The translations under genes and the position numbers were made by a program. The notes beneath the pieces were generated by a model. That model ran no database searches, was not told the origin of the DNA, and saw only the letters and a program-made list of their open reading frames with translations. Of a stretch of 64,000 nt of DNA, positions 1 through 64,000 are shown piece by piece (position 1 is the first letter of the stretch; every line of letters starts with the position of its first letter). Where the stretch lies: contig CBFFRP010000012.1 in NCBI GenBank assembly GCA_965644295.1, positions 50,296 to 114,295 on the forward strand, read 5' to 3'. Source of the stretch: Paraphysomonas bandaiensis (Eukaryota > Protista > Chrysophyceae).

Positions 1-137
1 GCTACAAATAATATTTATTACTCGTTTTACCGATTATTAATACTTAGTAGTATTTTATGACAATAACATGGAATTGTAGTATATCGTACTGGTAGAGAAC
101 TCAAACAGAAGCAGCGTTGAAGATTAATACCGGTGTA

Positions 138-1843
138 TATAGTTATATTTAAAAGCACTTAAAAATTTCAAACGAAGGCAAAGAGCCCTTATCCCCATTT
201 TGTCTAAAAAGTGTTTTTTGACATGAATTGGGTTCAACAGAACGCTCATAATAGAACTAATTTAGAATTTCGAACATTAGCAGCATGCAAATATAGAATA
301 TAGCATTCAACATCAATATTCGGCTCAACAGAAGCTCTTTTCTATCTTAATTATAACTTTGCCAGTCATTTGAATGTGACTTTATTGTAATATCAGGGAA
401 ACTACAATGATTAACCAACATTAAAGTGGATAACCAAACACTCCAATTGTATTTCATCATCCTCCAATGAGAAGAGCAAGTTGGGGTCGCATCATGCTTA
501 TGCCGCCTCAGCCTGTACCCCCCTGCACTAACACAGACGTCCGAGTCACTCCTCACAATTATGCTCATTACGTGCATAGATCTATCAGAGTACTCGACCC
601 TGTGACCCTCTTGTTCTGTAGCGCAGTCCCACACTCCTCAATCAGATGTTGCCTCTCTTGTACCAGTACACTTCCTCTCGACTCCCTGTTGCTGAATACA
701 CCGAAGAATCTGTGTATCCCACTGGTGTTCAACTACACACTCTCTTCCATAATATGTTCTCTGCTAGTGGCTAAGACAGCAAGGGAGCCGATTCCGATGC
801 TTCTTCACAGTAGATCAACACCTTTTGCAAGACCTTCATCCACATACCTCCGAGCCACTTGGCACAATGCCTAAGGGAAGGGCACCAGATCGCCAAACTC
901 AGAAGAGTATATTGCTGCTTCCCGTGGTTGCCGTGAGGCACACATAAGACAGCCCCAGATGCAAATTGCACAAAGTGTATGTGTAGTCTTAAGCGTTCCA
1001 GTGTGGTAGTAGTTGACTTAGATTACTGCTTTCTCTTCTTGTTATGCTGTACGTTGTACATAGCCCCTACATACACATCTATCATATAGCGAGAATGGTC
1101 GCACCTTGATGCTTGCGGCGACGCACAAGTAATTCTCGTAGCGTTAAATAATAGTAGGATATAAGAGTTTACACTATAGTGAGTAAATATGGTATATGCT
1201 TATCTAGCTTGTGACTAGTTTGTCCATCATCTAGCTACTAACCTGGTGCAGATTTTTAACGCCTATTGCTAATAATAAAACTTTCAATAACATGCTTGTG
1301 CCTCTCGTATCATACACATAGCACTAGCAGAGATTGATTGTGTTGTATATAAATGTGGTGATGATGCCAATTATGCAAAGAAGTAGCCTCTCGTACGACT
1401 ACATTATTATTTCACATTCATCACACTTATGCATGAATTTCAATACCTCGCAGTCGCTATATTCCCTCGGCACCCTTATGGGTAGGGATATAATTGTTGT
1501 AGGTATATCACTGAGATTAGTGAATTTATTGTTTTGAGTATTACAACTGCCATTCCCATATTATGTAGTTGCCACAATACTTTAATTTTCATTTCTTTTT
1601 TAATATTAATCAGGCAACACCTATATCCTCTTACAGCATAAAACAAGGTACAAGTAGCTAGACATTTTAGATATTAAGTTTTCATCATCATGAGGGTGCC
1701 TAGAATTTAATCTAGGGACAAGGAGTATCGTCCCTCCTTGTTGTCCAAATTTAAAACTCGGGCTTTTCAAAGTTTTCAAAAATTTTGAGCACGGGACGAT
1801 ATAGTAGACTCCTAATTACCCGTGGTTAAATAATATAACTCTA
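138..1843 (+). mobile_element. Non-autonomous DNA element with imperfect terminal inverted repeats (family B), interrupted by a non-LTR insertion at 505-1290
   Basis: Starts tatagttatattta...aaatttcaaacgaaggcaaagagccc and ends ...ctcgggcttttc...gtggttaaataatataactcta (roughly inverted). The body is collinear with 24313-25161, and end segments recur at 50520-50660 and 54530-54628. Confidence 0.6.
505..1290 (+). mobile_element. 3' fragment of a non-LTR (LINE-like) element with the shared structured core and caata tail
   Basis: Flanked by a near-perfect 12-bp duplication, catgcttatgcc (493-504) / catgcttgtgcc (1291-1302). Homologous to 20590-21378 (-). Decayed frame ends ...TSEPLGTMPKGRAPD. Core gcttgcggcgacgcacaag at about 1111. 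Confidence 0.65.
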
Positions 1844-2280
1844 TCCTCAATATATATATATATTAAAAACCTAATATATATTATGTCTAGAATGTATATA
1901 TTTTTATATCTATTTGTAGCTCTTGTTTTTGATGTAAGAGAGGCAATACGTGTTGTTCTGTAAACAAGAAAACTCAAAGTATTGTTTCAAATCAATGATG
2001 TCTATACATACGCTTACGATATCCTACTTTGCCATAAACTTGCATTCATTTCGTTTTACTACTGTAATAATATTATATTCATCGTCATGATATATTAATT
2101 CTCATAATGCAGTTAACCACAACTGTATATTATACTCCTAGTAACGGTTATAATTTAAAATACCTTGTAACTACGGGTTTCAATTTCGCTCATATAGCAG
2201 AACTCAACATTATCGATAAATAAAATAATCTACATGTTTTTTTGGTGCTATTCTCAGTCGTTTCGTAGAGAATGTTTTAC

Positions 2281-3235
2281 TAGTAGCATATAATATATAG
2301 GTGTTTACGCCTCAGTGCTTAACTCTGATATTTCGAACCCTTGAAAGAATCTTTCATAGGTACACATATTATAGAGTAGCAACATATTTACTAAAAGTCA
2401 GACATTCACAACTGACAATTAATTTACGTTAACACTACAAAATCTTTCAATACTATACCCTACTATTTAACGCTACGAAAGCTGCTTGTGCGTCACCGCA
2501 AGCACCAGGGTGCAACCACGTGTTGAGTTCTACATTTGAGAGAAATTGAAAGCTGTAGTTCAAAGATATTTGACTTATGATTGTTAAAAGAAGAATACAG
2601 AAGTGGTTAACTGTATTATGAGAACTAATATCATAATAGCAATCACAGTAGTGAAACTGAAATGTATTGACCGTATAAGACCGCGATATCTAAGATTGTA
2701 TGGAAATGGTTGATAGTTGAGACATGAATTTGGCAATTGACAAGTGATATTGAACTTAAGTTTATTATATTATTATGTTACTATATGTATCAGCATAGAG
2801 TAAAAGTATTGTTCAGTTATGTCAATTTCCATAACTCCGCTCTATCACTCGAAGCAAACGTAGTGAGCAAAGAGAGTGTTGATTCCTGACATCTGCTGAC
2901 TTCAGGATTTTTGAGTCCTTAAGGTTTATGGTGAACGGCCTGGATGCTTCACCTCAAGGGTATCCAGGGTATTGGGCTGCCTGCCAAAGTCAAGCATCCG
3001 GGCTGTTCACCTAAGAAAGGCATCTTGGTGCTTGCGGTGACGCACAAGCAGCTTTCGTGCTTTCGTAGCGTCAAATAGTATGATATGATCAGAGTTAAGC
3101 ATCAGTTAGTTAAATTGTTTCACTACATTAGTTCTGACCTTACACGCCTATTGCTAATAATCAGAGATTCACTACATGGTAGTTACCCCCCAGAATACCA
3201 CCACAAAAAGGTGCGAGTCCGACTTTGTTGAGGGA
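2281..3235. repeat. Cluster of rearranged fragments of the SINE-like family in both orientations
   Basis: Core on - at about 2460-2520, middle module on - at about 2835-2925 (matches 14815-14915), core plus tail on + at about 2940-3175, 5' head on - at about 3186-3235. Confidence 0.6.
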
Positions 3236-3740
3236 TTATTTACGTATCTGGGGAGAATTTTGCAATGATGCCAACGCACAAATTACATAATTACTTAAAA
3301 AGGGTGAGCACTTTTCAAATATTTGAGTTTATCTTGAAAAATAAATCGGTAATATTATACAAGAATACATCCTATTCACTTCTCAACATACCAAGGTTAT
3401 ATGTTCCACCAATGCTTCAACAAGACCACCAATTTCATGATAACGGTGTCTAAAGACGTACTTCCCCACAAAGAAGCTCTAAAGCTATTAAACCTTCTGC
3501 AATACGGAAGTGTTGGCTAAGAAATCTATATTCTAGCTATCGACAGTAAAGTAATTCGCGAAACACCAGTCGATTCGGTACTGCACATAACTAGGAAGGG
3601 CTACGAGCAGTTTCAAACACACTGTAAACATAAACTACAACCAGCAAAATAGGTATAAACGCACATTCAGTGCGAACACGACAACTGCAAGAGTAACACG
3701 TCCTCTCCTCCCACGCATTTTTGATGGTCTGTTAATGAGG

Positions 3741-4856
3741 TCAAAGCGTACCGTCCAGAATATCCTTGCCACTCTTTGTAATATCCCAATTATCCATGTA
3801 TGAACTGATATTGTCACCATATCTGGTGATCTCTCTCTCCAATGCATCCTCGTCCATGTCTTCACAGAGTCGGTAGTAGTCAAGAGACGAATGAAGGCTT
3901 TCTGATAATTCGCTCACTCTGATGTCGGACTGGCCATCCTCTTCGTCATCAGATTTCGCAAGAGACAAAGGAGTAGTAAGCGAAGTCGCAGTTGTCGTTT
4001 CCTTTCGATTCCTTCCTTTCTGGCAGTATGCCCAGGCTAAAAAATCCATCACACATGACCATAGCATAGCGCAGGATCCCTTCTGAATGTACAAAAACAC
4101 GACAAAGTAGCCCAGACCTACACAAGGAGAGGTGATCGCACTACAGAATACAGATATGATGTGAATAGTAGACGGACTATTTACGTGCTTAAAGTCTTGC
4201 AAAGTATTGCCTGTTTGTAGATTGTACCAAATCGATCCGAAACGGGAAGCAGCCTGTACAATAGGATAAAGAGCGAGACGATTGGCAAGAACAGAGATTG
4301 GACCATTGACACGGTCAGGACCTGTGACGACAATTTTCATTCTACTGAGCTGATATTGAACAACGATAAAAGACGTGACGTTAAATAATATAGAGGCCAT
4401 GGAGAGGAAGTAATACACTTGAAATGAAACAGATTGGGCATCGGGAACGAACATAAAACAGTAGCCATTGACAGACGCAATCAGTATGACAAAGCAGCTA
4501 ATGAAGAAGTAATACTTTTCGAGTGGAAATATCTTCTTTTTCACAACAACATGTAACACCATAAATACCATGACATTGGACCAAAATGCAGCAGACAGTC
4601 CGCACAGCACGCACCCCACTCCACGTATCTTTTCACACACAGTATCACTTTCGTTACAGAAATAGAGAACCAAAGAGCAATCGTAACCGATTTCAAACAG
4701 AGTCATAGCAATCATGATTGTTCTATACGCATTTTGTGGAAGGCGTAGCCACCATATGAGCAGTATGGTCAGTATGCCCAGACATGTATTAAGTACTGCA
4801 AGTATTCCTATGACTAGAATTACTGCAGGAAAATACGCATTTGTCATGACCAACAA
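3741..4856 (-). CDS. 7TM GPCR-like protein, Dictyostelium cAMP receptor / GCR1 / Git3-like
   Basis: 371-aa ORF with seven hydrophobic segments, RLALYPIVQ in TM6, G.GYFVVF in TM7 and an acidic C-tail. Start uncertain (ATG at 4847 or an upstream exon). Confidence 0.7.
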   Translation of the reverse strand: MLVMTNAYFPAVILVIGILAVLNTCLGILTILLIWWLRLPQNAYRTIMIAMTLFEIGYDCSLVLYFCNESDTVCEKIRGVGCVLCGLSAAFWSNVMVFMVLHVVVKKKIFPLEKYYFFISCFVILIASVNGYCFMFVPDAQSVSFQVYYFLSMASILFNVTSFIVVQYQLSRMKIVVTGPDRVNGPISVLANRLALYPIVQAASRFGSIWYNLQTGNTLQDFKHVNSPSTIHIISVFCSAITSPCVGLGYFVVFLYIQKGSCAMLWSCVMDFLAWAYCQKGRNRKETTTATSLTTPLSLAKSDDEEDGQSDIRVSELSESLHSSLDYYRLCEDMDEDALEREITRYGDNISSYMDNWDITKSGKDILDGTL

Positions 4857-5433
4857 TAAAATGAGAGTCGCGGACCCAAGCTATACATACGCCATTTATA
4901 TCTAGGATGATTATGATGCACGCAGCCAGTCTTTGTGCCATGTCTGATGTGCTTGTGTACCAGCCTGGTGTATTTGTACAGAGTATTATCTCTGCTGCAG
5001 TCTCTGGGCAAAAATAAATACCCCGCTTTCGAGATTTTTTCCCCAAATTCTGGAAATTTTGACTATGGATTGTGTCGTAAAGTCATAAACTTTACGAACG
5101 ATTTTGGTCACTCACCATAAAACTTCAGCCGGGGAGCATATACACAGTAGGATTCCTACCATCACATCCCTGGTGCTCTACACGGCATATACAGCAGTAC
5201 CAGCGGTGTATAACCTCCTATCTCTTTGTAGCTATGCAAGTATAGCATAACCTACTCCTGTGAGCAGGATGAGCGATGGGGCAGGCTATTTGAGGCAACT
5301 CTGAACACTTGTTGGTATATACATCATATGCAACAATATATTAGTATCTCTCATTTAATGCTTGTCCTTGTACATGTAACAGGGCGTTACTTCTTCTGAG
5401 TAATCATATTCCACCTTTTGTTAAGTACATTTC

Positions 5434-6693
5434 ATGACGTTTCGAGCTGTATTCGTCCTTGTTGTTCTCTCCGCAGAGGTGGTGGCACGAAACGTTACAT
5501 GCAGGAAACCAAGTACATCTGCTGAATCGTTAATTCAGAGTCGTAAAGTAAACGAGAAGTTTTTAAAGTATTCATGCTCCCCCTCATCTAAAGTCGATCA
5601 CCACCTCTGCCCACAGGGTACGGGAATCGGAAATATATTCGAAATATACCCTGCGTTATATACGTTTGCTTTATTGGATGGGCGTAGCATTGTGATAGGG
5701 GATTCCAGCGAAATTGGTATGTTTTGCCAAGTTTTAAATTGTGGCTTTCCTTTTGCTTCGGAGGTAGAGTCTAGTTTCCCTGTCTTGAAGAACAAATCGC
5801 ACCTTCGCCATGGGCACGCTTTTTTTTCGAAGTATTTTCAAGATGCCACGATGGAAGACGAGAGTGTGCTACTTCCATCCGGGCTCTCGACAGTCGCAAG
5901 TAACTGGTATCAATACACGGGACAGAACGCTACTCGTAGCTGCATTGAAAGTATTACAGGGTGCGCCTTTGGGAGTGTAGGGTGCGTAGAGCGATATGCT
6001 TATCGTCAGCTTTTCCCTGGAGGTTTACGCCAAAATGTGGAGCCAAGTGAAGTCCATGGTCTATCCGAAGGTGAGTATAAAGCCTTCCTCACTCAGCCAT
6101 ACGACAGTGTGAGACGGTTCGATGCAACTATTCACATCAGAGCTCAAATGGCGCATTTAGAGACCAAAAATGAAAGGGCAACTGTCGACATTGCAGATGC
6201 AGTGCAGTATTATGCTACAGTCATATTCCCGGCATTCAGTGATAAATTGACAGATTACTTCTATAAATCCCCAGATACGAAGGACTCCTGGAGGGCGCTC
6301 TCGAATGCCTCATTAAGCGACCCTCCAAGAGTATTCATATCTTGCGATGACGTAGTATTAAAAACCGCATTGGTGAGTTTACTTCACCGTCGGCCAGTAG
6401 AGTACCCTATCATACCAGTATATGTAAATGGATCAAGAATAGTACATATGAAGTATCATAATACTCTCAAAGGGACCGTCACAGTCGACCAGTCGGTTGT
6501 TGATACAGCGTTTGATTGGTATGCGATGAGCCTTGGAAATGTTTTGTTTGCCTACAGAAAAGGCGCAACGAAAATGTTCAGTACCTTTGCTCAGACAGCT
6601 ATGAGAGTTAGTTTAGAGAATAGAAAAACAGGGAAGATTTTCATGCTCACGTCTCATAACAAGTGGAGGGCTGTGTGGGATTGGCCAGAATGA
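5434..6693 (+). CDS. Fucosyltransferase-like GT-B glycosyltransferase (GT23/GT37-type motifs)
   Basis: N-terminal signal/anchor, GTGIGN...ALLDGR, motif I (TIHIR), motif II (VFISCDD), motif III (AFDWYAMS...STFAQTA). Confidence 0.65.
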   Translation: MTFRAVFVLVVLSAEVVARNVTCRKPSTSAESLIQSRKVNEKFLKYSCSPSSKVDHHLCPQGTGIGNIFEIYPALYTFALLDGRSIVIGDSSEIGMFCQVLNCGFPFASEVESSFPVLKNKSHLRHGHAFFSKYFQDATMEDESVLLPSGLSTVASNWYQYTGQNATRSCIESITGCAFGSVGCVERYAYRQLFPGGLRQNVEPSEVHGLSEGEYKAFLTQPYDSVRRFDATIHIRAQMAHLETKNERATVDIADAVQYYATVIFPAFSDKLTDYFYKSPDTKDSWRALSNASLSDPPRVFISCDDVVLKTALVSLLHRRPVEYPIIPVYVNGSRIVHMKYHNTLKGTVTVDQSVVDTAFDWYAMSLGNVLFAYRKGATKMFSTFAQTAMRVSLENRKTGKIFMLTSHNKWRAVWDWPE

Positions 6694-7574
6694 GAATTTT
6701 TGTGTGAAGTTGTAGTGGTTGAAGATAGAGAGTGATGCAAGTAGGAATAAAAATTAGAAGTCTACTTACTTGTGTGGAAGTGAAAAAATGCTATTGCTCA
6801 GTCGTTGGCTGTACATTAAAATTGTAAAGTTATGTCACCAAACACACTTTTTGAGTTTTGAGATATATTGCTAGTCCAGTATAAATTTGAACAAATAACA
6901 GAATCCTGAGTGTTTTCATTCCTTCTACTGCAACTCTATGATCACTACTTGAATGTATACCACGCATACCAGAGTATTAAGCCACATATTCCGTACTCGC
7001 GATATATATGATTTCTGATGCCACGCTATTCGTAAAAAATTAAAATGGAATGTGTTGAGTTCTGCAATATATATTATGATGTGATATATATTGTGCAATT
7101 GAAGTGAGTTAATAGTGTGCAATAGGTGAAGTCAACTCATAGGTGTAACGGGTGATTATAGTTACAAAGGAATTAAATTCAGTTACTGATGTGTGACTAT
7201 ACAAGATATGGAACTGACTGATGAACATATGATGATAAACAGGTGTTGCTGAGAACAGATGTTTCAACATATGTTACACGAATATGCAGTGAAGTGTTCA
7301 GAATAATAATTAAAATTTCTTACTTGAAAGTGCATTGTGTTCAACATAGCAAGATTAAGGTTTACGTGTAGAGCAAAGTTAACTTCAGTGAAATGTCCAA
7401 TTCTAACAGAATTACTCTTTTATATGGACCTGTAGTGTAGTGTCCAGATCGTCGGAAACAGGGCATACTAACAGTTGGTCAACTGCATTCACGGCATTAA
7501 GCGTTGGCTCGAATATTTGTTGTTGTATCGAAGAATGTCTACCTCTCTCCAATCCATCAGTGGCAGTATTTCAA

Positions 7575-8046
7575 GTAGTAGTGAATGTCTGGCAATAGGC
7601 GTGTAAAACAATTTAACTAACTGGTACTTAACTCTGATAATATCATACTATTTAACGCAACAAAAGCTGCTTGTGCGTCACTTCAAGCACCATGGTGCAA
7701 CCTATTTCGCTCTCTGTCCTAAAAAGGTGAACTGGGCCCGGATGCCCCTGCTGAGTTGGACCCATTCCTGGATGTTTGAATTCAGTAGTAGGTAGCTCAA
7801 TAGCCGGATACCCTACAGGTGGACCCATTCCAGGATACCTGTTTATTCATCAAGGCCCAATCAGGGCTACACAAGTGATATACTAATTAGTGTCCCTTGT
7901 ACTTCACAACAAGCATTAGGCTATGAGTGAGCAGAGCAATATCTGCGGACTATATATGCGACTCACGATAGTTTCCCGGAGAAATATCTCCGGTACTTAT
8001 TCCCCTTAACACCACGAAAAGGTGCGAGTTCGACTTTGTTGAGGGA
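7575..8046 (-). mobile_element. SINE-like element, near full length, (cta)n-type tail
   Basis: On - it reads from the head ccctcaacaaagtc through the core to gacattcactactact; collinear with 13207-13695 and 28015-28306. Confidence 0.7.
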
Positions 8047-10302
8047 GTAAAGAGTTTACTGAAATTCAGGCAGATCCAATACACAACAACGGGTGCATGA
8101 CTGAATCTCTATTCAACCACAGAATAGCTTTCCAAGAGATAATATATATATTATTATGTCCTTGATGCAGGACGAGAATTACCCCAAAATATAGGCTCGT
8201 CTTAAAACATTATTTATAGGGCGTTGTAGACATCATCTTTCAGCTTAGAAATATTGCATCGCCCTTGTAATCAACACTCACGGCTCTGACACCCCACAAG
8301 TATCAACACTTACTCATAGTCTACACAACAAGAGGAAGAGGGCAAAGAAGACAGCCTCTACTCAACATCCATACAACTGACACATGCTACGATGGGAACC
8401 CGAAATACATAATCTACTGCACAGGGCACCCACAAGAGTCTCTCGTGAAATATAATCAACCCTTAAATAAGGACGAATCCAATTTTAAGAGCCGCCCAGC
8501 TAACTAAAAAGCAAAGACAATTATAGGGGGATTATTTACGTCTTGGTGCTTGTATAATTATACAAATAGCTGTCGTAGCATGATATATTGAAGCTGAGAA
8601 GAGGACAAATTCACACTACACTGACTGTTAATGCTGCAATTACTATTTACTGGTATCATACTTTCAATATAATAAAATCAAATAATAAGTTATAGGGTAC
8701 TGTCAAAATCATGGCAACCCCTGCCTCTGGTCTCTAGTAGTTGTGTGCCGAATGTATGATGAGAGGTCCACGTGAATGTGAGATGAGTGGTCTAAAAGGA
8801 GATACCCACGGGACAGACATGTGAAGCACCCGTTGCCCAGTTCATAACATCGAATGGAATTTACTCATGGAGAGTGCACGAAATAAGCTGTTGTTGCTAA
8901 TATGATGGTGTAGTTTGAGCTTGTTCACGCTCTTAGTAAGAGTACATCAAAGTCTTGTGCTTATTATGTCTTCCTAAACAATCTTGTGCCTATCCTAGAT
9001 ATCCTCATTTTTATACTTCGTATACAACAAGGTATTGTGATAATGTGAGATTGACTGAGAAGCATATAAGGAACAAGTCTGAAGGATATAAGATGCTGTA
9101 TCAGATATGGTAAAAAATTGTTGTAAATTGTTCGGTTTTGTAAAATAGCAGTTCTATTTTGGATGTGAGTACCTGAGAAATAAGTAACTGTGCCACAAAA
9201 GCAAGTATAAAGTTTAAATACTTTAAGCTTTAATATATTCAATTTTCGCCAAGTGTTCATACGATCTTAGTTTTACTATCTACTATTTGGGCCGGGGGAA
9301 GACAATTCAACCTAGTCAAGTTGGTGGCATTTTGCAGTAAATACATACGTAATCAAAGTATTAAATTATTCAACTTAGACAATATTAGTTGTAAATTAGT
9401 GGTTATTTTATTCCTTGACTACACATTGTGACTGTTAAAGATACTTAAACCATACAAAATTAATGATTTGGAGATCATTAGAGAACAAACATTGCAACAT
9501 AACAAATAATTTATATACTCATATATACTTAACAATGTGTGTATGTATCTATCTATATAGCTCACTAGTATATAACGATGAATCCCTTAAGTTAGTGTTG
9601 TTATGAGAATGTATAAATAGTCAATAAACTGTCGACATAACTCCATGAGTCTGCGGAACATCTCTCGATCTTCGGATGCAATGAGTGAAAGCGCTTATCC
9701 TCATTAACCTCTCAATAAACGAATTCGTTGACTACAATTCACATTAATTGTAAAACGGAAATGTTATGTATTGCATGTATACGATGTCTGCATCTATGAC
9801 ATGCCGGGTAGAGTACGTTATCATGTGTGAATGATATATTAATTTCGCGTCGGTGAATACCATAATACCATGGACCATGAAACCTAGTCATTGTTGAACT
9901 CAAATTCGTAATTATTTAATGACTAGGTTTTCAACCACTTCACTAAGTTTTACACCAAAATTGGTGTGACTAGGAAGTTCCATCAATTTGACTTTGTCGA
10001 ATAATAAATCCCGCTTGCGTCGTTATCGTGTTTGTGGGCACTAACTAGCCAGGACATTCCTCGTACAGATCTTTTTACCTGCAAGCCAATTTGAGTGGGT
10101 ATATTCTTGAATTCTCTTTCTCAATCCATATTTATAAATATCTCGTTTACGTTATTCCGTGTAAAACAAGTAGAGCATACGTGATTAGAAATATTACGCA
10201 GCTATGGTACATCTATACAACATGTACACGTGCACACAAACAAATTTACCATAATTTAAATACAACGATACCCCGTAAAGAAGTAATGCGAAATTAGAAT
10301 CC

Positions 10303-10836
10303 CTACCCATGCTCTGATGGAACATCCGATATAACTTCATATAGTTCATCAGAAACAGACTTACAACCTATTACTGACTCCTGCTGTGACACTCCTACAC
10401 CCATAATTTCTTTGAACTTCTCGTGAGTTATTCCATCTTTTCTGGAACCTACCGCACTTAACATGTTTTCTACATCCTGGTCAGACACCTTCTCACCAAC
10501 ACTAATCATGATTCGCCTCAACTCCGGTATAGATATCATTCCCGCCTGTAGCTTGCCGTAATTGCGGAGAAATTCAGATGTGTGACCCTTCTGGCCCATG
10601 TTTTTCTTTTTATTCCCCACCATAGCTAAAAACTCGTTCTTTTCAATAGTTCCATTTCCGTTTTTATCAATCTCACTAATCATCAGGGCCAACTCCTCTT
10701 TGGTGGGATTCTGGCCCAGTTGCCTCATCACATGCCCAATCTCTTCTTCAGTGATGCGGCCATCTCCATCACTATCGAACAACTCAAATGCAGCACTGTA
10801 CTCAAGTTTGTCCTCCTCACTCAATAGGTGGGCCAT
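10303..10836 (-). CDS. Calmodulin-like EF-hand protein
   Basis: EF1 DSDGDGRITEEE, LGQNPT linker, EF2 DKNGNGTIEKNE. C-lobe EF loops degenerate; short C-terminal extension. Confidence 0.85.
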   Translation of the reverse strand: MAHLLSEEDKLEYSAAFELFDSDGDGRITEEEIGHVMRQLGQNPTKEELALMISEIDKNGNGTIEKNEFLAMVGNKKKNMGQKGHTSEFLRNYGKLQAGMISIPELRRIMISVGEKVSDQDVENMLSAVGSRKDGITHEKFKEIMGVGVSQQESVIGCKSVSDELYEVISDVPSEHG

Positions 10837-11290
10837 CCTGCATGAGAAAATTATAATGCATAGAATAGACCTAATACAGAGACATACTGCATATGTACCT
10901 ATATAAAGATCTGATTATTACTGCATATGTACCTACCTACCTACCTACATCCTGTACACAGGTACAAACATACATGCATACCTACCTAGATACGTACTGG
11001 TGTACATTCATATGCTGCCGCTGTTGTCTGTGACCTGTGACACATTTGAAAAAATGCATAATATGCGCTGCGCGCTGCACCATATGTATGCCACAACGTT
11101 CAACCTGCAGTGCGTCAACCCATGACAATCAGAGATGCGTTGGTAGCGGCCTGTATGCCAATGTTGCGTTCAACTTAGTTGAAGGGTGTTGGCCAGTTCT
11201 CTCAACAGTGCTCTGCTCCTCAGGGGATTGTACCATGAATTAGCGAGAATAGTCAGGGGCATATTGTGAGTAGTTTTTGTTTATTTAACT

Positions 11291-12655
11291 ATGAGTACGG
11301 AGCACAGCGACAGTGATGTATGCTGTGGAGTATGGAATAGTCAGCGTAAATCACTTGATAAGAGTGACCAGGATCCTACAAGCCGTTTATCAAACATGGG
11401 GTTCGGTAGAACCGACAATTTAAATATTTTGACCGAGCGGGGGGTGTGCTGGTTTCATACTCCTGATGAGAATTGGAGTATTTCGTACTACTTCTCCACA
11501 CGAGGCCAAGATAGCTTACATATCTACCTTTGGCTCTTGAAAGATTTATCATGGGTACAGGCGTGGTATGTCAGTGGACATGTATTCGGTGCCCTGACTA
11601 TTACGTGGGCAATATACATGATAATCAAGGCTATCCGTAGCCGAAGTGCAGAAGAAATATTTGTCTCTGTCTCTCAGTTTTTGTGGTTATTTGGTAACTT
11701 CTGGTGGATGTTGGGTGAGCTACATGACTCTAAATTCCCTAACGAAGCTCCTTGGTACGATCAATATGCATATGAAGCCGGGTGTGTCGTATCTGCGGCA
11801 CTTGCAGTGATATCACTCTATTACTTTATACTGAAGCCTTTGGGCATATTCCCCGTGGACGCTATAACGGATGCGGAATATGATAGTCCGAACCTCGTTT
11901 GTCGATTTCCAGGGCTCTTCAAATCTTGGCGAGAGTATGAGAACATCCATATTCTCTTCTGGGCTGGCAAGGATTTAGCGTGGAATCTGGAGATATTGGT
12001 GATGTGGTGCGTTTTCGCGGTTCCGACTTTCTTCATTGCGCTAGACTTTGTGTTTGTTTCTCTTTGGGTAAAACGTGGCCTCATCGACCACTCCCATTAC
12101 TGTGCGCAATTTTTGTGGGTCATTGCTAACGCTGTATGGGCCTTTGGAGAATTTATTCTCACCCCTGACCATGACGAACCTATAGGTACGGGATATTCAT
12201 ACTTTATACCTACTATATATATCAATTGAATAATGTGTATTCTGATGGTAAGATCCCTGTTAAGTGAACGATGTAAATGTATGCTGTATTTGTCCGCGAT
12301 TTGTGATTAGTGTTTCATAGAGATTGAAAAATTCAATCGTGAAGCTAGACTCACGTCGCGATGGTACTCCTCCTGGGCGGTAACTTTTGCTTTTGTTCCA
12401 CTAGTGGTGCTGTATTTTGTGTGGATTCCCGCCACATTAATGGGCTGGATCGAGACACCGGCAGATGTGTGTCGCTTATCAATGACAGTATCGGGATTGC
12501 CTATGTGCAAGAAGGATGAGGTTGGCGTCAGTGAGGTTGAATTGCGTAGCACGCAGCCTCCAGCTACTTCCAACCCCATGATAGACAATTTCCATAGCTC
12601 TGGAGAATTGAGTTCGAATGCGTCTCGTGTAGACCGTGCGGAAACTGGCACATAG
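11291..12655 (+). CDS. Multi-pass membrane protein with an internal duplication, unknown function, 2 exons
   Basis: Repeated motif DSLHIYLWLLKDLSW / ENIHILFWAGKDLAW, each followed by QFLW..(G/A)N..W..GE. GT-AG intron 12187-12320 joins in frame to the 12404..12655 ORF. Confidence 0.75.
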
Positions 12656-13206
12656 CGATACTGTATTCACGTTTGTATTCATGGCAATGTAGAAATGACA
12701 GAATGAAAATTTTATTTTATGTGAGGTACATGAAATAAAGTACTGACGTGAATAATCAGGGCTGAACTATGTGCAAAGCTGAGAGCAATGCTCTCGCCTT
12801 CCACATACACCGGCACTGCGCTTAGAGTAACACGAAACCAGTTATTAATAACATTTTGGACTGAACTATAATTGGAACAGCTTTCCTACATGCGTCCTTA
12901 TCGTCTACAACACGTAAGAGTTGACGAACAACGTATACGTAATTGTAAAATACGTATATGAAGTGAGAAGCAATATAATTGTTAATTTTGACGCAATATT
13001 GTGTTATTAAACTGACAAAATGTTGCCAAGACGCTCTCATACGAGTCAGAACATTGACGACTGCATATTCATTTATACTACTGTATATTGCAGTATTTTA
13101 CACCCCAATCATTCCCCCTTTGAATCCTTGCAATATGAAAAGGAATAAGAAAATCAATTCTAATTCAAAACATCAAACTTCAAAGTAAAAAACACACGGA
13201 AAGCCT

Positions 13207-13695
13207 CCCTCAACAAAGTCGGACTTGCACCTTTTCGTGGTGTTCTGGAGGATAAGTACCAGAGAGCCACAAACATAGTCAGCAGACATTCTTCTGTCCA
13301 CTCATAGCAGAATGCTTGTGTGGTACAAGGGACACCAATAAGTGTCACTTATGTAGACGTCTTTGGGCCCTGACGAATAAACAGGTATCCGGGAATGGGC
13401 CCACCTCAAGGGCGTCCGGGACAGGACCCACCTGAAGGGTAGCCAAGGTATTGGGCTGCCTGCTGAAGTCAAGCATCCGGGATGTTCACCGTAAGAACTC
13501 AGAGCGGAAGTGGTCGCACCTTGGTGCTTGCTGCGGCGACGCACAAGCAGTTCTCGTCGCGTTAAATAGTAGGATAAAAAAAGTGTGTACTGATTAGATA
13601 CAGGTAGAGGTCTAACTAGTTTGTCTAGCATTCATATAGCTACTATAAGTTGGTTCAGGTTTTTAACGCCAATTGCTAATAATAAGACTTTCAAT
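13207..13695 (+). mobile_element. SINE-like element, full length, with a 13-bp target-site duplication
   Basis: acacggaaagcct at 13194-13206 and 13696-13708. Head ccctcaacaaagtc, core, tail aataagactttcaat. The 3' half is nearly identical to 21548-21808. Confidence 0.8.
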
Positions 13696-14734
13696 ACACG
13701 GAAAGCCTAAAATCGTAATTTTCCAACCCTAATGACAATCACCACTGAAAAAGTGATATACAGTGCTGTAGTTTGCTGTTTGTAGACAATTAAAAACTGT
13801 ATTGTATTGAATCATGACCGTTACTTGAAGAATGGAGTAGTGGTTAAGAATATATTGCATGAACCATGAACTAATGACACGATAGGAATTATAATTGTGA
13901 AACTGAAATACTTTGACTGTATAAGGTCATGTCTGTTTAAATCTGATAATATTGAATGGCTGTCGAGAGAACTTAATTGTGGCAAATATCAATAAATGAT
14001 GAGCGGTGTTTCAGGGCCTGGTAGCTGTTAATGGTAGTGCCGTTATAATTTCCAGGAAATTTTTCATTAATGCCATTATATTTGCTGGCAATGATCGCCT
14101 GAAACAAGATATGAAGCGAGGTTACACGACTTGGGTGAATCATATAACCAAGGGCAGTTAGAAATCTGCAACTGGATTCATCCATTGATGTTAGGGCATC
14201 CGACAGTAATCAGGACAAAAGTGAAGGAACTGGTTTTGCACAGGGTGTTCTGGACTGCTCCGAGGTCACCAAGAGAGCTCGGCTTGGTACCTACTATGAG
14301 TTCAACTACCGATGCTTGCTTCACATCGAAGCACAATCTATAGTAATGTTGTTGAGAGGCTCTTTTTAGTCGTGAAAAGTTGATTATATATATTATGACA
14401 CACCTGAGCATAGAAACAAGAATCCATATCGTTTAGAATCGTTGCTATTCCTACGAGCCAATTACATGTTGTGGGATTCTTATAATATCATGAAGCCCCC
14501 AAGGAGATCCTGATGTGCCGGTGGAGAGCGAGATCAAGTAGTTACGATTCATAGTCTGTTATTTAACTAAATCAGTAACCAAGAAGATCCTGATGTGCCA
14601 GTGGAGAGCGAGATCTATTATTTTACTAATTGAATACTATGTGAGTTCAAGTTCAGTTTCTTAATTTATTCTACCATCCAAATGTGTCAAATATTGATAT
14701 ATAGTGAACAGATAATTTATGCCCACTTATAGGC

Positions 14735-15030
14735 AAATGCTTGTGTGGTATCCGGGGTATTGGGCTGCCTGCTGAAGTCAAGAAAAGTCAAGAAGACAAG
14801 AATACGGGCTGTTCACCTTAAGAAGTCAAAAATCTTGAAGTTAGCAGATGTCAGGTATATAAACATACTGCTTACTCACTCACTTCGTTTGCATTGAGTG
14901 ATAGAGCAAAAGTGGTTGCTTGCGGTGACGCACAAGCAGCTTTCGTAGCGTTAAATAGTAGGATATTAGAGTAAAGCACTGACTCTTAAACGCCTACTGA
15001 TAACAATAAGACATTCACTACTACTACTAT
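14735..15030 (+). mobile_element. SINE-like family, 5'-deleted copy with (cta)n tail
   Basis: gtattgggctgcctgctgaagtcaag module, core gcttgcggtgacgcacaagc, tail gacattcactactactact. Confidence 0.65.
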
Positions 15031-15049
15031 CTCTAAGAGAGAAGTCTGG

Positions 15050-15900
15050 TGAAATGGTGTCTTATAGTAAAGTTCTTTGACCTTCCGTCTCATAATTCTC
15101 GGAATATACATCATTAGCGCCAATGAAATCGACAATTGAAGTTTCGACTACCATGGCATTGGTCCATCATATCGCTACCTGGATGTAGCCGTTGAATACT
15201 AAAGATACACGAATACCACGAGCCTTGTAGAAATTCGGCTTACACGATTGAAAACACGTTTATAACTCATACTTTAATCCGTTACGAAAATAGTATCTAC
15301 CTTTCAATAAAAAAACCTGCAAAAATCACATTACCAGATTTCATGATCACACACCAACTTAGAACTATATATGTAAATTTATTATGGGCAATACGAATAT
15401 TTCGATTGTAAAATATGTTCACAGAACTATAATCCAATCTTCGAGCGGCTTGTTAAGACCACTCATATTTAAGTCTACTTCTCCATAAGTTTCTCATCTA
15501 CTTCCATTGCTTCAATTCGAGATCGACAGGAATGTAGGAAACCTTTTCTGTTCCCACCAGTTCGCCGCGCTTGAGCTACTCTGCACAAATCAAGTGAGGT
15601 ATAGGAAAAAACACTGTTCGGCGGGATGAAGTTTTGACAACAACACCTCCAAAGCGTTCGCGTTTCTCACAGATACAGCGTCACCGACATGAACATATGG
15701 GTCAACTATCTATGTTACATTCTCAACTCAATAAGAAAGCTGCTTAATGAGCTTGACATTCTCATTGCTATCCCCAACATGCTCCCTTTGATTATTAGAG
15801 TCATTCGAAATATACGCTTTATAATTATATTTCATTCTCAACTTGACGGGGTGTTGTCTAATCTCTTCCACCTACATGCCCTCAACTACCGCCTCGATTG
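15050..15900 (-). pseudogene. Possible heavily decayed piggyBac-like transposase remnant
   Basis: Frameshifted - strand peptides RRTVFF/YTSLDLCR and FNGYIQ/DMMDQ resemble the piggyBac DNxYTSxxL and YNxxMGGVDxxDQ motifs. No intact ORF or ends found. Confidence 0.3.
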
Positions 15901-17330
15901 AATCTTGGCACTCATCCCAAATCTCTGCTTCTAAATCGGTAGTCATTATTACTCCAGTTCAAAAGATCAGGTTAAAAATCGGCATTGCCTTCTGTACACT
16001 TATTATAATATACCAGTGTACTAACATATTTGTTCCTGTGATCCTCATCACACTGTACAAATAAATGCGTGCTTTTACTGGAGTGTTCTGTGTTCAGGAC
16101 TCGCCCACAAACACATCCCGCAAATGTAGTGCGGAACTCACTTATCCCAAACGCTCAAAGCAGATACAGTACCGGGATATGATACACGTTAGAGTGTTCC
16201 GGATAAATGTATTCCGCACTTTTACCTCACTTGGTCAAAGAGAGAGGAAAAATGTGAGGAGAAGTGTGCGGAATACACACTTTTTGACTGAAAGTGGGTA
16301 TCAAATTTCGCACTTTTAATGCTCAAATGAATAGACATAATGGTGCGTGTTAGAAGTCTACCTGCCAAGAAGTTGTCACTGTACAGACGGCTGCACCGTT
16401 TGACAACAGTAGACAGCATCCAAAACTTTGGTCAAGGTTTTGCATTGGCGGTACCATATGCGAAGCACCATCGATCAAGCACTACTGTGGGATAGAATTG
16501 AGAAAATTTAAGCGATAGAATTGAGAAAATTTAAGCGTTTCTCATTATGCTCTAGCTTTTGTTCCTTGTGTCGCACCTCGATATCAAGTAGAGGCCCCTT
16601 TTTCTCAAGCTCTCCGGAATAATCTAACTCTGATACCACGGACACATTGCGTATCTTTGATCATGTCAAAGATCTGTGTTTTGTCAATACACTGGTCCGA
16701 TGTTGTTGTCTGACTCTTCTGACCACCTCTTGGAATGATCTTAGATAATGGATTTACATCTCTTCTACTGGTATAATTGTTGTGCACATTACGTTGGCAC
16801 CATTTTCTCGATACGATTAAACCACTCACGAAGCTGTCCAGCAGTGAAATTCTCATCTTAACACTCTCTGTGGCGCGCTGAAAGTCAGCTCTGACAACCT
16901 CCCACCTGCTGTCCATAGCTGTCTTCCACATGTATCCCTTGCAATGCAGAACAAGTCCACCCAGATAAGGAACAGAGTGCGCTTTCTCATCTCAGGTAAA
17001 TTGTGACTTATGTGAACAACTTCCACGTTATCATGGGTTGATTGAAGACCCGATGGTCACTTTCACTCCGCCTATACGGTGTACTGTGCTACCATGAGCA
17101 TGTGGAATGATCCTGGCATACGTGGTATACGCTGTACTATATACAATGTACTGTATACAGAGTGTACTCTATACGGCGGTGCTTGCATTCCCCTCCCACA
17201 AGAGGAAATGAAAAAAAATGACATAGCGGCGCAAGTAAGTGAGCTCTCTCTCGGCTACGGTGTGAATATAATATAGAGACACAGTCTAGTCTGCTGCTTC
17301 ATAACTTAATTGAGAATTGCTTTCAAAAGA

Positions 17331-20031
17331 ATGAGTGACAGCGACTCAGATGATTTTGATTTCTCATCCAAGCGAAAACGCGCGGAAGAGAGCGACGATG
17401 AAGAGGAATTCCGCGAAAGCGATTCAGGTGCGTTGTGTGTTAGTGGAGTTAATGTGACTCATGTTGCACACTGCAGGTAGTAGCGAGTCGGATTCCGATA
17501 TGGAAGAAGAGCTTAGGCGCCTTCCAAAGGACCTCTTGAATTTGTCGAAACAAGAGAAGAAAGAGCTGTACAAGTTCAAAAAGACTCACAATGAGGTGTT
17601 TTTAATTCTTGACGTTATGTTACTTCCTATAACGCTAATTCAGATGGAGTATGAGGCAGAAATTATGCGTAGGGTAGATAATATGCAGAACAAGAGAGAT
17701 TTGGAGAGACTGAAGGATATGGCTGCAGGACCTAAAAGAGACGAACCTCCAGCAAAGAAACCCGCTCGTTCCCGGGTTACAAAGGTAAGTGAGGCTCTCA
17801 GAACAGTTTATAGCGTAGTATGTAATATAAGAAATAGGCTTCGTCCACCAAGCAAAAGCATACGGTAATACGAAGTGATGAAGAAGAAGAAGATGATGAA
17901 ATCGAAGAGAGCGAAGAGGAAATGTACTCTTCTTCCGACGATGATTTATTTGACAAAGACGAAATTGAAGAGTACTCAAAAATAACCGAATCATCTTCTG
18001 TTAAACCAATCAGCTCGAAATCGAAGGACAAAGACTCCTCGAAGTTTTCGCGTTTGAAACGAGATAGCACAAGTATTACTGCACGTGCGCCAAGGTCAAC
18101 TCCAAAACGAAAGTCAGGGCTCGATGTATTCCGTGCCAGTAGCGAAGCAGATGACATTGAGGAGGAGAGTGTCTACTCGGATAATGAGGGAGATTCCACG
18201 ATAGAACATAAGGATAAATCTAGATTTAACAAGAAAACTCCACAAAAGGAAGAAGATACGTCACCTTTAGCAACCGTGGAGGACTACCAGCGAATTCAAA
18301 CCCGCCGAATGTGGCTAGAGAAGTGGGTGACGGAGCCATACTTTGATGACGTGGTTAAAGGATCTTTTATACGCCTTTTTGTGGGCATGGTAGACGGGCA
18401 GCAAGTATACCGCATGTGTGAAGTTGTGGAAGTTGTACCTCATAGTCGGCCCTACAAAATGCCAGACACTGGAGTAACTGTGGACCGAGCATTGTTGGTG
18501 GGGGTTGGCAGCAATACGAAAGTTACAAAGATGCATCATGTGTCAAATAGCCGTATTACCGAAAGGGAATTTCAACAGTACGTCACGAATCTCAAGAATT
18601 GCCGACAAGAACATGCCCTATTGCGAAAAAATGTATGTGATGGTTCTGATGACTTACTTGGATATTAACTTTTCGTAAGGCGGTGGATGCAAGGAGGGCG
18701 AGAATCACAGCAACTCTACACCATACATACACACACGAGGAAATTCAGAGTATGGTGGACAAGAATCTAGGTGAGAGCTGATTGTACGGCATTATGATTA
18801 AGTTATATTTGTGTTTCGTCTGTACCTGCAGGAAAAAATAAGGCGCTAACTACCAACTATGCCAACGCCGTTGCTTGTTTGGAGAAAAAGTATGTCAGCT
18901 GTACCAATTGTGATAATGGAATATGGTTTATTGCATATGACATTGTGTATCTGTGCTTTCTTGTATCATATTTGGAACTGTAGACTTGAAAGTGCGCGGA
19001 CGGAACAGGATTTCGATGAGATGGAACGCCTACAGAAAGAAATAGAGAAAATCCAAAGGGACATTAAAATTAGCAAAGTGTGTACTTCTGCAATTCTGTT
19101 TATACGTGGGGTATATATTCCCGTTTGTGATTGTGATACTCTATCACGAGACATTGCCTTAACCTCATTTTGGGATGTCGCAGGATATGTACCAGAAAAA
19201 GTACAGTTCTTATTCAGACCTCAATAGAAGAAACAGGGAAATGAACCTTAAAAAAGATATGGAGGTGGGATTTTGTAGATCTGTCTTTTCATTTAAACGT
19301 TAAGAATAGTATATGTGGAAACTTAGAGTTGTAGATAGTCGGTGGTCGTGTTGTACATGTGTTATTCGCTCATATACATTCTCTTCATCTAGGCGGGGGT
19401 TCGACGCAAGCAACTGGAGGCTTCACAACAAGGTGATAACAAAATGATTGACCCCTTTGCAAGGTGAGTGTTTATTCCGGTAGAAGTTATATATGTGGGT
19501 TGTGTATTGTATTGTAGTAGAGTGTGCAGCAATTAGTTATTTTATTTACTGTTTAATGGATGTCATGTTCCAATGTAGGCGGGACACCCGCCCGAAGATA
19601 CTTTGGGTAACAGGAAAAAAGGACAAGGGAAACGCAGGTACAGGTGGGGAAGAGGAGACGAAAGATCAGCCCGAAGCGGCCCCACCAGTATTGCAAAAAA
19701 TGGATTCTGTAGATGAGGATGATACCAGCTACGCAGATACAGTGGTCGACCCCGAAGAGGTGGGGCGTATTGTTTTTGCCTTACTTTCTCTAATTGTACG
19801 TATAGCTGGGAAGGAAAATTGAGAAAAAGTATGGCTTTAACCCGTGGAAAGCTAAACTTGTAGACAAGAGAGACAAGTATGTCGCTACTATTATTGTATA
19901 TACAGTTCTGAGTAAGCGTTGTATATAGATACTTGGCAGAAGCTTGTGCTGGATTGCATCCTAAGGGTTCTTCTGAACGCGAGGGTCTACGATCAGGCAT
20001 TTCTTTGTTGCAGTATCTCAATGCGGCGTAG
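17331..20031 (+). CDS. RTF1: RTF1, PAF1-complex associated Plus3-domain protein (multi-exon)
   Basis: Acidic N-terminus; Plus3 domain (RIQTRRMWLEKWVTEPYFDDVVKGSFIRL...YRMCEVVEV...VSNSRITEREF); coiled coil; DPFAR/RDTRPKILW across an intron; C-terminal ISLLQYL. About 10 short GT-AG introns. Confidence 0.85.
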
Positions 20032-20589
20032 AGTAGTGGCAGTGGTATTCTGTTGCTATGATGAATCATGACATGATGACCCTTCGAATAGCTGTTGTGG
20101 AAAATGACTATATAACATTCATATCGTGAGATTTTAGCTACATCTTCATCACAGAACAAGCTTATCTCTTATTAACATCTGTTATATTTCTAGGAACCGT
20201 CATTTTCGTTTGCTAGAATTAGACTTAAGTGGGCTATGTTTGTCACATACATATAACTAACCATATTAAGGAGCGCGAATTACATATTTACCCATATTTT
20301 AGAACTTTCGGCTGTGGTTTATGTGTTCAATTAATCAGAAATAATGTACGATATTAGTAAGCTTGAGTGTGTAAGAAGTGGAAATTCACCAAAACTACTT
20401 TCGTCACTGAATACTACCCGAGGAGGTTAAACGTTAAATGTAATATATAATATATTACAGGTCCTGGTAACCATTAATTGTAGTCCAGTTCCCAATGGTT
20501 ACCATATTGAACTACAACCAACTCCTACGTGCGTACTTGAAGTTTGGTAAAGCCAATTGCTAGTAGTTATCCTGTATTCTATGTATATA

Positions 20590-21378
20590 TATTGAATGTC
20601 TGATTATTTAGCAATAGGCGTTGAATGCCTGCACCAATTAGTGGCTAGAAGAATGCTAGTCATACTAGTTAGACTACTACCCGTAACTAATCAATACAAA
20701 CTCTTTTATCCTACTATTTAACGCTACAGAAGCTGCTTGTGCGTCGCCGCAAGCACCAAGGTGCAACCACTTCCGTTCTTAGTGTGTGTTATGAGGCTCG
20801 CCATGATCGTGTGTCCTGGGACTCACCGGCGCGTGTGATCTGGAGGTCTCCTCTTGGGATGAGACTCCACTCGCTATATGATAGATAGCCTTATGTACCT
20901 CACGGGGACTGACTTATTAGCCTTATGGCAGTTAGGGGAAACAGTAATATGCCCTTCTGAGATTGGCGATCTGGTGGCCTTCCTTTAGGCATTGTTCCAA
21001 GTGGCTCGGAGGTATGTGGATGAAGGTCTTGCAAAAGGTTATGGCCTACTGTGAAGAAGCGTCGAAATCGGCTCTTTTGCTGTCTTAGCCAGCGGTAGAG
21101 AACACATGCAAGAGGGTGTATAGCTGTACAGGGGTGGGATGTGAGGGTCATCCGGTGTGTCCAGCTACAGGGAGTCGAGAGGGAGTGTGATGGTGCAAGA
21201 GAGGCAACATCTGATTGAGGAGAGTGAGACTGCGCAACAGAACTAGGTCTGCCAAGGTCGGGTACTCTGATAGACCTATGCACGAGATGATGATGATGAT
21301 GGTCTGGAGGAGACACTCGGACGTCCTCAGCTGCCCTTGTTAGTGTCTGTGTTGGTGCAGGGGGGTACAGACTGAGGC
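20590..21378 (-). mobile_element. 3' fragment of a non-LTR (LINE-like) element, chimeric
   Basis: Homologous to 505-1290 with the same 5' boundary (gcctcag). ORF 20900..21316 contains KGRPPD, then the copy switches to the subfamily seen at 28540-28640 before the core and tail. Confidence 0.65.
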
Positions 21379-21547
21379 ATAGAGTATGTGTGTAAGGAAG
21401 ATGACGGCAAGGTATCAGAGACGAAGGGAGAGGCGATAGTTTGTCTACCCATAACTAATCAGTACAAATTCTAATCAGGACAGAGAATGATATCTTTCAG
21501 ATAGACATTAAATTATACTTGTAGCTTGTAGTAGCGCAGTATTGACT

Positions 21548-21861
21548 ACTGAAGGGTAACCAAGGTATTGGGCTGCCTGCTGAAGTCAAGCATCCGGGAT
21601 GTTCACCGTAAGAACTCAGAGCGGAAGTGGTCGCACCTTGGTGCTTGCGGCGACGCACAAGCAGTTCTCGTCGCGTTAAATAGTAGGATAAAAAAAGTGT
21701 GTACTGATTAGTTACAGGTAAAGGTCTAACTAGTTTGTCTAGCATTCATATAGCTACTAAGTTGGTTCAGGTTTTTAACGCCAACTGCTAATAATAAGAC
21801 TCTCAATAAGCTAAGCACTAAGTCTTAAACGCCTATTGCTAATAAGAAAACATTCACTACT
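21548..21861 (+). mobile_element. SINE-like family 3' half, followed by a second tail
   Basis: 21548-21808 is almost identical to about 13432-13695; 21811-21861 is the alternative ...cattcactact tail. Confidence 0.75.
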
Positions 21862-22466
21862 AGGTACGTAGTATAAAAACATAGCAACCATACAATCAAT
21901 GTATATTGACAACTTGTGTAAACTCGTTATATTTTGACGCCGCTATGTGTACACTGTACACGTATCACTTAGCATTTTCCTGCTTATTTATTTTTTCTGC
22001 GTGGCAAACCAAACAATTGCAAGGATAAAATCAATGAATATTATTATCTAATAAAACAGCTATTTATTTTCTGGTATCAACTATATGATAGCCAAAACAT
22101 ATTATTCCAGAGATACGGGGAAATTATAACTTGAAATCACCGCACTATAGAAAAGCAATATAGAGAAATGCCACAACAAAAAAGGGCATGAAAGCAATAT
22201 AAGTATACAATTCAAAGATACAAAAAAACAATACACATATAGAAACGCGCCTCTAGTAACCCGCGGTATTTGATAACATCAGCAACAGAAATGAAAAAAA
22301 AAGAAAACAAAGTAAAACTAATCACACAAGTAAACATTACGTCCAGTCGAATTAGACCTGCGCAATATGTAGTATATCGGCAGGTAATAGACAACATAAA
22401 AACAAACTAATTACGCAAAATTGGCATATGAAAGAAGTTGACGAGAGGATCCTGTTACAAAAGGAG

Positions 22467-23087
22467 TTAGGATATATCCTCAAAAGAATCGATAAAGTTA
22501 TCGCTCCAAATCACATCCGAGATATCGCCAGGACAAAAGCAATCTAACCCCTCCAAGAGTAATTCATCAGCAACACAATCCATTTGGTTGGTGTCAGTAG
22601 AGCATTTCTTAGAATAAGAAGTGCAACTCTCGTCAATCACATGGAAATTGCTTGGAGTATGAGGTGAGGGTCTATGAACGGACATATTTGCTTCGACGAA
22701 TGCACGGATATCTGTAAATGATATTGCTGTTGAAGGAAGACTTTTTACGAGCACACTACTAATGAAGGATGCAACTTGTTGCACATAAGCGATATCGCCT
22801 AGTGTCTCAGACAAATCCTGAACAGGAGCAAAGCCTTGAGACTCCTCACCCAATTCTAGCTCTGACTCATAATCAGTTGAGCCAGATACCACTGAATCTG
22901 TGAAGCTCATAGCACGCCGAACCTTTTTATCGGGAATAAAAGAACTCCCTTCATACATAGATGCTGTTGGCCAGCATAATTCACTGTCCTCTTCATCACA
23001 CAGCCGATTGAAGCATTTGAACTTAGGCACTGTGGTAGAGGATTCAACGGCTTCTTCATCCAACATACTTTGACAACTTCTCTTCAT
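22467..23087 (-). CDS. Hypothetical acidic, Ser-rich protein
   Basis: 206-aa ATG-initiated ORF with coding-like composition in AT-rich surroundings; no motif recognised. Confidence 0.55.
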   Translation of the reverse strand: MKRSCQSMLDEEAVESSTTVPKFKCFNRLCDEEDSELCWPTASMYEGSSFIPDKKVRRAMSFTDSVVSGSTDYESELELGEESQGFAPVQDLSETLGDIAYVQQVASFISSVLVKSLPSTAISFTDIRAFVEANMSVHRPSPHTPSNFHVIDESCTSYSKKCSTDTNQMDCVADELLLEGLDCFCPGDISDVIWSDNFIDSFEDIS

Positions 23088-24312
23088 GATGAGGGTAAGG
23101 CTTTAATACGGCGATATGATAGGATACGTCTCGAGGCAATATGCTCCTGTCTTAAATAATGCGATATGCATATAATTATGGCGCACTGCAGTTGCATGTG
23201 GTGATGCTTGCAGAAAAAGATCTCTGCTTGTGATCGTACTTGAAATAGATGGAAATGAAACGTACGACATGCACATTGATCACAAAACAGTGAAATACGA
23301 TAAATAATACTGCGATAATACCATGAAATACCGTAGTCCGTAGGGTTAATAAAGCAAGACCTCTGACATCAATCAAGTGAAATCGATGCAGAATTCCTCA
23401 TGATTCTTACGTACCTCATGATTCGTAGTACCTCAAGAAGTGTATAAAGACATTCACTGTTATGAGAGTATTTAAAAATATTGACATGTGTTGGAAATAC
23501 TAAGTACTGGGGCTCTCCTGACTGGTAGTAGGTAGTAGGTAGTGACTCAATTTCCATATAAACATACTGATCTCCCTTTTTCCTTACATAAAAACTCATA
23601 TGTGTTGGTGAAAATACTCCGTTATCAAACAAACGGAGAGTGACTTTACCATTATACCAATTACTTATTTATTCTGCTTGACTTCGTGCTGGCAATGAAA
23701 TGCGGTGCCAATCGAAACTGTATCTTAATATTCCTCGTTAGATCCAGCAATCCGACTAGAACTTGATAAGACAAGTGCTCGACCTTGCTATAAATTGTAA
23801 TTAGGAGTAGTACTTTTAAAGGCTGAATGTTGTATACGTTTCACAAGTGAGTAATTCTGTTTCCTTACAATCGTAGCTGGTGCTGCGGAAAATGTCTTCA
23901 TTCTTCCGAGTTCGTACGCACCCTAGCATAGTGGCTGTATTGATATATTGACTAAGTATTTCTTCTATCGTTAGTAACATCCCGGCACATGTTAAATGAT
24001 CTACGCAATGATTGCGTGACCCATACATGATTACGAAAAGCTCTACGCATACTGAGGGAGAGGGGGCACAATCCAGGGCTTTGCTAGGTCTACACAGTAC
24101 ATACATGGGACATACAATATTGCGGCGGTAAAGTGGGTATAATGAAATCTGATCGCGTTCAATATGGCAGCCAAGAAGAGTGACTTCGCAGAATCTGAGC
24201 AGTATGTGCGTTGCTTACCAAATGTACTAACCGGTATATACTATGGACTATGGACACACTGTTCGAATAGGGCAACGTGTACTGTATACCTTATCTTTCA
24301 AGTCAATCAATC

Positions 24313-25161
24313 ATTATCCCCATTTTGTCTCAAAAAATGCTTTTTTTTGACCTGATTTGGGCTCAACAGGGCGCTCATATCAGCACCGGGCAAATATAGA
24401 CATTCAACTTCAATATTCGGTTGAACAGAAGCTCACTTCTATCTTCATTATGATAATGACAGTCGAATGTACGTGATTTTATTATAGTACACAATTATAG
24501 AGAAACCACAATCATGAGCCAAATATCAAGAGCAGATCATTTAACACTCCAGGTTATATTCCATCCTTCGACTGCTGTATAAGATCACAACGATGTCAGT
24601 GCAAGTGATCTGTCTTCATATCCAGGACTTCGAAACAACTTCAAGAATATTACAGGAGAGTTTAAGTACCATATCTGATGCTATATAGGTGGTTAGGAGC
24701 AGTGGCACCCAGTTCTTTCAGGGTTGGAGCCATATCATGCTTCTCAGGATGTTGTGTGTCTCATATCATACACACATCCTTCGATAAGGTGCACTTGCAG
24801 AGGTAAAGCCTGCTGTATATAAATGTGATGATGATGCTAATAAAGGCAATAAGAAGCCTCTCTGTCATCTTCAACTGTTTACATTTATCATCACACTTAC
24901 AGTATACATATCATTCATTTGAAACTATATGAGTTCTCATTTGTGTTATTAATTATTTCTTAATACAGCAAGCATGCTACAAATAGCTATACAATCTAAT
25001 ATTAACTTTTCAACGTCATGAGGATAAGCTACAATTTAACCTAGGGATAAGGAGTATCGTCCCTTGTCTAAATTTTAAAACTCGGGCTTTTCGCCCTCGT
25101 TTCAAAATTTGAGCGCGGGACGATATAGCCTCCTTATTGCCCGTGGTTAAATATAACTATA
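24313..25161 (+). mobile_element. Family B element, uninterrupted copy
   Basis: Collinear with 189-504 plus 1291-1843; ends aaaactcgggcttttcgccctcgttt...gtggttaaatataactata. Confidence 0.65.
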
Positions 25162-25985
25162 AGCTCTCTGTAGGTTTTATTCGTGCTAGTGGATCCGTTT
25201 AGTAAAGTGATGCTGGTGTCCACTATAGTGTGTATGTGTGTATATGATGAACAACAAACCTTAAATGCTGTTTATTGATATTGCTACGTTTATCCGCAGT
25301 TCGTGGTTTACTAAACATTAAACACGCGTATTGTATAACATAACAAGTAGTAGCAAGTAGTCATGCGACCTCAATGACAAAAAGTAAAAATGGAATATAT
25401 ACCTGTATTTAGCCGCTGAGTGTTGTCTAATTGACAATGTCAATATATATTGCAATAGTATTGCTGGACCGGTTTGAAAAGTACTGGAAGCTGGTATAAT
25501 TGCGATATATTTTTCTCTAGCAGCCCTGACGACGACATACTCTAAGTTGTTATGTTATTGCTAGAGTTGTAAAGCGTACTGGTCAAAATCACTGTTTTCA
25601 TCTCAACCCTCTCCCATAATTGCATGCTGCCGAACTATAACAGTGCACACGTAATCCATATTATATTTCTGAAAGTACTATTATTAGACGGCCACGTGTT
25701 GTGTCTTTTCTTCACTCTTCCTTCAAACACAAACGCCTACGAACTCGACATCACCTCCGTTACAATTTTCGGTGTATTCAAGTGATCTTGCTTACATTGC
25801 TAAACCAAGAATAAACCACTTGTGTTTTAGAAAAGAAATTATAAGAGACTAAGTTATATCAACAAATAATATTGTGCATTGTTGGAAGACATACATGACT
25901 ACAATAGTGTAGTGCTGAGAGGGACATTGTGTGCAGAGTAACTGAAAATTAAGATATGCAAAGTATACAGCGTCCACGGAAAGAT

Positions 25986-26001
25986 GGTGTTCAGAAACAC
26001 C
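25986..26001 (-). promoter_or_regulatory. Histone mRNA 3' stem-loop of H2A
   Basis: GGTGTT-TCTG-AACACC on -, 6-bp stem and 4-nt loop, 34 nt after the stop codon. Confidence 0.85.
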
Positions 26002-26035
26002 AGTTAATAAAATGCATTGAAAAATATTCACACAT

Positions 26036-26416
26036 TTAAGCCTTGGCCTGAGACTTCTTTGGGAGGAGTACATTGTGGATGTTGGGGAGGACACCACCCT
26101 GAGAGATGGTGACGCCGCCCAAAAGTTTATTGAGCTCCTCGTCATTGCGAACAGCCAGCTGAATGTGGCGAGGGATGATGCGAGTCTTCTTGTTGTCCCT
26201 GGCAGCGTTACCAGCAAGCTCAAGAATCTCAGCAGTGAGGTACTCAAGCACAGAGGCAAGGTAGACGGGAGCACCAGCACCAACTCTGGGAGCGTATCGA
26301 CCCTTCTTCAGGTATCTGCCGATACGGCCAACTGGGAACTGAAGACCAGCTTTGGCTGATGAAGATGTGGATTTCTTGCCGGCACCACGGCCAGATTTAC
26401 CAGTCTTTGCGGGCAT
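26036..26416 (-). CDS. H2A: Histone H2A
   Basis: [46 protein letters not shown]; intronless; no C-terminal SQ(E/D)-aromatic motif. Confidence 0.98.
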
Positions 26417-26679
26417 TTTCCTTCGACTTAAGTTAACAAGTATCTAGGTACAACTTCAAATTATGACTGCAGTGTGAACACTCCAATACCACTTAGACAG
26501 AACATGTCTCTTCAAGATACGTTGTGTTTTTCGGAGATGCTATTTTTTACTCACGAGCAGTTTGATATGCTACATGTGTGGCCATTCAGGATACGGTGTA
26601 GAAAATGTTGAGATGTTGTATTTATCACAATACAATACTCACAAAATAATCACATTTGCAAGAGATATATAACACCAAT

Positions 26680-27033
26680 ATGGCTAAGACTCCTGGGAAG
26701 AAGAGCGTAAAGGCTCCCGCCAAGAAGGCTGCTGGTAAAGGCCACAAGAAGAGGGTTGAGAGCTATTCTTCTTACGTGTACAAGGTGCTTAAGCAGGTTC
26801 ACCCTGAGACTGGTATCTCCAAGAGAGGAATGTCTATCATGAACTCTTTTGTCAACGATATCTTCGAGAGAATCGCTTCTGAGGCTTCTCGTCTTGCTCG
26901 TTACAACAAGAAGTCTACTCTGTCCTCCAGGGAGATTCAGACTGCTGTTCGTCTCATGCTCCCTGGTGAGCTTGCCAAGCATGCCGTCTCTGAGGGTACC
27001 AAGGCAGTCACCAAGTTCACATCCTCCGCTTAA
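26680..27033 (+). CDS. H2B: Histone H2B
   Basis: ATG at 26680; [42 protein letters not shown]; divergent from H2A across 263 bp. Confidence 0.98.
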
Positions 27034-27064
27034 ATATTTGTACAACTTATTAAAGTATCCAAAT

Positions 27065-27080
27065 GGTGTTTTTCAACACC
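27065..27080 (+). promoter_or_regulatory. Histone mRNA 3' stem-loop of H2B
   Basis: GGTGTT-TTTC-AACACC followed by ACCA, 31 nt after the stop codon. Confidence 0.88.
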
Positions 27081-27632
27081 ACCATATATGGAGATTAGTT
27101 TGTAAACTACTAAGTGTTTGGTGAAAAGTATTTGTGTTGTTTTTATGTTGGGTTGAAGTAACTCGCTCATGCTGCTCACTCAAATCACCTCATTGGCATC
27201 AAGGAGATTTCAGGACAAGTAGCTCATAACTCCATGCACGAAGTGTTGCTTTGTTATGCTATTAATCTCAACCTTATATCTTATATAGTTATAGAGTCAT
27301 ACACAAATAACAGAATTAACAATTAACTTTCTTTGTAATTTTATTCAGCGGTTACAACTACGAGTTGGTTTCACCTTTCAACCATTGCACACTATTAATA
27401 ATAGCTCACTTCAGTTGCACAATATATAATATATATGTATTATAGAGTAGCATACAGCAGAACTCAACATATTACATCGAGATAACAGTTGCAGCTTGGG
27501 GTCAATGTTGAAGTGCTACATCATAATTATTACTAAGCAAGAATATAGAGACTGCTGGAGGTAGAAATGTTTCTTCTGGGTTAATAGCGAACAATATATT
27601 GCACAACTGATAACATTATTATTACTGTAGTA

Positions 27633-27980
27633 CAGGGATAGGGAACAATATATTGCAATGCTATTGTTAGGTAGCGTTCCATCAATAGTATTGATGGATT
27701 TTTTTAACCGGCCCTACAATACTATTGCAATATATTGCAATGTATTAGTATGACTAATCAGTAAGTAAACACATCCGTAGTTTTTATTTTTAGTACTTGC
27801 CATATTATAAGGTCTAAGGTCACTTGATAATCAAACCCACTACTCTTAACTAATTAAAAGTTTCCTCATACTCATCCTCTGAGCCATCATCGGTGACATC
27901 ATCACCATATTCATTCAATATTGATTGAAATATGCTTGCATCCGGCCACAACCACAACAATATATTGTTCCCTATCCCTG
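27633..27980. mobile_element. hAT-type MITE
   Basis: Perfect 23-bp TIR cagggatagggaacaatatattg / caatatattgttccctatccctg; 8-bp TSD ctgtagta (27625-27632, 27981-27988); internal caatatattgcaat palindromes. Confidence 0.88.
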
Positions 27981-28014
27981 CTGTAGTAAAATGTTCCTCT
28001 TATATCATATACAC

Positions 28015-28900
28015 CCTCAACAAAGTCGGACTCGCAACTCTTCGTGGTGTTCTGGGAAATAAAAGTACCGGGGATATTTCTCCGGGAAACTAACGTGAGC
28101 CGCATATAGAGTCAGCAGATAACGTTCTGCCCACTATAAGTGTCACTTGCGTAGACGTCTTTGGGCCTTGACGAAGAAACATGCATCCTAGAATGGGCCC
28201 ACGTGTAGGGCATCCGGGGTATTGTGCTTCCTACTGAAGTTAAGCATTTTGGTGCTTGCGGTGACGCACAAGCAGCTTTCGTAGCGCCAAATAGTAAGAT
28301 ATCAGACTGGAACACCGCCCACCGCTCCTATGCACCCCACCACTCATACACATAGGACCATAGCACCGGACAGCATGAAACCATCAGGCCCTAGACAGCG
28401 ACGCCGTCTCCGGCAACTCCACCTATGCCTGATGCCCAAACAGTGCACGGCGACAACGCCACACCATTCACCTCTCAGCACACACATCTAGTGCTCGGTA
28501 CACTCAGGACCTTAATGCAGAACCCTGTACCTCAGAGCCTGGTGGAACCTTATCCCAAGGGGAGACCCCCGGACAACACGCGCCAGTAAGTCCTAATACA
28601 CACGAGCAGGGCGAAACTCACAAACAACATTAAGAACGGAAGTGGTCGCACCTTGGTGCTTGCGGCGACGCACAAGCAGCTTCTGTAGCGCAAAATAGTA
28701 GGATAATAGAATTATGGGTGATTAGTTATGGGTAGAGGTCTAACTAGTATGTCTAGCATTCAACTAGCCACTATATATTAGTACAAGTTTCTAATGCCTA
28801 TTGCTAAATAATAAGACTTTCAATAATAGTAGGATATCAGAGGTCAGCACTAGTTTGTTAAATTGTTTTGCTACATTAGTGCTGACTCTTACATGCCTAT
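28015..28900 (+). mobile_element. SINE-like copy with a nested LINE-like 3' fragment (28307-28825)
   Basis: Head at 28015 and core at about 28254. The insert is flanked by atagtaagatatcaga (28291-28306) / atagtaggatatcaga (28826-28841); the SINE tail resumes after it. Confidence 0.75.
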
Positions 28901-28916
28901 TGTAGAATATGAGAAT

Positions 28917-29183
28917 AAATAAAGAATTGATCTTTATAATAGTAAAACAATGTTGTGATTATGAGAGTGTAAGTAATGAACACGATAGAGTTTAAATTAT
29001 GAATAACAATATAGAACGTAGCTATCATGCATAACGGAATAGTTAGAAGTGTAACTGATAATGACGACGTTATGATGACGATCACGTATCTTCGACAGAT
29101 ACTCTCTCTAATTCAGTTCATGGTATATTTCATTGAACATTATAACTCACAGATACAATCATGTATTAAGCTGAATCCTAATA
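28917..29183 (-). repeat. 3' LTR of the copia element
   Basis: Matches 34159-34425 with 3 substitutions by eye; preceded on - by the polypurine tract gagggggcg (29184-29192). Confidence 0.93.
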
Positions 29184-29998
29184 CGCCCCCTCAATGTAAT
29201 AATCAGTGAACCGTAGAAAATAATAGAGAGAATATGAACTTATACACACTGAGAGTAAAAACCAGAGTAGCAGTCACTAGTCAATAATAAGCGAACTGCA
29301 GAGATGCCATATTGTGAGACCATCCTTCTAGTCCAGCATCATGTATTGAATAAAAGAAAAAAATGGTAAAAACTCCGTGTAACTCAAACTAGCCACCTAG
29401 GTCGCTTGTGGCTTGGTAATTGTGATTTAGGTGTCTCTGAGGTTGTTGATCGCTTTCTGTTGCTACTGGATGGGATGTCAAACCCAGCTCCCCCCATCAA
29501 TGTAGTTCGCAATGTGCGGAAGTTATTTGCTCCTAGTGGTTTCGTAAGGAGGTCAGCTAACATTGACTTCTTGTGGATATATGATCCACAGTCAAAATGT
29601 TCTCCGCAATGTGTTCACACGGATGAAGTGGTATCGAATCGCGATATGTTTTGTACGTCAATGATGAGTAGAATTGTAACATATAATTGAACTGCACCTT
29701 TATTATCGCACCAAATAGTTGTTGAGAATGGAAGTATGAAACCAATTTCTAATAATAAAGAGCGTAGCCATAATATGCTTCCTGAGCTGCTGACGATAAA
29801 GCCATATACTCAGCTTCAGTAGATGACAATGCCACAGTTGTCTATAATCGAGATTGCCATGATATAAGACAATTACCTATGAAGAATGTAAAAGCTGTGG
29901 TGAACCGTCGAGTGAGGTGACATCGTGCCCAATCGCTATCGCAGTATCCTGGCAATGTTATGTGGGATCCAGAATATATCAATCCTTGCTTAGCAATG

Positions 29999-30197
29999 CC
30001 AATATGGCTAAGACTCCTGGGAAGAAGAGCGTAAAGGCTCCCGCCAAGAAGGCTGCTGGTAAAGGCCACAAGAAGAGGGTTGAGAGCTATTCTTCTTACG
30101 TGTACAAGGTGCTTAAGCAGGTTCACCCTGAGACTGGTATCTCCAAGAGAGGAATGTCTATTATGAACTCTTTTGTCAACGATATCTTCGAGAGAAT
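29999..30197 (+). pseudogene. H2B: Histone H2B 5' fragment inserted into copia pol
   Basis: 199 bp matching 26675-26873 with one synonymous mismatch (30162); aatgcc duplicated at 29995-30000 and 30195-30200. Confidence 0.95.
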
Positions 30198-33100
30198 GCC
30201 TTTGAGATACCTAAGAACATGTAACGCAGGTGATAATATTCTTATCAAAGTCTTGATGGATAGAAATGCCCAACAAGTAATAATCTAAGAGTTTGAGATC
30301 CGTAATTTCGAACTTTTTGGATAAATGGTCGTTGAATTGTTGGATATCAGTGTCGGATGTGGATGCCATAATAATATCATCCACATACATGGCTATTAGC
30401 ATAATCCTGCCATTAATCTGCTTTTTGAATATACACGGGTCAGATATTAGTCTGGTGAAACCCATATCTAGCATAAAATTTGTACAGCACTTATACCAGT
30501 TAAGACCTGCTTGCTTTAGACCATAGATGCTTTTTATCAGTTTGAGGACTTTTCCGTCAGGGACGTCCATGCCAGGAGAGGGGGATGCATGTATATGTCC
30601 TCTTCGAGGTCAGCATTGATGTACGCAGTTGTGAAATCGATTTGGCGCAATTTGAGTCTCATAATAATGGTCGAAAAGGCAATAATTGTACGTGTAGTGA
30701 TGTAGCCTTCGCGACGGGGCTGTATGTATCATTGTAATCGATGCCTTGGATTTGAGTAAAGCCCTGTGCGACCAGTCGAGCCTTGAATTTGATGTCATTC
30801 TGTTTTCTTTTTATTTTGAATATGAGTTTCCCCTTTATGGCTCTTGCTCCAGGTGGTAACGCAGTGTATCTCCAGCATCCTTTCCTCTGAAGAGTGGATA
30901 TTTCTCTATTGATAGCATCGATCCACTGCTGTTTATATTTACCTGAAATAGCATCTTGAACACTCTTTGGTGTATCGGTTAGCTCGTCAATGTCATCGCA
31001 ATTACTGATAGCATGCATAACAAATATCAATATTGTTTGTATGTAATTTTGATATACATTGTGCGTCATGTGCCATATGATTTACTACATGTTTAGCATT
31101 TACATCACATACATGTATATACACCATCACCAAGTTTATGTACATTTACAATTACCCTTTTTCTGTCCTTTCTCTTGCTTCGGAGAACACTCTTTCTACC
31201 AGCTAAAATTTTTTGTTTTGCTGTAGCATGAACCTTACTTGGCCCTTCAGGTGTATCCTGATTTTCCCAATCACCCGATGAATCAGCAGGCTTGTAACAG
31301 CGTTTGGCCACACGCTGACACACACGATCCACTTGACTGTGTGGTGCCGGATTCGGCACTAGATTCCCATTGAATTGTTTCGAAGAGCGAGTCTTCGCTA
31401 TCTTTGCATCGGAGTGGGTAGGTTCATCCCGATGGCTGCTGATTCTCTCCTGCGCGGCATCATGATGTCTTAGGTTCACGCCACTCCCCCTGGAAGTAGC
31501 GGCTGGCGCTGGAGATCCATTAACTGTATCGGGGTCTCGATCTGATTTGCTGAATTTATTTATTGGGGTTTTCGATCGAGAATTACTACGTTTGAGACCA
31601 ACTGCTTTGAGTTCTATGTATTGTTCAGTGTACTTTATTTGCGTCGTTACATATGTTAATCCATCATCTGGATCTACATGTGCTAGACCTATGAGGTATT
31701 TGAAACTTTCTACTGTCCTGGAGGTCTCATTCTCTCTGAAGATCTCATTTATCTCCTTAAAATATCTCTTATCCGCTCTGGTGGAACACATTCGTTGAAA
31801 AATACATGTCCTGATATAACAAAGTCTCTTAATGCGGGAACAAAGACTATATATCCAGGACCATCCTCTCGATAGTCCCCATAAAATACCCAGGCCAGCT
31901 ATATGTCTGTCCCAGTTGTTCTTTCGGAGACTGGAATCGATATTCACAAAGCATTTACATCCCCATATTTTGCCATAACTCAAGTCTGGTATTTCGTTTT
32001 CGATAAACTGAAGTGGAGACATAAATCCTTTAGCTGCTTGACACGGTAACCTGTTCTTGATGTGTATTGTCGCCCTTGAGGCTTGTTCCCAGAAATTCGG
32101 TGGGAGTCCAGAGTCGATAAGGCTGCTGAGTGCTCGTTCTTTTGTTGTCCGCCATGATCGCTCTTGGAATGGGTTATCCTCGGGGGTATACGGGGAGTTA
32201 AAAGTCCATGTAGCCCCTATTGATTGAAGATACTCTAAGACGTTTCTTGATACCAGTTCCTTCCCGCCATCCGCATGATAATGTTGTAGTCGTTTGCCTT
32301 TACTAATATATGTAGATACATGACAACTTTCTGGATGGATTGGATGACGAAATCTTTATCTCTCGTTGGTCCGTAGTAGGAGTCCCATTGGTGTCTGGAA
32401 GCTACATCTGTCATCCCGAGTATGTAACGGTTGCCAGTAATGATTGCCTCTGGTGCATGGGGTCCAGAAAAATCGGCTACTACTAGCTCCCCCAGCTCAT
32501 TCGCTCTTCTTACACGCTTGAGCAGCATTTGTCTGATAGCGTGTCTATGTTTTCGGCGATGAGATTTACCACTCGCACAACCATCACATAGACCACCCGG
32601 TAAAGAAGTAGCATTCATCTTCGACTCCGTTAACTTAATACCCGTTACTAATTTTGACTGTACAGCTTTCTGTATGAGGAGTCCAATTGAAGAATGTGCC
32701 AATCTCTTATGTGCTACTAGGGTTGCGAGTGGGCCTCTGAAGCAGTTGAAGCAAGGTGGGATTCGTCAATATAGGAGTTCCGAGGTCTGTTAACGGAATT
32801 TGATATAGGCCTCCAACTCTCTTACCCTTTGATAGCAGTATTTCATCTTTATATATCTCAACTGATTGATTTCCGAACAAGATTTTATATCCTAGGTCAT
32901 CTAATTGGCTGATGGACACGAGTGTCCTTGAAGCATGGTCCACGTGCTTGCACTTGGGGATAATACCAAGTCTTCCATGACCTGAAGAGGTCATAGTCGA
33001 TCCTGACTTAGCTGTTTGAATGTCGGTGAGGCACTCCTCATAATTGGTGATGTATCCGGCTTCAGGTGTGATGGAGATTGTGCAGCCAGAATCAAGGGTG

Positions 33101-34147
33101 CCCATTCCGGCTTCTTGATCAAGAACGAAGTTCGTTTCGTCGTTTGTTGGATATCCGACTCCTCCGAAGTCTCGTCCTTTCTGTTGTAGTGGACCACTGT
33201 CTTCATAATCTGCAAACTGGTCGGAGTCGTCGTTTTCAGTGCTCTGGTGGGTCTGGAATATCTAACTTTTTTGAATTTCCTACTGGTTGATTTGTTTCCG
33301 GAGGAATTCTTCATTTATTTGTTGGATCCTTTCCCAGGAGTGTTTGCATTCTGAATCGATGTGTCCTTTTCCATCGCATCGGAAACACTTTATTTTCGGG
33401 AAAAAGGGGGCTTTGAGGTTGCAAGCTGAATACTGTCGGTTTTTGTTTCTTCGTTGCTTGACAAGAGCATTCCAACAGACGAGCTTCCTAATCCGCGTAG
33501 TCTGCGTATCAGTGTTTTGTAGTCAACGATAGGGTGCATCTGCAGGTTGATTGCCAGTTCACGATACGTCATATTTTCTTTGGATACCAGGCCTTGTCGA
33601 ATGCGTGATATAAGATCTTGATCACTTATCCGATGACCATAATTAATCAGCTTGTTTCTGAGCTTTTCGACAGCATTAAGAAAGTTGATTATCGACTGAC
33701 CTTTTTTGATTTTTATGCTCTGGAATTGGCCAATCAGATCGGTGATTACATCGTTAGTCGTTTTTTCCTTGAAGTGGTTCAACAAGTCGGTCCAGGCGGT
33801 TTTACCGTCTCCATCGGGGACGTTCTCCAAAATCCCTTCAGCCTCTTCATTCTGACCTATGATAGAGCTTGCAATGACTGACCATAGGTAGTTATTACCT
33901 TCATCATAATATCGTTTCGCATTCTGATACTGTTCGAGTCGATACTGGTGGTCCTCGTCATCTGAGTTTACTCCTGCTTCAGGCTCAATTGGGTGATCGT
34001 TCTGTAGAGTATAAGCGATAAAACCATGCACGGCACTTCTTCTGCCACCTGGAGAAGTTCTTCGCATCGAATTTTGGCATTGAGTTCTTTCGCTTGTCGG
34101 TTGTCGAATCCGAGTCGGTTGAGTCGTAACTTGTAACTTTAACTGAC

Positions 34148-34159
34148 ATCTCGCTACCA
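34148..34159 (-). other. Primer-binding site, probably initiator tRNA-Met
   Basis: TGGTAGCGAGAT directly after the 5' LTR; TGGTAGC is complementary to the GCUACCA 3' end typical of eukaryotic initiator tRNA. Confidence 0.7.
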
Positions 34160-34425
34160 AATAAAGAATTGATCTTTATAATAGTAAAACAATGTTGTGA
34201 TTATGAGAGTGTAAGTAATGAGCACGATAGAGTGAAAATTATGAATAACAATATAGAACGTAGCTATCATGCATAACGGAATAGTTAGAAGTGTAACTGA
34301 TAATGACGACGTTATGATGACGATCACGTATCTTCGACAGATACTCTCTCTAATTCAGTTCATGGTATATTTCATTGAACATTATAACTCACAGATACAA
34401 TCATGTATTAAGCTGAATCCTAATA
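34159..34425 (-). repeat. 5' LTR of the copia element
   Basis: Direct repeat of 28917-29183. Confidence 0.93.
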
Positions 34426-35384
34426 GAATTTGTACTGGTTAGTTACAGGTAGAAGTTTATCTAGCGTGACTAGTTTTCTACTAGCTGCTTATCTGGTTCT
34501 ACTAGCTGATTCTTGACGCCTATTGCTAATAATAAGACTTTCATATAATACCTATTGCTAATAATCAGCTCTGCAGTTTACTGCTAGCAGAAAAGAAGTG
34601 ACAAGCTATAACAGCCAACGAAGATAGAAAACAAGCTAACTGAAAAAAATGACGATGCAATTGCGTAGCTCACAGCTACACAGAGACTATATTCAAAATT
34701 TCAGAGAAGGAGTGATCAATAACATAGAAGTTAATAATGCTTACTTTACGCCATATTCTATACAGCTACAGCGAGAAAAAGCAGTATCATGTACTACACA
34801 TACAAGACTTTCTTGGTCCAACGAATAAACTCGGAAATTGCCGTTGTCTCTAGATGCCATGGACTAGATCAGCAATGCAGATCGTGGTGTCTCGCCTCAG
34901 GAGGAAGTGGGACGACCTTCACCTGCTAGTAATATGTGGCCCCAACATATGTTGCCGCATCGTCTCCGAACACAGGCACTAATACTACTGTAAGTAGGAG
35001 CGGTATAAATGCATGAAGTAGTGGAGATAGCTATATGTGATATAGGAGTTTTATTGTGCTAATAACATGTCAGAAAAGCACATTTTAGAGACAAAGTGAG
35101 GGTTTTCAACATTTCAGCAGTAGATAGTATGAGCACCCGAAGCCATTGCAACTGAGTACACCGAGACATTAAAATAATAACATTAACTGCCCCGAGCAAT
35201 TATTTAGAGATGACGAAAATAACCCTACGAAATATGTTTCCTTCGAATCATATTGTACAAATGTAAGCCATTTACCCTTCTCCGTTAGATTGTAAGCCTT
35301 GTGTAAATTTTGATGTAAAATGATATCGCACTGCCTATAAATATTCTCTATTGCCAATCTCAACGATATAAGCCTAAATAGCGA

Positions 35385-38300
35385 TCAACACTTTGTATAT
35401 ACAGCTGCTACTTCGGCGCTACTAATAATCCCTTCACGCTCCTTTGTCGCTTTCTTTTTCTTCTCCCGACGCTTTGCAAGTCGCTCTCTCGCCTCATACT
35501 CTCCTTCATGCATGCTAACTCTAGTTCTCATTTCGTTTGCATTGAGTCGCTTAACCATGTTCTTCTTGATACCCAGCAACACATCACTATTAGCATACAT
35601 TTCAACAGCCTGTTTTGTGGTTGCTCCCTTAGGTGCTCCCGCTGAGAGATCATGCAATCTAGGGAGATTCTCAGATCGAGCCAGACCTACATAACCCGGA
35701 ACTATTTTCTTCCTGCCAGTTTTATTCTTGATGCGTTCTTCAAGATGACGATGCGCTGATATCTGCCGATATTCTCGAGATGTGTCTCTCATCGCCGTGG
35801 CCATCACAAATCGCTTCTTTACTGCTGCTATACGAGCTCGTTCATTGCCTTCTGCTTTGTCGACCTGCACATATACTTAAGAAAATAAAAATTCACTACC
35901 CTTGAACAATACCTGTTGATGCTCATCACGTTCACTGTGGAGTCGACGGTCTCTAACACGCTGCAGCGTCTTCATCAACTTTGCACGTAATCGAATTGTC
36001 GCATAAATCGTTGTCAAACGGCGATCTGCTGCCTGCGAACGCAAGACATCAACATTCTCATCGTGTTCGCTCCCGGTATCGTCTTCATCACTATCGTCTG
36101 AGATGTCAAAGCGAGTTTTATCATTACAGTCCTCAGTTCGTGCCGCATTCATCCTTTCCAACATTTTCATGCCAAGTAACTCGTGTACTCTTACTTCAGC
36201 AGTGGAACGAATCAGAGACAAGTCAATGGGAACTTCTTTGCTTTGTGTAGCGTAATCCACTGAAACTTTCATTCCATTATCTTCAGAGTTGTGTCTAACG
36301 ACAGCTGGAATTTGCTCGCATGACCCAGGTAGACACTTCCGCGGTATGGGGGCACATAGTACATTAGCTAATTCATTATCTGCATCCTTCCCATCACTGT
36401 TATCACTTGATATCGCGCTGCCTTCCTTGAGTATTCGCGAATTGGAACGAATTGTGGTAAACTCAGAATCGCTATCGTCAATCATGGCGCAGCTCTTTCC
36501 CCCCACTTCTCCACGACTTTCCTCAGAATCTGAGAGCTTCCGTATTGAATCCTGCATTCCTAGTGATTCTAGAATTGTCGCCATTCGCTGATTAGAAACA
36601 TTTACAGCAGTAGCATGTATGCCAGTAGGATAACCGGAATTACCAACATTATCCACCGTTGTACTACCTTCTATACTTTGGTTGTGTTTTTTCTCACCAA
36701 GGTAACGTCGGTACAACATGTTAATAGTCATTCCATTTGATCGTGTCCGGTGAGCTTCTAACTTTTTAAACTCAAGGTTGTGGTAGTACATCAACAATAC
36801 AGGTATGGACAATAGAGTTAGAGCAGCAAAAGCCATTGTTGTCGGCGATGAAAGATATAACAGCATAAAACCAAATGCAATAGGACCACAAATACACCAC
36901 GATAGAGTGTCCATACAAAAAACAGAATTCGCATATGATAATTTTGATAAACAGTGCGCCACATCCACGCAAATACAAATGAACCCCGATAAATACCGTT
37001 GCGCGCATAGACTGTCGGATACGATAAATGAACGAAAACAGTCCGGAGGCACTATAGATCGAAAGTTTGAAATAATTTTGCTTTCGATGCACTCAGGAAA
37101 CAATGCAGCAAGTCGGTGTGACACACATACATATTGATAAGCGTTGAAACTCTCAGTCATTTCAGAGAGTACAGCATCGCCCTCAAGACCACTTTCAACA
37201 TCAGCATCCTGAAAACGTGATAACAATGAAGTATTAAAGTTTCCGATAGCTTTCGTCACCGTTTCACGAGCCGAAACAGCAGAGCTATACACGACATACG
37301 GGACAGCAAAGTGATTCCAATACACATACAGAGTTGATATGAAAAGTGAATCTAAGAAACACCACACAAGGAATGATAGAAGAGAAGCAATCTGAGTGTT
37401 AAAATCCGTTCGAAGCGAATAGAAAACGGCCAAACCGGTGAAAAGGGCACTTGACACAAACAAGTAGAGGCCTGACATTGTCAGCCAAGCATAACTTGCG
37501 ACCGCACCCGTAAGTTCACCCCGTGGGGCTAAGATAATCTCAGCGTGTTTATTGTTTAATTGATCGCGTACGAATGCAGTCAACAACTCACGCCTAATAC
37601 TGTCGCTGTCAAGATGAACAATCCTTTCGGCCATTGCAACATATCTCTCATCGACTGCTTGGAGAAAGTCCCGCAATCGGGAAGCCCACTCGCTTGAGTA
37701 TAATATTACCTCGACGATATCAATATCAGGCTGAATCCCATCAGTGTAATGCAATCCAGTCGCATTTGCGTGATCAATGCCCCACTGTTTCAAAAAAGAA
37801 TCTAAAAGCGACTTGTTATCATATATAGATAAGTAATACTTCGATATAAGTTCAATGAGCCCCTGCCACTCTGCCTCAATATCGATGGGAGATACTTGAG
37901 TTGAGCATCTACATGACGAATCAGCGTCGGTGAGGCCTATTTTTCTTGCCTGGCGAACACCCAGCACGTGACCCATGTTCTCAGTGATACTTTCCAACGG
38001 TTCAGTGACCCCACATAGAAGTGGAGTAGAGAGTCGCGGAGTGGAAATAACACACTTCGGTGTAAAATGCACGACACTCGTCGCTAAGTGTCGTCTCTCG
38101 ATGTAGCTACCATCGTTCCCATCATCAGCACTACCTGGACGTTCAGCAGTCTTGACTTCCACAGAAGTATCAGTAGTCGGGACGTATGGTACAATACTTG
38201 TTACGCGCCTCGTTGTAGGAACCGATTTCGAACATGTATTCGTAACATTTACGCTACTGCTCACGGAAGAAGCAGATATATTGACCTTGCCAGATCTCTC

Positions 38301-41300
38301 ACTGAAAAATTGAATCACTATGCCTAGAAAATGATCCGCAACACATGATACAGGAATGAGTATCAGAGCCACCAGTAAAGATACTGTAAGTATCGCATGT
38401 TCACTGTGAGAAGAATCCCGTGGTACGCATTCGTTTCTAGAGAAACTCCACGAACATAGGTTATCATAAGGTGAGTACGTTGAATCTCGGCGTTCACATA
38501 TAGATGGGTTACTGTAGCCACCACATGATCTTCTCGCTGAAACCCAGACGTCGTACAACAGAGAAATAAAAAATAGTGCCGATAAGTGGCGATACAGAAG
38601 TGCTAGTCTTCGAAAAAGCCTGACATGCTGATACTGCTTACCAACCTGATCACTAACCAGAACTGAAAACCAACGGTGTCTTCGTTGCAACTCAAGCAGA
38701 AATCGTGAATGGAGTGGCTTGTTGTGATACACAACAGGAAATATATTTTCTGCGGTCACAGAACCCTCCCCTAGAGCATTTGCAGTAGCATTACACTTTT
38801 CAGCTGACGACTTCTGGCGCATACACTGTTCCAACGGAGAAACTGAATCACGATCTGTTAATGGTCGCATTTTTTTCCATGATTCACTCGCCTTATGATG
38901 ATCCAGATACTCGTATCCAAACGGAATAACTCCAAAACAAATCAAAACAAAACCCACAGTGATTGCAATGGTCCACGAATTCATGCTTCCATCACCAATA
39001 TCACTTCTGGCAGGAGATACCCATGATACTTGTACTTGGGATTTTGATTGAACAACCGTGACCCCAATTGACACTGAGAAAATACTACTTGGAGAAATTG
39101 TATCCACAACGGAGCAAGAACAACTTGTCATGCCTGGTGTAGTTGAATGTGCATTTAATGCAGTAGTGCAGTCCGCAGCATTGAAGATATCACCAGTTAT
39201 TAAGCCGCACACAGTTTTCATCACAGTTGATGGACACAACACATTCCATACGCCTAGAGACGAATTACACATCACCGTTACAGACACGGATTGCGGGCAC
39301 ATGAGTTGTACAGGGACATCAATATCTGACTTACGACAATAATGTGTCACACGATGGTGTGACGCATTTTTTACACGCACAACATGGGGAATTGTAGCAC
39401 TATATACACCACTGAAACTTACAAAGGACCCATTCCTATCATACTTGGATGCCACAAATGTGATGACGTTGGATATTAATGAGTTTCCCCACTTTAACTC
39501 CTTATACAATTCTAAACCAGTTAATACTGCACAGTGTTCAATAGCACTTTGTTTCTCATACTCATGGGGATTAAGAGTGGCAACATTGCTCAAAATATAT
39601 GGTGTGTCATTTGGTATATGAATAACAGTCTGATTATCTAAGACGGATACTTGACCTACCAGCTGAAATACACGGCCTACGTATTCCACAGGCAACTGAT
39701 TCTCAACCATACCAGTCATGTACTTCGTACATACATTATGTACTATAGTACTAATATTCATAATGACTTGCAGTCGCTGGTGGGGAAGTACTTCTTCTAA
39801 ATCAGAATAAGCTGCCCACTGGAAAACACTATCCACAATTTCCATTACCTGATGAAAAGAACCTTCACTCCAAGAATCTGAAAAGTTTTGTAGAAACAGT
39901 TTAAGAAAAGTGGTGGAACACTCGGCGCTATTGAGAGTTATTAACATTGGACGGGACACTATATTTTTCATCGCAGAAATCATAGACACCACATCATACA
40001 ATGTCCAAGCATCTTCACTGTGCAAAGAATTTCGCAATGCGCAACCCAGTTGCTCTAATCCTACGCGTCTTGTTGATATACCTTCCAATGTTTCGCTACA
40101 CGTTTCTCCAAAATATCCTTCTCCACACTTACAGACAGCCACACATGAATTGTCAAAAGAAAAACATTCCGATGCTATCTCCCATGAAGCAGTTTGTCGA
40201 AAAATACACACACCGTTCCCACTGCAGTGTGAAGGGCATTGTTTTTTGGGGGGTTCACAGATACCCAAACGACTACAATTCGAAAAATTCCCGCAGTCTT
40301 CGTCGGTGGAACAGCTAGACATGTCAGATGAATCAAACACCGGAACGCAAGGTTGGTTGGAATATGATTCTCCGAGAAGAACTTCGCTGGTTGAGGTGAC
40401 ACACGGACCACATGTATTTTCCAGCACAGAACACTCTTCTCTGAGGAGCGCACTACAATTTGGAGAGGCCGTGCAATTCGCCGCCGACAGTGACACAGAG
40501 AGTGAAGAAATTAATCCAATGTCACTTATATGCATATTGTTTATGATTTCAGAAGAAACAGCGATTAAGTCATCAAAACTATGAGGTGTGACTGTGACAG
40601 TAGTGAAAAGGAGACTTGCAGCATCAAATATATCGATAGATCTGACTCCTGCGACTGTCCTATGCGCCACGGCAGTTGATTCACGGGGCAAACGTGCACT
40701 CACATAAGTGCTGGGTGATACAGAATTCACACCAAGAAAAGACCCTCTGGAAAATATACCAAACTGATATGTTAAGGGGAGGTCACTATCGATCCAGAAT
40801 GATGTTGAAAACAGGAAGCTATCTGTCAATTCATCTCCAACGTGGGGTGTGATGACAATCGAGCCAGCACTTGGTGGGTTATTGACTTTTATCTCCATCG
40901 ACACGAAGTTATCGCTCTTATTGCACGAGGAAAGTGGTTGGTCGGAAAAAAATAGAGTGAAGATATAAGAACCACTCCCACCGACGAGATACATACTGCG
41001 AAGCACTAAGTTGGTGGATACAGGAACATTAAGTGGAAGTTGATATCGAGGCACAGTCAAGGTAATATCGCTCAAAGCATGTGTATCATCACCGTCCCAC
41101 ATCGCATACTTATAGCTCGCAGTTGTCACCGTCTCTAAAGCAAAGCTTCCGCTGTAAGGTTGAAACAGCAGTGTCGGACTTCGTAGAACCACATTATGAA
41201 TATCCTTATCATCCGTTACATGTATAACCATTTCTGCATCATCTTTTCTGAGCCGAGTTGAGTCCATAGCCGTCATGGTAACCACGAACGTTGTGCCCAC

Positions 41301-44300
41301 AGTAGCATTGTTCGTGTCCACAATTGCCATTCCTGCAGAAGAGAGGACTGAAAACATACTTCCACAACCGGGGTTGGGAAAATCTCCAGGGTCATAGCGC
41401 ACACATCTCCAATCGTATATCAGACAACTAGGAGAAGTTGCACAATTCGGATTGTCATCATCATAGCTACCGGAGCCATCAATTATAAGTCTACTTCTGG
41501 CTGGTAGGCTCCGCTCGGAACCGCCGGACAGAACAGCTTCGACAAATGACTGTTGTACATTAACGATGCATGAATAAAAATTAGACCCGAGAGAGATATT
41601 GAAGAGGCTATTAACTTCCAAACGAATCTCATATACTCTGTGAGTCTCTAACACCCATCCCGGAAGGTAAAATTTGCGTGGTAAAGAAGAGTGTGACACA
41701 ATTGAAGTATCAGGATAATCACTATCATCTACATACACACTCCATGTGAAGGATGGCATAAACCTCTCTTCGAAGTCAACGACGCTTGGATAAAGACAAT
41801 TATCGATGGCCAGTCGTGCCCAGAGGGTGAGGGGTTTATTGGTGGTCATATACCGATATGGTGGTCCAACAACACTGACACCCACGGTACAAGTAGGATC
41901 TACACGCACTGCTGCTTCGCGAGTAGAGCACACCCCAAGGAAATTGCACAGAGTAACAGTAATGGTGTATATCCGCCCTGAAGTTAGTGTATTCTCTGGA
42001 AGGGGAGTTGGTGGAGAAACTTCATACGTCGATGCATAAAAGTTATTCACATACGTGATGTCCTCAGTGGTATCAGAAGACTGAAGTGATATCGTAACCG
42101 TGGACCACGATCGCCCTCCAGACCCTGTGGAAGCGGTCAGGTCTAAAACAAACGGCATACATTTATTGATCACTACTGGAGCAGATACCGATATAACAGG
42201 AGGAACCAAAAGCTCAGCATCAACTGTCGTGATATTCAGTGTTACTTTAGCAGCAGCAGGGTAGTTTTCGCAATGTGCTCTGGTGCACTTTGGAAATATA
42301 ACACCTTCACGAAGAACTGCCTTATCGCCAGGTACTACCACAGAGTTCGAATCCAATACTATAGCTAACGCAACATCTGATTTAAAAAAACATGACTCGT
42401 GCCCACCGGGTATATATACCACCTCATTACAAGCAAATGATGTCGATCCTTTGGATGCCTTATTAGTCCGTTTGTCAAATGTAAGCACTATTTCTACGCC
42501 ATCACCACTAAACCGTGCAGATGATAATATGGGTACCGGTGGTACTGAAGATGGAGATATCGCTGATACTGTGCTTTCAACTTCATACAACGCAGTGTAC
42601 TCCTCTCTAGATGGGCCGTCAAGGGAGATATTAAACCCATATGATCCTGATGATAGTGCAGCAAAATATACAGTCGTTTCAAGTGAAAAGTCACCCTTAT
42701 AGGACGGTGCATACGTAATTTCTGGAGGATAGAGCAGGTAATCAGTCACCTGAAGTGTTCTGAATGCATTCACATAACTCGTATCTACAGGGAATACAGA
42801 TATCTGGATAGTCATATTACTCGTCGGTTGAGAATCAAGAGTAACCGTCATCACGGGCACAGGGGTTGAACTCTGAGAATTGATTACTGATGAAATAATA
42901 CCCACATATAGTGACCGACAGCAAGGCATCGTTACTTGTCTTTTAGTAGCCACAATGTTTTCTTGTCGCATTTGCAAGCCGTCGCTACTAAAAGAAACAC
43001 AATAAATGTTATATGTAGTGCCGGGAGACAATGACTGGACAAGCATATTTGCCGTGTAATTTCTTATCACACTATATACACCACGCTGTCGTATGAGACG
43101 GGCATAAGCATCCACAGATAGACCTAATGCCGCGCAGTACATATACCCATCTGGACTTGAAAGAACAACCGAGACGTGAATTGAAGATAATGAGGGAAAT
43201 GTTAACTGTAGATCGAGTATAGCAGGTGCGTAATCGTGTTGTATTTGCAAAGACGGTTGGTTGGTATCAGCAGATGGAATTGCAGTAGTTCTACATGTTG
43301 GGAAAAGTGATGGAATACCTTCTGGAAATACAGTGGAATATATTGAGGGCATGCAACTTGGAAAACTACTGGGCACAGAGCTTGGAATTATAGTTGGCTT
43401 AGAAGTAGGGTCGGAGGAGGGAATATAACTAGGAACAGCTGTTGGCAACTCTGATGGTATTTCAGACGGAGACGACGTCGGTAGCACAGACGGCACACAT
43501 GATGGCATACAACTTGGAAAACTACTGGGCACAGAGCTTGGAATTATAGTTGGCTTAGAAGTAGGGTCGGAGGAGGGAATATAACTAGGAACAGTTGATG
43601 GCAACTCTGATGGTATTTCAGACGGAGACGACGTCGGTAGCACAGACGGCACACATGATGGCATACAACTTGGAAAACTACTGGGCACAGAGCTTGGAAT
43701 TATAGTTGGCTTAGAAGTAGGGTCGGAGGAGGGAGTATAACTAGGAACAGCTGTTGGCAACTCTGATGGTATTTCAGACGGAGACGACGTCGGTAGCACA
43801 GACGGCACACATGATGGCATACAACTTGGAAAACTACTGGGCACAGAGCTTGGAATTATAGTTGGCTTAGAAGTAGGGTCGGAGGAGGGAGTATAACTAG
43901 GAACAGCTGTTGGCAACTCTGATGGTATTTCAGACGGAGACGACGTCGGTAGCACAGACGGCACACATGATGGCATACAACTTGGAAAACTACTGGGCAC
44001 AGAGCTTGGAATTATAGTTGGCTTAGAAGTAGGGTCGGAGGAGGGAGTATAACTAGGAACAGCTGTTGGCAACTCTGATGGTATTTCAGACGGAGACGAC
44101 GTCGGTAGCACAGACGGCACACATGATGGCATACAACTTGGAAAACTACTGGGCACAGAGCTTGGAATTATAGTTGGCTTAGAAGTAGGGTCGGAGGAGG
44201 GAGTATAACTAGGAACAGTTGTTGGCAACTCTGATGGTATTTCAGACGGAGACGACGTCGGTAGCACAGATGGCCCACAAGACGGACTAGTACTTGGTGA

Positions 44301-44546
44301 ATTAGTAGGTAGTCCTGACGGAAACTCTGTCGGCAGCAAGCTTGGCCACTCTGATGGGGATCCACTAGGACAACATGTAGGTGTTGATGTGGGGTCGCTA
44401 GTTGACATGACAGGAAAATCATCTCCTTGCTGTGGGAAGTCGTCGTAGTATACGTAGTCATCATCACCTTGCTGTTGAGCCGAAACCCATTTAACCCTTG
44501 AACATCGCATAACAAATAGAAGCCGCAGAATTACAAGGACAGACAT
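35385..44546 (-). CDS. Giant polycystin-1/REJ-like membrane protein with a PT-repeat stalk and EGF-like domains (about 3000 aa, 2 exons)
   Basis: Signal-like N-terminus, P(S/T)xx repeats, REJ-type motifs (IDGSGSYDDD, NNPPSAGS...DSDLPLTYQF), Cys-rich/EGF region (CSGNGVC...CKCGEGYFGETC), multiple C-terminal TM segments. A 48-bp GT-AG intron (35865-35912) joins ORF 35385..35870 in frame. Confidence 0.8.
43345..44275 (-). repeat. Coding tandem repeat, 6 x 156 bp (52 aa)
   Basis: gacgacgtcggtagcac recurs at 43471, 43627, 43783, 43939, 44095 and 44251. Confidence 0.95.
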
Positions 44547-45207
44547 CAAAAATCAGAGTAAATGTTCGGAACGTTAAGCAAGAACCGAAGCCTGTTATCT
44601 GTCGAACACTTCAGGAATATATCACATAAAACTGTAAAATATCGAATGATTAGTTATCTAAGTTCAATATTCCACAATCCGTCCACAGTGAACCTCGACG
44701 CAATAAATCTCGAGCACGCGTGATAGTCATCTGCCTTGTATTGATTGTCGCATATTCCAGTTCCAGTTTGTGCCGCAGAGTTTGAACACAGCAGTAGCAA
44801 TTCCTACCGCGATATACCGTTGATATACGGTGGTACAATGGGGAGGGATTTTTGGTTCTGGAAAAGTGTAAAATGGAAACCGAAAACAAGACTTTTCGTA
44901 CGGGGAAGTCGAGGGGCACACCACCAAAACTGAAAAACCGTTTTCAACAGGCCTAGTCTTATGTTCATACCGCACGTACTGCTGTGTACGCTGGTAGAGT
45001 TAAATTAGATGTGGTGTAGTGGTAAACGTAATCTCCTTATAACGAGGGAGTCTGGCGTCATGATCAGTCTATTGCTCACATCATATTACAAGACTATGAA
45101 TTGTGATGTAGTTTTGAGAAGCGTGGAAATCGTACTAACACTTTACGTGTAATTTACAAAACTATAAATATTTCTTTGATTTTTATCTACCCCAGCCGCT
45201 ATTTGGT

Positions 45208-48200
45208 ATGTCGACGAAACGCAAGGCGCCGAACATGAATTCACACCAACTCGGTGTAATGGGTGTATCGCAGATGAATATGCCCGTGAGATCGCAGTCT
45301 ATGATTGGTATGCAAGACGATATTGACATAGAGAGAGGGTGGTGGATTGCGTTCATTGGAGGAAATGGCTATATTGATTTTAGTCTCGTTAAGAAGCATT
45401 TAATATCGATGAAATATAATTCACCTATTGGGGCGTATTGGGATATACTTCAAGTAATTTTGTCATTGCTTGCTTGTGCAATATATGTCGCAGAGAGTTA
45501 TCGCGACTCGTACCGATCACTCCAGATCTACACGATAATAGAGAATATCATAACACAATTTTTTCTCATGGATTTCCTGGTCAGCTGGTTTGTTGCTGGC
45601 TCTAATATTGCTTTTTTCAAATCCCCTATGGCGTGGATCGATATGGTGACTATAATTCCAGTGTATATAACATACATTCGACAGGCGCCGAGTATATCCT
45701 GGCTAAGATTTGCAAGAATTCTCCGCCTGATAAGAATATTGAGAACTTTTCGCCTACTTGGTGGCTTCAGCGGTGTGAAACGACAAATCATTACCCTTGT
45801 GCTTGCCTTGTTGAGCTTGACATTCCTTGCTGCTGGAATAATCAACTTGACTGAAAATGACGTCAACGAGTTAAGTTATGACTGCCAGTACATAAGTGAG
45901 AAGACAAACTATGAACCCTCTTGTGACCCGGACTTCTCGTCTTTCAATGACCCAACCTGCGACTGCCGAGAGAACAATTGTTATGCCCTCCACGATGTAC
46001 AGGACACGCAATACAAGCCTTCCAAAATTCGCTGTCGGTCATTAGCATTTTTTGAAAGCCTCTACTTTGTGGTAGTGACGATATCAGTTGTAGGATATGG
46101 CGACTTTATGCCAACTAATGATGCTTCTAGAGTGGCGACTGTGGTGCTTATTGTAACCACCCTTATAGTAATCCCTATGCAAATTAATAAACTCCAGACT
46201 CTCCTTGCCATGAATTCGCCTTTCAGGACAACATACGAAGCCCGTCCTCACGAGAACCATCTGATTATTTGTGGACATGTGAACGATAAGTCGAAGCTCT
46301 CGCGCGTGTTTCGTGAGTTCTTTCATCCTGATAGGTACGCAGCAAATACTCCGGAGTTTCACCTGGTCATCTTGAGTCCCACAGAGCCAACAGACGAGGT
46401 GAAAGACCTAATTCATTCTCCTCTGTTCGACAGTCGTGTCTCGTATATCATTGGCTCTGCACTGAATATGGAAGACCTTCAAAAGGCCCGAGCAGACATA
46501 GCCTCAGGTATGCTCTTCTTGAGCAACGAGGAGGTTGATGAGGAGGACGCTCTGTTAGATGACGCTGCCACTGTGTTACGAACGCTTTCTGTGAACAACT
46601 TCAATTCCAGACTGGAATGTCTTGTACAAGTTTTGCGGTCCCAGGACCGAGATTTACTGAAAGACAGTGATGCAGATTTAGTTCTGTGCTTGGATGAATA
46701 TAAAACTACATTGCAGTGTAGAAATGCGATCTGTCCAGGCTTGGCAACTCTTGTAGAGAATATTTTTCACAGCTTCTCTTCTACGAGTGGTAAGTATGGG
46801 GCCCAAAAAGTTGGTGATAACTGGATTTCCGAATATACGTATGGTGTTGGTATGGAGCTTTATTACGTTCCCATAGATGATGGGTTCTTTTCTATGATGG
46901 GATATTCCTGGGCGCTTTTAGTTGAGGCGATATATCTGGAGTTTGAGTGTACATTTGTTGGAGTGCTCTGTCCTGAAGATCATAGCTTTTTCTACAACCC
47001 AAGGCAGTATGAGAGGAAGAAATTTCGCACTCCACGGGCGTTTTTTGAGAAGTATAATGTTGGAATTCTACTTGCTCCGAACAACGCCGTCGCAAGTGCT
47101 ATTGGCTACGCTATGACTGACACAGTACTTATGGATCGAATGCTCACCAACATGGTGACAGCAGAAGGTCATTTTGCAGTGAGAAGACATTCCACATGCA
47201 CCCCACATGGCTCGAATCGGACATCATTTTTCAGTAATCATTTGAAAGGTATATTATTCTTAGGAAAAGCCCAGGGCTTAATTGATAATGATTTTGCTGC
47301 CGTTCGAAAGCGTGACACTGTGATTAGCCAGACTGAGAACAATACTGTCTCTGGATTCGATACCGATTCTTCCGAAGAAAACGATGATGACTTTATTGGT
47401 TATGTTGATCATGATCACGAGAATGAGCGGTCATCTCGTCGGCGAAAGGCAGTAGCTATCGCCTTCCCCAGTAAAGACTCTTCGAAAGCTGACGCCTCTC
47501 GGAAATATGATGTGTCAAAGAAATTTTCTGACTGGGAGGCAGATTCACACACTAGTTCTCCTATCAGTCCTATGGCATCTGACTGCGTTTCTCCGGACAG
47601 GGGACATTCACCTATAGATCAAAACACAACCGAATGCGATCTTGATGCAGCAGCTGATGCTATTGTTAAGGTCAACAATGAGACCCTTGAACTATTAGAT
47701 GATGGCAACTCTCCCCAATTAAGGGATATGCGAGATTTGAATGTGTCGAAGAAAGCAATACTGCAAATGAAGTCCTCTACCGGGAAGATGACTAATATGA
47801 AGAGCATGAAAAATATGATGATTAAGAAAAACAAACTGAAATCCCTGAAGCAGGCCGCATCGTTGGTTCGCACTGTGAACGCTCAGAAAGCACAGAGTGG
47901 AGGAAGTCATGGCAATGCCAAGACGAAGTTTGCCTCCCTTGCACGCAGAGCGGCCCTCCAGAACTCTGGTACTGCTTTCGATGCGGCTGTCGTAGCGGCG
48001 GCGACGAAGCCCGCCAGTATCGTGGCAGCCCTACAACAAACTCGTATAAACTCCATGTCGCGACGAAAAGGGAAAAGAAATATAAAAGATGTTGCTATGA
48101 TGGCAAGAATGGTAGGATCCAAAGGCGAGGCTGGTATCAGTCCTTCTCCAACAAGAGGAACTACAACACCTGTAGAGGTAGTAGCCACTGAGGATGCTTC

Positions 48201-50248
48201 TCAAGTAGATCTGGCACAAAATCCCAGCATTGCTTGTCTAGTATCGAAGTTTCAGGCGAAAAAGGAAGAAAAAAGGAAGCTACGACGAGTGCTGTCCACT
48301 CGCACGAGTAGCATTCACGAGGATGACAAATCTTCAGATGACATCAAGAAATCTTGCAGCAGGAGAGCCTTTGGACGAAGTGAATCTGGAGCTGGGGAGC
48401 TTATTCAGAGTACAGCAGCACAGTCGTCACTTCCGACTCCATCACAAGGCATCATGAGTCGAAGACGAAGGGGATCTGTTGACGCGGCGCTTCCTAATAT
48501 TGGGACAGATGATACTTTTAAGGAAGGAAGCCTGCAGAAGTTTGGACAACAGTCGGAAGAGATTGATGATGCGGCTAATCTCAAAGGCCATGTCATTGTA
48601 TTCGGCTGTATGGACCATATATTATTATTTGTCAGTGAGTTGAGAAAGCAGCTAGTGGTCGACGAAGCTTACCACCAAATCCTTATCGTGAATCCTGGAG
48701 AGCCGAGGAAATGGCGTCAGATTCAGAGTCGATACGATGACGTCTTTTTCTTGGATAGCAACGTATCCTCGAATCAAGAGTTGACACTGATGAATGTGCG
48801 GGCTGCATATGCCCTCGTTTTGCTAGCTTCAAGAGAGCGAATTAATGTGGATGAAACCTCTAATGTTGATTCAGATGCCATATTTATGTACCTTAAAATG
48901 GAAAGGTTTGTTCCTCGTGACGTTTTTTTTACGGTGGAGCTCGCTTGCCCTAATAACATGGGTGTGCTAAATTCTGCGATAGTAAGGAGAAGTAGACTTG
49001 AGCGCGATGCTAATAGTCGAGGTCCTATATGGGGAGATGGTGGGACTGGCCTCGCCTCATGTCTGAAAGGTAACCACAAGTTTCGAAACAGCATTGACGT
49101 GGACGTTTTATTGGGCCATATGAAGACTGAAGTAGCTTATGACAATCACAATGCGAATATTCAGGCAACCAGTGGAAAGTTTAGTAGGCGTAGACAGGGC
49201 ACTGCAGTCCAGCGAAACTCGCCAGACGTACCTTTTGACCCGACCGGCCGGAAGCTGAAGATATCCTCAGTGCCCACGTATACTCCTGCAGTGACAAGCA
49301 CGAAAAAGAAAGAGCAAAAAAAGGTGAGATATATCCCACCTCTGCGATTATTGGTTCTCAATATGGTATATTATAAGATCCAAACTGGGAACTACTGGGA
49401 TGTGGACGACTCACATCATGTACTTCCCGTCTTTGCTGCAGGAAGGGCGATTGTGCCATCGTCGTTCGATACGATGTTGTGTCAGGTACTGAGTTTTGGT
49501 AATGTTGATGAATATTTGCTAACTATTATTGTAATATCGCAGAGCTTTTTTGGGGTTTTGACTCCCCAACTTTGCGAGAAACTAGTTTGTGGTCAAGAAA
49601 TGCAAATGTTGTTCCACATTGCTGTACCTAATACATTTTTTGGAAGAAAATATGGTGACCTCTTTCGGTCATTGAACTCTAGATCTGTAAGTGTATGCTG
49701 CCCCGAATGTGTGGTGTGTAGTTTGACTTGTCTCGCAGCTCCTACCCCTTGCACTGTACAGGACCCCTTTACCACGGAATGATGCCATACTTCCTTATGT
49801 TTTTACCAATCCACCCATCGACACAATTGTAAATGGTGATGATCGCATACTTGTGTTCGGTAATCCAGAGACCGTCCAAAATGCAATCAAACAACTGGAA
49901 CTTCCTTTGGTGAGACGGAACGGTAAAATGTCGCTCGGCGAAGAGACCACTTTTGATGTGAGATCTTTGAGAAAGAGTTCCATTACATCACCGTCGAGTG
50001 CATACACTCCGCTCGGAGCCAGAAAGAGATCGACTGAGGGTTCGACAAGGTTGACTGCAGAGCCGGCCCAGCCGTCGCCCTCGCCCAAACCACGAGAAGG
50101 TAGTAGCTATGTTCCTCTTGGCGCTGCTCGTGTTCATCCTACCAATCCTTGGACAGCGGCTGTTCCAAGCGTTCTAAAAAAAAAATCGAAGGTGGCTGGT
50201 ACTATGGATTTCCCTCAACCGTCCTCCTTTAGAGATGATATTACATAA
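45208..50248 (+). CDS. BK/Slo-like voltage- and Ca2+-gated K+ channel with two RCK domains (3 short introns near the 3' end)
   Basis: S4 LRFARILRLIRILR, pore SVVGYGD, RCK1 HLIICG, RCK2 GHVIVFG, PVFAAG. Splicing at about 49324, 49486 and 49687 gives LALYR...YVFTNPP and joins the 49853..50248 ORF. Confidence 0.9.
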
Positions 50249-50519
50249 AAATTGGACCTCTATAGCCAATTATTGATTGCTTTATATATATGTCTTGTAG
50301 CTACAATATAATACGGATGAGTTGAAAACTATATCGTCTGTCCCAGTGAGATCTGTCGAGATTCCTAGGTATTAAAAATGCACTGTGCAATGGATATGAT
50401 TTCATAAGTATCCATCGTTTGTACAGGTGCATCGCCTGTGTGTGGTTGTATATTTTGTTGTCTCTATGTGAATTTAATAATACACCCTACTCTGTGTACA
50501 AATGTGGCGTACTGAGGTT

Positions 50520-50660
50520 AATATAGTTATATTTCTTAACCACGGGTAATAATAAGGAGGCCAGCGCTCAAAATGAGGACGAAAAGCCCGAGTTTTGAAA
50601 TATTGACAAGGGACGATACTCCTTGTTCCTATATAAAATTGAAGCTTATCCTCATGATAA
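50520..50660 (-). mobile_element. Family B element, right end
   Basis: Reverse-complement match to about 25015-25161. Confidence 0.65.
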
Positions 50661-50870
50661 GGGCCAGTCAACAATATATTGGATTGCTATTATTTATTTT
50701 TGCCTACTACAATAGTTGAACTGCAAGGTATTGACTTGGTGAATCGTAAATAATGATTAGAGATTGCAGATGTAACATGTCGATACATTGTACTAAGCGT
50801 GTGGATATGCATGCATGTGATGTGATTTCAAGATGCGTGCGCATGCAATAAGGAACTACGGAAGTGAAGT

Positions 50871-52440
50871 TTATACTTCAACTCTCCCCGTTAAACTAAG
50901 TACGTTCTGAATGATATGGAAATGCGTATCTATACTTAATACACAATAATGTTTAGACCGCTTGTGGAACACTGGGTTAACCGATAGATTAATAGCAGAT
51001 GTGTTGTCTACTTTGATTTCCAGGGTATCTGGTTGGATGGGTTTTGCAGGTGGGCGCGGGAAAGTCAACTCTGCACAGACTATGTTATGTGAAATACCTT
51101 CCTTAGATGTATCACCCATAGAATAATACTCAGAATCCATTGTTGACAGGGCTAGAGATTGTTGGAGTTTGGAAAACCATGCAATACAAGCACCAGCTAG
51201 AAGAAATTCAGCGCCGGACTGAGAACGTCGAGTATCTACATCATAATTTGCCCAATTTGCGTCAGAAAAGGCTTGGAGCGCAGGTGAATTGTTGGATTGA
51301 CGCCTGTAAGTCAGCTGAAGATCCGCCGAACCTTTCAAGTATTTCAATATCTGTACCACAGCATTCCAGTGTTCCCTGCCGGGGTTAGACAGAAAACGTG
51401 CACAACATCCAACGGCAAAAGCAATATCAGGACGAGTGCACACCATAACATACATTAATTTGCCGACAACTGTGCGGTAAGGGATATTCTCCATATAGAT
51501 TTCCTCCTCGTCCGTGCATGGAGACATCGAGGCAGATAATTTAACATGGTTGGCCATAGATAGGCACTGGGGATGTTGAGGTGATCGGGTGGATCAGATC
51601 CACATATTCGATTAAGTCCTTGATGTATTGACACTGAGAAAGTTGGACTGTGTGTCGGTCCTTCGATGTGTGAATTATTCGGATCCCAAGAAACCACTCG
51701 AGGGGACCTAAATTGTTAGTACGAAATTTTTGGTATTATAACACACAAAATTTATTCAATAGGCTAATGCTACATGCAGCAATGGCAATATCATCAACAT
51801 ATATATACGCATATAATTACGAATCCATCATCAGATTGGTGATAAAATACACACGTATCTGAGGTACATTGTGTAAATGATACTGATAATAAGAATGCAG
51901 TCATCATATATATATATTATGAAATAGTCGACTAGCGTGTTTAAGACCATAGAGTGACTTTAGCAGTTTTTATAACACTTGCCTCGTGAGAGTCTGCTGC
52001 CTGGTGGTGCTGACATGTAGCAATCATAGTCAATGTCAGACTGTGGAAAAGCCTTTGGCACATCCAAATGGTGAACATATAGTCCATAACGATGCGTAAT
52101 GTCGAATGTCGAACTACAGGGGAAAATGTCTCATCATAATCGACACCATGGATTTGAGTGTATCCCTTGACTACGAGTCTTGCTCGATAACGCACTATGT
52201 TGCCATCTTTGTCAGTTTTCTTCTTGAAAACCCCCACTTTGATCGCATTAAGTTTGCATCAGAAGGAATATCAACTACTTTCCATGTTCCCTGTGCCTGG
52301 AGTCCAGCCAGTTAACTCCTCTTGCATAGCTTCCTCCCATTTAGCATTATCTGCACTCCGTTGGGCAGCAGCACATGATAGAGGAGCATCTAATACAGCA
52401 AAGACATTATAACTGTTGTCATTAACAGGAGCTGAATGAA
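50871..52440 (-). mobile_element. Decayed Ty1/copia RT-RNase H fragment (second family, no LTRs seen)
   Basis: [37 protein letters not shown]...TRPDIAFAVG, FSDANWA, NPVFHKRSKH; frameshifts and stops between these. Confidence 0.9.
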
Positions 52441-53137
52441 CCATAATCGTGGGCTCGTATTGCTGTAGTCACTAGAGCTAGATGGAACAATAGTCGCTCG
52501 ACTGAAGTGAACCCAATACACATATAGGCGGTCAATTTTTAGATAAGGCTATAACAGTGCTATAGTTGTAGGTATGTATGCGCTGAATATTGCCAATATG
52601 TTAAAATTATTTTTTACATTTGTCACATATTGAATGTTGAAGTTGAAGTTTTTAACGGTAAATTCAAAGTTTTAATATCAAAAGTAGATCACTTTTGTGA
52701 TGTATCATTTCAATGAATAATAACTTTAAAAGCATAAGATAAAGAATGAAAACTTTGTTTCAACAGTTTTACGCAGTATATATGTATCTAGTGTATTCAT
52801 GATACGTATACAATGTCATCACTGCACATTTAATACATAATATACAATTATCTAAATTCATATTATATATATTTGCTACAGTAATCATAACTACTACTCA
52901 CCAACAAGAAAAGTATTTTGTTCCTCAACTATATACAAATTAATTATGTTGTTATTGTTAGGATATTAAGATTATGGGACAGAGTATGTATCCGACTATT
53001 GGAGAGAAAGATGATTTCAAAGCCGCAATTTTTGTTCGGTATAGTGGAAGCAACAACAGAAGATTTTTTGAGACCTCGTGGCTAATTTACAGCTGCAACT
53101 TTCTGTGCAAGAGATCGAACAAGTTTATTACAACGCT

Positions 53138-53457
53138 CACTAGTGAAATGAAGAAGATCAAAAGAAGTTTAAAAAGAAGTTCATAAGGTAGTTCGATTAA
53201 GTTCAAAAGCAGTTCATACGGTAGTTCATTTTTTCATGAACTACCTTATGAACGTTTTGACAAAATGTTTACAGGTTTGCACAACATTTTTAACTACCAT
53301 ATAAACTACTTTATGAACTACCTTTTTTACTTTTTTACACTCTACACTTTTTTTACGAACTACCTTTTGAAGTACCTTTTGAACTTTTTCGCAGGACGTA
53401 CTACCTTTTGAACTACCTTATGAACTACCTTTTGAACTTGCTTATTTCACTCTAGTG
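53138..53457. mobile_element. CACTA (EnSpm/CMC) non-autonomous element
   Basis: Termini cactagtgaaat / atttcactctagtg, 3-bp TSD gct (53135-53137, 53458-53460), 12-bp subterminal repeats gaactacctt(a/t)t in opposite orientation in the two arms. Confidence 0.85.
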
Positions 53458-54529
53458 GCTCTTCCTTGTCCATATTCTGATGCTTTTTATTCGAAACATT
53501 GAGCAGAGAAGAATGATTTGCTACAGCTGTAGTCTTTAAAGTGCCATCATTCTCACTTTCGCTCGTGGTGAGCACAAATGCATTTTACGAACTCTATGCC
53601 AAACCTTAGCACAACGAGCAACAATGTATATCTTCGTGAGTGTGGCCAACAACCATGAGTCGAGACATATATGTAACCCCATCACAACGCCCCTTGCAAC
53701 AAGTAGCTCGCACATCCCAATCACCTCATACCACTACCGCAAATGTAGTTGTCACCGATTAAGAAATGCTGCAATATGGAAGGGGAAGAATTGTGGTGGC
53801 AAAATGTTTAAATCAAACGAAGTTGGTGCCAACAAGGTGTTGATGCTGTGCGCTCTGTGCCACAACTCCTTAAAATCTTTACTCTAGCCATCAATTAATA
53901 AATGCATATATTGTATACATGCAATACATAACATTATAACGTTGCATTCCAATGAGAATTGGACAGTCCGGTGCAGTTCCATAGCTTCCCAAGGGCCATG
54001 ACATCGGTGGGTTCACCGTTGATGAGGGACCTCGCTGCATTGTGAGTCTTAATGGAAATCAACATGTGCCTCACATCATGTCCCCTGAGCACATAATTAA
54101 GATATGTAGAGAGCTATAAATGTATTTTACATACCTCACAAGCGATATTGGGTTTACGCTTGATCATTAAGGGATCTCCCGTACAAGATACATAATATTA
54201 TACTGTGGTGCCTGTCATACAATGATTAGCACTCACAAGGTCGTAAATAACTTCCACAGAAGCATACTGAGGATAACAACTGCGAAATATTGAAATTCGT
54301 ACAAAATTGTGATAATGGATGCGAAAACTATCGTCACATTTATTTATACTATACATCATCGTATCACGCTTAACCCCTGCTACGTAGTGCAACTTACTCG
54401 AATGCTGTGATGATCTATTTTGAAAGTTGAGTAATCATGGTGATTTCCCAAAAATTGTGAAATATGATGAAATCATAACATACAAATGACTGTCAATATC
54501 ATCATAATTAGAATAGTAGAGAGTTTCCG

Positions 54530-54628
54530 TTCGAACCGAATATTGACGAGGAATGTGCTAATAAGAGCGTTCTGTTGAACCCAATTCAGGCCAAAAAAAC
54601 TTTATCGGGGACAAAAAGGGAATAATAG
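54530..54628 (-). mobile_element. Family B element, left subterminal segment
   Basis: Reverse-complement match to about 189-325 and 24313-24425. Confidence 0.55.
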
Positions 54629-55021
54629 ATTTTGAATGAATTCAACGTTCAGTTTTTGAAGTTATTTTACCATCCAAACGTCAAACAAATCTTGATATTG
54701 GTGTGCACCAGTAAATAGGATGCACTCTGAAAGGAATAGGCATATACAAACACCCACATAGATGTATTCTATTCTCCGTGCTTAGTTAACGCAATTCGAT
54801 GTAATAGCTTTACGAATACAACAGGTACTTCATTCGTGGATCCGAACATCTACTGCTCATCATCTAAATCTAAAAGGTTTCATTACTTCTGGAGGGGTCA
54901 GAGTCATCTCTTGAGTCCAAAGTTCCATGAAAACCGGAAAAAAGTTGAGAGTTGGGAGTTTCCGTTCTGTTCAACACATTAATTAACAAATATAGCGACG
55001 CGCTGGTATACATACGGTTAA

Positions 55022-57468
55022 CTACCTCTCAAGGTTAGAGGTAGAACTACTACAATTCACAGCAGGGTTGAGAGGTCCACATTCCGGCGGGTAATCGCAG
55101 AACATGGTTGTGTCTTCACGCTCATCAGCAGGTACATTGTCACAGTTCATACGTTTGTATTCACCTTGTGAGGAGAGCCATCAAAAATTAAACACCAGTA
55201 TGCACATGAATACAAAAAACATTATATACATTGCAAGAAAACACCATACGCAGTAACATACCGTTATAAAAGTACAGAACCAGAAGTGTAAATAGAAACA
55301 CCGCTATGGGCCCAGTAAGCTTTATCAGAGACAGACAAGAGTTATAATCCCACCTTGAATGAACACATTTGAAGGCGTAAAAGGGAGTGGTCCCCAAGAC
55401 CTCCAGCCTATTAAATACTGAACATATGTCATTCGAGCAGAATGGATAATCACAAACCTCTACCTGTGCAATAAATATGCATGGGATTCCAATGATATTT
55501 CCACCTGATAGATGACAAAATATATTACGTGAATCGCATTTATGGTTGGACAGGAGAAGGAGTAGTTTGCTACTCTAAAGTATGACTAAGAAAGCGTAGA
55601 TGTTGTCTACCCAGAGAAATGTACATCAGTTAACGTAGCATACACAAAAGCTACGTATTCGCGTATACCAACAAAGAGTAAGCCCGTCGACAGCTCCTCA
55701 GGGATCGGATATGTACATTCTGCACAATTTTCTACCACCGCTGGCAACATTGGAAGCATAAACAACCCTAACAAAACATGCAAATGGTCAAACTACAATG
55801 ACTCGAGAAAAATACATCAAGTGGCATATATTCTCCGGTGGCTTATTCAATGGAAAAGTAATTCGCCTCTAAGTGTATCGCTTCTTACATACCGAGCAAG
55901 CAAAAGGCAACCAGTAGACCGTAAAAGTTGTGGGAAAAAAGCATGGAGAAGAAAAACAACATCGCCAATTGACATAACAAAAATCCTCCCTTCAAAATAG
56001 TGCGATAAGCATGGGTTGTTTCCAACATGGCACCTGAAAATTAATAATATTGAAATACTAACTCAAATACTTTTGAATTCTATATTCTCACCTGCCACCG
56101 CAGCACCGACGAGTCCACAGACTATCAAGACTGCACCAAAGGATCCAGCGTCATCGTTGCTGCACATATGTCAACTACACGCCAGATACACATAAATAGA
56201 TACGCATGTAAACACCTGTATCCAAATGGTTCCACTATTTGATATATGAGCGTGAGAAAAGTATTAAATAGACCCAGTCCCGATGAGAATGCAACTAACA
56301 AAATGACATAATCTTTGTTATTCATTAAAGCCGAAAACTCTCGGTTGAGTCGGTTCCATCCTCCCTCAATATCTCCAGAGTCTATACTTGAATAAATATC
56401 GATTCCTGTAAGCGTCAACATTTAAATACTCAATGACTGTTGGGACAGACATCATGCACTGTACCTGCGTTGCGCAATTGAGTTGAGTACGACGGTGGCG
56501 TTGGAGGTTGTGACTGAAAGAACACGATGGTAATAACTAACGAAACTAAAGTGATCAGTGCTTCACAGAGGAGAAGGGAAGTAAACCCTGTAACATGATT
56601 CGTTTCATCATTTTCTGATACGAACATGGGGGGTAGAACCTGAGCATTGCATTAGTGGACAAGACTTATTCACGCCGACATCACTTCAACATTATTACCT
56701 GCCCCACAGCATTCCCCAAAGGGTTAAAGAGTGAGGCTATCGCAGTAGCAATGTCTCGTTCAGATATGGAAAACCAAGCAGCAGCGAGGGATACAGGTAA
56801 ACTATTGAACATTGGTTGTGCCAATGCAGCCAAACATTGACCAGACAAGACAAGAGCGTAGCAGCAAACATTACCTGAAGAAACAGATAACACAATAAAC
56901 TCTACAGTAACTAAATTGAACTAACCAATCTCATCCTTCCAGTAAGCCGCAATTACACGTAGGGTAGCACCTGCAAATGTCAGCCACCCCCCTGTCATTT
57001 TAATAATAATTAGTATACATACTTCATAAAGGGTATAGCGCAGACCACCTAATACTAGAGTGCCACGTAGGCCACGTCTTTTCATCGACATTATACCAAT
57101 CAATGTCCCCGGGCCGTAAAAGATTTGAAATACAATAGCTAAGAAGTTAACCGCTGTTGTCCCTATGCCTACATCATCACAATCAGACATGAAAGTAAAC
57201 ATACAAAAAACGCATAATACTAATATATGCACCAAAATCATACAAAATAATATAGTTTATAATGATGAATAGTACTGACATATACAGCTGTACCATTAAA
57301 ATAATCTGAGGCGTCATCAGATATAGGGGCAAATGTGATCCACATCATGGCATTTGTCAAACTCAAGAGACAAAATATAATCAACATCCACCATCTTGCA
57401 GGGTATGTCTTATATTCATTGGCAATTAGTGGCTCCTGAAATACTTTATTCTCGTCGTGAGTGAGCAT
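55022..57468 (-). CDS. MFS transporter, SLC49 (FLVCR/DIRC2/MFSD7)-like, multi-exon
   Basis: YPARWWML...NAMMWITFAPI, GQCLAALAQP, WFSISERDIATAIASLFNPLG, PPTPPS, terminal exon GEYKR; many short introns. Confidence 0.85.
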
Positions 57469-58216
57469 TCGGAAGTATCAGTGAGATGAGCAGATCAGCT
57501 CAAACGAGAAAAACTATTCGTAGTTCCACTTTCGGCAGTGACAAATACACCTACAATCCTAAATGGCAACTAGCTAGTGCGTCCATAAGATGGGCATGTA
57601 CACGATGGATCAGGTCCTTTATGTCAATGGATTCGGGTGCACAGTCCAATCACGTCAAATCATTGTGGTTTATAAAATATATCATCAGTGCTGTTGTTTT
57701 TGACGGATTTAGAGGTAACTACACTGTATATACCGGTATACATACAGTGCAATAACCATACACCACACCGTCCGTACACATTTGGCATATAGTCATACAT
57801 ATCCCAGCAGCAGTAACATTTTCGTATCGGCAGTCTGCATCTTAGTTTTCGGAAATAAATTGAAGCAAATATACTCTATATAACTGCAATACAACTACGA
57901 CTGAAATACAGAAAATTGTTGTCTCAATATTAGAGGCATCTTGGAACAAAAATATACAAAGAATGCCGATACGTTCAGTTTTCTTATATAAAAAAGTTAA
58001 GTTGCTGAAGTTGCGGTTACTTTGTTCAGTATTAAAGTGGCAGTATTCTGTACATATATTATGTAACTCACCTTCATTCTGGCTGTGTCGTTAGTAGCGG
58101 ATTTTACTGGAGTATGACTACAAATCATCGAAACCTGTGGTCTGAATTTGATAATCAGCTCTGAATATTACCATAAAAAACAGAAGTCATGAGTTCAACA
58201 CTCTGAGCTGCCCATA

Positions 58217-60432
58217 ATGATTGTCGTCCCATTCCAACGACTTCCGCGTAAATCATATGACCCACGGGAAGATATCCCTCGAGTTGATATCGAGTACCTG
58301 CAGGACTACGAGTCTGAAACATATTCAAGTTCGAATGAATCAGAGCGCTCATTTATGTTTTCTGATGGATCGAGTGATTCAGAGGAGTCTTATGGATCCC
58401 CACAAACCGGAGAGTACAGTTCGTTTATCTCTGAAAATATGTCTGCGGATTCATATGATGAGGAAGCTGATATTGTTGAGGAGCCGATGAATGAATCATC
58501 CAAAATTACAGGTAGCGTACACAGTGTGCGGTCTCAAAAACGAAAGAAGCACGGCTTTTTAAAGCGCCTCAAAATGTTCATTCGAAGAAGAAAATCATAC
58601 GTTAGATTTCAAAATTGGCGTAAGCGAAAGGCCGAAGAGAGGCGGCACTTTATGATACGGATGTATGAAGCAAAAGCTGAAGATGAGTATCATAGAGCAA
58701 GAGAAGAAATCCTTAATAAAATTCGAGAAGATGAAATGTGAGTAGTAGATCATACACAGAGTGTAACCCATCGTGTAGTTGTGTATATTTGTATTTCTTT
58801 TTGGAATAGTGGTGGTGCTCTATTGATAGTGATACTTTAGGTTGGTTTTGAAGACCGCAAAGCGCCTTAGGAAAGTTCAAAAGACACTTGTCATTCGGGT
58901 ATAGCTTCCCTGCTTTAATTATTTATGCTAGTGATGTGCATGAAATCTCTGGACTAATGCTACGGGTCTGTATTCTCATCGGAATGTGTATAGAACAATG
59001 CAAGTTTTGTCAAAGATCATAAGTTTGAGCATGAAAAGGTCGTTCGCAAGAAAGAAATGGATCGCCTTGAATTCAATGTTCTATACTTTCAGGTATTGGT
59101 AAAGTAGTGTTGAGTAGTAAATTTAATCTAACTGAATGCTACTTCTTACCATCAAGAAATGGGCATTGGAAAACTTCCATCGGCACAATGAAGAAGCCGA
59201 GGCGAAAAGGATCGAAGATATAGCTGCTGAGAACAAGCGCTTGAAACAGCTCCAAGCAAGGAAGAAAGAAGAGTTTGGCCTAGACGACGAGAGCAAACTT
59301 CAGGCGGATATTGCGGAGACCCAATCTTTACATCGTATGGCGAGGAAACATGGTACACGAGTTGGCGTGAACGCCATATGTCATCAGGTTATTCCAGAGC
59401 CGCTGGTGGAAACTACACGGAAGCTTTTCCTGCGACTAAGAGATGATGTAGATTTTAGCTGGAAACCAAAGCATATGCGTACTCGAGACCAATTGATGCC
59501 GTTCACTGTGGATTTGCGTTCTTATCGTGATGTAGAGACGTTGGTGGCAGTAAATATTGGGGAGATTGGATGTTTAGCTTTGAGTGCGGAGTTTGTACGG
59601 GGTTCGTGCTCGAATGTGGTTGAGCTGGACATGAGCAGGTACTTCTAGCGTTGCTTTGATGTGTCCTCACACACATTGACATGCTCTGAAAGTTTACGCT
59701 TAATGTGAATTGTCATCACGTAGCATAAGTCTTTTCGTTTGATAGTACTCCTGTCTCATTGTAGTTTGTGTTTCTCTGTAGATGTCAGATTCACAGTCGT
59801 GGGTTTGGACGTTTACTTCATGGACTTAGAATTGGTAGAGTAATGAACCTCCGAACCCTCAAGGTCAGAGGGAACGCTCTCTGTCCTTCGGCTTTAGATT
59901 TTCTTAGAGTTGGTGAGTGTTGTTCCAATCAATGGATATTCAATTGGTATTTGTGTGTCATTTTATATCCGTTGTACTGAGACATTATGCAATCAATATA
60001 TTTACTATGGATAGCATACTGTACGAGTTATGAATATGCTGCTATAAAATATTTTCTACTACTCAGTATCCTTTGTAGCACTAGGAAACGGGTCTCTTCC
60101 TAATTTGCGCACATTAGACCTGCGAGAAAATGAACTCGGAGATATTGGTGCGGATAAGATTTCTCACATGATGATGGATGATTTGTTCATTTCTATTTCC
60201 GTTTTATATTTACAAAGGTAGGTATTTGACTTGTGAGGTATATGACTTGTGATATTGCTTTCTGCGTAGGAATGGAATTGGAAATAAAGGTGTCAAGAAA
60301 CTTGTGAATATGCTTCGAGCAATCAAAGATGTGCATTGCCCAAAGCTGTCAAATATTAATATAGAGGAAAATCTGGCCACCGCTGCTGTTAAGCGGGATC
60401 TCCGGCCTCTTCCACCTGGAGTAAGTTTGTAG
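58217..60432 (+). CDS. Coiled-coil plus RNI-like leucine-rich repeat protein, multi-exon
   Basis: Acidic then charged N-terminus; LRRs NIGEIGCLALS, LRTLKVRGNAL, LRTLDLRENELGDIG, NGIGNKG; stop at 60430-60432. Confidence 0.75.
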
Positions 60433-60512
60433 ATTAGAACTATGTGTGAGAGTTTTCATAATTGTATGTTGCACTTTTTAAATAACATTTAACTTGCGTT
60501 CGAATAGTTGTT

Positions 60513-60628
60513 GGTTAGGGTTAGGGTTAGGGTTAGGGTTGGTTAGGGTTAGGGTTATAAGCTGTCCCCCGATAGCTCCTTACCCATTTGAGGTGTGGAT
60601 CTTAGGGTTAGGGTTAGGGTTAGGGTTA
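60513..60628 (+). repeat. Two TTAGGG arrays (60513-60557, 60602-60628) flanking a 44-bp truncated copy of the telomeric element
   Basis: Directly visible; the spacer differs from later copies at 2 positions. Confidence 0.95.
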
Positions 60629-61192
60629 TACGCTGTCCCCCGATCGCTCCTTACCCATTTGAGGTGTGGATCTGTTTAACAATCAAATTTAAGCCAATCA
60701 AAAAAAGTAAGTTTACCATCGCGCATTATTCTTGATATAGAATACATAGAATACAGTGAATACGGCTCTGTGAGCGTTTTGAGCTCATAACTTATGAGAA
60801 TAATTTTTTTAGGCAAAGGTCGTATTTTATTACTAGAGTAATGTGGGTATTCTGCGTTTACTGATATATTTTTTAATTTTTATTACCCCGTAGTTCCAGA
60901 GATATTATTTTTATGGGGTGCGGTTAAGGTTAGATAGAGGTGTGAGCTCCTAACTTTTTATAAAAAGCTTTATAGGTGAAGGTCATAGGTTTTTACAAGA
61001 ATAATATGGGTACGCTGAATTTACTGATATGTTTACTTTTTTTTAACTCGTCATAGTTCTTGAGATATCATATACCCTACCCTAACCTTAGCCCCAACCC
61101 TAACCCCAGCGAAAACCCAAAGAATATCAGAAGCATCACAATTCAAAGTATGTCAATTTTTGACTTACAAACACTTCATTTTTGACTTCATT

Positions 61193-61660
61193 TATATATA
61201 ACATATATATAACATATACACACTTCATAGTAAGTCAATATATACTTCATATATACACATATATACCTATATATAACATATATAACATACACACTTCATA
61301 GTAAGCGAATTTATACTTCATATATACACATATATACCTATATATAACATATATAACATATACACTTCATAGTAAGCGAATTTACACTTCATATATACAC
61401 ATATATACCTATATATAACATATATAACATACACACTTCATAGTAAGCGAATTTATACTTCATATATACACATATATACCTATATATAACATATATAACA
61501 TACACACTTCATAGTAAGTCAATATATACTTCATATATACACATATATACCTATATATAACATATATAACATACACACTTCATAGTAAGCGAATTTATAC
61601 TTCATATATACACATATATAACATACACACTTCATAGAAGTCAATATATACTTCATATAT
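61193..61660. repeat. 71-bp AT-rich minisatellite, about 6.5 units (second copy at about 63198-63665)
   Basis: ttcatagtaag at 61224, 61295, 61366, 61437, 61508 and 61579, then a 52-bp partial unit. Confidence 0.93.
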
Positions 61661-61754
61661 ACAACAGCTGTTTTTTTGAAAGCAAATGTAATAAGTTTAG
61701 GAGTATTATTATTATTTAAAGAAAACACATGTGAACAGACTACTAGGACTAGGA

Positions 61755-62483
61755 CTACCCGTCGTGTGCACGGTTTCGAGTTTTGATCCGAGTTTTCCGG
61801 TTACGCAATTTATATTTCTTGCCGGTGTTATCGGGAGGAGGAGGCCTAGGGCGTTTATGGGAGCGGCGACATGGATCTGGTGCGTTTTCTACGTCGAGGC
61901 GCCGTTCATTTAATTCTCTTTCCTCATAGAAACCGTAATTGTTGGTCCAGTGTGTCTTCCAGCCGGGTCCAAAGTTTTTGGTATTACATTGTTTTGGTAT
62001 GTAATCCATCCGCGAGGTGCGTCGGCTACGTGGGGTATTCGAATATAACAGCCATCCAGTCTGCCACTGGTTTTTCAGGCTGCGGGGGGTATCGACCATC
62101 CACTCAGCGAAGGCCATATACTCCGTCTTTGCAATGTGTGGATAATCGGGCATGTCAGGGTATTCTGAAGTACGAAGGAGGATTATCTGACAGTTGTAGA
62201 GGGCCTCAGTATCTTCGGCTGCTTCGTTAAAGTATGATGCTGGCCAGCAATTTGGCTCATCAGGTAGTAGGCATGGGTTACCATCCATTGGAACGCCATT
62301 GACACCAAGAAGATACGCAGCACTACGTTTGCGACTTGGGTTTCGCGATATGGTTGTCCACTGCGTGGCATCTACTTGCTGACCACCCATCGGTATTAGC
62401 AATCCCTTACGAGGATTGTACAGTTCGATGAACTTTCCTAACTCTGCGGATTCAGATATTCTGATATTAGGCCATTGCCACAC
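61755..62483 (-). CDS. 5'-truncated ORF, divergent SET-domain-like protein with a basic C-terminal tail
   Basis: 242 codons, GC-richer than its flanks. Order of motifs IRISES..G, KGLLIPMGG, YLL...DGNP, ASYFNE...NC, F....D, LLY parallels the SET fold. No ATG upstream; the frame runs into the telomere repeats. Confidence 0.5.
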   Translation of the reverse strand: MWQWPNIRISESAELGKFIELYNPRKGLLIPMGGQQVDATQWTTISRNPSRKRSAAYLLGVNGVPMDGNPCLLPDEPNCWPASYFNEAAEDTEALYNCQIILLRTSEYPDMPDYPHIAKTEYMAFAEWMVDTPRSLKNQWQTGWLLYSNTPRSRRTSRMDYIPKQCNTKNFGPGWKTHWTNNYGFYEERELNERRLDVENAPDPCRRSHKRPRPPPPDNTGKKYKLRNRKTRIKTRNRAHDG

Positions 62484-62491
62484 TCCGTCAA

Positions 62492-62633
62492 TTAGGGTTA
62501 GGGTTAGGGTTAGGGTTATACGCTGTCCCCCGATCGCTCCTTACCCATTTGAGGTGTGGATCTGTTTAGGGTTAGGGTTAGGGTTAGGGTTAGGGTTAGG
62601 GTTAGGGTTAGGGTTAGGTTAGGGTTAGGGTTA
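62492..62633 (+). repeat. Two TTAGGG arrays (62492-62518, 62566-62633) flanking a 47-bp truncated copy of the element
   Basis: Directly visible. Confidence 0.95.
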
Positions 62634-63979
62634 TACGCTGTCCCCCGATCGCTCCTTACCCATTTGAGGTGTGGATCTGTTTAACAATCAAATTTAAGCC
62701 AATCAAAAAAAGTAAGTTTACCATCGCGCATTATTCTTGATATAGAATACATAGAATACAGTGAATACGGCTCTGTGAGCGTTTTGAGCTCATAACTTAT
62801 GAGAATAATTTTTTTAGGCAAAGGTCGTATTTTATTACTAGAGTAATGTGGGTATTCTGCGTTTACTGATATATTTTTTAATTTTTATTACCCCGTAGTT
62901 CCAGAGATATTATTTTTATGGGGTGCGGTTAAGGTTAGATAGAGGTGTGAGCTCCTAACTTTTTATAAAAAGCTTTATAGGTGAAGGTCATAGGTTTTTA
63001 CAAGAATAATATGGGTACGCTGAATTTACTGATATGTTTACTTTTTTTTAACTCGTCATAGTTCTTGAGATATCATATACCCTACCCTAACCTTAGCCCC
63101 AACCCTAACCCCAGCGAAAACCCAAAGAATATCAGAAGCATCACAATTCAAAGTATGTCAATTTTTGACTTACAAACACTTCATTTTTGACTTCATTTAT
63201 ATATAACATATATATAACATATACACACTTCATAGTAAGTCAATATATACTTCATATATACACATATATACCTATATATAACATATATAACATACACACT
63301 TCATAGTAAGCGAATTTATACTTCATATATACACATATATACCTATATATAACATATATAACATATACACTTCATAGTAAGCGAATTTACACTTCATATA
63401 TACACATATATACCTATATATAACATATATAACATACACACTTCATAGTAAGCGAATTTATACTTCATATATACACATATATACCTATATATAACATATA
63501 TAACATACACACTTCATAGTAAGTCAATATATACTTCATATATACACATATATACCTATATATAACATATATAACATACACACTTCATAGTAAGCGAATT
63601 TATACTTCATATATACACATATATAACATACACACTTCATAGAAGTCAATATATACTTCATATATACAACAGCTGTTTTTTTGAAAGCAAATGTAATAAG
63701 TTTAGGAGTATTATTATTATTTAAAGAAAACACATGTGAACAGACTACTAGGACTAGGACTACCCGTCGTGTGCACGGTTTCGAGTTTTGATCCGAGTTT
63801 TCCGGTTACGCAATTTATATTTCTTGCCGGTGTTATCGGGAGGAGGAGGCCTAGGGCGTTTATGGGAGCGGCGACATGGATCTGGTGCGTTTTCTACGTC
63901 GAGGCGCCGTTCATTTAATTCTCTTTCCTCATAGAAACCGTAATTGTTGGTCCAGTGTGTCTTCCAGCCGGGTCCAAAG
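62634..63979 (-). mobile_element. Telomere-associated element, long copy 2 (diverges from copy 1 after 63979)
   Basis: Identical by eye to 60629-61974; the last 21 bases of the window are unrelated to copy 1. Confidence 0.8.
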
Positions 63980-64000
63980 CGGTACAGCACGCCTGGCAGG

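Follow-up and report, generated by a model that had tools for sequence, protein, structure and literature searches.

The window, by which we mean the whole 64,000-nucleotide stretch of DNA that was analysed, ends in four co-oriented copies of one unit embedded in telomeric repeats, at what is probably the chromosome end of a Paraphysomonas-like chrysophyte. This array was very probably produced by repeated extension of the chromosome end combined with healing by telomerase. The unit carries a divergent SET-domain gene whose nearest relatives lie inside the LTRs of Ty3/gypsy elements. Our preferred reading, held tentatively and at somewhat below even probability, is that a gypsy-LTR segment was captured behind a 44-47 bp telomeric module and multiplied through DNA-templated copying of the kind seen in MoTeR arrays.

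Results

Telomeric repeats began about 80 bp past the point where the last host gene appears to end, with a proximal tract of 47 nt that contains variant repeats (60511-60557, + strand). Copy 1 (60558-60601) consists of the 44-bp terminal module alone and shares a 1-nt microhomology with the following tract (60602-60628, + strand, 27 nt, 4.5 repeats). Copy 2 (60629-62491), the longest at 1863 bp, comprises the module, an AT-rich body, a variable tandem repeat (VNTR) and the SET ORF. It is capped by a telomeric tract of 27 nt (62492-62518, + strand) at a microhomology of about 2 nt, as judged from the codons of homologs. Copy 3 (62519-62565) is a 47-bp module identical to that of copy 2, with a 3-nt microhomology to the next tract (62566-62633, + strand, 68 nt, one variant repeat). 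Copy 4 (62634-63979) is 100% identical to copy 2, VNTR unit order included, and contains the 3' part alone of the SET ORF (63760-63979, - strand). It is joined to a 21-nt tail (63980-64000) that is non-telomeric and unrelated to the element. Candidate origins of this tail are a nested insertion, a template switch, end-joining or an internal deletion; an intron was ruled out, as the switch point has no acceptor.

All four copies were found to start at a common base after a tract ending in GGGTTA and to share a single orientation, with a fixed inner end and the 3' end of the ORF facing inward. These features agree with the first-pass annotation of this DNA, as do the fresh telomeric repeats that re-cap copies 1-3 (tracts at 60602, 62492 and 62566) and the lengths of 44, 1863 and 47 bp. 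The length of "at least 1346 bp" given there for copy 4 was corrected: this copy is exactly 1346 bp long and is followed by the unrelated bases of the tail.

The G-rich strand of the array is directed toward the window end. Copy 1 differs from copies 2-4 by two substitutions; divergence is thus seen in the innermost tract and copy, which would fit an array whose inner members are the older ones. Elsewhere in the 64-kb window there were no tandem telomeric hexamers and just two isolated hexamers, and no element pieces were found in the first 60.5 kb, indicating that the array is not a product of chance. A single block duplication of a short plus a long copy was ruled out, since the tracts differ in length (27 and 68 nt) and the short copies differ in sequence, copy 1 being diverged.

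The outer ends of the four copies fall at just three distinct points. Copies 1 and 3 end within 3 nt of each other, both at a GC-to-AT change beside a TG. Copy 2 ends within a few nt of the codon at which the LTRs of two gypsy relatives (L003 and L015) turn from identical to divergent, a coincidence that was noticed post hoc and has a probability of about 1-2% by chance. The copy ends look like preferred structural boundaries and not like a random ladder. In M. oryzae, 19 of 24 de novo telomeres were seeded at 1-4 nt, and erosion followed by healing also leaves the inner end constant while the outer ends vary (PMC7367193). Such a pattern is therefore not diagnostic of reverse transcription.

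The terminal module (60629-60675 in copy 2) is GC-richer than the sequence behind it, with 57% GC in the first 44 nt and 28% in the following 1.08 kb; the change point (p ~0.03) has an imprecise boundary, placed at 22-46. TG dinucleotides occur at element positions 45 and 6 and not at position 1, and the TG at position 45, or else that at position 6, is a candidate LTR start. Folding of the module was not better than that of shuffles (z -0.8 to 0.6). Farther out lie an old, degenerate internal duplication (60780-61071; 60780-60908 vs 60943-61071, 73% identity), its two units separated by a short G-rich telomere-like motif, and a degenerate telomere-like tract (61073-61111, - strand) in the orientation opposite to the capping tracts. 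The VNTR is a 71-bp tandem repeat of six copies and a partial unit (61193-61663; 63198-63668 in copy 4). DNA-transposon terminal inverted repeats were sought in the unit and not found. Neither a reverse transcriptase nor a helicase was found in the visible 1863 bp of the longest copy, in which the only substantial ORF is SET-like.

The SET-domain ORF (61755-62491, - strand) has a complete C-terminus and contains no stops or frameshifts. It is cut at about codon 23 of homologs of about 265 aa, and only about 22 N-terminal codons are missing. Searches of Pfam, PHROGs and, with the single sequence, the PDB gave no matches, and a Pfam SET match was obtained for 0 of 24 family members; the SET assignment therefore derives from the family profile and the predicted fold. 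A family profile search matched the ORF to NSD2/ASH1L (E 0.002-0.015). The AlphaFold model reached a pLDDT of 83, and the best 50 PDB matches in Foldseek were all SET folds, MLL1/NSD/SETD8 among them; the best viral matches (E 7e-4) were phaeovirus SET domains (Feldmannia virus, EsV-1-28). Profile, model and structural matches agree on a predicted divergent SET domain, histone-methyltransferase-like, in keeping with the earlier observation that the 3'-most ORF is not a reverse transcriptase.

Tyr147 (numbered on the 242-aa query; window position 62045) is conserved in at least 90% of the 24 members and, from its position, is probably the catalytic Tyr after the knot motif. The site that by position would correspond to the Asn-His cofactor-binding motif reads Asn-Glu, with the Glu likewise kept in at least 90% of the 24. 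Like MLL1/NSD/SETD8 and the phaeovirus SET domains, the ORF has the SET fold and a Tyr conserved where the catalytic residue is expected; it differs from them in its 9-16% identity, in Asn-Glu for Asn-His and in a basic C-terminal tail. Codon-position identity between the window gene and its relatives was about 0.63/0.70/0.33, and on sequence grounds the gene appears to be intact and selected. A full-length homolog, P0001, is transcribed in Paraphysomonas. Runs SRR6342619, SRR6342629 and SRR6342630 contain sequences with 99.9% identity to this genome, and the host appears to be a strain in culture for which transcriptomes are public. The protein may have an enzymatic role, for example chromatin marking that favors the parent element.

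In a tree of the family, the window ORF grouped with a Paraphysomonas transcript (support 99/98) and with three further SET genes, L001, L003 and L015 (support 100/99). Window-clade SET genes of known context lie antisense inside a Ty3/gypsy LTR. In L003 and L015 the gene is upstream of gag and of a pol with RT, RNase H and integrase, and L001 has the same 29-37 bp LTR end as these two, next to a polypurine tract. The 3' end of the SET gene faces the left end of the LTR in these relatives and the fixed end in the window. The window gene is 47-52% identical to the gypsy-borne genes, which are 51-71% identical among themselves. L003 and L015 share about 100% identity over gag-pol and SET codons 1-23 and 68-81% from codon 24 onward. 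The SET gene appears to pass from one gypsy variant to another as a cassette.

Several observations count against an LTR origin of the window unit. The LTR terminus of 29-37 bp, 100% conserved among the gypsy relatives, gave only chance-level matches in the window, although the window SET gene is about as close to theirs as theirs are to one another. In the window the ORF lies 1126 bp from the element end, compared to 145-395 bp for the relatives. The array shows no visible gag, pol, PBS or TSD, and every copy in it stops in the SET gene or before it. The gypsy relatives, for their part, contain no telomeric repeats.

More distant SET family members adjoin genes of Polinton-like viruses or of probable tyrosine-recombinase elements. 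The family thus recurs as mobile cargo of several carriers, and the class of a carrier cannot be read from the presence of the SET gene. The non-LTR-like element at L007 was ruled out as a SET carrier, its duplicated 3' end stopping at 9994, just before the gene. JGI metagenome and IMG/VR scans yielded no close relatives among the candidates listed (at least 600 in one scan), and the 17-22 nt matches from junction-motif scans of the same collections all failed to extend, as chance matches do. Scans of viral contigs found no relative of the window unit.

Discussion

The alternation of tracts and copies supports the earlier proposal that rounds of extension and telomerase capping alternate at the chromosome end. 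The array would have been built outward in such rounds. In each, the G-strand end would prime inside the telomeric tract that precedes a donor copy and be extended with a copy of the unit; the new end would then be lost or stop short, and telomerase would re-cap it at seeds of 1-3 nt. The unit itself would be composite: behind the 44-47 bp telomere-adjacent module would lie the left part (U3) of a Ty3/gypsy LTR, with the antisense SET gene inside it. The module may be the 3' tip of a retroelement that targets telomeres, comparable to MoTeR relics. Copying would be DNA-templated, whether by break-induced replication, D-loop or gene conversion, with the same or another telomere as donor. MoTeR arrays grow by break-induced replication and D-loops, with truncated ends healed, and the gypsy element MAGGY inserts into them, which provides a precedent for capture of a gypsy element in a telomeric array (PMC7367193). 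Recombination builds much of both MoTeR and FoTeR arrays (PMC7367193, PMC12857005). Against this reading, the presence within 3.5 kb of four truncated copies, of which two are tiny, is typical of what target-primed reverse transcription yields. We give DNA-templated copying of an LTR-derived unit a slight preference over telomere-primed reverse transcription, with neither reaching an even chance.

The main alternative, possible and in our judgment the less probable of the two, is a continuous non-autonomous retroelement, MoTeR2-like or Coprina/Terminon-like, that captured a SET gene and used a reverse transcriptase supplied in trans; it corresponds to the model of the first-pass annotation. 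Its minus-strand RNA would end in telomere-complementary repeats and anneal to, or be primed at, the telomere, and the 5'-truncated cDNAs would be capped by telomerase. Polarity, the constant junction phase, head-to-tail order, tiny copies and a long 3' UTR all fit telomeric retroelements. The window tracts of 4.5-11 repeats can be set beside the 3-7 repeats at FoTeR 3' ends (PMC12857005), MoTeR2 retains a 77-bp 3' end with unrelated sequence in place of the RT (PMC7367193), and Terminons gather co-oriented extra ORFs (PMC5537684). The transcription of P0001 is also consistent with such an element, as are the remnants in L007, which resemble RLE-type non-LTR elements (RVT_1 match; class assigned by eye). 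However, the visible 1.86 kb holds no RT, and no hammerhead was detected on either strand by Rfam search to E=10 or by a core-motif scan allowing one mismatch. The nearest SET relatives are LTR-borne, and the end points are not scattered but concentrated at what appear to be structural boundaries. Given the same absences and the gypsy location of the SET relatives, the RNA-templated or Penelope-like extension considered in the first-pass annotation stands as a hypothesis.

It is unlikely that a SET-carrying Ty3/gypsy element was captured at chromosome ends and had U3-length copies written onto telomeres, for instance with the overhang as primer, before telomerase capped them. A related reading is very unlikely, namely that telomeric repeats are the direct target of an active gypsy element, either through its integrase or by the telomeric 3' overhang replacing its polypurine-tract primer, each copy being a separate capture. 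The polypurine tract of L015 does end in a hexamer one base from GGGTTA, and copy 2 ends at a putative U3/R boundary; yet the telomeric tract and the nearest TG are 5 or 44 non-telomeric bases apart, the window lacks the conserved LTR end, and the literature search found no precedent. We attach an equally low likelihood to a linear DNA element, of the Polinton-like virus or tyrosine-recombinase type, whose terminus became attached to the telomere through end-joining or recombination and afterwards underwent erosion and healing. In L008-L011 a SET family member is found close to a gene for a D5 primase-helicase and is directed into tandem repeats located at the contig end, an order resembling SET, VNTR and fixed end in the window, but these homologs are distant (~30% identity) and outside the window clade, no viral gene is visible, and the viral contig scans point the same way. 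Least likely is a partial assembly artefact of collapsed or concatenated telomeric haplotypes, notably copy 4 with its tail: the identity of copies 2 and 4 and the unexplained tail would fit, but the units differ in the lengths of their tracts and in the sequences of their short copies, seed microhomology is present at the caps, and the ORF is free of indels.

The architecture of the array is of an already known kind. Arrays of elements embedded in telomeres are known from fungi, rotifers, insects and some few protists; our literature search, which was word-based and misses subscription papers, found none for chrysophytes, and neither SET cargo nor a probable LTR origin. The SET family, missed by Pfam, turns up repeatedly as a passenger gene in gypsy LTRs, in a Polinton-like virus and in probable tyrosine-recombinase elements. 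If active, its protein is a candidate element-encoded chromatin modifier that might serve to counter silencing. An LTR origin of the telomeric unit, if correct, represents a route for an LTR element into telomere turnover, and if gypsy capture is true, the result would be an LTR-derived telomere-extending element bringing its own chromatin modifier.

Yeast Y' elements are subtelomeric units flanked by telomeric tracts, spread by recombination, that encode a helicase and fall into defined size classes. The window array is similar in its subtelomeric units, their telomeric flanks and a possible recombinational spread; it differs in having no helicase ORF in the visible part, an inward-facing SET gene and heavy outer truncation. 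The unnamed Ty3/gypsy family (L001-L004, L015, L016) shares one SET clade (100/99) with the window and a gene facing the element end, and copy 2 is cut at that family's cassette boundary. Unlike that family, the window lacks the 29-37 bp LTR terminus and has a far longer spacer with a VNTR.

Athena, Coprina and Terminons resemble the window unit in carrying telomeric repeats at the 3', inner end and 5' truncation toward the chromosome end (PMC5537684, PMC8557442), a polarity that holds here if the ORF strand is the sense strand of the element. Hammerheads mark the repeats of telomeric EN-minus Penelope-like elements in protists (PMC4209133, PMC8557442), whereas the visible unit has no hammerhead, Penelope-like RT or pLTR.

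The closest architectural match, absent from the first-pass annotation, is to the arrays of MoTeR1/MoTeR2 in Magnaporthe oryzae and FoTeR in Fusarium oxysporum, which are CRE/SLACS-like RLE non-LTR elements. These too form head-to-tail copies within telomeric repeats, with short tracts between them, a fixed inner end and outer ends that were truncated and then healed at seeds of 1-4 nt, and they include an RT-less non-autonomous member, VNTRs, arrays reshaped by break-induced replication and gypsy insertions (PMC7367193, PMC12857005). The window differs in its chrysophyte host, in the absence from its visible part of an RT and REL endonuclease, which a MoTeR2-type partner would lack anyway, and in its cargo, an intact SET ORF related to gypsy-LTR genes. 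The likeness is one of architecture.

Anatomy of the terminal array

Four telomeric tracts (60511-60557, 60602-60628, 62492-62518 and 62566-62633) were found in the terminal 3.5 kb of the window, lying between co-oriented pieces of one unit. The first-pass annotation had described four copies with a common start base, and this was borne out: every copy starts directly after a tract ending GGGTTA. The lengths given for copies 1 to 3 (44, 1863 and 47 bp) also held. Copy 4, described as at least 1346 bp, instead ends at 1346 bp, with a switch at 63980; the 21 bases at 63980-64000 are joined to it inside the SET-domain ORF and showed no relation to copy 2, the rest of the window or the fetched loci. 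Over 1346 bp copies 2 and 4 showed 100% identity, with the variants of a 71-bp VNTR in the same order, while copy 3 repeated the start of copy 2 and copy 1 carried two substitutions. The other 60.5 kb of the window contained neither tandem telomeric repeats nor any piece of the unit. The G-rich telomeric strand points toward the end of the window, and the first tract begins ~80 bp past an apparent host-gene stop at 60430-60432; the window end is therefore very probably a chromosome end lacking a long subtelomere. This last host gene (59136-60432), leucine-rich-repeat-like by eye, has a consensus splice-donor sequence at 60421 and was possibly cut within an intron when the chromosome end formed.

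The SET ORF and its relatives

The minus-strand SET ORF of copy 2 (61755-62491) was open throughout, with neither stop nor frameshift and a complete C-terminus, and was short of only ~22 N-terminal residues compared with homologs of 264-268 aa. Codon-position identities to relatives of 0.63/0.71/0.32 and 0.64/0.67/0.35 show purifying selection. None of 24 family members was matched by any Pfam family, and the family profile matched NSD2 and ASH1L weakly (E 0.002-0.015). The predicted structure was confident (pLDDT 83), and SET domains filled the entire top-50 of a fold search against the PDB (best E 8.5e-4). The best viral matches were phaeovirus proteins, one annotated as SET. A Tyr is conserved at the expected catalytic position, but Asn-Glu replaces the usual Asn-His motif, which makes the protein no more than a candidate methyltransferase.

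The tree took in homologs P0001-P0023, with P0005 swapped for its cluster mate P0026 and the short fragments P0024 and P0025 excluded. The window protein was sister to P0001, a Paraphysomonas transcript product (64% identity, support 99/98), within a five-member clade (100/99).

A Ty3/gypsy family carries an antisense SET gene (L003:4881-5823 and L015:4871-5827; also contigs L001, L002, L004 and L016). In L003 and L015 this gene lies upstream of both a gag-like ORF and a pol whose domains (RT, RNase H and integrase) follow the gypsy order. L001, L003 and L015 have a 29-37 bp end in common, starting with TG when read on the gag strand and preceded in L015 by a polypurine tract, so the SET gene lies inside the LTR. 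L003 and L015 were about 100% identical across gag-pol and SET codons 1-23, but identity dropped to 68-81% (a difference of ~30%) from codon 24 up to the conserved 37-bp LTR end. By this pattern of identity the divergent stretch reads as a swapped cassette, and its edge is plausibly the U3/R boundary. All of these contigs represent one family and so amount to one or two independent observations. The L015 SET copy is interrupted after 161 codons. Just beyond the LTR, a second gag-like ORF in opposite orientation (L003:5878-6546) suggests a nested insertion.

The wider SET family missed by Pfam (P0001-P0025; L007-L014, L017-L020, L030 and L047) occurred in varied contexts, some without assignment. 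Some distant homologs lie in a contig of Polinton-like or giant-virus type; there the SET gene adjoins a D5 primase-helicase and points into a terminal tandem repeat. Others adjoin ORFs judged by eye to be probable tyrosine recombinases, for which database searches gave zero matches. Together with the gypsy LTRs, these contexts show that the family is mobile-element cargo. L007, a probable chrysophyte contig, also holds several remnants (6202-9994 and 16081-19498) classed by eye as like RLE-type (CRE-like) non-LTR retrotransposons, a lineage that might be an RT source for telomeric elements.

Other genes and elements in the window

An intronless BK-type potassium channel ORF (45208-49782) was 89% identical to a Paraphysomonas protein (MMETSP1103) over residues 60-600 and ~77% over its length. 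Another window protein had an exact match in an MMETSP data set; the window sequence itself was matched at 99.9% by three public runs. These matches mark the host as a Paraphysomonas-like chrysophyte. Adjoining the channel is an intronless 2890-aa minus-strand ORF (35877-44549) with a REJ domain, an EGF-like region and six 156-bp tandem repeats. A degenerate copia-like LTR element (28917-34425) has 267-bp LTRs (99% identical), gag and SH3-like matches, and RT-like pieces in opposite orientation (30211-31069); an ORF within it (29917-30288) reads by eye as the N-terminal half of histone H2B.

Proposed capping and growth of the array

Microhomology between cap and repeat was 1 nt for copy 1, 3 nt for copy 3 and, inferred from homolog codons, about 2 nt for copy 2. 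In Magnaporthe, 1-4 nt seeds were present at 19 of 24 new telomeres (PMC7367193). Variants sit in the most proximal tract and copy, which fits sequential, outward addition. Extension plus telomerase healing is very likely how the array was built.

Our preferred reading, held tentatively, is that a gypsy U3 segment would have been captured next to a short telomeric module, and the unit copied onto the chromosome end from a DNA template, with priming in the telomeric tract; the new end would then be trimmed and re-capped. MoTeR arrays offer precedent for each step: gypsy elements insert into them, they grow by BIR and D-loop, and they are truncated, healed and joined to foreign sequence (PMC7367193). 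Copy 2 is cut only a few bases from the cassette boundary of L003/L015, a coincidence noticed after the fact with a chance of roughly 1-2%. Both short copies stop near a change from 57% to 28% GC (change-point p about 0.03, its position being imprecise), adjoining TG. The junction at element position 45-50 has three readings, each of which fits the sequence: a single continuous element healed at a seed; a 44-bp module with an LTR starting with TG behind it; or a 47-bp module and a second element with half a telomeric repeat between them, an arrangement permitted in MoTeR arrays (PMC7367193). The main evidence against U3 capture is that the conserved LTR end of the SET-carrying gypsy family is absent from the window, and for this reason the array cannot be assigned to that family.

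A close rival, possible if somewhat doubtful, is the first-pass model, in which copies of a non-autonomous retroelement are added by reverse transcription primed at the telomere. It agrees with the polarity, the junction phase, the tiny copies and the lengths of the tracts, but neither RT nor hammerhead is present in the window part of the unit. The two models are compatible, as the module may represent the tip of a retroelement of this kind. It is improbable that the unit is the end of a linear DNA element, and just as improbable that gypsy targeted the end directly or was telomere-primed at its polypurine tract; there is only a slight chance that the array is partly artefact. These probabilities are judgements and were not computed.

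Comparison with known telomeric elements

Word-based literature searches found no chrysophyte telomeric array, SET cargo, SET-in-LTR gypsy family or cassette swap of that family, which is weak evidence of novelty; the gypsy family is possibly more novel than the telomeric array. No hammerhead was found and any RT gene of the unit would lie beyond its visible part, so the array cannot be filed with MoTeR/FoTeR or with the EN-minus PLEs. Its way of working is nevertheless like that of the arrays of these elements, and its architecture is of an already known kind.
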